Below are positions 1 to 40,431 of a stretch of 40,431 bases of DNA, one piece after another. The translations under genes and the position numbers were made by a program. The stretch is taken from assembly GCA_039794085.1 (NCBI GenBank), contig JBDIWC010000036.1, positions 1 to 40,431 of the forward strand. Reading direction: 5' to 3'. The notes beneath the pieces are model-generated. The model worked only from the letters and a program-made list of their open reading frames with translations, did not search any database and was not told the DNA's origin. The DNA comes from Gemmatimonadales bacterium (lineage in GTDB: Bacteria > Gemmatimonadota > Gemmatimonadetes > Gemmatimonadales > GWC2-71-9). Each line of letters opens with the position of its first letter. Position 1 is the stretch's first letter.

Positions 1-60
1 CCGCTGCCAGAGATCCTGTTTCTGTGCCGGGGTCAGCCCCGGCCGGTCGGTTCGTATCAT
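1..60 (-). CDS. IS30-family transposase, N-terminal fragment running off the window
   Basis: ATG at 60 with GGAAGAGG RBS; translates MIRTDRPGLTPAQKQDLWQR, like the 'GRPGLSxxQKxELWxRW' N-termini of IS30 transposases. Not in the ORF track. Confidence 0.7.
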   Translation of the reverse strand, partial: MIRTDRPGLTPAQKQDLWQR

Positions 61-122
61 CGGGCAACCTCTTCCGTGGAGGACTTCGAAGGAAGATGTT
101 GCATCGACCCATTGAATGCACC
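1..122 (-). mobile_element. Left end of an IS30-family insertion sequence, truncated by the window edge
   Basis: Positions 97-122 read GGTGCATTCAATGGGTCGATGCAACA on the minus strand, resembling the 26-bp IS30 IRL as recalled (ATTCAAT..GGTC..GCAACA core). An IS30-like transposase start follows inside. Confidence 0.75.
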
Positions 123-143
123 ACTTCGAACTTCAAACTTCCT
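123..143. repeat. ACTTCAA-family heptamer repeat, 3 units, overlapping the zwf stop codon
   Basis: ACTTCGA ACTTCAA ACTTCCT; same family as 19041-19075 (reverse) and 40303-40321. Confidence 0.65.
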
Positions 144-1602
144 CTTCGTGTTCCCCACACCCGGACCTCCATGCCCGTCCATCCCGGGTCAACATCTCCA
201 TCGCCGGCTCGGGCCCCCAGCTCCCCCGCGGGTACGTCGGCATCGCACCGGTCATTCCCTCCTGGGCCACCGCGATCACCGGATCGATCAGCGCCCAGGC
301 CCGTTCGATCTCGTCCTTGCGGGCAAAGAGGGAGGCATCGCCGGTCATCGCATCGAGCAGGAGCCGCTCGTAGGCCTCGGGCAACTCCACCTCGGGAAAC
401 GACGACCGGTAGTGGAACTCCATCTCCACGGGCCGGGTCTCGGAGGGGTGGTCGGGCACCTTGGCCTGGAACTGCAAGTGCATTCCCTCATCGGGCTGGA
501 TGCAGAGGGAGAGGACGTTGGGCGTGGGGCTCTGGAACGCTCCGAAGAGCCGGGTGGGCGGCTTCTTGAACTGAATGGAGATGGTGCTCGACTTGGCGGC
601 CAACGCCTTGCCGCTCCGCAGATAGAACGGCACGCCCTGCCACCGCCAGTTGGCGACGCCAAGCCGGAGGGCACCGAAGGTGGGCGTCATCGAGTCCTTC
701 GCGACACCCTTGGTGTCCCGGTAGCCCTCGTATTGCCCGCAGATGGCATCGCCCGAGCCGATAGGGGCCAGGGCACTCAGCACCTTGACCTTCTCGTCCC
801 GCAGGGTGGTCGCATTGAAAGGTGCCGGAGGCTCCATCGCCACCAGGGTGAGGAGCTGCAGCAGGTGATTCTGGAACATGTCGCGGAATACGCCGGCATT
901 GTCGTAGTAGCCGGCTCGGGTCCCCACATCCACGGTTTCCGACACGGTGATCTGGACATGGTCGATGTAGTTCCGGTTCCAGACCGGCTCGAAGATCGTG
1001 TTGGCAAACCGGAAATACAACAGATTCTGCGCGGTCTCCTTGCCGAGATAATGGTCGATCCGGTAGATCTGGCTCTCGTCGAACACGGCGTGGAGTGCCG
1101 CATTGAGCGCGTTGGCGGAGGCCCCGTCCCGTCCGAACGGCTTCTCGATCACCAGGCGCTGACGCTCGCACCCCTCCCCTCGGGTGGCGAGACCTCCGGC
1201 CTGGAGAAACTCGACTGCCGGCACGAAGAACCGGGGGGCCACGGCCAGGTAGTAGAGCCGCAACTCGTCCCCCGCTTCCAGCGACTCGAGATGCTCCCGA
1301 AGTCCCGCCGCCGTGTCCGGGCTGCTGAAGTCGCTGCTGATGTAGCTCAGCCGGGGGGCAAACTTCTTCCATTCCGCCGCGTCAAAGTCTCCCGAAAACT
1401 CCTTCAGGGCCTTCTTGATGGCATCCCGCCAGCCCGCGGTGTCCAGATTGCTCGGGGCCGACCCGACGATGCGGGTCCCCTCGGGGAGCCTCCCCTTGCA
1501 CTGCAGCTGGAAGAGCGCCGGCGCCAGTTTTCGCCGAGTGAGGTCCCCGGTGGCCCCGAAAATCACCACGGTCATCGGTCCGCCCGTGTCGTTCTCCTCC
1601 AT
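133..1602 (-). CDS. zwf: Glucose-6-phosphate 1-dehydrogenase
   Basis: GATGDL NADP motif, IEKPFG, RIDHYLGKE, NWRWQGVPFYLRSGK, EAYERLL; 489 aa. Confidence 0.97.
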   Translation of the reverse strand: MEENDTGGPMTVVIFGATGDLTRRKLAPALFQLQCKGRLPEGTRIVGSAPSNLDTAGWRDAIKKALKEFSGDFDAAEWKKFAPRLSYISSDFSSPDTAAGLREHLESLEAGDELRLYYLAVAPRFFVPAVEFLQAGGLATRGEGCERQRLVIEKPFGRDGASANALNAALHAVFDESQIYRIDHYLGKETAQNLLYFRFANTIFEPVWNRNYIDHVQITVSETVDVGTRAGYYDNAGVFRDMFQNHLLQLLTLVAMEPPAPFNATTLRDEKVKVLSALAPIGSGDAICGQYEGYRDTKGVAKDSMTPTFGALRLGVANWRWQGVPFYLRSGKALAAKSSTISIQFKKPPTRLFGAFQSPTPNVLSLCIQPDEGMHLQFQAKVPDHPSETRPVEMEFHYRSSFPEVELPEAYERLLLDAMTGDASLFARKDEIERAWALIDPVIAVAQEGMTGAMPTYPRGSWGPEPAMEMLTRDGRAWRSGCGEHEEEV

Positions 1603-1605
1603 GGT

Positions 1606-2514
<909 letters not shown>

Positions 2515-2524
2515 GTGTTGCCTT

Positions 2525-3232
2525 TCAGTGTGTGGGCTGTGACGCGTCCTGGAGCACCCGTGCCACCACGGCACAGAGCTGCTCGGGATCGTCGACGATG
2601 TTGCGGGAGGGGAGAAGACCCGCCGAGCGGACCCGCTCCCGGGTGAACGGCGTGGTCATCGCCACGCAGTGGGTGCCGGCGCGGACGGCCGCCTCCACCC
2701 CGGCGGGTGAATCCTCGATGACCAGGCATTCCGACGGCTCGCGACCCAGGGTACGCGCCACGAGCAGGTAGATCTCGGGGTCGGGTTTGCCGCGCTCGAC
2801 ATCCTCGCGGGTGACCACGACGTTGAACGTCTCCCGAAGATCGAGAATGTCGAGAACGCGGGACACTTCGGGACGGTGCGACATCGTGGCCAGGGCCACC
2901 TGGTCGCACATCGCGCGGGTCCCGTGGAGCAGTTCGATGGTGAAGGGCCACTGGTGGGATCGGAGGGTATCGGGATCCGCAATCATCTCCTGATAGATGG
3001 CGAGCCGACGCTCGACGTACTTCTCCCACGTGGCCCCGAGGCGAAAGCGCTCGACGAGGGTCCGGGCCACCTCCTCGCGGGGCAACCCGACCACGTCCGC
3101 AAAGGCCTCGTACACGGTGTCCTCCTCGAGGTCGGGTCGGATCTGCACCGCGGCCCGGGCATAGGAGATTGCCTTGAGTTTTTCGGTCTGAACCAGCGTG
3201 CCGTCCAGATCGAACACAGCCGCCCGGATCAT
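2525..3232 (-). CDS. HAD-superfamily hydrolase (beta-PGM/CbbY-like phosphatase)
   Basis: FDLDGTLV, KPDPEIY, IEDSPAG motifs; ATGA overlap with the upstream tal-pgi. Confidence 0.9.
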   Translation of the reverse strand: MIRAAVFDLDGTLVQTEKLKAISYARAAVQIRPDLEEDTVYEAFADVVGLPREEVARTLVERFRLGATWEKYVERRLAIYQEMIADPDTLRSHQWPFTIELLHGTRAMCDQVALATMSHRPEVSRVLDILDLRETFNVVVTREDVERGKPDPEIYLLVARTLGREPSECLVIEDSPAGVEAAVRAGTHCVAMTTPFTRERVRSAGLLPSRNIVDDPEQLCAVVARVLQDASQPTH

Positions 3233-5985
3233 GAGACTCCGTCCGCCAGGGCCTTCAGTACGGCTCCCGGCGAGGCGGGCACCGACAACTGGATCACTCG
3301 GCGGGCGGCATCGAGCAGCGCCTGGGCGTCGCCCGCCGCCTGCGCCACCTTGAGCACCTGGAACCCCATGGTCGATTCCGGCTCCCCCGCCCGGTCGGGA
3401 ATGCCGAGATCCTCGACCCCCTCCGAGGTGATCTGGAGGAAGAGGCCGTTGCCCCCGTCACCCTTGTGCAGCTGGCCGGTGGAGTGGAGGAAGCGGGGCC
3501 CGTACCCGAGTGTCGTGGCCAGACGATAACGATCGCGGATCGACACGCGAAACGCCGACAAGATGCGGTCGTTGTCAGGAGCAGGATCCAGGTAGGCCTG
3601 GATCGCCACGTAATCGCCGGGGCGGTGCGACTTGAGCAGGTTCCGCACCGCCTCGGGTGTCGCCGGCACGCGGGAGGCCGGGGGAAGGGTGCCGCTCTTC
3701 AGGTACGCCTCCACGAGGGTTCGCGCCACGATCTTGGCGGCCTCGACGTTGGGCTGGTCGAAGGGGTGGATGCCGAGCCGGTGTCCGGCCACGACCGTGG
3801 CCATTTCCCAGAGGAAGAACTGGGCCCCGACATCGTACCGATCGTTCAGGGTCAGTTGAACCACGGGATGCCCCGCGCCGCGGAGTGCCGTCAGCTCTTC
3901 CGTCCGCTCCGTATCGTCGGCGAGCCGGATGTCCACGAAGAGACGGTCCGGTCCGTACACCGCGGGGGCACCGAGCGGCTCCCGCACCACCGGCACGATT
4001 CCAACCCCGTTCTTTCCCGTGCTCTCCGCCACCAGCTGCTCGATCCAGTCGGCCAGCCCTTCGAGTCCCGGCGTCGTGGTGATGGTGAGCTTGTCCCGTC
4101 CGGCCCGGGCCAGATCACCGAGAATGACTCCCAACCGGCCGGCATGATTGTCGGCGCCATGGGGACAGTTGGCGCTGGCCGCGTTGCATGCCGCGGTGGC
4201 GGCGCGATCGAGCAGCTGGTCCACCGCCACGCCCGACAGGACCGCGGGCACCAGGCCGAACCAGGTGAGGGCGGCGTATCGCCCGCCGACCGTGGGATCG
4301 TTGAGGAACGTGTCCCGGAAAGCGTACTCCCCGGCGAGCGTTTCCAGCCCGCTGCCGGGATCGGTGATCGCGACGAAGTGCCGTCCCACGCTTCGGACAC
4401 CGGCGGCCTGCATCGCGTTGTACATGTACCGGAAGGCCGACAGCGTCTCCGCCGTTCCTCCCGACTTGGTGGCCACGATCACCAGGGTCCGCGCCAGGTC
4501 GAGACCTCCCGTGCGGCGCCGGATGCAGTCGGGATCGGTACTGTCGATGATGGTGAGGCGGAGGTCCGCCCCCCTCTCCAGCGCGTTCCCGCCGAAGATC
4601 GAGGCGAGGGCCTCCGGCGCGAGACTGGAGCCGCCCATGCCGAGCAGGAGGGCATCGGTGAATCCCTCGGAGCGCACCGTCGCGGCGAACGTGTCGAGGC
4701 GCCCGACCTGCCCTTCCATCATCTCCGGCGCCACGAGCCAGCCGAGGCGATTCTCGATCTCCCGGGGATCGGGATTCCACACGGTATGGTCGTGGGCCCA
4801 GATCCGGCGCATGATCTTCTGGCTCGCCAGGTCCGCCGTTCCCGCCTTCACCATTTCCTCGTACTCTCCCAGCCAGGCGGTGAGGGATCGGGGTGCCTTC
4901 GTCTCCAGTGCCTTCCGTTTCCGGGCAATGCTTTCGCGGAGGGAAACAAATGCCGCGGCGAACGACTCCACACCCTCGTCCAGCAGCTCCTCGGTCAGCG
5001 CGCCGAGGTTGATGCCGAGTTCCGCCAGGCGGCCGAGCCGCTCGCGGGCGTCGTCGAGGCCGATGCCCAGCGTGTCGTTGACAGTGCCGTGATCCAGGAA
5101 GAGATCGAGCGTCGCAGGCGGTACCGTGTTGACGGTCTGCGCCCCAATCAACTCGTCCACGTACATCGTGTCGGAATAGTCGGGGTTCTTGGTGCTGGTG
5201 CTGGCCCACAGAAGTCGCTGCGGTTGAGCCCCCTTCGATGCGAGGGCATGCCAGCGGGGGGATCCCAGGATCGTGCCGAACCGGGCATAGGCCATGCGCG
5301 CGTTGGCGATCGCGATCGTTCCCTGAAGGTCCCGATGACCCCGCGCATCCAGGGCCACATCCACCTTGGTGTCGACCCGGCTCACAAAGAAGGATGCGAC
5401 CGAAGCCACCCGGCTCGGGTCGCCCCCATTCGACACCAGGTGTTCCAACCCCTCCATCCACGCCGTCACCACCTGCTCATAGCGGGCCAGTCCGAAGATG
5501 AGGGTGACGTTCACGTTCACCCCCTTGGCGAGGAGGCGCGTGATGGCCGACATCCCTTCCGCGGTGGCGGGCACCTTGATCATCACGTTCGGCCGACCAA
5601 GATCGCGGAAGAGCCGGACGCCCGCGGCCACGGTTCCGTCGGTCTCGTGCGCCAGGGCGGGACTCACCTCCAGACTCACGTATCCGTCCACCCCCTTGGT
5701 CTGGTCCCAGATCGGCCGCAGGAGGTCGGCGGCCCGGCCGATGTCCTCCAGGGCGAGGTGCTCGAAGACCGCCTCCTCATCGAGCGAGGCGGGCAGCGCG
5801 GCGATCGCGGCGTCGTAATCGGCGCTTCCGGCGATCGCCTTCTCGAAGATGGAGGGATTGGATGTCACCCCGGTCACCCCGGCGTCGAGCAGGGCCTTCA
5901 ACTCCCCCGAATCGAGCAGAGCCCGGCGAATGTTGTCGTACCAGATCGATTGTCCGTGAGCCTGAAGCTCGGTGAGCTTCGTCAT
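3229..5985 (-). CDS. Bifunctional transaldolase / phosphoglucose isomerase fusion
   Basis: N-terminal transaldolase (GVTSNPSIF, YVSLEVSP, MIKVPAT, SFFVSRVD, LWASTSTK); C-terminal PGI (GMGGSSL, TKSGGT, GGRY, EQLVAESTGK, FDQPNVEAAK); 918 aa. Confidence 0.95.
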   Translation of the reverse strand: MTKLTELQAHGQSIWYDNIRRALLDSGELKALLDAGVTGVTSNPSIFEKAIAGSADYDAAIAALPASLDEEAVFEHLALEDIGRAADLLRPIWDQTKGVDGYVSLEVSPALAHETDGTVAAGVRLFRDLGRPNVMIKVPATAEGMSAITRLLAKGVNVNVTLIFGLARYEQVVTAWMEGLEHLVSNGGDPSRVASVASFFVSRVDTKVDVALDARGHRDLQGTIAIANARMAYARFGTILGSPRWHALASKGAQPQRLLWASTSTKNPDYSDTMYVDELIGAQTVNTVPPATLDLFLDHGTVNDTLGIGLDDARERLGRLAELGINLGALTEELLDEGVESFAAAFVSLRESIARKRKALETKAPRSLTAWLGEYEEMVKAGTADLASQKIMRRIWAHDHTVWNPDPREIENRLGWLVAPEMMEGQVGRLDTFAATVRSEGFTDALLLGMGGSSLAPEALASIFGGNALERGADLRLTIIDSTDPDCIRRRTGGLDLARTLVIVATKSGGTAETLSAFRYMYNAMQAAGVRSVGRHFVAITDPGSGLETLAGEYAFRDTFLNDPTVGGRYAALTWFGLVPAVLSGVAVDQLLDRAATAACNAASANCPHGADNHAGRLGVILGDLARAGRDKLTITTTPGLEGLADWIEQLVAESTGKNGVGIVPVVREPLGAPAVYGPDRLFVDIRLADDTERTEELTALRGAGHPVVQLTLNDRYDVGAQFFLWEMATVVAGHRLGIHPFDQPNVEAAKIVARTLVEAYLKSGTLPPASRVPATPEAVRNLLKSHRPGDYVAIQAYLDPAPDNDRILSAFRVSIRDRYRLATTLGYGPRFLHSTGQLHKGDGGNGLFLQITSEGVEDLGIPDRAGEPESTMGFQVLKVAQAAGDAQALLDAARRVIQLSVPASPGAVLKALADGVS

Positions 5986-8108
5986 GCGGAAGTCCTTCCT
6001 GACAGAGTGTTGACTACTGACCGGGCCACCGCCACCACGTGATCGACCGTGAACCCGAACCGGTCATGCAAGGCCTCGATCGGAGCGGAGGCCCCGAAGG
6101 TATCGAGGCCGATCGCCCGGCCGTCGAGTCCCACATAGCGTTCCCACCCCAGGGTCGAGGCCTGTTCCACCGACACCCGTGCCCGGACGGATGGTGGGAG
6201 TACCGTCTCCCGGTATGCCGAGTCCTGGCACTCAAAGAGCTCCCAGGAGGGCATGCTCACCACCCGGGTGGGAGTGCCGGAGGCCTGGAGCGCCTCCCGT
6301 GCCTCGAGACAGAGCGACACCTCGCTCCCCGTTCCGATCAGGATCAGCGCCGGCGGACCACCCTCCGCCTCCGCCAGAATGTACGCCCCCCGTGCCGTTC
6401 CGGACGCGCTCGCGTACCGGGTGCGGTCCAGAGTCGGAAGCTTCTGGCGGCTCAGGACCAGGGCCACCGGCTCGTGCCGGAGTGGCATGATGACCCGCCA
6501 CACCTCGGCCACTTCGTTGGCATCGCAGGGCCGGATCACCATGAGGCCGGGCACCGAGCGAAGCGACGCGAGATGCTCCACCGGCTGGTGCGTGGGACCA
6601 TCCTCGCCGAGGCTGATCGAATCGTGGGTGAAGATGTGGATCACCGGCAGTTCCATGAGCGCACTGAGCCGGATCGCCGGGCGGGCATAATCGCTGAACA
6701 CCAGGAACCCCGACCCGAAGGGGCGCACCTTTGACAACGAGAGCCCGTTCAGGATCGCCGCCATCGCATGCTCGCGCACCCCGAAGTGAAGATTCCGTCC
6801 CGCGGGATTTCCGCCGGGCAAAAAGTCACCGACCCCGTCGAAGGTGAGCCGTGTCTTAGTGGAGGGAGTCAGATCGGCGGACCCCCCGATCATCCAGGGA
6901 ACCCTCTTCGCGACAGCATTCAACACCGTGCCCGAGCTGTCGCGCGTGGCGATCCCCTTGGCATCGGCCGGGAACGCCGGAATCTCGGCGTCCCATCCCT
7001 CGGGGAGCTGGCGTTTCTGCATGCGAAGGAGCTGGTCGGCCAGGTCGGGGAAGTCCTTCCTGTATGCCTCGAACCGGGCCATCCATTCGGCCCGGGCGGC
7101 GGCACCCCGTCTCCCGATTCCCTGCCGGAAATGCTCTCGTACCTCCTCCGGGACCAGGAACTGCGCCTCCTCCGGCCATCCATAGGCGCGTTTGGTGAGG
7201 CGGACCTCCTCCTCACCGAGCGGCTCGCCGTGGGCCGCGCTGGTGTCCTGCTTGGTGGGAGCTCCCCAGGCGATGTGGCTGTCGACGATGATCAGGGTGG
7301 GCCGGCCGGTGGTGCCCCGGAAGGTGTCGAAGGCGCGCCGGAGCATCGGCAGGTCGTTGGCGTCTCCCACGCGAAGCACATTCCAGCCGTATCCGAGAAA
7401 CCGGGTGGCCACCTCCTCGCTGAAGGCCAGATCGGTCGAGCCCTCAATGGTGATGCCGTTGCTGTCGTAGATCCAGCAGAGGTTGTCGAGCTGGAGATGC
7501 GCCGCCAGCGACGCAGCCTCACTCGAGATTCCCTCCATCATGCAGCCGTCCCCCGCCACGGCAAAGACGTCGAATCCGAAGAGCGCGTGGCCCGGCCGGT
7601 TGTACCGTGCGCCGAGCCAGCGGGAGGCGATCGCCATCCCGACACTGGTGGCGAGTCCCTGGCCCAGGGGTCCGGTGGTGGTTTCCACTCCGGAGGTCCA
7701 GCGATACTCCGGGTGGCCCGGTGCCCGGGAATCGAGCTGGCGGAAGCGTTTGATGTCATCGAGGGAGACGGAGGGCTCGCCCAGGGTTTCATACTTCGGG
7801 TTGACCGCGCGGACCTCCGCCAGATGGAGGAGTGAATAGAGGAGGGTGGATGCGTGACCCGCGGAGAGAACGAACCGATCGCGGTTGGGCCAGATTGGAT
7901 CGGCGGGGTCGAACCGGAGATACTCCTGGAAGAGGAGATACCCGACCGGGGCGAGCCCCATCGGGGTCCCGGGATGTCCGGAATTGGCCGCCTGCACCGC
8001 GTCCATCGCGAGGGTGCGGATCGTGGTGATGGCGCGATAGGCCGGATCGGTCGTGGTGGACGCGGGGGACGCCGGGGACACGGCGGGAGCCGCGGTATGG
8101 GTGGTCAC
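5982..8108 (-). CDS. tkt: Transketolase
   Basis: [49 protein letters not shown]; likely GTG start at 8108 after GAGGGAG. Confidence 0.97.
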
Positions 8109-8138
8109 GAGTACATCTCCCTCAAGAGAAACCAACAA

Positions 8139-9152
8139 TCATGCGCGCATCGGGGCATCGGCCAGGGCGCGGGACGCCGCCCCCACCAGGGGGGTATCCG
8201 CCCGCTGGATCAGGCGGACCGGTACCGTCTCCACGAATCGCCGCAGGCGGCCCTTGGTGAGGAACGCCTCGCGGAAGGCGCCGTCCACGAGCAGGGGAAC
8301 GATCCGGGGCGCGATCCCTCCCCCGATCCAGATTCCGCCGGTGGCCAGAACCGTGAGCGCGAGATCTCCCGCCAGCGACCCCAGAATCCTCACGAAGAGT
8401 TCCAGCGTTCGACGGGCCAGCGCCACGTCCTTCTCCAGCGCCGCCCGGGTGATCACCGGCGCCGGATCCTCCGCACCGGCCAGGGCCGCCGCAAGCCACT
8501 CCGGCTCCGCCTCGGGGTCGGTGTGTCGCAACCAGGCATAGAGATTGGGGAGACCCATTCCCGAACAGACCCGCTCGTTGCTCACGTAGCCGTACTGCTT
8601 CCGCAGAAACGCGAGAAGCCCCTCCTGCAGTTCTCCCTGCGGGGCAAAAGCGGTGTGCCCTCCCTCGGAGGGAAAGGCCCGCAAGGTCCCCTCGTCACCG
8701 CGGATCCCCCAGGCCATGCCCAGCCCGGTTCCCGGGGCCAGGATCCCGATTGGTCCTGCCGGGTCGGCGGTTCCCGGGATGACCGACACCGATTCCGCCT
8801 CCTCGAGTTCCGCCACACCATGCGCCATCGCCACCAGGTCGTTGAGCAGCGTCACCCGGTGGAGCCCGAGCCGTTTCGCCAGCGCCGCTTCCTTCAGATC
8901 CCAGGGGAGGTTGGTAATCCGGGCCCTCCCGTCGATCACCGGACCGGCCACGCCAAACACCGCGTGGCACACCTTGACGCCGAGACCGTGGAGAAAGGCC
9001 TCGCACATCTCCGCCAGACCGGAATGGTCCCCGCTCACCAGACGCGTCGTGGCCACGGGGTCACGGGGTCCCCGCTCGGGGCTGAACACGCCGAGCGTCG
9101 TCTTGGTACCGCCGAGATCTCCCGCGAGTACAAGCGCGGAACCAGGCGTCAT
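8139..9152 (-). CDS. glk: Glucokinase (E. coli Glk type)
   Basis: GDLGGT, GVAGPV, TNLPW, LLND, PGTGLG, PSEGGH, GGGIAPRI, FLTKGR. Confidence 0.95.
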   Translation of the reverse strand: MTPGSALVLAGDLGGTKTTLGVFSPERGPRDPVATTRLVSGDHSGLAEMCEAFLHGLGVKVCHAVFGVAGPVIDGRARITNLPWDLKEAALAKRLGLHRVTLLNDLVAMAHGVAELEEAESVSVIPGTADPAGPIGILAPGTGLGMAWGIRGDEGTLRAFPSEGGHTAFAPQGELQEGLLAFLRKQYGYVSNERVCSGMGLPNLYAWLRHTDPEAEPEWLAAALAGAEDPAPVITRAALEKDVALARRTLELFVRILGSLAGDLALTVLATGGIWIGGGIAPRIVPLLVDGAFREAFLTKGRLRRFVETVPVRLIQRADTPLVGAASRALADAPMRA

Positions 9153-9943
9153 GCCGGAATACCCTGGTTGCGGGGAATCTCAGCCGCGGCCGCCTCATCG
9201 GCGAGCCAGCGCAACCGCCCCTGCACCGGCCGGATCAACTGGGCCGGAAACCGGATGGTGTTTCCGGGGGGCGCGAGTACCTCCCTCAAGGTTGCTGCTT
9301 TCGCCGGACCCGTCACCAGAAAGAGAACCTCCCGAGCCTGGTTGATGGGGACGGTGGTGAACGTCACCCGCCAGCGATTCTGTGACGGGGTGAAGACCGG
9401 CACCACCCACCGCCTCCGCGGGTTCACCCCGTCGAGTTCCCGACGAAAGATGTCGCTTCCGGGGAAAATCGAGGCGGTGTGGCCATCGGCCCCGAGTCCA
9501 AGCAGAACCATGTCGAGGGCGCCGCGGCTCCCTCCTCCCCCCGCCTCCCCCTCGTCGAGCCAGGAGAGGAGGGTCGCTTCATACTCGGCGGCGGCCCGAT
9601 CGGGGGCGATCTCACCCCGGATCCGGTGAATGGCGGCGGGAGGGACCGGGAGATGGTCCAGCAGGGCGCGGGCGGCAGATCCGTAGTTGCTCTCCGGGTC
9701 GTCCGGGGGGACGCAGCGTTCGTCGCCCCAGAAGAGGTGGACCCGGCCCCAATCCACCGCATCCCGCCGGGGCGCACGAGCCAGGAGGGAGTAGCACACC
9801 ACTGGGGTGGAGCCCCCGGCGAGCGCCACGCCAAAGCGCCCCCGGGCCTCGATCGCGGCCGCAGCCGCAGCCACGAACCGGTCCGCAGCCTCGGTGGCCA
9901 CGTCCTCGGCGGAGTTTTTCACCTCCAAGGCATCGGTCGGCAT
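9149..9943 (-). CDS. pgl: 6-phosphogluconolactonase
   Basis: LAGGSTP, WGDERCVPPDDPESNY, LLGLGADGHTASIFP; start at 9943 (GGAAGAGG RBS) preferred over 9979. Confidence 0.93.
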   Translation of the reverse strand: MPTDALEVKNSAEDVATEAADRFVAAAAAAIEARGRFGVALAGGSTPVVCYSLLARAPRRDAVDWGRVHLFWGDERCVPPDDPESNYGSAARALLDHLPVPPAAIHRIRGEIAPDRAAAEYEATLLSWLDEGEAGGGGSRGALDMVLLGLGADGHTASIFPGSDIFRRELDGVNPRRRWVVPVFTPSQNRWRVTFTTVPINQAREVLFLVTGPAKAATLREVLAPPGNTIRFPAQLIRPVQGRLRWLADEAAAAEIPRNQGIPA

Positions 9944-10028
9944 AGAGTGAACCCTCTTCCACCTGCGTGTCAACTGCATGTCATCCGTGTGTCGTGAGCG
10001 AAAGAAACCACCACCTTCCTTCTCTATG

Positions 10029-10054
10029 AACGCGGGGAGACGGGGAGCAGTTCC
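10029..10054 (-). promoter_or_regulatory. Candidate ECF-sigma promoter (GGAAC-N17-CGTT) for the PPP operon
   Basis: Minus strand GGAAC tgctccccgtctccccg CGTT, about 85 nt upstream of pgl and correctly oriented. Confidence 0.5.
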
Positions 10055-10160
10055 CGGGCTGAAGCCCGGCCTCGGCGCCTGAGGCGGCCGGTCCTGAAGG
10101 ACTGGCCGGGCAGGATCGTCATTCGTGCACGATCGTCATTCCGGCGAACGCCGGAATCCA
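10054..10160. repeat. Cluster of REP-like palindromes
   Basis: CCGGGC-TGAA-GCCCGG (10054-10069), GGCCGGTCC-TGAA-GGACTGGCC (10086-10107) and CGTC-ATTCCGGC-GAAC-GCCGGAAT-CCA (10134-10160, CGTC-type REP). Confidence 0.7.
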
Positions 10161-10289
10161 CGTATGCTCAACTCACAGGCCTACCCTACGGTCGCCTGGC
10201 CAGGCGAGAGTCAGGGCCCCACCACCTTCCTCTGGGTTCGGCGCAACGGGGAGTGGCGGTTGCGATTCGGCGAAGCGGACCACTATATC

Positions 10290-10403
<114 letters not shown>

Positions 10404-10441
10404 CTCACCGGAAGCTATCGGTGGCGTCAGCCACCTCAACT

Positions 10442-10509
10442 GGCCGAGCAAGGGGCGACAGCCCCGGGATATCCATCACTCAAGGCCGAGCAAGGGGCGT
10501 CCGCCCCTC
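10442..10509 (+). repeat. Two direct copies of GGCCGAGCAAGGGGCG, each leading into a hairpin
   Basis: Copies at 10442-10457 and 10484-10499; hairpins GGGGC-GACA-GCCCC and AGGGGC-GTCC-GCCCCT. Confidence 0.8.
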
Positions 10510-10556
10510 AGAGGACCTGCGCGCACTCGATATCTCCACCCGAGCGAGGAAGGTTC

Positions 10557-11753
10557 ATGACGACGCTCCGAGAAGGAACCCGAGCGGGAGCACTCCTGGG
10601 GGTGATGGCTCTGACGGCGGCATGTGGCCCTGACGCGTCGACACCGGGCATGGGTTCAGCCTCGGTGGATACCACCCTCGCCACCCGGGTGGCCCTGATC
10701 GGTTCGGTGGACGGAGCCGCGGAGTACCTGTTTGGGGACATCACCTCCGTCGCCGTGGGACCGACCGGTCATGTCTACATCGCGGACCGGCAGGGCTCAA
10801 CCGTGCGGGCCTACTCGCCGGAAGGGCTGTATGTGGCCCTCATCGGGGGAGAGGGCGACGGCCCCGGAGAGTTTCAGTGGCCCAACGACCTCACCTTCGA
10901 TCCCGAGGGCCGGCTCTGGGTACAAGACGGCCAGAGGATCACCGTGTTCACCGCCCACGGTTCCGATGCGGTCGCTGATTCGGTGGTGAATACCATCCGC
11001 CTCCCCAGCTATGGCAATACCGGTTCACGACGCTCGTGGAGCAATGGCACCCGATACTACTACCCGGGCGGCCGGTCCCGCGACCCCGTTTCGTACTACT
11101 ATGAAGTCTTCGACAGCCTGGGACCCACTGGGGACACCGTGCGGGTGCCGCCCGTGGCGAACCTCGAATTCCTTGGCACAGCGTTCTTCCGCGTGAGTCG
11201 CTCGGACGGCATGATGCTGCCGGGGGTCAACCGTTCCCCGTTCGAACCCGTCGGAAGCTGGGCCGTCACCCCCCGGGGCACCGTCATCGCCTCGCCGGGT
11301 GACCGATCGGACGTTGTGGAAGTAACGCCGGACGGTGACACCGTTCGAACCATCCACCTCCCGTCGGAACCGATCCCCGTCCCCGCCACCGAGCGGGAAG
11401 AGAGCCTCCGCGTCTTTGGCCGGCGGCTTGATTCGGTCCCGGTGCCGCTCGATCGGGTGATCGGGATGTCGGAGGCGGCGCGGACCAGGGCTCTCCCCAC
11501 GACGCTCCCCGCGGTGCTCCAGGTCCATGCCGTCGGGAACGAGATCTGGCTGCGACGGTGGCCACCCGCGGACCGGCCGGGGCAGACCATTTACGACGTG
11601 GTCGGTGTCGAGGGAACCGTGGTGCGGACAGTGATCGTGCCGATGACGCTACTCAGCGATCCGCCGCCATTCATCCTGCCCACGATGGTGGCGGGTGTGG
11701 TGCGGGACCCTGCGACCGACGTGGAAATGGTGGCGGTGTTCCGGGTCCGGTAA
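10557..11753 (+). CDS. 6-bladed beta-propeller (NHL-like) lipoprotein
   Basis: ATG 10557 after GAGGAAGG; lipobox LTAA-C; VYIAD and GGEGDGPGEFQWP propeller motifs. Confidence 0.8.
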   Translation: MTTLREGTRAGALLGVMALTAACGPDASTPGMGSASVDTTLATRVALIGSVDGAAEYLFGDITSVAVGPTGHVYIADRQGSTVRAYSPEGLYVALIGGEGDGPGEFQWPNDLTFDPEGRLWVQDGQRITVFTAHGSDAVADSVVNTIRLPSYGNTGSRRSWSNGTRYYYPGGRSRDPVSYYYEVFDSLGPTGDTVRVPPVANLEFLGTAFFRVSRSDGMMLPGVNRSPFEPVGSWAVTPRGTVIASPGDRSDVVEVTPDGDTVRTIHLPSEPIPVPATEREESLRVFGRRLDSVPVPLDRVIGMSEAARTRALPTTLPAVLQVHAVGNEIWLRRWPPADRPGQTIYDVVGVEGTVVRTVIVPMTLLSDPPPFILPTMVAGVVRDPATDVEMVAVFRVR

Positions 11754-11768
11754 CCCGATTACCGGCCC
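11743..11768. terminator. Hairpin built from two convergent stop codons, possibly a bidirectional terminator
   Basis: GGG(T)CCGGTAA-CCCGA-TTACCGGCCC; both genes end CGG-TAA; no U-tract. Confidence 0.35.
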
Positions 11769-14308
11769 AATCGGAACCCCGCCAACACCGTTCTCGGGAG
11801 ACCGGGACGGAGACCCGCCGGCCGCCGTGCCACACTGTAGCGGGTGTCGGTGAGGTTCTGGACCGCCGCGAACAGAGTACCATGCTCGTGCAGGTGCCAC
11901 TCCCCGGACAAACTGGCGACGACGAACCCGTCGACCGACCGGAGCGGGTCCCAGGGGCCCTGCCCCGCCTGGGTGCGCGCCGGAGTGCTCCCTGTCAGGC
12001 TGGCGGTGATCTTTCCCATCCGCCCGGCCACGGCCAGACTCGCAAAGAGCTGGCTCTCGGCCACGTGGGGGAGCTGGTCCCCCCGGCGGACGGACCCCCA
12101 CGAATCGAAATCGCTCTCGAAGTCGCCCTGGAAGGTGGCGTCGGTGTAGGTGTAGGCCAGCGTCAGGGGGATCCGGACGGGAAGGCCCCGGTCCGCGACG
12201 ACATCCCACTCGACGTTGGCCTCGAGTCCCCGCACCAGGACCGCACCCCCGTTGAACGCATTGCCCTCGCCATCCCCGCTGTTGGCCAGGGTGGCGCGAC
12301 CCAGAATGTTGCTGTAGTCGGTGATGTATCCGGTGACCTGCGCCGACAGCCCCGACCGGGCCAATCGGCCGCCGAGTTCGTAGTTCCAGCTCCGCTCGGC
12401 GCGGGTGTCCTGATTGGCGCCCGGCCCCGGAGGACCGAAGCCCCGGTGCATGCCGCTGAACACCTCCACCCCCGGAGCCACTCGCGCGGCCACGCTGAGT
12501 CCGGGAATCCAGACGGACACCGAGTTGGTGCGCACGCCGGTCGGCGCGGTGCGCTCGGGATCGGTAGTCGCGAAATCGATGCGGGTGAAGTCGATCGTCT
12601 CGTGGCGGAGTCCCGCCGTGATCGTCCAGCGTCCCGCCCGCACCTCGTCCTGAAGAAAAAGTGCCACCGCATCGGCCCGGCTCACCCGATTGGCCTGGCT
12701 CCCCGGCTCGCCCGCGCTGGTCTGCACCATCAGGCCATCGACCATCCGGAATCCGTCCTCCCACTGGAACCGATCCTCCTCGTCCTCGTGAATGCGCACC
12801 CCGAGTTCGAGGTTGTGACGCGTCGATCCCAGGTCCGCCCTGACGCCCAGTGTGCTCTGGACACCCCGGCTCACGTACTCCCGGTTGTTGGCCCGGACCC
12901 GAAGGGCGTCGTCGCCACTGGTGGCTCCCTTGAGGACCCCCAACGTGGTCGGGTGGGCATCGGGATCGCCGAGGAGCGTGGAGATGTCGGTGCCGAGAAC
13001 GCTCTGGAGCTTGTACCAGTTGCGGTGGAAATTATTCTGGTAGACCGTGGTGGTGAGATCCCAGTTCCGGGCGGCCACGAAGTGCCGAAGCTGGATCTGG
13101 GTCTGCTCGGCGTTCATCACGTCGGGATCGGAGGCGGGATAGCGCTGCAGGGCGTCGGCCCGGAAGTCGGCGTCGGTGAGGCCCAGGTAGGTCTCGTTGG
13201 AGCGCTCGTCGTTGTATCCCGCCTTGATGTCGAGGTGCTGGTAGATCCGGGCGCCGGGGCTGGTCCGGAAGCGGAGCTTTGCGACATAATCCTGAAGGAG
13301 GAACCCGGTGTTCCGCCCCGACGCCAGATGCTTGAACCCGTCGGTTTCCACGCGTGAGCCCTCCACCAACCACCCCACATGCTCGCCCGAATCGCCCACG
13401 CGGCCCTGGGCCCGGTTCGTGCTTTCCGATCCCCCTCCGGCATCGAGCGACCAGGTGAATTCCTCGGGAATGGAGGTGGAAACAAGGTTGAGGGCCCCAC
13501 CCGTGGTCCGGGGGCCGTAGCGGACCTGGCTGGACCCGGTCCGCACTTCGACGGCTTCCATTCGGCTCACCGTGGGAAAGAAATAGGCCTCGGGCGCGGC
13601 ATAAGGAGCCGGTGCGATGAGGACCCCGTCCTCCATGAGAGTGATCTTGGAGCTCCGTTCGGTTCCCGATGCGCGCAGCCCGATGTTAGGCCGGAGGCCG
13701 TAGCCGTCCTCCTCCTGCAGGTTCACCCCCGGTACGGTTCGCAGGAGATCATGCACACTCCCGAACACGAATTCGGGAGAAGCGATTCGCTCGCGGTTGA
13801 TGACGTGTGCCGCCCCCGGCGCCGGAAGTCCCTCACCTGCCTCACCGGCCAACCGGGTCCGGCTGGCGAGCACCTGGATCGGGTCGATCTCCACCACCGA
13901 CCGAACCAGGAGGTACTCGGCTTGGCGGTTCTCCCCCGGGGAGAGCCGCACGACATCACTGATCCGGTCGTAGCCCATGCGGATGATTCGGACGGTGTGG
14001 GTGCCGGCGGGAATGCCGGTGAGGAGGAAACGGCCCCGGAGGTCGGTGCGAACTCGAAGGCCGGCTTCGGCGAGCTCGACGAGGGCGTCGGCGATGGGGA
14101 GGCGGGAATCGGCGGCGGTGATGGTTCCGGCGAGGCGGGCGGGTTGGGGATCCTGCGCGGGGAGAAGGAACGGTTTAGCCGGTAACAGTAGTAGCAATAA
14201 CAACGACGTATTTACAAAGCCGCTCCGCTTTCGGCGTTTGATAGACGGACGGGGGCTCGGCCGGGAAGTTTCCTTACGGCGTCGGGTGGTGGTGGTGGTG
14301 GGACGCAT
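11759..14308 (-). CDS. TonB-dependent receptor, FecA-like, with an N-terminal carboxypeptidase-regulatory-like domain
   Basis: Plug motif VPGV..EEDGYGLRPNIGLR..RSSKITLMEDG..APAPY, IEV-like 'EAVEVRTG', C-terminal 'VQNLTD..Y...PGLPRT'; exact start uncertain. Confidence 0.92.
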   Translation of the reverse strand: MRPTTTTTRRRKETSRPSPRPSIKRRKRSGFVNTSLLLLLLLPAKPFLLPAQDPQPARLAGTITAADSRLPIADALVELAEAGLRVRTDLRGRFLLTGIPAGTHTVRIIRMGYDRISDVVRLSPGENRQAEYLLVRSVVEIDPIQVLASRTRLAGEAGEGLPAPGAAHVINRERIASPEFVFGSVHDLLRTVPGVNLQEEDGYGLRPNIGLRASGTERSSKITLMEDGVLIAPAPYAAPEAYFFPTVSRMEAVEVRTGSSQVRYGPRTTGGALNLVSTSIPEEFTWSLDAGGGSESTNRAQGRVGDSGEHVGWLVEGSRVETDGFKHLASGRNTGFLLQDYVAKLRFRTSPGARIYQHLDIKAGYNDERSNETYLGLTDADFRADALQRYPASDPDVMNAEQTQIQLRHFVAARNWDLTTTVYQNNFHRNWYKLQSVLGTDISTLLGDPDAHPTTLGVLKGATSGDDALRVRANNREYVSRGVQSTLGVRADLGSTRHNLELGVRIHEDEEDRFQWEDGFRMVDGLMVQTSAGEPGSQANRVSRADAVALFLQDEVRAGRWTITAGLRHETIDFTRIDFATTDPERTAPTGVRTNSVSVWIPGLSVAARVAPGVEVFSGMHRGFGPPGPGANQDTRAERSWNYELGGRLARSGLSAQVTGYITDYSNILGRATLANSGDGEGNAFNGGAVLVRGLEANVEWDVVADRGLPVRIPLTLAYTYTDATFQGDFESDFDSWGSVRRGDQLPHVAESQLFASLAVAGRMGKITASLTGSTPARTQAGQGPWDPLRSVDGFVVASLSGEWHLHEHGTLFAAVQNLTDTRYSVARRPAGLRPGLPRTVLAGFRLGR

Positions 14309-14324
14309 GGGGTTCTCTCGGAGA

Positions 14325-14354
14325 ACATTATATAATTGAGAATGGGTGTCAATT
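14325..14354 (-). promoter_or_regulatory. Sigma70-like promoter overlapped by a candidate Fur box
   Basis: Minus strand TTGACA (14352-14347) with TAATGT at 16 nt or TATAAT at 14 nt; dyad AATTGA-GAATGGGTG-TCAATT (14334-14354) containing TGAGAAT-G-GGTGTCA; AT-rich patch upstream of an iron receptor. Confidence 0.6.
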
Positions 14355-14567
14355 GCATTTCATCCTTTCCCTAATCTATCGGTCGGAATTCACACTGTCA
14401 ACCTCCGCCTCCTCGGCCTCGGCTGCGGTAATTCGACAACCGAGCCCATCGAAGTGACGCCCTGAACGAGGCCGAGGTCAGACCTCCGGGACCACCGACG
14501 CGGAGGGGATCGTGGTTCTGAGCCCCGTCACCGGTGACGACCGGCGACAGATCTTGCGGAATCTGCT

Positions 14568-14609
14568 CGAGTACGAGTGCGAGTACGAGTAGGTGTACGT
14601 GTACGAGTG
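14568..14609. repeat. Hexamer tandem array (CGAGTA-like), 7 units
   Basis: CGAGTA CGAGTG CGAGTA CGAGTA GGTGTA CGTGTA CGAGTG, 11 nt past the debranching-enzyme stop. Confidence 0.85.
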
Positions 14610-14620
14610 GGATGAGGGTA

Positions 14621-16618
14621 TCAGAGGACCCCATTCACATCGTCCACCCAGGCCCGCAACACCTCCGCCACACTCCACGCCTGCGCGATCGCCCCCCGCG
14701 GCGCATGCGGGGGATCCCCGTCGAAGATCTCCGAGAGGCTCCCGACCCCGGCCTCGGCCAGGTGACCCATGACTCCCTCGATCAGCACCCGGGCCTGGGC
14801 CCGCCCCCGGTCGCCCCGCTCCCGCACCAGCGCGGTCACGAACGGGCCCAGGAGCCAGAGCCACACCGTCCCCTGGTGGTAAGCGCCGTCCCGCCGGAGA
14901 GGGTCGCCCTCGTACCGCGGCTGATAGGCTGGATCACTGGGCGCCAGACTGCGCAGGCCCACCGGGGTCAACAGTGCATTCTCCACCACGCGCAACACCT
15001 GTCGGCGCCGGGTCGCGGACAGCAGCGGAAAAGGAAGGGAGCAGGCGAAGAGCTGGTTGGGCCGCACCGAAGCGTCCCGCCTCTCGCCGTCCACCACGTC
15101 GTAGAGGTGGGCACCCTCCCGATACCAGAAGGTCCGCGCAAACTGTCGGCTGACCCTGGCGGCGTGGCGCTCGGATTCCCTGGCGCGATCCTCCTCTCCC
15201 GCCTCCCGTTCGAACTCCGCCAGGATCCGGAGCGCATTGTACCAGAGCGCATTGATCTCGACCGGCTTGCCGATGCGTGGAGTCACCACCCAGTCACCCA
15301 CCTTGGCATCCATCCAGGTGAGCTGGACCCCGGGTTCCCCCGCGCGGAGCAGTCCGTCCCCCTCGACCCGGATGCCGAACCGGGTCCCCTCGCGGTGCCA
15401 GCGGATGATCTCCCGCAGCACCGGGAGCAGCTCGCGGACCAGGGCGTGATCTCCAGTAGCCCGCAGATACGCACGGAGGGCGACAAAGAACCAGAGCGTG
15501 GCATCGGCGGTGTTGTACTCGGGTGTATCTCCCTCGTCGGGGAAACGGTTGGGAAGCATCCCCCGATCCGCCCAGGAGGCGAAGGTCTGGAGGATCCTCC
15601 TGGCCTCGGTGGGCCTGCCGGTGGCGAGGGTGAGGCCAGGGAGCGCAATCAGCGTGTCCCGTCCCCAGTCCCCGAACCAGTGATAACCGGCGATGACCGT
15701 GCGCATGCCATCACCGCGCTTCACCAGAAACTGATCCGCCGCGAGCGACAGCGGAACGGTGACATGATCGCGGAACGGCAGACGATCCAGCAATGCCTTG
15801 CGGCGAGCGTGTTCTCCACTCACCAGCGCTTCCCCATCGCGCCCCGTCGCATCGGTCGTGGAGGCGATCACGGCGACCCGTTCCCCCGGGGCCAGGCGGA
15901 CCCGCGTCACTGCCGGAGTCCAGAGATCCTCCCGATGGTCGAAGCCCCGCTCCAACTCCCGCAGATACTCAAAATCATGCCACCACTCCGCCCGGGTTTC
16001 GAATTCGCCGCCGGGCACGGAGAGATGAAGCATGGTCCCCTCCGCGAAGGGACCCACCTGGAGCCGGGAGCCCTCGACGACCGCGGGAGGCATGACGTCT
16101 TCGGCGTGGCGGAGACTGTGATAGTCGCGACCGGCAACGAAAGGCTGAAGCTCCAGGGTGACCGGCCCCGCACTCTCCACCAGCTCGTACACCACCACGG
16201 TCGTGTTTTCCCCGTCGATCGCCACGATGGTTTTCCGGAGACGGATGTCCTCGATCCGGTATTCGAACACCGGGAAGATGCCGCGTTCGAAGGAGTGGAG
16301 ATGGGTGAATCCGTCGGGATGAAGGGCACCGGGAAACTGATTGGTGCCGAGAGCGACGCGGTGGGTCCCGAACGTCACGGTCTCGTCCAGCCGGGACAGA
16401 AGCACGACCCGGCCAAGCGGCGAACGGGTCGCGGCCACGAGCAGACCGTGGTACCGCCGGGTGTTGGCGCCCGTCACTGAACTGCTTGCCCATCCCCCCA
16501 TGCCGTTGGTTTCGATCCACTCGCGTCGCGAGGCGGCATCGAAGTCACCCAGGACCTCCTGGCCGAGGCGAACCGGCCACAGGGAAGCGGGCACCACCGT
16601 GGCGTTCGAGGGATTCAT
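14621..16618 (-). CDS. Glycogen debranching enzyme (amylo-alpha-1,6-glucosidase, archaeal type)
   Basis: REWIETNGMGG, TRRYHGLL, AGYHWFGDWGRD, QLTWMDAK, GKPVEINALWYNAL, YHQGTVW, QAWSVAE. Confidence 0.95.
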   Translation of the reverse strand: MNPSNATVVPASLWPVRLGQEVLGDFDAASRREWIETNGMGGWASSSVTGANTRRYHGLLVAATRSPLGRVVLLSRLDETVTFGTHRVALGTNQFPGALHPDGFTHLHSFERGIFPVFEYRIEDIRLRKTIVAIDGENTTVVVYELVESAGPVTLELQPFVAGRDYHSLRHAEDVMPPAVVEGSRLQVGPFAEGTMLHLSVPGGEFETRAEWWHDFEYLRELERGFDHREDLWTPAVTRVRLAPGERVAVIASTTDATGRDGEALVSGEHARRKALLDRLPFRDHVTVPLSLAADQFLVKRGDGMRTVIAGYHWFGDWGRDTLIALPGLTLATGRPTEARRILQTFASWADRGMLPNRFPDEGDTPEYNTADATLWFFVALRAYLRATGDHALVRELLPVLREIIRWHREGTRFGIRVEGDGLLRAGEPGVQLTWMDAKVGDWVVTPRIGKPVEINALWYNALRILAEFEREAGEEDRARESERHAARVSRQFARTFWYREGAHLYDVVDGERRDASVRPNQLFACSLPFPLLSATRRRQVLRVVENALLTPVGLRSLAPSDPAYQPRYEGDPLRRDGAYHQGTVWLWLLGPFVTALVRERGDRGRAQARVLIEGVMGHLAEAGVGSLSEIFDGDPPHAPRGAIAQAWSVAEVLRAWVDDVNGVL

Positions 16619-17235
16619 GGTGTGATCCGCCGACGGCCACCTTCGTAGGCCATGATCCCGTCGTTCACGGTGTTGAGGAGCAGGATCGCGTCAGGCCTGC
16701 CGTGGCACACCATGAGGTCGAGCATCATCGCCTCCTCGCCCCCCCAGGGGAAGGCGAAGACCAGATCAAAGTCGTCGAGTGCGCGTCCCAGCTTGAGGTA
16801 TCCTGAGGGTCCGCGTCCGATCGTACCGGTCCGGCCATCCCCCCCTCGGGGACGCCAGCGGTACCCCTCGGGAAGGAAGCTCCCCGCCACGAAGGTGGCC
16901 GCCGAGTCGTGACGCACCGCCAGGTCGCGGGCGGTGGCGACCAGAGCGTCATCCAGCTCGATGCCGCATGCCGTGAATCCGAGCAGATCGGCCATCACGG
17001 TGATGACGCCCATGGCCGATCCCCACTCCAGGAACCGGAGACCCGGGGCCCGCAGGCGGACCAGCATCTCCTGCACCGGACCATACTCGGCGGGCACGAA
17101 CGGATGGAATCCGGCCTCCGTCCGGTCCCTGCCGAATCGATCGGACAGGGCCCACCCCTCCTCGCGCACCGCCTCGAGACGTCTCTCCAGCGCCGCATTC
17201 AAGGTCGGGAGCATCGATTCCGCGCCAGAGTTCAT
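16615..17235 (-). CDS. Putative class I SAM-dependent methyltransferase
   Basis: Motif I FLEWGSAMG, GIELD, DLVFAFPW; ATGA overlap with the debranching gene. Confidence 0.7.
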   Translation of the reverse strand: MNSGAESMLPTLNAALERRLEAVREEGWALSDRFGRDRTEAGFHPFVPAEYGPVQEMLVRLRAPGLRFLEWGSAMGVITVMADLLGFTACGIELDDALVATARDLAVRHDSAATFVAGSFLPEGYRWRPRGGDGRTGTIGRGPSGYLKLGRALDDFDLVFAFPWGGEEAMMLDLMVCHGRPDAILLLNTVNDGIMAYEGGRRRITP

Positions 17236-17467
17236 GACCCGCGTCTCCCGTCGTCGAGGTGAGCGGCGGTTCCGCTCCCCCTCCCGGGGAAGCTAACCCA
17301 CCGGGCGCCGGACCGCGCAGGATGGCTGCCGCTTGCGGGGACGCCCCCGAGTTGCCTCTATTGGAAGACGGGCGCTTTGCAATCCGATGCCCCCTCCCGC
17401 GCGTGTCAGCGGAGACAGCGTTCGGCCGTGGTCTGTCCCCCGGCGGTCCCGTGAGCAAGGAAGTCCG

Positions 17468-19015
17468 ATGAGCACATCGATCCCGACTCTGGTTCCCCTC
17501 CTGGTTCATCTGAGCGGCGCTCGGCGCGGACGGGCCGACCGGCTCGAGGGGGACGCCATCCCCCTCCGCGTTCATCCCGGACGCACTGCGGCTCCCGACT
17601 TCACGCCGAGCGCCGTGGGAGTGGCCACCCTGCACCGGCGTGGAGGGTCGTATGAGATCGTTGCGGGGGAGGGTACGCCGGTCTGGGTCAACGGGGAGCA
17701 GGTCTCCCGTCTGGTCCTCGCTTCCGGCGACGTGATCGAGCTCGGGGCGGGCGGCCCGGTGGTCCGGTTCCGGCTTCAGGAGGAGGGGACCGAGGGGTCG
17801 AAGTCGATCCAGGATGTGTTCAGCGACTGCTGGGCCTGCGCTCGCTATGACGGGGGCGGGATCTGGCACCAGGCGAAGCTCTTTCTGGGCGGAGTTCCGA
17901 TGGAGCTCGCCACCCGCACCACCATGGTGTTCCGGGTCTCCGTGGCGGCCCTCATCGTGATCCTGGGCATCTCCACCGCGGTGATCGGCCGGAAGAATGC
18001 CCAGCTCGCCCGGACCATGGACCGGGACCGGGTCGAACTGGCCGATCTCGCCTCCCTGCTGCAGCAGTCCCGGGACAACCCCGCCACCTCGGATGGTCTT
18101 CTCGCCGTGTTGCAGGAGGTGCGGGACAGCCTGTCCCTCGCATCGGAACGACTCGGCGCTCTCGAGACTCGTTCCGGCGCCCCGACCCGTATCATCGAGA
18201 GCGCATCCCGGTCGACGGCGTTCCTGATCGGGGCGTACGGGTTCCAGGATCCCAAGACCGGCCGAACGCTCCGCTTCGCCCTCGATGCCGCAGGCAAGCC
18301 ACAGAAGTCCCCCTCGGGCGAAACCGCGATCACCCTGGAAGGGAACGGACCTCCTCTGGAGGCCTTCTACACCGGCACCGGGTTCGTCATCGGCCCCGAC
18401 CTGGTGGCGACGAACCGTCATGTGGCGCTCCCGTGGGACTTCGAATCGGCCGCCCAGGAGATGATGAAGCAGGGGTGGGTTCCGGTCATGCGCCGGTTCC
18501 TCACCTACCTCCCCGGGATCCCGGAAGCCTTCGAGACCCGGTTTGTTGGGGCGGGGTCCGACGCCGATGTGGCGATTCTCCGGCTTCCGAAGCTGAATGG
18601 ACGAGTGCCCCCACTTCCCCTGTCCGCCCCCATTCCCCGGGCCGGCGATGAGGTGCTGGTCCTCGGGTACCCCTTGGGAATCCGTGCCCTCATGGCCCGT
18701 GCCGACGCCCGCATGGTGGCCCGGCTCCTCAGTGAAGGAGATCTCGATCCGTGGAAGGCGGCATCCCGTCTCGCCGCCGAAGGGTACATCACGCCGCTGG
18801 CCAGCCGGGGGATCGTGGGGCAGGTCACCTCCGAGGCGATCGTCTACGACGCCGAGACCACCCATGGGGGGAGCGGGGGCCCGGTTCTGACCATGGCGGG
18901 GGAGGTCATGGCGATCAATGCCGCGATCCTCCCCGAATATGGGGGATCGAACCTCGGGGTTCCGGTGTCCCGGGCGCGGGCGCTCCTCACGGCGGTGTCC
19001 GCCCCAAGGAAATGA
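17468..19015 (+). CDS. Membrane-anchored trypsin-like (S1) serine protease with an N-terminal FHA-like domain
   Basis: ATG 17468; FHA-like 'VWVNGEQV..LVLASGDVIELGAGGP'; TM helix; coiled region; triad TNRHV / DVAIL / GGSGGPV. Confidence 0.85.
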   Translation: MSTSIPTLVPLLVHLSGARRGRADRLEGDAIPLRVHPGRTAAPDFTPSAVGVATLHRRGGSYEIVAGEGTPVWVNGEQVSRLVLASGDVIELGAGGPVVRFRLQEEGTEGSKSIQDVFSDCWACARYDGGGIWHQAKLFLGGVPMELATRTTMVFRVSVAALIVILGISTAVIGRKNAQLARTMDRDRVELADLASLLQQSRDNPATSDGLLAVLQEVRDSLSLASERLGALETRSGAPTRIIESASRSTAFLIGAYGFQDPKTGRTLRFALDAAGKPQKSPSGETAITLEGNGPPLEAFYTGTGFVIGPDLVATNRHVALPWDFESAAQEMMKQGWVPVMRRFLTYLPGIPEAFETRFVGAGSDADVAILRLPKLNGRVPPLPLSAPIPRAGDEVLVLGYPLGIRALMARADARMVARLLSEGDLDPWKAASRLAAEGYITPLASRGIVGQVTSEAIVYDAETTHGGSGGPVLTMAGEVMAINAAILPEYGGSNLGVPVSRARALLTAVSAPRK

Positions 19016-19040
19016 GGCTCTTCGTCGGGGATGAGGGGGG

Positions 19041-19075
19041 GAAGTTTGAAGTTTGAAGGAGGAAGTTTGAAGGAG
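19041..19075. repeat. Heptamer array GAAGTTT/GAAGGAG, 5 units
   Basis: GAAGTTT GAAGTTT GAAGGAG GAAGTTT GAAGGAG; reverse complement of the ACTTCAA family. Confidence 0.85.
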
Positions 19076-19160
19076 GAAATACATGGTCCGGATCCCGGTG
19101 CCCTCGCGTCCCCAAACCATGTACCCTTCGGGTCTCACTTTTCCCCGATTCGGGTCCATC

Positions 19161-20492
19161 ATGATGACACGCTCCCTCCTTTCTCCTGCCGCGACTCTTC
19201 TCCTCGTCATGGCTGCTCCCGTCGCCACCTTGGCGGCCCAGGGCCTCACCGACGCCGAGCGGCGAATCGCCGTGGCGGTGGATGCCGGAGTGGCCGACGC
19301 GACGGCTCTGCTCGAACGCACGGTCAACATCAACAGCGGATCCCTCAACCTGGAGGGAGTCCGCCGCGTGGGGCGGCTCTTCCGCACCGAGTTTGACCGG
19401 CTCGGTTTCACGACGCGCTGGGTGGACGGTGCCGCCTGGGGCCGCGCAGGTCATCTTTTCGCCGAGCGTCGGGGTCATGGCCGCGGACCGCGGATCCTGC
19501 TGATCGGTCATCTCGACACCGTCTTCGAGGCCGATTCCCCCTTTCAGCAGTACTCGGTGATTTCGCCCGATCGGGCGCGCGGTCCCGGCACGACCGACAT
19601 GAAGGGGGGCAACGTCGTCATGCTCCTCGCATTGCGGGCTCTCGCGGAGACTGGCCAGCTCGACGACCTGCAGATCCAGGTAGTGCTCATTGGGGACGAG
19701 GAGGACAGCGGTGATCCGATCGAACTCGCGCGGAAGGACCTGATCGCCGCCGCCGAATGGGCCGACATCGCCATCGGGTTCGAGGACGGGGACGGAAACC
19801 CGGCCACCGCGGTGATTGGACGACGCGGTTCCACGAGCTGGGTCCTTCGGACCACCGGGCGTCCGGCCCACTCCTCCCAGATCTTCCGTGAGGGATACGG
19901 AAGCGGGGCCATCTTCGAGGCGGCCCGGATTCTGGCGGCCTTTCACGACTCGCTGAGCACCGAGCCGAACCTCACCTTCAATCCCGGTGCGATCGTGGGG
20001 GGGACGGCGGTCACCTTCGATGAGGTGGAGAACCGGGGGACCGCCTTCGGCAAGACCAACGTGATCGCAGATCAGGCGGTGGTGGCGGGGGACCTCCGCA
20101 CCCTGACCCCTGAACAACTGGCCTCCGCCAAGCTCCGGATGACGGCGATCGTGGCCCGGCATCATCCGGAAACCGGTGCCACCATCGCGTTTCACGACTC
20201 CTATCCCCCTCTCGCACCGACCGACGGAAATCATCAGCTCCTCGCCCGGTTCGACCGGGCGAGTCAGGATCTCGGCGGGGGACCGGTCACCGCGGTCGAT
20301 CCGGCCCGGGCCGGCGCCGCCGACATCTCGTTCACGGCGGGTCTCGTGGACATGGCCCTCGACGGGGTGGGGCTCATGGGAACGGGGGGACACACCGTGG
20401 AGGAGACCGCCGATCTCACGACGCTACCCCTGCAGGCCAAACGCATCACCGTCCTGCTCCATCGCCTGGCCCGGGGACAGCCGGGGACCTGA
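19161..20492 (+). CDS. Secreted M20-family metallopeptidase (glutamate carboxypeptidase/CPG2-like)
   Basis: Signal peptide from ATG 19161; IGHLDTVF, GPGTTDMKGG, GDEE, GFED, AHSS, GGHT. Confidence 0.92.
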   Translation: MMTRSLLSPAATLLLVMAAPVATLAAQGLTDAERRIAVAVDAGVADATALLERTVNINSGSLNLEGVRRVGRLFRTEFDRLGFTTRWVDGAAWGRAGHLFAERRGHGRGPRILLIGHLDTVFEADSPFQQYSVISPDRARGPGTTDMKGGNVVMLLALRALAETGQLDDLQIQVVLIGDEEDSGDPIELARKDLIAAAEWADIAIGFEDGDGNPATAVIGRRGSTSWVLRTTGRPAHSSQIFREGYGSGAIFEAARILAAFHDSLSTEPNLTFNPGAIVGGTAVTFDEVENRGTAFGKTNVIADQAVVAGDLRTLTPEQLASAKLRMTAIVARHHPETGATIAFHDSYPPLAPTDGNHQLLARFDRASQDLGGGPVTAVDPARAGAADISFTAGLVDMALDGVGLMGTGGHTVEETADLTTLPLQAKRITVLLHRLARGQPGT

Positions 20493-20583
20493 TTCAGTTT
20501 TTCGTAAGGGCGGCTCAGAGCCGCCTCGTCCGCGGCTCACAGCTCTGGCCCATGGTGATGGATGTCAGGACATCCCCGAGATC

Positions 20584-20744
20584 GTCATCCCGAGTGAAAA
20601 GAGGGATCCGAGAACGTCGCGGGTGTACTTCCCGTCGTCCAGATTTCGGAATTCGTATGCTGTGCCCACGGCACCGGTGGACGCAGCCAACGGGAAGTGC
20701 ACCAACCACCCTTCACAGATCCCTCGCCTGCGGCTCGGGATGAC
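20584..20744. mobile_element. REPIN/MITE-like element of 161 bp with terminal inverted repeats
   Basis: Left end GTCATCCCGAG-TGAAAA-GAGGGATC, right end GATCCCTC-GCCTGCGG-CTCGGGATGAC; perfect 11-bp outer TIR. Confidence 0.75.
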
Positions 20745-20753
20745 CGGTAGTCT

Positions 20754-20842
20754 GTCCTACGTCCTACGTCCTACGTCCTATGTCCTACGTCCTATGTCCT
20801 ATGTCCTACGTCCTATGTCCTACGTCCTATGTCCTACGTCCT
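20754..20842. repeat. Heptamer tandem array GTCCTA(C/T), 12 units plus a partial unit
   Basis: Counted directly; lies between convergent genes next to the MITE-like element. Confidence 0.97.
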
Positions 20843-20861
20843 CTCCTTCCTGCCCCAGCGT

Positions 20862-22523
20862 TCACCGCGGCAGGGCCACCAGGAAGGGGATGAACGGCTT
20901 GTTGGCGAGGAACGTCGTGGGCGAGGCGTCCGCGTCGCCGATCCGCACCTCCACCTGGGCCCCGTAGGGGATGTGGCAGATCTGGAACCGTCCCTCCTCG
21001 TCCGATCCGGTCTCCATTCGGCTCGCCCGCGTTTGCACCAGAGGGTTGCTCCCCTGGCGCACCAGCTCTCCGCGCTCCCAGCGGACGAAAATGTCCACAT
21101 CCACCGCGGGTTGCCCATCGGCGTGCTGCACCACACCGGCGATGGCCATGGTCGAGTCGGACCCCGGCGGAGGCGAGGGACAGAGGAGGGCAACAGCCTG
21201 CGCCAGGGAAGGTATCCCGACATCCACTCGCACCTCCGAGCCACGGGCCACCCGCACCGACTCCGGAGCCTTGATGCCGAAGAGGGTGAGCCGAGGATGA
21301 TCCGTGGCGAAGGCCACATCCCCGTCCTGCATGATCTCGAGCCGATACCTTCCCTCGTCGTCGGTCAGGGTGGAAGGAGTCCCACCTGACAGGGCAACCC
21401 GGGCGCCCACCAGGGGCCCTCCGTCGAGACTGTCCCACACGACCCCCGCGATGACGGCCGGCCCCACGACCCGCTCCAGAACCTTCGCTTCACCTCCCGT
21501 TTCGAAGTACCCCGCAATGTCCGTCCGGGCCCTTCCTCCCGAACCATCGACCCCGCGCAGGTGCTGGGTGCGAAAGCGGGGGGAGCGGATGTGCCACCGC
21601 TCCACGATCCACCCGACACCCGGCACCCCGGCGAACGACAACATCCCGCTCGCGGCCGCCTGACCGAAGTCCCGCTCCAGGTTCACATAATCGTAGGACA
21701 GCTCTCGCAGTGCCCCCTCCTGGGGATCGATCCACAGCGTGCCCTTCACGTCGGGCACGTCCCGGTCCGGCAACGGCTCGAAGCCGAGACCGAGCAAACC
21801 CCGATACTCCCCGCTCCCCCGCACCAGGCGAAAGCAGTGATAGCGAAGGAACTCCTCCGTGAGGAGAAGCTTGGCGTCGGGAGCATAGTAGACGATATCG
21901 TCTCCCGCCGGTTCCGCGAACCCCTCCACCCACAGCTTCCGGGGCTCCACGGTGGCGAAGGGGGGTCCGGTCGTCTGCCGCACCTGAAGCGTGCGCTCGC
22001 TCGTGACCCGGTCCTTGAGGTCGAGTTCCCGCGCGAAGGTCCGGATCTCGATCGTGGGACGCACCTGGTCGGTGGTGAGCGTCGTCGCGGTCAGCGTTTT
22101 CCGCGTTTCCTCCCACGCCTCGGCGAGTCCGGCCCCGGCCACTCCCTCCACGCCACAGGCCACCTGGTTCCCTCGCACCACCACGTCCGGGAGGGACACC
22201 CGGGTCACACCGAGCACGAGCCGAATCACGAAGGGAGCACCCGGCACCTGGAGGCGAATCGGATCCGACACCGTGCCGGTGTAGCCGATGCGGTCCCCCT
22301 GAATCCGGTACTCACCCGAGCGGGGTACCCGCAGCACCACGCGGCCGAGCTGATCGGTCAGTCCACGCGTGAGGATCGCGCCAGTGGAATCGAGAAGGCT
22401 GATGATGGCGCTCGCGGCGGGATCCCGGGTCCCCTGGTCGACGGCTCGCACCTCGATAACCTGGGCCCCCAACGCCCCGGGGACCAGCGCCGCCAGGAGA
22501 CCCACCCGGCCGAAGCGGCGCAC
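20862..22523 (-). CDS. Secreted protein with several carboxypeptidase-regulatory-like domains
   Basis: Signal peptide ending GALGAQ; three prealbumin-like repeats (LTDQLGR..RIGY, LTDDEGRY, GSDEEGRF); start uncertain, GTG 22523 chosen. Confidence 0.75.
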   Translation of the reverse strand: MRRFGRVGLLAALVPGALGAQVIEVRAVDQGTRDPAASAIISLLDSTGAILTRGLTDQLGRVVLRVPRSGEYRIQGDRIGYTGTVSDPIRLQVPGAPFVIRLVLGVTRVSLPDVVVRGNQVACGVEGVAGAGLAEAWEETRKTLTATTLTTDQVRPTIEIRTFARELDLKDRVTSERTLQVRQTTGPPFATVEPRKLWVEGFAEPAGDDIVYYAPDAKLLLTEEFLRYHCFRLVRGSGEYRGLLGLGFEPLPDRDVPDVKGTLWIDPQEGALRELSYDYVNLERDFGQAAASGMLSFAGVPGVGWIVERWHIRSPRFRTQHLRGVDGSGGRARTDIAGYFETGGEAKVLERVVGPAVIAGVVWDSLDGGPLVGARVALSGGTPSTLTDDEGRYRLEIMQDGDVAFATDHPRLTLFGIKAPESVRVARGSEVRVDVGIPSLAQAVALLCPSPPPGSDSTMAIAGVVQHADGQPAVDVDIFVRWERGELVRQGSNPLVQTRASRMETGSDEEGRFQICHIPYGAQVEVRIGDADASPTTFLANKPFIPFLVALPR

Positions 22524-22632
22524 CGACCCGCGCGTCAGTGGACGGACATCCGCTGGAGCTGTCGCAGGACGCCACCCCCTCGGGTCCGGCAATACCTTCA
22601 GGGAGGGCCCGCAGATGATCGGAGGGCGGAAA

Positions 22633-23133
22633 TCAGACAGGGTCCGCGTCAGGGCGTTCCACATACGAGCGGATCTTCCAGTCGCGTCCATCCCGATAGA
22701 GAATCAAGACGTAGGTTCCCCGTTCGGGAGTGGTGATCCCACGCTCGTCCTTGATGACCTGAGTGTAGCGGCCATACTGATAGGCCATTCCCCCGCTGGC
22801 CGTGAAATCAATCAGCGTGGAGTTGAACCCCTCCAGCGCCGGGAGCAGGGCCTCGAACTGCGATCGGACATCACGGCGCCCCTGCACGGCCTCACCCCGG
22901 GAAAGCGAGAGGAAGCCGTCCTCGGTGAAGTACTCCGTGACCTTCTTGGCATCGTCCGATGCCAGGGCGTCGCGCCACCGAACGAGAAATGTCGTCACCT
23001 CGCGGAGCGATTCCTCGAGGAACTTGGCCTTGATGCGGTTGACGCCATCCAGATGGGCATTCGGGGCCTGGGCCTGGAGCGGCCCCATGGCGAGGGTCAG
23101 GCACACACCGGCAACCACTGGACGGAAACGCAT
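22633..23133 (-). CDS. Secreted NTF2/SnoaL-like (DUF4440/YybH-type) protein
   Basis: Signal peptide ending AQA; 'W.DAL..DD....YFTEDG', 'MAYQYGRY', 'GTYVLIL..DGRDWKI'. Confidence 0.85.
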   Translation of the reverse strand: MRFRPVVAGVCLTLAMGPLQAQAPNAHLDGVNRIKAKFLEESLREVTTFLVRWRDALASDDAKKVTEYFTEDGFLSLSRGEAVQGRRDVRSQFEALLPALEGFNSTLIDFTASGGMAYQYGRYTQVIKDERGITTPERGTYVLILYRDGRDWKIRSYVERPDADPV

Positions 23134-23198
23134 CTCGGATCCCTGAGCGTAAGGAAACGGAAACAACCCCCACATATGCAGGGACGAGTGAACCTCAG

Positions 23199-23209
23199 AT
23201 CATAGCACA
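23199..23209 (-). promoter_or_regulatory. Candidate extended -10 promoter
   Basis: TGTGCTATGAT (TRTGnTAnnnT), 65 nt upstream of the NTF2-like gene. Confidence 0.35.
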
Positions 23210-23294
23210 TCACCACCGTCGGGGCCACCACACCCCATACGGACTGGCCCTTCCCACATCTTGACGGACGGACGCTCCCCCATTCCCGGGAATG

Positions 23295-25358
23295 TCACCG
23301 GCCCAGCTTGCGCAACTCCTCCCGCGCCTGCCGGTGACCCTGAAGTGACGCTCGCTCGAGCCAGATCGCAGCCTCGGCTCCCGACTCGCCGACCCCGTCA
23401 CCTTTCAGATATGCCATGCCGAGCTGATACTGGGACTCCGCGTCCTTGCCATCGGCGGCCAGGCGGAGCCACCGGGCCCTTTCCGCCTTGTCCTTCTCGA
23501 CCCCACGCCCCTTCTCGTACATGACCGCCATCATCGCCTGCGACCGGATGTGACCCCGTTCCGCCGCCTGCCGGAACCAGGTGACGGCCTCGGCATAGTT
23601 CCGTCGCACCCCATCGCCGCTCTCGTAGCGGTTGGCCAGCATGACGATGGCATCGAGCCACCCCTGAGCCGCCGACTCCCGGTACAGGGTTGTGGCCCGG
23701 TCACGATCCCGGGGAACGCCACGCCCGGCGTCCACCAGACCGGCCAACCGATACTGCCCCTCCGGATCGCCCGCCTCGGCCGCATTGGTGAACCAGACCG
23801 CCGCCGATTCCGCGTTCACCGCGGTGCCCTGTCCCAGCTCATGCATCTTGCCCAGAGTACGCTGGGCCGCGGGTTTCCCCTGCTCGGCCTCACGAGTACA
23901 CCGGGCAAATGCCGCCTCCCAGGACAGGGCCGTGTAGAGACTCTCACAGGTTGGTTCCTTCGGAGGCGGAGGGGAAACCGGTTCCCGCGGAGTCGCGGCA
24001 CCTGATCGCGCAGCCCTCGTGGTACCGTTCCCGCTGGTGGCCCGCCTACCCGAGGGAACGGTCGTCACTGCGGAGGCGGAAGACTGAAGAGTGGCGGCGG
24101 CCGGATCACGGGCCGCGGAGATGTCGGTCGACGCGACGCTGTCGGTGGTGAGGGAGCTGTCCGCCACGGCCGGGACCGGCCCCGAGGTACTCCCCCCGGT
24201 CCAGAGGGACACCGCAACGAAGACCGCCGCGGCCAGCACGCCCGCCCCCGCCACGATCCAGGATCGTCGTGACCGGGGGCGACGCGAGGCCGCCAGGGCT
24301 GCGGTGTCCGACGGCGGCGGCAGGGGCGGGAATCCTGCGATACCCGAGAGTGACACCGGCGTGTGGGACGCGCGAAACCGGATGATCTCGGAGGCAAATT
24401 CGTCAATGCTCTGATAGCGCTGGTCCCGTTCCTTCGCCATCCCCCGCGCGATGATCCGGGACAACCCCTCCGGCACGCTCGGTTCAGCCTCGTGCGGGGG
24501 AGGGGGCGTTTCCACCATCTGCCGGTACAGAACGGTCCGGATCGAATCCCCTTCGAAGGGAAGACGCCCCGTCAGCATGCGGTAGCACACCACCGCCAGG
24601 GAGTACTGGTCCGACCGGTGATCCACCCCGGGGTCCCCGGCCGCCTGCTCGGGACTCATGTATTGGGGAGTCCCCACGATCATCCCCGACTGGGTGAGGT
24701 CCCCCTGGCCCGCATCGACCGCCTTGGCGATGCCGAAATCCATCAGGAGGACGCGGGAGTTCTTCCCCTCCAGCATGATGTTTTCCGGCTTGATGTCGCG
24801 GTGGACGAGGCCCGCGTCATGGGCCACGCTGAGGGCACTGGCCGCCTCCAGTGTGATCATCTCCGCTTCATCGACCGTGGCCCGCCCCAGGCGATCGATC
24901 CGGCTGCGGAGTGATTCTCCCTTGATGAGGGGCATCAGAATGTAGGCCAGGCCCTCCCCTTCCCCCACGTCATAGATCGGGAGAATGCCGGGGTGACGCA
25001 GGGCCCCCACCGCCTCCGCCTCCCTCCGGAATCGCTCCAGCAGCACGTCCGAGAGGACCAGTTCGGGCCGGAGCACCTTGACGGCCAATTCCCGCTTGAG
25101 CCGGGTGTCGTACACCGCAAACACCTCGGCGAATCCTCCACGTCCGAGCAGATGGCGCACCTGGTACTGGCTCCCCAGAGCTCGCTGCAGCCGAGCGGCC
25201 ATGTCCGCCCCCTGCACCGGAGCGTCGGGATGGATCGTGGGCGATCCCGTGGCCCGGTTGATCCCCGTGGGGGTCCCCGTCCCGCACATGGGGCAGAAGA
25301 GTGCGTCCTCCGGCAACGGCGTCTGGCAGGAAGCACACGATCGGGCGAGGGTGGACAT
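23295..25358 (-). CDS. Hanks-type Ser/Thr kinase with N-terminal zinc ribbon, TM helix and C-terminal Sel1-like repeats
   Basis: CASC..CPMC; GRGGFA, AVKVL, HRDIKPEN, DFG, YMSPEQ; TM; about 5 'A..W...AA..G...AQ..LG..Y..G.G' repeats. Confidence 0.93.
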   Translation of the reverse strand: MSTLARSCASCQTPLPEDALFCPMCGTGTPTGINRATGSPTIHPDAPVQGADMAARLQRALGSQYQVRHLLGRGGFAEVFAVYDTRLKRELAVKVLRPELVLSDVLLERFRREAEAVGALRHPGILPIYDVGEGEGLAYILMPLIKGESLRSRIDRLGRATVDEAEMITLEAASALSVAHDAGLVHRDIKPENIMLEGKNSRVLLMDFGIAKAVDAGQGDLTQSGMIVGTPQYMSPEQAAGDPGVDHRSDQYSLAVVCYRMLTGRLPFEGDSIRTVLYRQMVETPPPPHEAEPSVPEGLSRIIARGMAKERDQRYQSIDEFASEIIRFRASHTPVSLSGIAGFPPLPPPSDTAALAASRRPRSRRSWIVAGAGVLAAAVFVAVSLWTGGSTSGPVPAVADSSLTTDSVASTDISAARDPAAATLQSSASAVTTVPSGRRATSGNGTTRAARSGAATPREPVSPPPPKEPTCESLYTALSWEAAFARCTREAEQGKPAAQRTLGKMHELGQGTAVNAESAAVWFTNAAEAGDPEGQYRLAGLVDAGRGVPRDRDRATTLYRESAAQGWLDAIVMLANRYESGDGVRRNYAEAVTWFRQAAERGHIRSQAMMAVMYEKGRGVEKDKAERARWLRLAADGKDAESQYQLGMAYLKGDGVGESGAEAAIWLERASLQGHRQAREELRKLGR

Positions 25359-25439
25359 GACGACACTGCCTGGTGACGACGGAAACCTGGGGTTGGGATC
25401 CGACAATGGTACCGACAGCCGGGAGCCCCCGTCAAGGAA

Positions 25440-26375
25440 TCACGGATCACCCCGGCGAAATCGTTGCACGTCGAGCCGGAAGATGTCGGGACGGTGGTAG
25501 TGTCCCGTGACATCGAGGGTCATCGCCTCGCGCCGGCACGCCCCAAGATCGAGTTCGGCGATCACCAGGGTGGGGGTGTCGTACACGGGGTCGGTGAGGT
25601 ACGCCCCGTCGGGTCCGATGATGGCGCTTCCCCCCCGGAGCACCCAGTCATCCGGGCCCGCCACCCGTTCGGGATGGGGGGTGAGTTCCGGTGGCAGATC
25701 CCGGGCCCGGAGGAGGGCCCCCGCGGCCAGCACGAAACAGCGCCCCTCGAAGGCATACTGCCGGCTGGCCACCTGGTGCATCTCGTGCACCGTGGGCCAG
25801 ACCGCCACATGGATCTCCTCCCCCTCCTCGTGGAGCACCTGACGCGCCAGGGGCATCCAGTGCTCCCAGCAGATGAGGGCCCCGACCCGGCCGGCGGGGG
25901 TGTCCACGCTCCGGAGCCCCGTGGCATCGCCCGGGCCCCAGACCATCCTCTCGGTGTACGTGGGAACGAGCTTCCGGTGGTGGTTGAGCAATCGTCCGTC
26001 CGGACCCCACGTGAGAATGCTGTTGTAGAGGGTTCCCTGGCCCGGGCCCCGGCGCACCCGCTCCACCACTCCCACCACGAGAGTCGCCTCGGCCTCGCGT
26101 GCCAGGGCACCGAGGGCGGCCCCACTCTCCCCGGTCACCTCCACACTTTCGTCCATCATCCTCTGGAACACCGCCTTGACCGGCGGATGATTCCAGAGCG
26201 CCGAATCGGAGCAGACGTCCAGCCAGGCGGGATACCCGGGGAGCCAGGTTTCGGGGAGGACCACGAGCGTGGCGCCGCGGGCCCGGGCCTCCCGCACCAG
26301 GGACGCGGTCCGGCGCATCCCCTCCGCCAGCGTCGCGGCCTGTTCCGCCTGGACGATCGCGACGATGACACTCAC
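25440..26375 (-). CDS. Nitrilase (carbon-nitrogen hydrolase, branch 1-like)
   Basis: Triad PETWLPGYP / HRKLVPT / ICWEHWMPLAR; C-terminal DVTGHYHRPD. Confidence 0.93.
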   Translation of the reverse strand: MSVIVAIVQAEQAATLAEGMRRTASLVREARARGATLVVLPETWLPGYPAWLDVCSDSALWNHPPVKAVFQRMMDESVEVTGESGAALGALAREAEATLVVGVVERVRRGPGQGTLYNSILTWGPDGRLLNHHRKLVPTYTERMVWGPGDATGLRSVDTPAGRVGALICWEHWMPLARQVLHEEGEEIHVAVWPTVHEMHQVASRQYAFEGRCFVLAAGALLRARDLPPELTPHPERVAGPDDWVLRGGSAIIGPDGAYLTDPVYDTPTLVIAELDLGACRREAMTLDVTGHYHRPDIFRLDVQRFRRGDP

Positions 26376-26378
26376 CTG

Positions 26379-26909
26379 TTATCCCTCCAGCTCCACTCCG
26401 AGGCCGTCGGCAATCCGGTTGACGAAGGCGAAATAGGCCGTGATGGCGGCGATGTCGTGGATGCCCCGGTCATCGTATCCCGCGGCACGCAGGGCCTCCA
26501 CATCCCCGGTGGTGATGGTCTGCGGCGCCTCCGTCAGCTTGAGGGCATAGGCCAACATCGCCCGGTCCGCTATGGACTCCACCGCCGCCACCGGGTCCCG
26601 TGCCAACCCCTCCAGTAGCGCGTCGATCGCTCCCGTATCCCACTTCTCGCGTTCCAGCAGCCGACGGAGACCCGCTCCGTGATGGACCAGTCAATACCGG
26701 CACGCGTTCCGGGCCGACACCGCCACGGCGATCATCTCCCGCTGGGGACGCGTGAGAGGGCCCGCCGCGTACATCAGCTCCCGGTAGAGGGCATTGTGAA
26801 GCGGGCCGGTGCGCGCATGCACCCCATGGATCCGGAGGATGTTGTCCTGATCGGTGACCCGGTCCTCGGGGGGGATCGCCTCGGGGGGAACGTACCGGAT
26901 GAAAGCCAC
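26379..26909 (-). CDS. AhpD/CMD-family peroxidase-related protein; candidate selenoprotein with in-frame UGA at codon 73 (CxxU)
   Basis: ORFs 26691-26909 and 26379-26606 are in one frame, separated only by TGA at 26691-26693. Read-through gives 176 aa with REMIAVAVSARNACRY-U-LVHH ... FVNRIADGLG. Confidence 0.85.
26657..26690 (-). promoter_or_regulatory. Candidate bacterial SECIS element
   Basis: UGA-CUGGUCCAUC-ACGGAG-CGGGU-CUCCGU-CGGCUG: perfect 6-bp upper stem, G-containing loop starting 17 nt after UGA, possible wobble lower stem UGGUC/GGCUG. Confidence 0.7.
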
Positions 26910-26912
26910 GCG

Positions 26913-28949
26913 TCACTTCTCCTCGGTGTGATTGTTCTCGGCCGCCACCCGGGCCGCCACCTCGGGCGGAGCCTCCGCGTAGCCATGGAACCGCTGATGA
27001 AACGTCCCCCGTCCATGGGTGATCGAATGGAGGGTCGTGGTGTAGCGATACAGCTCGGCCTCGGGTACGATGGCCTGGACCCGGATGAGTCGCCCTTCCG
27101 GTTCCGTGCCCAGGATCTGGCCCCGGCGGGCGCTGAGGTCGCCCAGCACGTCGCCCAGCACGTCGTCCGGAACCCAGACCGACACCTCGGCCAGGGGCTC
27201 CAGCAGGACCGGCCGACAGGTTGGCGCCACGTTCCGGAAGGCGAGAATCCCGGCCATCTTGAAGGACATTTCGTTGGAATCGACGTCGTGATACGACCCG
27301 TCGTAACACTCGGCCTGAAAATCGACCAGGGGGTATCCTGCCACAACTCCCCGTTGGGCCGCCTCCTGGATGCCGCGATCCACCGCGGGGATGTACTTGT
27401 TGGGGATCACACCGCCCACGATCGCGTCCACGAAGGCGTACCCGCTGCCGCGCGGCCGGGGAGAGAGCCGGATCCGGCAATCGCCATACTGCCCCCGCCC
27501 TCCCGACTGTTTCTTGTGCTTCCCCTGGCCCTCTCCCCGCCCCTTCAGCGTTTCGCGGTACGCCACCCGGGGCCGAACCAGCTCCGCCTGGACCCCGAAT
27601 CGCCGTTCCAGCAACCCCAAAATCACCTCGAAATGCCGTTCACCCATCCCACGGAGGAGAGTTTGCCCCAATTCCGAGTTGTAGGCGAAGTGAAAGGTGG
27701 GGTCCTCTTCGTGGAGGCGATGCAGGCCGGCCGCCAGCTTGTCCTCCTCCCCCCGCACCGTGACCACCACACCCGAGACCGCAATCGCCTCCGGGAACGG
27801 GATCGGATCGAGCTTCACTGGTTCGCGCGCGAGGCAGAACGTGTCGTTGGTGTGGGTATCCTTCAGTTTCGCCACGGAACCGATGTCCCCGGCACGCAAC
27901 TCCGGCACCTCGATCCGATCCTTCCCTTGCTGGAGGGAGAGGTGGTTCAGCTTCTCCACCACTTCGTGCTCGGCGTTGAACACCTCATCCCCGTTCTTCA
28001 GCGAGCCGTGGTAGAGCCGGAAGAGGCTCACATCGCCCAGGTGCTGCTCCGACATAATCTTGAACACCCGGCCCACCAAGGGGGCTCGTACCGGTGGCTC
28101 GACCTCCGCCGGGGAGGGGAAGAGTTCCACCATCTCGGTGAGCAACGTCCGGATTCCGTAAGTCAGCGTGCCACTTCCCACGAACATCGGGACGATCTCG
28201 CCCGCGCGCATCGCCCGCTTGAGCGCCGCGGTCAGCCGCTCCCGGGGCAGAGGCTCGCCACTCAGGTACTGCTCCAGCAGGGCATCATCGGTGGCCGCGA
28301 TGGCCTCCGTGAGCTGTTCGTCATACCGGGAATGGGTTTCCCGGTAGTCATCGGGCAGGGCCGTTTCGCGGAACTCACTCTTCGAGCCCGGCGTGTATTC
28401 CTGCAGCTTTCCGGTGAACAGGTTGATGATGCCGTGGAAGGCGGGACCGTCACCGACGGGAATCTCGACCGGCACCACCTTGGGGCTCAGATGGGTTCGG
28501 ACATCCTCGAACACCCGCCCGAAATTGGCCCGCTCCCGGTCCATCTGGGTCACGAACAGGATCCGGGGAAGATGCAGGCGGTCGCAGATCTCCCACACCT
28601 TCTCGGTGCCGACTTCGACCCCGCTGGTGCCATTCAGCACCACCACCGCCGCGTCCGCCGTGTACAATCCGGTGGTCGCCTCGCCGAGAAAATCGAGATA
28701 TCCCGGCGTGTCGATGAGATTGATCTTGGTGTCCATCCACTCGGCGTAGGCGAGCGCGAGGCTGATGGAGTGCTGGCGGGCGATTTCGTCGGGAGTGTGG
28801 TCAGTGAGGGTGGTGCCGTCCTGAATCGTGCCGTGGCGCCTGCTGCTGCCGGAAACGAACGCCAGGGCGTCCACCAGCGTCGTTTTCCCGGACGATCCGT
28901 GGCCCACGAAGGCCACATTCCGGATCGCCTCAGTCGAATAGACCCGCAT
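26913..28949 (-). CDS. Elongation factor G paralogue (EF-G2 / EF-G II type)
   Basis: ATG 28949 with GGAGG RBS; GHGSSGKTT, DTPGYLDF, GMGERH, KKQSGGRGQY, DGSYHDVDS, LLEPL; G motifs diverge from canonical FusA. Confidence 0.93.
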   Translation of the reverse strand: MRVYSTEAIRNVAFVGHGSSGKTTLVDALAFVSGSSRRHGTIQDGTTLTDHTPDEIARQHSISLALAYAEWMDTKINLIDTPGYLDFLGEATTGLYTADAAVVVLNGTSGVEVGTEKVWEICDRLHLPRILFVTQMDRERANFGRVFEDVRTHLSPKVVPVEIPVGDGPAFHGIINLFTGKLQEYTPGSKSEFRETALPDDYRETHSRYDEQLTEAIAATDDALLEQYLSGEPLPRERLTAALKRAMRAGEIVPMFVGSGTLTYGIRTLLTEMVELFPSPAEVEPPVRAPLVGRVFKIMSEQHLGDVSLFRLYHGSLKNGDEVFNAEHEVVEKLNHLSLQQGKDRIEVPELRAGDIGSVAKLKDTHTNDTFCLAREPVKLDPIPFPEAIAVSGVVVTVRGEEDKLAAGLHRLHEEDPTFHFAYNSELGQTLLRGMGERHFEVILGLLERRFGVQAELVRPRVAYRETLKGRGEGQGKHKKQSGGRGQYGDCRIRLSPRPRGSGYAFVDAIVGGVIPNKYIPAVDRGIQEAAQRGVVAGYPLVDFQAECYDGSYHDVDSNEMSFKMAGILAFRNVAPTCRPVLLEPLAEVSVWVPDDVLGDVLGDLSARRGQILGTEPEGRLIRVQAIVPEAELYRYTTTLHSITHGRGTFHQRFHGYAEAPPEVAARVAAENNHTEEK

Positions 28950-28981
28950 GGTCCCGACCTCCCTCGGCAAGAGTCACCCTG

Positions 28982-29010
28982 ATTCTGGGGGCCGGAGCCC
29001 CCGTTGTCAA
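28982..29010 (-). promoter_or_regulatory. Sigma70-type promoter for the EF-G2 operon
   Basis: TTGACA-N17-CAGAAT; a dyad GGGGGC-TCCG-GCCCCC fills the spacer. Confidence 0.6.
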
Positions 29011-29011
29011 A

Positions 29012-30031
29012 TCAGGCGCCGACCCCGCGCAGCCGACGGCGGAACTCCCGGAAGGAGACGAGCTCCCGCGCATCCTCATCCCACAGCTTGAGTTTGATCG
29101 TCCGCAGGCTCTCCCCGAGGGTGATGATCCGCACACTGTGGAACATCGGGTTCTCCTCATGGCACCGCCGGAGGAAATAGTTCGGAATCCGGGGCGAGAG
29201 GTGGTGAACATGGTGAACCCCGATGTATCCGGTGATCCACTCGAGGGGCCGGGGGAGCTTGAGATAGGAACTCCCCTGGATGGCTGCCGTGGCGTAGTTC
29301 CACTCGCCCTCGCCCGCCCAGTAGGTGTCCTCGAACTGGTGCTGCACGTAGAAGAGCCAGATTCCCGCCGCCCCGCCGATCATGAACACCGGGAACCAGA
29401 TCAACAGGATGGCCTTCCAGCCTATCAGGAAACCGAGCCCCACCACGATCGCCGCCAGAACCAGATTGGTCATCATCACGCTCATGGCTTCCTTGCGACC
29501 TGCCCCGAACACCTTGATCCGGTGCTGCAGCATCAACCACAGCGGACCGATTCCGAACATCACCAGGGGATTCCGGTACACGCGATAGCGGAATCGGCCG
29601 AACCACCCGAGGGCCAGATACTCGCGGATCGTGAGGGTGCTGATGTCCCCCACGCCCCGGTCATCCAGGTTGCCGGAGGTCGCGTGGTGAATCGCATGGT
29701 CCCGCCGCCACTGAACGTAGGGCGTGAGCGTCAGGACGCCGGTCGCAAAACCGACGATGTCGTTCCAGCGGCGGGACGGCAGGAACGACCCGTGTCCGCA
29801 GTCGTGCATGATGATGAAGGTGCGGACCATGAAACCGGCCGCCACCACTCCCAGTCCCAGAGTCAGCCAGTAGCTGACCGACAGAGTCCAGTACATCGCC
29901 ACCAGCAGGGTCAGAAACGGCACCAGCGTCGTGACCAGCTGGGTCACCGCGGCCCGCACCGAGGGACGCTGATACCGCGCGACCACCTCGCGCCAGCTCA
30001 GGTCGGGGGAAGCATCAGTTGCATTCGTCAT
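29012..30031 (-). CDS. Membrane fatty acid desaturase (Bacillus Des-like)
   Basis: His boxes HDCGH, HAIHH, HHVHH; WLFYVQHQFE; PRIPNY. Confidence 0.93.
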   Translation of the reverse strand: MTNATDASPDLSWREVVARYQRPSVRAAVTQLVTTLVPFLTLLVAMYWTLSVSYWLTLGLGVVAAGFMVRTFIIMHDCGHGSFLPSRRWNDIVGFATGVLTLTPYVQWRRDHAIHHATSGNLDDRGVGDISTLTIREYLALGWFGRFRYRVYRNPLVMFGIGPLWLMLQHRIKVFGAGRKEAMSVMMTNLVLAAIVVGLGFLIGWKAILLIWFPVFMIGGAAGIWLFYVQHQFEDTYWAGEGEWNYATAAIQGSSYLKLPRPLEWITGYIGVHHVHHLSPRIPNYFLRRCHEENPMFHSVRIITLGESLRTIKLKLWDEDARELVSFREFRRRLRGVGA

Positions 30032-30119
30032 TCAGTCAAACCTCGATCCATTCAGACTCACCATCCCGGGCATCCGGGACAGGGGGAAAGATACCCTCCC
30101 GGCACACCCTCCGGGTAGC

Positions 30120-30478
30120 TCACTCCCCGGCTGGCAGCTCCCGAATCGAGCGTACGGCCGCCGCGTTCACCAGAAACCGCAGGTTATTGCTTCCCGCATC
30201 CGCGGGTATCACGAACCACGACGTCCCCCGGGGCGGGTAGGACCCCACGAATTCCGGCAGTTTTTCCCCGTCCGCAAAGGTGACCTCCACCCGGCACATC
30301 CCATGCCTCCGAGGGTCGTCGGGTGCCTCGGTCTGACCATCCCTCCGGGCCGGATCTCCCGCATGATCCCGGACAAAATAGATCGCCTTCACCTCCGCAA
30401 GCTCAATGGCGACAGGGCCTTCCGCAGTACGTTGACAATTCTTCCATCGAGCAGATTCGCCACCACGAGTTGGGACAT
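30120..30478 (-). pseudogene. Frameshifted small conserved gene (DUF6982-like, from recall)
   Basis: GGAGG plus ATG 30478 gives MSQLVVANLLDGRIV; a frame change near 30432 leads into RTAEGPVAIELAEVKAIYFVRD..VEVTFADGE..FVIPADAGSNNLRFLVN; 359 nt is not a multiple of 3. Confidence 0.7.
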
Positions 30479-30495
30479 GGACTTCCTCCCGCAGG

Positions 30496-31560
30496 TCAGC
30501 CTCCGATTGAGGCGAGGGGCAGGGGCGCCCGGGGATACTCCGTGGGCGTCGCCTCGGGTATCGCGTCCAGAGGGGCGCCATCGGGAGTCTCCAGCACGAA
30601 GCCCAGATCCCGGATCATCGCAAAGTCGTCCTGGACCTGTTGCCCTTGAGTAGTGAGATAGTCCCCTATGAAGATCGAGTTGGCCGGATAGAGTCCCAGA
30701 GGCTGCAGGGAGCGAAGGTGGACCTCCCGTCCCCCCGCGATCCGGATCTCCTGGCTGGGCAGGAGGAACCGGAAGAGCGTCAGAATGCGGAGGCATCGGC
30801 GGGGGTCCAGCTCCCGGACCGACTCCAGCGGAGTTCCCTCCACGGGAATCAGGAAGTTGACGGGGACGCTGCGCACCTCGAGTTCCCGCAGGCTGAGCGC
30901 CAGATCGATGATGTCGTCATCACTCTCCCCCATGCCGAGGATCCCGCCGGAACAGGTCTTGATCCCCGCGGCCCGGACATGATCCACCGTCTCCCGCCGG
31001 TCCTGGAAGGTGTGGGTGGTGCAGATCTCTCGGTGGAAACGCTCCGACGTGTTGAGATTGTGGTTGACAGTTTCCACACCCGCCTCCGCGAGCCGGGTCG
31101 TCTGCTCGGCGGTGAGGAGCCCGAGGCAGGCGCAGATCTTGAGATCGTGCCGGGCACGGATGGTGCGCACCGCCTCCAGAACCTTGCCGAACACCCGCTC
31201 GCCCGGCGCCCGTCCGGAGATCACCATGCAGAAGGTCCCTGCCTTGAGTTCCGCGGCGCGGTCCGCGGCCAAGAGGATCTCGTCGATCGCCTTCATCGGA
31301 TATTTTTCGATCTCCGCCACCGAGACCTTCGACTGGCTGCAGTAGTGGCAATCCTCGGGACAGAGTCCGCTCTGGGCGTTGAGAAGGAAATGGAGACGGA
31401 CGCGGTTTCCCCAGTGATGATGGCGCACGCGCCACGCCGCGGCCAATTGCCCGGGAAGCTCCAGGTCGGGTGCGGTGAGCACGGCGAGGGCCTCCTCCCG
31501 GGAGAGGATCTCCCCGGCGAGAGCACGGTCCGCGAGCGAATTCCAGGAGGGCACCGTCAT
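30496..31560 (-). CDS. bioB: Biotin synthase
   Basis: CPEDCHYC radical-SAM motif, [35 protein letters not shown]. Confidence 0.97.
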
Positions 31561-32267
31561 GGAGATCCTTGTCCATCGGGGACGTTCAGGGTCGAAAGAA
31601 GCGACCGCACCGCCGCACGGGCAACGGCCGGGATCAGGTGACCACCCGCGTCACCGTCGATCAGAGGGAAGGTAATCACCGGAAGACCGGGGAGCAGCCG
31701 TCGGAGGGTCTCGCTGTTGGTCCGAGAGGCCACATCGGCGATGCCATCCCTCCCCTCGTTCAGCACCACGGCACTCACCGGCACGCCGGCCGACCGGGCG
31801 GCCTCCACCGTCAGCAGAGCATGGTTCAATACTCCGAGCCGGTTCAGGGCCACCACCACGAGGGGCATTCTCCAGTGCACACACAAGGAGAGGAAACTCA
31901 GATCCTTCCCATACGGAACCAGGAGCCCGCCGGCTCCTTCGACCACGACAACCTCATGGTTGTGCTCGAGGGCGGCGAGGTGGCGGTCCAGGACATCGAG
32001 GAGCACCGGATGACCCTCCCGGTCGGCGGCCACCAGCGGCGCACAGGGCTCGGCGTACCGGAAGGGGGACACCGCCCCCACTGCGAGTGACGATCTCGCC
32101 GCCTGGAGCAACCGTCCCGCATCTCCTCCCTCGCCGGGATTCACACCGGTCTCCGCGGGTTTCATCGGGGCCACCCGGTAGCCGTCCTCCGCGAGAGCGG
32201 CGAGAAGAGCCGAGGCCACCACCGTCTTCCCCACGCCGGTGTCGGTCCCCGTGATGCCGATCCGCAC
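31557..32267 (-). CDS. bioD: Dethiobiotin synthase
   Basis: GTG start at 32267; [37 protein letters not shown]. Confidence 0.95.
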
Positions 32268-33538
32268 TAGCGCGTCTCCAGGAATTCGCCGAGCACGGCG
32301 TAGACCTGGCGGAGTTCCTCGGGCCGGGTGCAATACGGCGGCATCACGTAGACCACCGAGCCAAGCGGGCGGAGCAGAACTCCCCGTTCGAGTCCGAAAG
32401 CGGTGAGGCCCCGCGCGGCAGAACTCAGATAGCCGGTCTCGGAATCGGCCAGGTCGAAGGCGGCGATCGTGCCCAGCACCCGGGGGGCCACGACCCGCGG
32501 GTACCGGGCCAGGCGGCTCATCTCGTCCCGGTGGACCGCTTCGAGGGTCCGTCGCTGGTCTGCCGAGCGCTCGTCGAAGAGAGCGAGACTGGCCCGAGCC
32601 GCGGCGCAGGCGATGGGGTTGGCGGTGTACGAATGTCCGTGAAAGAGGGCCGTGCGACGATCGGCCCCGAGAAAGGCCTCGAACACCTCCTCCGTCGCGG
32701 CGGTCACCCCGAGGGGGAGGGATCCGCCGGTCAATCCCTTGCTGAGGCAGATCAGATCGGGAGACACATCGGCATGCTCACAGGCAAACAGCGGACCGGT
32801 GCGGCCGAACCCGGTCATCACTTCGTCGGCGATCAGGAGCACACCCTCGGAACGGACCTTGCCGGCGAGGGCCCGGAGCGTGGCCGCATCCCACATGCGC
32901 ATCCCGGCGGCCCCCTGCACCAGGGGCTCCACGATGATCGCGGCGATCTCGGATCCCCGGTGATCGAGCATCCGGTCGAGCGCCGGGAGGAGACCGGGAT
33001 CTCCGGGGGCGGGAAGGCGTTCCACGGCAAAGAGCTGGTCCTGGAAGGCCGCGGTGAACACACCCCGGGCGCTCACGCTCATCGCGCCGAAGGTATCTCC
33101 ATGATAGGCGTCCTCCAGGGCGAGCATCACCGACCGGGGAGACCCGCGGTTCCGGTGGAACTGGAGCGCCATCTTGAGGGCCACCTCCACCGCGGTCGAT
33201 CCGTCATCCGAATAGAAGATGCGGGCCAGTCCGGACGGGAGCCGGGCCAGAAGTTCCTCCGCCAGTCCCACAGCCGGTTCGTGGGTGCATCCGGCGAAGA
33301 TGACCTGGTCGAGCAGGGCCGCCTGGGCCCCGATCGCGGCGGCGATGGCGGGGTGGGCGTGTCCATGCACGGTGACCCACCAGGAGCTGATCGCGTCAAG
33401 GTAGCGTTGATTGCCGGGGCCCACCAGCCAGGCCCCCTCCCCCCTGATCACCGGAACCGGAGGGGTCTGTCCGAAGTGCTGGGTCCAGGGATGCCAGCAG
33501 ACCCTGGCGTCCCGGGCGGGGAGTCCCGATTTGCTCAC
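32267..33538 (-). CDS. bioA: Adenosylmethionine-8-amino-7-oxononanoate aminotransferase
   Basis: GTG 33538 (GTGA overlap with bioF); WHPWTQ, DAISSWW, YHGDT, DEVMTGFGRTG, SKGLTGG, HSYTAN. Confidence 0.95.
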   Translation of the reverse strand: MSKSGLPARDARVCWHPWTQHFGQTPPVPVIRGEGAWLVGPGNQRYLDAISSWWVTVHGHAHPAIAAAIGAQAALLDQVIFAGCTHEPAVGLAEELLARLPSGLARIFYSDDGSTAVEVALKMALQFHRNRGSPRSVMLALEDAYHGDTFGAMSVSARGVFTAAFQDQLFAVERLPAPGDPGLLPALDRMLDHRGSEIAAIIVEPLVQGAAGMRMWDAATLRALAGKVRSEGVLLIADEVMTGFGRTGPLFACEHADVSPDLICLSKGLTGGSLPLGVTAATEEVFEAFLGADRRTALFHGHSYTANPIACAAARASLALFDERSADQRRTLEAVHRDEMSRLARYPRVVAPRVLGTIAAFDLADSETGYLSSAARGLTAFGLERGVLLRPLGSVVYVMPPYCTRPEELRQVYAVLGEFLETR

Positions 33539-34743
33539 GACCCGGTCCGCGCCACCGGGAGAAGCTCCCCCAGCACCTCCGCCAGGGCATCGAGCTGCGG
33601 AGCGGTGTGGACGGCGCTCACCGTGATCCGGAGCCGGGCTTGGTTCACCGGGACGGTGGGAGACCGGATCGCCCCCACCAGGAAACCCCGGGACAGCAGG
33701 GCCGACCCGAGGGAGGTGGTCGCCTCGCTCGCGCCGATGCGCACCGGCAGGATGGGGGTGGCGGGGTCTCCCCCCACGGCGATGCCCCGATCCGCCAGCG
33801 CACCCCGGAGGCGGCTCACGTTTCCCCTCAGGGTGTCCCGCAGCTGAGGATCGGTGCGGGCCCGCTCCAGGGCCGTACGGGTGGCCCGGGCCAGGGGCGC
33901 CGGGGTTCCGGTGGTGTAAACGAAGGTCCGCGCCCGGTGACGCAGGTACTCGACCAGCGTGTCGGTTCCCGTCACGAAGGCACCGCTGACGCCGAGCGCC
34001 TTCCCCAGGGTCCCCATGACCACGTCCGGGGGACCCTCGCACAACCCCCAATGTTCCACCGTCCCGCGCCCTCCCTCGCCGAGCACGCCGGTGCCATGCG
34101 CATCATCGACGTAGACCCAGGCCTCGTACTCGCGGGCCAGCATCAGCAGATCCCGGAGCGGAGCGATGTCGCCATCCATGCTGAACACCCCGTCGGTGAC
34201 GATCCACCGGCGGCGGAAACGGTGGGCGCTCTCGGCGAGGCATGTCCGCAGGGCCCCGGGGTCGGCGTGCGGGTACACGAGGGTGGTGGCCCGGGAGAGT
34301 CGGCACCCGTCGATCAGGGACGCATGGTTGAGCTCGTCGGCGTAGATCCCGTCGCCCTGGTCCGCCAGCGCGGGGAGGGTTCCGAGGTTGGCCAGGTACC
34401 CGGAGCCGAAGAGGAGGGCGGAGGCGGCTCCCTTGAAATCGGCCAACTCCCGTTCCAGTGCATCGTGTTCGAGGCGGTTCCCCGAAATGAGCCGGGCGGC
34501 TCCGGCACCCACCTCCCCGTCGAGAAGCCCGAGACGAACAGAATCGATCACGGCGGGGTCGCTGGCCAATCCGAGATAGTCATTCGATGAGAAGTCGATG
34601 ACGGGGCGACCCTGCACGAGCAGTGACACCCCGTGCCGGGCTTCCAGGTGCGGGAGCACGCGCCGAAGCCCCGCCCGATCGAGGGCGGCGAGGGAACGGG
34701 CCAGGTGATCGTCGAGCGCGGGAGAGCGCGTCATCGAGGGCAT
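33535..34743 (-). CDS. bioF: 8-amino-7-oxononanoate synthase
   Basis: FSSNDYLGL, NHASLIDG, VFSMDGD, DDAHG, GTLGKA; start 34743 or 34734. Confidence 0.95.
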   Translation of the reverse strand: MPSMTRSPALDDHLARSLAALDRAGLRRVLPHLEARHGVSLLVQGRPVIDFSSNDYLGLASDPAVIDSVRLGLLDGEVGAGAARLISGNRLEHDALERELADFKGAASALLFGSGYLANLGTLPALADQGDGIYADELNHASLIDGCRLSRATTLVYPHADPGALRTCLAESAHRFRRRWIVTDGVFSMDGDIAPLRDLLMLAREYEAWVYVDDAHGTGVLGEGGRGTVEHWGLCEGPPDVVMGTLGKALGVSGAFVTGTDTLVEYLRHRARTFVYTTGTPAPLARATRTALERARTDPQLRDTLRGNVSRLRGALADRGIAVGGDPATPILPVRIGASEATTSLGSALLSRGFLVGAIRSPTVPVNQARLRITVSAVHTAPQLDALAEVLGELLPVARTGS

Positions 34744-34860
34744 GGGATCCGGGAGCGTGGGGGTGATGGTAAGATAACGGGACTGGCGGGGGTCCCGATG
34801 GCACCACGCCGCCCCCGGAATCCCCGGAGACGGCGTGTTCACGATTCTTGAGCAGTGAGT

Positions 34861-37371
34861 CTACGACTTCGGATTCAGAATCCGGTCGATCTCGTGCCGA
34901 ATGTCGCGCAGATGCATCCGCGTCATCCCATCCGCCGCCCGGTTCAGAGCCGTCTCGGCGATCTGGTCCAGTTCCCGGAGTTCCCCCCGAAGCACCGGCC
35001 GGGTATCCGACTCGAACCGGGGACGGGGCGGCTGCCCCCCGCCGAAGGGGCCTCCCCCCTGCGGTGTCGTCGGCCGGGCCGGGGGATTCAACTCCCGGTC
35101 CACCGCCTCGAGATAGGCCCGTTGCAGATTCCGCCGGTAGACATCGACCGCCACCCGGCTCCCGGTCAGTTCACCCCAGACGGCGTTGCGGAGGTCACCT
35201 ATCAGATCGGCCACGGTGTAGGCCCGCGCCGAGGATCCCGCCAGCGCCTCGTACTCGACGAGCCGGTCGAGGCGGTTCTTGTTGATCAGGTTCTGCACCA
35301 CGGTCCCCTGCGCCTGCCGGAGGCGGTCGAGCACGCCCACCGCCTCGATCCGGCCCAGAATGGCCGGCTCCACGAAGTAGGCCGGCGTGGTAAAGGCGTT
35401 CTCCGCCAGGAAGCGCATCGCGGCCTGCTGGCGGCTGCGGCTCACCGGGGTGAACCGGGGGCCGGTGCCGTATTTCTCCTGGGTGTCTGCGCCGCCAATC
35501 ACGGCCGCCACGTGCCCCATGTAGCGTCCCCACTGCTGGACGGCGTTGGTGTAGAGCTCCTCGAGCTGGGTGTAGTCCTCTCCCGGCCGTTCGGCCACCG
35601 GGATGAGGGATGCCATCACCCGGCGCAGGTTGCGCAGGGCCAGGGTGCTGGAGTAGACCGCGTTCTGGTCTCCCACCGCCTCGGTGAGGTTGCCCGGATC
35701 GTTGGGCGAGTCCGCGGTGGTCCACCGGAGCCAGGGGACCGTGTCCTGGATCCGCGAGAGGCGATCCAGCACCGGCCACTCTTCATCGGGCGTCCGAGCT
35801 CCCGGGATGACTCCGTACCCCCACTGCACCGCATACTTGTCATAGGGCCCGACCTGCGGCACCAGGAGATCCACCGGAATGTTGTCCTCCGGCTGCGCCA
35901 CGTAGTTGAACCGGGAGTAGTCCATCAGGGTGGGGACGTGTCCCCCCATTCGCCGGAGGAATGCCGCGCTCCGCAGGCTGTCGGGGTGGTAGGCGTAGCT
36001 CGCCTTCATGTTGTGCGGGAACCCGATGGAGTGTCCCACCTCATGGGTCACCACGTACTCGACGAGTCGCCCCATCAGCGAATCGGGCAGGGACAGATTG
36101 CGTCCTCGCGGATCCAGCGGACTCACCTGGATGAAATACCAGTTCCGGAGGAGGTTCATGACGTTGTGATACATGTTCACTTCGCCCTTGAGGATCTCCC
36201 CGGTCCGCGGATCCACGACCTGCCCTCCCGTGGCATTCGGGATGGTCGAGGGGCGCCAGTAGATGATCGACTTCCCCAGGGCATAGTTCGACCAGTCCGG
36301 ATCCTCCTCGGGCGAGGGAGCGTATCGGCCCTCGATCGCGTTGGTGAACCCCGCCTCCCGGAACGCCACCTGCCACTCGTCGACTCCCTTCTTGATCCAC
36401 GGCTTGAGCCACTCGGGCGTGGCCGCGTCGATCCAGTAGACGATCGGCTCAACCGGGTCGGACAGCGCCGCACCCGGGGTCTTTTTTTCGAGACGGAACC
36501 GCCGGATGTAGCGCCGCTCCACGGCACGATGTTCGCCCCGGCTGTAATCCAGGGTGGTGAAGGAGTTGAACCCGACCCGCTTGTCGTGCAGGCGCGGCAT
36601 CATCGCCTGCTCCGGCAGCCGCATCATGCTCCAGTGAAGCCGGGCGGTCACCGTCTGGGCCGGTGCGGTGGGAGGAGCTCCCGGCGCCCGGACCGACCCG
36701 GTCTGTGTCGCCTCCACCTCCACATTCCGCTCCGAGGGAACGACCGTCTCGATCCAGGACCGGTCCCGCTGCACGTTCTGGAGGCTCGACATGTCGGTGT
36801 TGGTGGTCGTGTAGAGCGCGGTCACATCGATGACGGCCGCGCTGTCCGGCCCCCACGACTCCACGGCGAACCGACCCACCACGGGCCCCTTGGCCATCCC
36901 CGCCACCGCGAGCCGGATGGTCGAGCCTGAGTCGGCCGTCACGGTGTAGGTGCGCTCCCGCAGGATGATGTGGTCGCCATCCCGCTCCCAGAGGACCACA
37001 GAGCTCCCACCCCCACCAAAAAACCCGGTCTGCTGTGTCGTCTCGACCGGCCGGGTGATCAGCAGCATCTCCTTCATCAGTTCCCGGCGCGGGATCTCGA
37101 AGAAGAGCTTGTCGTCCTGGATGTGCGTGGTGAACATCCCCCGCCGGGTCACGGCCTTCGCCGTGATCACCTCGGCGTACGGCTTGGGTCCGGTGCGCGG
37201 AGCCTGGGCGCCGGGGGGTCGCTGTCCCCCTCCCGGGGCCTGTCCCGGAGCGGCAGCCACCCGCGGTGAGGGGGTGGCCGCGGGCGTGGCGCTGCTCGAG
37301 GCACATCCGGCGAGCAGGAGCCCGGTCACCAGCACCGGGACCGACAGCGGAATGCGAGGGTGCTTCGTCAT
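34861..37371 (-). CDS. Zinc-dependent metalloprotease lipoprotein (EcxA/DUF5117-type metzincin)
   Basis: ATG 37371 after GGAGG; lipobox LAGC; KPYAEVIT; HEVGHSIGFPH; Met-turn LMDY. Confidence 0.92.
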   Translation of the reverse strand: MTKHPRIPLSVPVLVTGLLLAGCASSSATPAATPSPRVAAAPGQAPGGGQRPPGAQAPRTGPKPYAEVITAKAVTRRGMFTTHIQDDKLFFEIPRRELMKEMLLITRPVETTQQTGFFGGGGSSVVLWERDGDHIILRERTYTVTADSGSTIRLAVAGMAKGPVVGRFAVESWGPDSAAVIDVTALYTTTNTDMSSLQNVQRDRSWIETVVPSERNVEVEATQTGSVRAPGAPPTAPAQTVTARLHWSMMRLPEQAMMPRLHDKRVGFNSFTTLDYSRGEHRAVERRYIRRFRLEKKTPGAALSDPVEPIVYWIDAATPEWLKPWIKKGVDEWQVAFREAGFTNAIEGRYAPSPEEDPDWSNYALGKSIIYWRPSTIPNATGGQVVDPRTGEILKGEVNMYHNVMNLLRNWYFIQVSPLDPRGRNLSLPDSLMGRLVEYVVTHEVGHSIGFPHNMKASYAYHPDSLRSAAFLRRMGGHVPTLMDYSRFNYVAQPEDNIPVDLLVPQVGPYDKYAVQWGYGVIPGARTPDEEWPVLDRLSRIQDTVPWLRWTTADSPNDPGNLTEAVGDQNAVYSSTLALRNLRRVMASLIPVAERPGEDYTQLEELYTNAVQQWGRYMGHVAAVIGGADTQEKYGTGPRFTPVSRSRQQAAMRFLAENAFTTPAYFVEPAILGRIEAVGVLDRLRQAQGTVVQNLINKNRLDRLVEYEALAGSSARAYTVADLIGDLRNAVWGELTGSRVAVDVYRRNLQRAYLEAVDRELNPPARPTTPQGGGPFGGGQPPRPRFESDTRPVLRGELRELDQIAETALNRAADGMTRMHLRDIRHEIDRILNPKS

Positions 37372-37448
37372 CAGGCGAACTCCTCCGTTTGGGTCTTGAG
37401 GCTTTGGCATCAGTTCATGTTCGGGGCTCCGCACCGGGGCCTCGCCTC

Positions 37449-37577
37449 GTGTGCCTTTGGTGGCCATTTTCCGTCAACCACAAGAAGCACAAAAGTCGCA
37501 AAACTGATATCGCTGATTTGTCGGCCTCTCTGCGCGGGGTCGCGTGTCTCTTGTGCCTTCTGTGCCTTTTGTGGCCA
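37449..37577. repeat. Imperfect inverted repeat with 9-nt periodicity (TGTGCCTTY units)
   Basis: CCACAAGAAGCACAAAAGTCGCAA (37478-37501) pairs with TTGTGCCTTCTGTGCCTTTTGTGG (37551-37574); extra right-arm copy GTGTGCCTTTGGTGGCCAT at 37449-37467. Confidence 0.75.
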
Positions 37578-37660
37578 TCCCCCCACCCACCTCACGACCC
37601 GGACATTCGGGTTTCGTGTGGAGGAGGGGAACGTCAACGGGCGTTGTCAGATCGCTCCGT

Positions 37661-39508
37661 TCACCATGTGATCGCTCGTTCCACAACACCACCTCGGGTG
37701 CTCAGCAGCCGCACCGTGGCCGACCGCTCCCCCGCCCCGGCGCGGAACCGGATCCGCACGGTCTCCTCTCCCTCGGGCCCCAGCCAGAACTCGGGGGGCC
37801 GGCCCACCAGCCGGGACGCGGACTTGTCCGGGAAGCGGAGCGTCACTTCATCGGGCCGGGCAATCTTGACCCGCTTGGCCTGTTCCAGCGCGGTGGGCAA
37901 CCGGCCGCGGTTGCGCACCGTCACCGTGACCTCGTGGGTGGCCGAGTCGCCGGAGGCGGGGGTGACGGTGGCACGGGTGATCTCCAGGTGCGGAAGGGAT
38001 TGCGCCAGGTAGAGGTTGAACATCGCCTGGTTGCGTGCCCACTTCTCCATCACCTCCGGCGGCCCGTTCTGTGAAAAGAACTTCGGATTGTACCCCCCGA
38101 TCTCGACCTCCCCGAGGTCGGGATGATCAAAGGTCTTCCAGGGAGCGAAGCAGGTGCCTCCAAAGGCCTCGTCGCAGTAGCGGAGCACCTCCAATGCACT
38201 GACGGTCCCATCGCCATCGTAGTCCCGTTCGCGGCCCCCGTTCCACAATTCGTCGCCGTACCAGATGGCCCCGTAGTAGAAGTACCCGAAGTCGGGGCCA
38301 TGTCCGAAGAGGGGGCTCGGGCGGGTGGAATCACCGGTGAACGGGTTCACCGGTGTGCGGGTGGCATAGGTGCGGTACACGTCACCGGCCCAGGGATACC
38401 CGGTCCGGGCGATCCCCACCGAGTCGAAGTGCCGGTAGAGCGCCAGATCGGCCGGAGCCATGCACTCCGTCTCCTCGCAGGTGCTCGGGCCCCGGAGGTG
38501 CATCGGAACCGACGTGTCCATGGAGTTGGCTACTCCGATGTTCGGGTGGGTCAGGGTCCAGAGCACCACGGCGCGGGTTTCCGGCTCGGACAGCGGGTAT
38601 TCCCCCGCCCCGAACTGGGTGTACCCCCGGCCCGTGGCGTCCTGCCCCGGTTCCGGGCGCCAGTTCTCGGGGTAGTTGCGATGCAGGTCCAACCCGCCGA
38701 TCCCGTCCTCGTTGTACCGTCCATCCCGATCATTGTCGACGCCCTCGCTGTACACCATGTACGTGCCACCCCGGTTGGGGACCCGCTTCATCAGCCGACC
38801 CGACGGGTCTTCCGGATCGATGATGAAATCGCCCTTGCCCGAGTCGACCTTCACCCGCATCTGGCGGATATACCCGTCCCCATCGAGATCCTCCCCCGGA
38901 TCCTCGTCGAGAAGCCCGTCTCCGTCGCTATCGTGGGGGCGGACCGAGCTCCGGTTGGACTGAGCCGTGAGACGGTAGAGGTCGGAACCGTCGGGGTTGT
39001 TGAGCGGACGGATGTAGATCGCGACACGATCAACCAGGGCCGTCACCTCCTGGTCCTTGCCATAACGATCGAGCAAATACCAGAGAAGGTAGAAGGCGGA
39101 TTCGGTTGCGGTGATCTCTCCCGAGTGACGCCCCCCCTCGAAAAACGCCGCCGGCTTGTCGGTGTCCTTGCCGGTCTCCTTGTTGGTGACGGTCACCTGC
39201 CAGATCGGTCTCCCGCCAAAGCTCTCTCCCACCTGGTACAGCTCCACCAGGTTCGGATGCGCCTCGGCCCATGTCCGCATCCACCCCTCGATCTCAGCCG
39301 AGGTGTGATAGTGCTGCCAATCCAGCTCCCCCGCCACCTTGGGCTGCACTTCCGGGTAGTTCACCAGCGGAAAAAGGCTTGGCCCCGCCCGGGTTCCCGG
39401 GACCACATGCACCTTCCGGCCGCTATCGGGACGAACCTGGGCCGAAGCCTGGTGGGTGACGGTCAAGGCGCTCGCGAGAAGAACACACAGCGACGCACGA
39501 CGATGCAT
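37661..39508 (-). CDS. Secreted M14-family zinc carboxypeptidase
   Basis: Signal peptide; GESFGGRPI, GRHSGE (HxxE), NPDG, DLHRNYP, PLSEPET; several DxDxDG motifs. Confidence 0.9.
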   Translation of the reverse strand: MHRRASLCVLLASALTVTHQASAQVRPDSGRKVHVVPGTRAGPSLFPLVNYPEVQPKVAGELDWQHYHTSAEIEGWMRTWAEAHPNLVELYQVGESFGGRPIWQVTVTNKETGKDTDKPAAFFEGGRHSGEITATESAFYLLWYLLDRYGKDQEVTALVDRVAIYIRPLNNPDGSDLYRLTAQSNRSSVRPHDSDGDGLLDEDPGEDLDGDGYIRQMRVKVDSGKGDFIIDPEDPSGRLMKRVPNRGGTYMVYSEGVDNDRDGRYNEDGIGGLDLHRNYPENWRPEPGQDATGRGYTQFGAGEYPLSEPETRAVVLWTLTHPNIGVANSMDTSVPMHLRGPSTCEETECMAPADLALYRHFDSVGIARTGYPWAGDVYRTYATRTPVNPFTGDSTRPSPLFGHGPDFGYFYYGAIWYGDELWNGGRERDYDGDGTVSALEVLRYCDEAFGGTCFAPWKTFDHPDLGEVEIGGYNPKFFSQNGPPEVMEKWARNQAMFNLYLAQSLPHLEITRATVTPASGDSATHEVTVTVRNRGRLPTALEQAKRVKIARPDEVTLRFPDKSASRLVGRPPEFWLGPEGEETVRIRFRAGAGERSATVRLLSTRGGVVERAITW

Positions 39509-39576
39509 CGGGCCCTCATGGGGTGCGGGTGGACGGGGTGAGGCGGGGGTGCAGGTCGATGCACACGATCCGATGG

Positions 39577-39607
39577 CACCCTCATGAGTATACGCCTCAT
39601 GAGGGTG
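39577..39607. repeat. Perfect 12-bp inverted repeat with self-palindromic arms
   Basis: CACCCTCATGAG-TATACGC-CTCATGAGGGTG. Confidence 0.8.
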
Positions 39608-39675
39608 ACACGTTGGACTCCTTGAGAACGATCATGCAATGGGCGGAGGTCAATTCGCTCTTACGCCTCCCGCGG

Positions 39676-39710
39676 CAGCACCCAGCACCCAGCACCCAAC
39701 ACCCAACACC
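39676..39710. repeat. Heptamer array CA(G/A)CACC, 5 units
   Basis: 3x CAGCACC and 2x CAACACC, 5 nt after the DUF411 stop. Confidence 0.9.
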
Positions 39711-39715
39711 CGCCC

Positions 39716-40183
39716 CTACCGCGTGGCGTACACGTGCGAGGACCCGCCCTTCTCGAAGGCCATCACGTTGTACCGATCCTTCCGGGGGCCCTCCATCCCC
39801 GGCGAGCCGGAGGGCATGCCCGGAACAGCGAGTCCGGAGATCGCCGGGCGTTCCCGAAGCATTTTCTTCACGAGGTCCGCCGGCACATGGCCCTCGATTA
39901 CATAGCCATCCACCAGCGCGGTATGACACGAGGCCAGGGGACCCGGAACTCCGCTCGCAGCCTTCATCTCCTGCAGGTTGTCCACGTTAACGGAACGCAC
40001 CGCGATTCCGTTCGCCTCGAGGTGCTTGACCCACTCGTTGCAGCACCCGCATGTCGCTGACTTGTACACCGTGACAACCGGAGCTGGAGCGGCATCTGGT
40101 CGGGTGGCCGCCACCACCAGTACCGCCGAAACCGACACCCCAACCGCAGCCATCGCCCCCAAAGTCATCTTGTTCGCTCGCAT
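39716..40183 (-). CDS. DUF411 (CopG-like) exported metal-binding protein
   Basis: ATG 40183 after GAGGG; signal peptide; YKSATCGCC, SCHT, EGHVP, GLAVPGMPSGSPGME. Confidence 0.93.
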   Translation of the reverse strand: MRANKMTLGAMAAVGVSVSAVLVVAATRPDAAPAPVVTVYKSATCGCCNEWVKHLEANGIAVRSVNVDNLQEMKAASGVPGPLASCHTALVDGYVIEGHVPADLVKKMLRERPAISGLAVPGMPSGSPGMEGPRKDRYNVMAFEKGGSSHVYATR

Positions 40184-40276
40184 ACAGTTCCCTCGTCGAG
40201 TCAGGGTCCAGTCGATTCCGCCACTGCATTCTCGCCCGTTCACCCGGGTGGCGCAAGCCGAAAAGAGGGAAACGAG

Positions 40277-40294
40277 CATGAAACCTTTTTCATG
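40277..40294. promoter_or_regulatory. Candidate operator, 7-4-7 palindrome
   Basis: CATGAAA-CCTT-TTTCATG, about 95 nt upstream of DUF411. Confidence 0.35.
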
Positions 40295-40302
40295 AACCAA
40301 TC

Positions 40303-40321
40303 CTTTCAAACTTCAAACTTC
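40303..40321. repeat. ACTTCAA-family heptamer repeat abutting an IS end
   Basis: CTTTCAA ACTTCAA ACTTC, directly followed by GGTTCTTC. Confidence 0.65.
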
Positions 40322-40431
40322 GGTTCTTCTCCAATTTAGGTGCAGGATCGGCCCGGGAACGCCTGCTTGACCCTGGGGGCGAAGTAGTCCGGATGGTGGA
40401 ATCCGTCCGCTTTGCGCGTGATCGCCTGGAT
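40322..40431 (-). mobile_element. Right end of an ISL3-family element with the transposase C-terminus (40336-40431), probably decayed
   Basis: Minus strand reads IQAITRKADGFHHPDYFAPRVKQAFPGRSCT*, like the ISL3 'IKxIKRxAYGF..xxYFxLKIxxAFPG' tail; the element ends in an ISL3-type GGTTCTTC terminus. Confidence 0.75.

What the first reader, a model, noticed from the sequence alone, without database searches (positions are those of the whole stretch)
26379..26909. Hidden candidate selenoprotein: AhpD-like CxxU gene split by an in-frame UGA, with a SECIS-like hairpin
Seen: two short ORFs (72 and 75 aa) are in one frame, and the only stop between them is TGA 26691-26693. Read-through gives 176 aa with NACRY-U-LVHH, and the 28 codons after the TGA are open. 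The hairpin ACGGAG-CGGGU-CUCCGU starts 11 nt after the UGA. Known: the AhpD core is CxxCxxxH, bacterial SECIS elements lie directly 3' of the UGA with a G in the loop, and AhpD-like selenoproteins have been predicted before. Inference: Sec replaces the second Cys, and pipelines would miscall this as two hypotheticals or a pseudogene. Other TGAs in the window act as normal stops, so this is not a global code change.
Basis: partly seen in the sequence, partly recalled or inferred. Interest (0 to 1): 0.88.

Follow-up and report, generated by a model that had tools for sequence, protein, structure and literature searches.

The report
Known-family AhpD-like selenoprotein gene
The apparent stop codon inside this small antioxidant-type gene is almost certainly read as selenocysteine, so the gene is intact, but it belongs to a selenoprotein family predicted since 2005 and is ordinary.

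Summary
The minus-strand gene 26909-26379 has one in-frame TGA, codon 73, in C70-R-Y-U73-L-V-H-H77. Read through, it passes the TIGR01926 cut-off (108 vs 81.8 bits); neither piece does. The genome has selA, selB, selD and tRNA-Sec. At this column 154 of 160 public loci have TGA, 6 have TGC and none has TGG. TGA is the normal stop in 14 of 16 window genes checked. The hairpin is not significant alone. Across loci it is: fully paired in 80 of 154 TGA loci against 3.3 expected from synonymous recoding, and in 0 of 6 Cys loci. A 2026 review lists 'AhpD-like protein, TIGR01926, CxxU' as predicted, not experimentally verified, citing the 2005 Sargasso Sea study. This scan reported the same family in six other genomes. 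The likely function is peroxide or disulfide reduction through a Glu58-His77-Sec73 relay (inferred). It corrects an annotation and is not a discovery.

The parts
26379..26909 (-). AhpD-like (TIGR01926, peroxidase-related) selenoprotein gene, 176 aa, GTG start, TAA stop
   Evidence: 108 bits against a cut-off of 81.8 when read through; the pieces score 30 and 58.9
26691..26693 (-). In-frame TGA, codon 73, predicted selenocysteine at the second Cys position of CxxC
   Evidence: TGA in 154 of 160 public loci, TGC in 6; aligns to Cys in solved structures 3C1L, 2PFX, 2PRR
26664..26680 (-). Bacterial SECIS-like upper stem-loop (6 bp, 5-nt loop CGGGU, 16 nt from UGA to loop), overlapping the codons for H-G-A-G-L-R
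26700..26702 (-). Cys70, first residue of CxxU (predicted resolving Cys)
   Evidence: Cys in 160 of 160 loci; the only Cys in the protein besides position 73
26736..26738 (-). Glu58, proton-relay residue (same spacing as PA0269 Glu36 and M. tuberculosis AhpD Glu118)
   Evidence: for the spacing; 160 of 160, but this residue was part of the search pattern
26679..26681 (-). His77, proton-relay residue (PA0269 His55, M. tuberculosis His137)
   Evidence: 160 of 160 loci
26919..26924 (-). Shine-Dalgarno-like GAGGAG, 9 nt before the GTG start, inside the end of the upstream gene
   Evidence: Seen directly in the sequence; function not tested
26913..28970 (-). Upstream neighbour: elongation factor G-like gene (EF-G2 type), 3 nt before the selenoprotein start; linkage seen only within the genus
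25440..26375 (-). Downstream neighbour: nitrilase-family gene, starting 3 nt after the TAA; adjacent in two same-genus genomes, not a conserved partner elsewhere

Best explanation
This is one intact gene for a 176-aa AhpD-like redox protein. SelB binds the hairpin just 3' of the UGA and delivers Sec-tRNA, so codon 73 is read as selenocysteine (probability about 0.96). The protein most likely acts as a thiol/selenol oxidoreductase in oxidative-stress defence (about 0.8 given Sec). A Glu58-water-His77 relay activates Sec73, which reduces a peroxide or a partner's disulfide; Cys70 resolves it as a selenenylsulfide; a cellular reductant, by analogy a lipoyl/NADH system, restores it. SHOWN here: frame, TGA/Cys pairing, Sec machinery, hairpin constraint and relay spacing. 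INFERRED: Sec incorporation, the roles of Sec73 and Cys70 (recalled from M. tuberculosis AhpD, not read), substrate and electron donor.
For: The family score passes its cut-off only on read-through. selA 531 bits, selB 283 bits and selD 389 bits all pass their cut-offs, and selD has its own in-frame TGA; tRNA-SeC(tca) is on contig C12. TGA stands at column 73 in 27 of 30 loci from this genome and its relatives; of the other three, one has GAC, one covers only the C-terminal part and one gave no alignment. In public collections the column is TGA in 154 of 160 loci, TGC in 6 and TGG in 0; only one of the 160 has another stop. The hairpin is fully paired in 80 of 154 TGA loci against 3.3 expected. 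In the 58 loci encoding HGAGLR the synonymous positions are the pairing ones (His CAC 58, Gly GGA/GGG 58, Leu CTC/CTT 58, Arg CGT 50). Double changes keep pairs: C-G to T-A in 10 loci and G-C to C-G in 9. 0 of 6 Cys loci have 5 or more of the 6 pairs. The spacing E58/C70/Y72/U73/H77 equals PA0269 E36/C48/Y50/C51/H55, a protein with weak Cys-dependent H2O2 reduction (PMC3141380, passages). A Deinococcus AhpD-like deletion is H2O2-sensitive and rescue depends on the CxxC cysteines (PMC8945050, passages).
Against: There is no direct evidence of Sec in the protein or of expression. The hairpin in this gene is marginal alone: -6.7 to -7.3 kcal/mol for the bare stem against the model's -7.5, and alternative folds win in 45-, 54- and 101-nt windows. 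A motif-plus-hairpin scan of the genome gives 943 candidates among 47,032 TGAs, so a hairpin by itself means little here. The fixed register fails when divergent paralogues are pooled (60.9% paired; 41 of 500 shuffles as high); they have hairpins at other offsets. selA is in 54 of 61 genomes searched, so co-occurrence has little power. Two of the 25 genomes with a TGA homologue have no selA match: G031 has selB, and G054 (85% complete) has neither over the cut-off. Loci are related, so the counts are not independent. No conserved partner gene points to a substrate.
Confidence: 0.8

Rival explanations
1. It is a selenoprotein, but its real job is not peroxide defence. It could be another selenol chemistry, such as reductive dehalogenation like the AhpD-fold debrominase Bmp8, or repair of an oxidation-sensitive enzyme thiol such as the neighbouring nitrilase's.
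For: The family profile also matches Bmp8 (E 1.4e-6) and sestrin-2 (E 4e-8). The four closest structures are labelled uncharacterised or putative. Measured peroxidase activity of PA0269 is weak and no substrate site is known. Nitrilase-family genes lie in the flanks of 6 of 188 loci.
Against: The matches to TIGR01926-type structures are far stronger (E 4e-47 to 7e-39). The full AhpD relay is kept. The gene is spread over many phyla with no recurring neighbour in more than 9 of 186 loci. What Bmp8 does mechanistically is recalled; the paper search found none.
Confidence: 0.15
2. UGA is read as Trp, Cys or Gly by a changed code or by leaky read-through, giving CxxW as in many database entries.
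For: 27 of the 59 database proteins that span the column have W there.
Against: No TGG in 160 loci. Two of those W entries align to a TGA in near-identical DNA, which points to gene-caller miscalls; the other 25 could not be checked. 14 of 16 window genes end in TGA. The only TCA-anticodon tRNA found is called SeC.
Confidence: 0.02
3. It is a pseudogene, a sequencing error, or two separate small proteins.
For: Databases hold the C-terminal part as a separate protein in 61 of 120 best hits.
Against: The same TGA sits in the same column across genomes down to about 30% identity and in many phyla, with intact frames on both sides. A stop there would cut the active site between Cys70 and His77. 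Run X1 matches the stretch with 0 differences, though it may be the source.
Confidence: 0.02

Closest known systems
AhpD-like protein selenoprotein family (TIGR01926 / COG2128, CxxU; 'AhpD-like 1'). Sargasso Sea 2005, PMC1088965; GOS 2008, PMC2398784; review 2026, PMC13188914; BSepDB, PMC13326102
   Same: Same model (TIGR01926, over cut-off), same CxxU motif, single Sec, SECIS-like hairpin directly 3' of the UGA, widespread Cys homologues. The family had 27 sequences in the Sargasso data and 299 in GOS.
   Different: No difference in kind was found. I did not align this protein to the listed representative (MCB9421940.1), so the assignment rests on the HMM and motif. Whether this gene is already in BSepDB could not be checked.
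Cys-type peroxidase-related AhpD-like proteins with solved structures: 3C1L (Mlr4105), 2PFX, 2PRR, 2OYO, 6K40
   Same: Match over most of the length (E 1e-21 to 4e-16 for the single sequence; 4e-47 to 7e-39 for the profile), with REM..vS..N.C.YC...HG and the C-terminal NR kept.
   Different: They have Cys where this gene has UGA. This protein has an insertion of about 8 residues after the HGAGLRR helix. That 6K40 is Deinococcus DR1765 is recalled, not shown by a call.
Mycobacterium tuberculosis AhpD and Pseudomonas aeruginosa PA0269
   Same: Identical spacing of the five relay residues; Tyr in the third position as in PA0269.
   Different: Not an orthologue of AhpD proper: TIGR00777 gives 19.3 bits against a cut-off of 191.95, and no ahpC was seen among the neighbouring genes scanned.
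Other AhpD/CMD-fold selenoprotein families: NF041238 (AhpD-related CFYUT), NF053654 (YciW-related), CMD-like PF02627 ('AhpD-like 2')
   Same: AhpD/CMD core; CxxU is listed for NF041238 and the CMD-like family.
   Different: NF041238 scores 50.1 against a cut-off of 175 and is a 357-position model. NF053654 does not match this protein and matches only 11 of 50 homologues.

Membership tests
AhpD-like selenoprotein (TIGR01926, CxxU) | TIGR01926 score above the curated cut-off | tested here: met
   108 bits vs 81.8; 99.5 bits in the six-frame search
AhpD-like selenoprotein (TIGR01926, CxxU) | CxxU motif with one in-frame UGA | tested here: met
   C70-R-Y-U73
AhpD-like selenoprotein (TIGR01926, CxxU) | UGA aligns with Cys in homologues (Sec/Cys pair) | tested here: met
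   28 of 59 spanning database proteins are CxxC; 6 of 160 loci have TGC; PDB homologues
Bacterial selenoprotein gene | selA, selB, selC and selD in the genome | tested here: met
Bacterial SECIS (consensus model as given in PMC13188914) | 3-9 nt loop, 4-16 bp stem, G in the first two loop positions, 16-37 nt from UGA to loop | tested here: met
   5-nt loop CGGGU, 6 bp, G second, 16 nt. The optional N1-N2 closing pair is absent here and present in many relatives.
Bacterial SECIS (consensus model as given in PMC13188914) | Free energy of -7.5 kcal/mol or lower | tested here: inconclusive
   -6.7 and -7.3 for the upper stem alone; -9.5 and -11.7 with the lower stem. bSECISearch itself was not available.
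Bacterial SECIS | Structure kept in homologues beyond protein constraint | tested here: met
   80 of 154 vs 3.3 expected, with compensatory pairs; 66 of 66 cells paired in 11 loci picked for sharing the register; not met in one fixed register across divergent paralogues
Bacterial selenoprotein gene | Selenium in the protein product | not testable with these tools
   Needs 75Se labelling or mass spectrometry
AhpD-like peroxidase-related proteins | Relay Glu / Cys / Tyr-or-His / Cys / His at spacing 0, +12, +14, +15, +19 | tested here: met
   E58, C70, Y72, U73, H77
AhpD-like peroxidase-related proteins | All-helical AhpD fold | not tested
   No model was obtained; the fold is inferred from sequence matches to solved structures
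AhpD proper (TIGR00777) | Score above cut-off | tested here: not met
   19.3 vs 191.95 bits
AhpD-related CFYUT selenoprotein (NF041238) | Score above cut-off | tested here: not met
   50.1 vs 175 bits

The most novel reading that the evidence does not exclude
This widespread Sec clade is not a general peroxide scavenger but a selenol-dependent reductive dehalogenase or a dedicated enzyme-thiol repair protein. That would make it an AhpD-fold counterpart of the deiodinase selenoenzymes and give a new activity to a family that the 2026 review still lists as predicted only. Nothing here supports this beyond a distant match to Bmp8 and the lack of a known substrate.
Probability: 0.07. Interest if true: 0.6.

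Novelty: new member of a known kind. Interest (0 to 1): 0.2.

Why it matters
It fixes an annotation: public gene calls split this family into halves or put Trp at the active site. The family is abundant yet still listed as predicted, not experimentally verified, so a compact member with one Cys and one Sec is a usable test protein. The 154 TGA loci are a clean natural set of bacterial SECIS variants with compensatory changes inside a coding region. None of this changes what is known about Sec decoding or AhpD proteins.

Tried and rejected
The plus-strand reading of the coordinates is meaningless. An EF-G2/AhpD fusion by read-through was considered, because the upstream gene's TGA is in frame with this gene's GTG; the same-genus genome G002 has TAA and a 5-nt gap there, so it was rejected. 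A genome-wide TGA + motif + hairpin scan gave 943 candidates among 47,032 TGAs, visibly mostly noise, and was not used. One fixed hairpin register over 26 loci including divergent paralogues was not significant. Rfam found no match at E up to 1 in 25400-29100. No conserved neighbourhood: the largest neighbour cluster covers 9 of 186 loci, and an EF-G match is in 2 of 188 and a nitrilase-family match in 6 of 188, with flanks of only 1.5-3 kb. Sequencing runs: no RNA holder listed, which is no evidence either way. The four runs laid were contigs, not raw reads. X1 has 0 differences but may be the source. X5, X7 and X9 cover the codon with no listed change at 26691-26693, but 145 rows of that table were not shown, so I do not count this as proof. 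No structure model was obtained, so no fold search was run. Paper searches: 'Bmp8/debrominase/AhpD/Cys82' found 0. 'AhpD-like, selenoprotein, 75Se, recombinant, peroxidase activity' (4 of 5 terms) listed 12 of 13 papers, none containing 'AhpD-like'. 'Gemmatimonad, selenoprotein, selenocysteine' listed 8, none opened. These searches cover an open-access library only.

Full report
Observation. The feature lies on the minus strand. ORFs 26691-26909 (72 aa) and 26379-26606 (75 aa) are in one frame. Translating 26909 to 26379 shows a single internal stop, TGA at 26693-26691 (codon 73), in AVSARNACRY*LVHHGAGLRR, and a final TAA. A GAGGAG lies 9 nt before the GTG start. The hairpin ACGGAG-CGGGU-CUCCGU occupies 26680-26664, ten bases after the UGA.

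One gene, not two. Read through, the protein scores 108 bits on TIGR01926 (cut-off 81.8) and 44.7 on the AhpD core domain TIGR00778 (cut-off 27.8). The N-terminal ORF scores 30 and the part after the TGA 58.9 on TIGR01926. It matches five solved peroxidase-related AhpD-like structures; in the three alignments shown, their second Cys falls on codon 73. It is not AhpD proper (TIGR00777, 19.3 vs 191.95) nor the CFYUT family (NF041238, 50.1 vs 175).

Machinery. The genome (94.7% complete, 0.07% contamination) has selA on C1, selB on C98 and selD on C4, each over its cut-off, and selD has its own in-frame TGA. ARAGORN finds tRNA-SeC with anticodon TCA on C12 among 50 tRNAs. UGA is otherwise the ordinary stop: 14 of 16 Pfam-supported window genes that I checked end in TGA.

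The codon in homologues. Among 61 genomes (own plus 60 relatives), 27 have a match and 25 of these have a match with one TGA. In the 30 loci fetched, the stop sits at query column 73 in 27, including this gene and a paralogue on C43. One has GAC, one covers only the C-terminal part and one gave no alignment in my script. These tallies include one unpublished genome (G016); no claim depends on it. The named records are from Acidobacteriota, Gemmatimonadota, Planctomycetota, Chloroflexota, Bacillota and others. I did not determine the window's own taxon. selA passes its cut-off in 23 of the 25 TGA-bearing genomes. G031 lacks a selA match but has selB, and G054 (85% complete) has neither over the cut-off. 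Since 54 of all 61 have selA, this co-occurrence is weak evidence. Of five named-locus genomes checked, the three with TGA have selA; of the two with TGC, one has it and one has no match.

Database miscalls. Of the 120 best of 1250 database proteins, 61 start after column 73, 28 are CxxC, 27 CxxW and 4 other. P0003 and P0005 match locus L118 at 98% and 93% with their W on a TGA. The W forms are therefore probably gene-caller artefacts, shown for 2 of 27.

The hairpin. Alone it proves nothing: z-scores were -0.77 to +0.90, longer windows fold otherwise, and 1011 of 2000 synonymous recodings give an equally good stem somewhere in range, although only 433 of 20,000 give all six pairs in this register. 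It fits the geometric rules of the bacterial SECIS model and is borderline on energy. The comparative signal is strong. All six pairs form in 80 of 154 TGA loci against 3.3 expected when each locus is recoded synonymously. The mean best stem is -7.3 against -3.3 kcal/mol, and it is lower than the recoded mean in 146 of 154. In the 58 loci encoding HGAGLR, the third positions are those that pair, including Arg CGT in 50, a codon used for 8% of Arg in this window. Double changes occur at two pairs (10 and 9 loci). None of 6 Cys loci has five or more pairs. The register was taken from this gene and the loci are related, so these are not independent trials. Divergent paralogues place a hairpin with G early in the loop at other offsets, which is why one fixed register fails on the pooled set and holds on the 11 loci picked for sharing it.

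Mechanism. Clarke et al. describe the AhpD proton relay as Glu118, Cys130, His132, Cys133, His137 in M. tuberculosis and Glu36, Cys48, Tyr50, Cys51, His55 in PA0269, which reduces H2O2 weakly and needs free thiols. Here Glu58, Cys70, Tyr72, Sec73 and His77 have the same spacing. Cys70, Tyr72 and His77 are invariant in 160 of 160 loci; Glu58 is too, but it was in the search pattern. From memory, not from a call, the second Cys is the relay-activated nucleophile and the first resolves it; Sec in the second position fits that. M. tuberculosis AhpD is re-reduced by a lipoamide protein and NADH, and loss of the Deinococcus AhpD-like gene (COG2128) raises H2O2 sensitivity. I therefore read the product as a selenol/thiol oxidoreductase of stress defence, acting on peroxides or on partner disulfides. 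The genome has 13 AhpC/TSA-domain matches as possible partners, none on this contig. Substrate and donor are inferred. A dehalogenase role remains open only through a distant Bmp8 match.

Context. The gene sits 3 nt after an EF-G-like gene and 3 nt before a nitrilase-family gene, with a sigma-70-like site at 29010-28982 upstream of the first (2 sites found vs 0.8 expected, so weak). The arrangement recurs in the two same-genus genomes only, and no neighbour recurs in more than 9 of 186 loci.

What is known. The Sargasso Sea study reported 'AhpD-like protein', COG2128, CXXU, 27 sequences, with a predicted SECIS (PMC1088965, passages). GOS found 299 'AhpD-like 1' sequences (PMC2398784, passages). 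The 2026 review lists 'AhpD-like protein, TIGR01926, CxxU' under 'predicted with high confidence', not 'experimentally verified' (PMC13188914, passages and part 1 of 3 of section 7). BSepDB uses this family as its browsing example (PMC13326102, passages). PMC3141380, PMC6300522 and PMC8945050 were seen as passages; Koshkin 2003 and Zhao 2020 only as cited there. No supplements were read; those of the Sargasso, GOS and BSepDB papers may hold close sequences. Six earlier notes of this scan on other genomes reach the same family. I had that reading before seeing them, and they are not independent support.

Verdict. Observation confirmed and interpretation supported. This is a new member of a known, still unverified family. 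Interest 0.2.

Noticed in passing
G000:C43:19992-20546 (+), loci L033/L196: Second TIGR01926 gene in the same genome (139.7 bits, 42% identical to this one), also C-R-Y-TGA at the same column, with a hairpin further downstream. It also occurs in both same-genus genomes.
   Followed up: partly
G000:C9:48012-48398 (-) and C87:313-612 (-): Two AhpC/TSA-domain genes with an in-frame TGA (contexts T-K-G-U and F-T-U-A-Q-C), each followed by a stem-loop: probable peroxiredoxin-type selenoproteins.
   Followed up: partly
G000:C14:41300-42574 (+): Molybdopterin oxidoreductase match with one TGA inside; a possible further selenoprotein, position not checked.
   Followed up: no
G000:C4:72190-73110 (+), locus L004: SelD is itself a predicted selenoprotein (HGAG-U-ACK).
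   Followed up: partly
window 26910-26915: The EF-G-like gene's stop TGA is in frame with the selenoprotein start (TGA CGC GTG). Same in G001, not in G002, so probably chance.
   Followed up: yes
L009 (G050:C109:6338-9862): The TGA gene lies next to a second AhpD-like match without a stop (C109:8553-8885), a tandem pair.
   Followed up: no
L092, L105, L107, L109: Bacillaceae records carry the TGA form with a compensated hairpin (H-G-A-A-L-H, U-A in place of C-G); the two genomes checked (L092, L107) have selA.
   Followed up: partly
window 16949-19411 and 18987-20393 (-), 16615-17235 (-): Long ORFs (820, 468 and 206 aa) with no Pfam match at E 0.001; I did not check whether they are the true frames.
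   Followed up: no
window 133-9979 (-): Pentose-phosphate cluster with a 918-aa transaldolase/phosphoglucose-isomerase fusion at 3229-5985.
   Followed up: no
window 30496-34842 (-): Biotin synthesis cluster by Pfam content (radical SAM with BATS domain, AAA_26/CbiA, class III and class I/II aminotransferases); gene names inferred.
   Followed up: no
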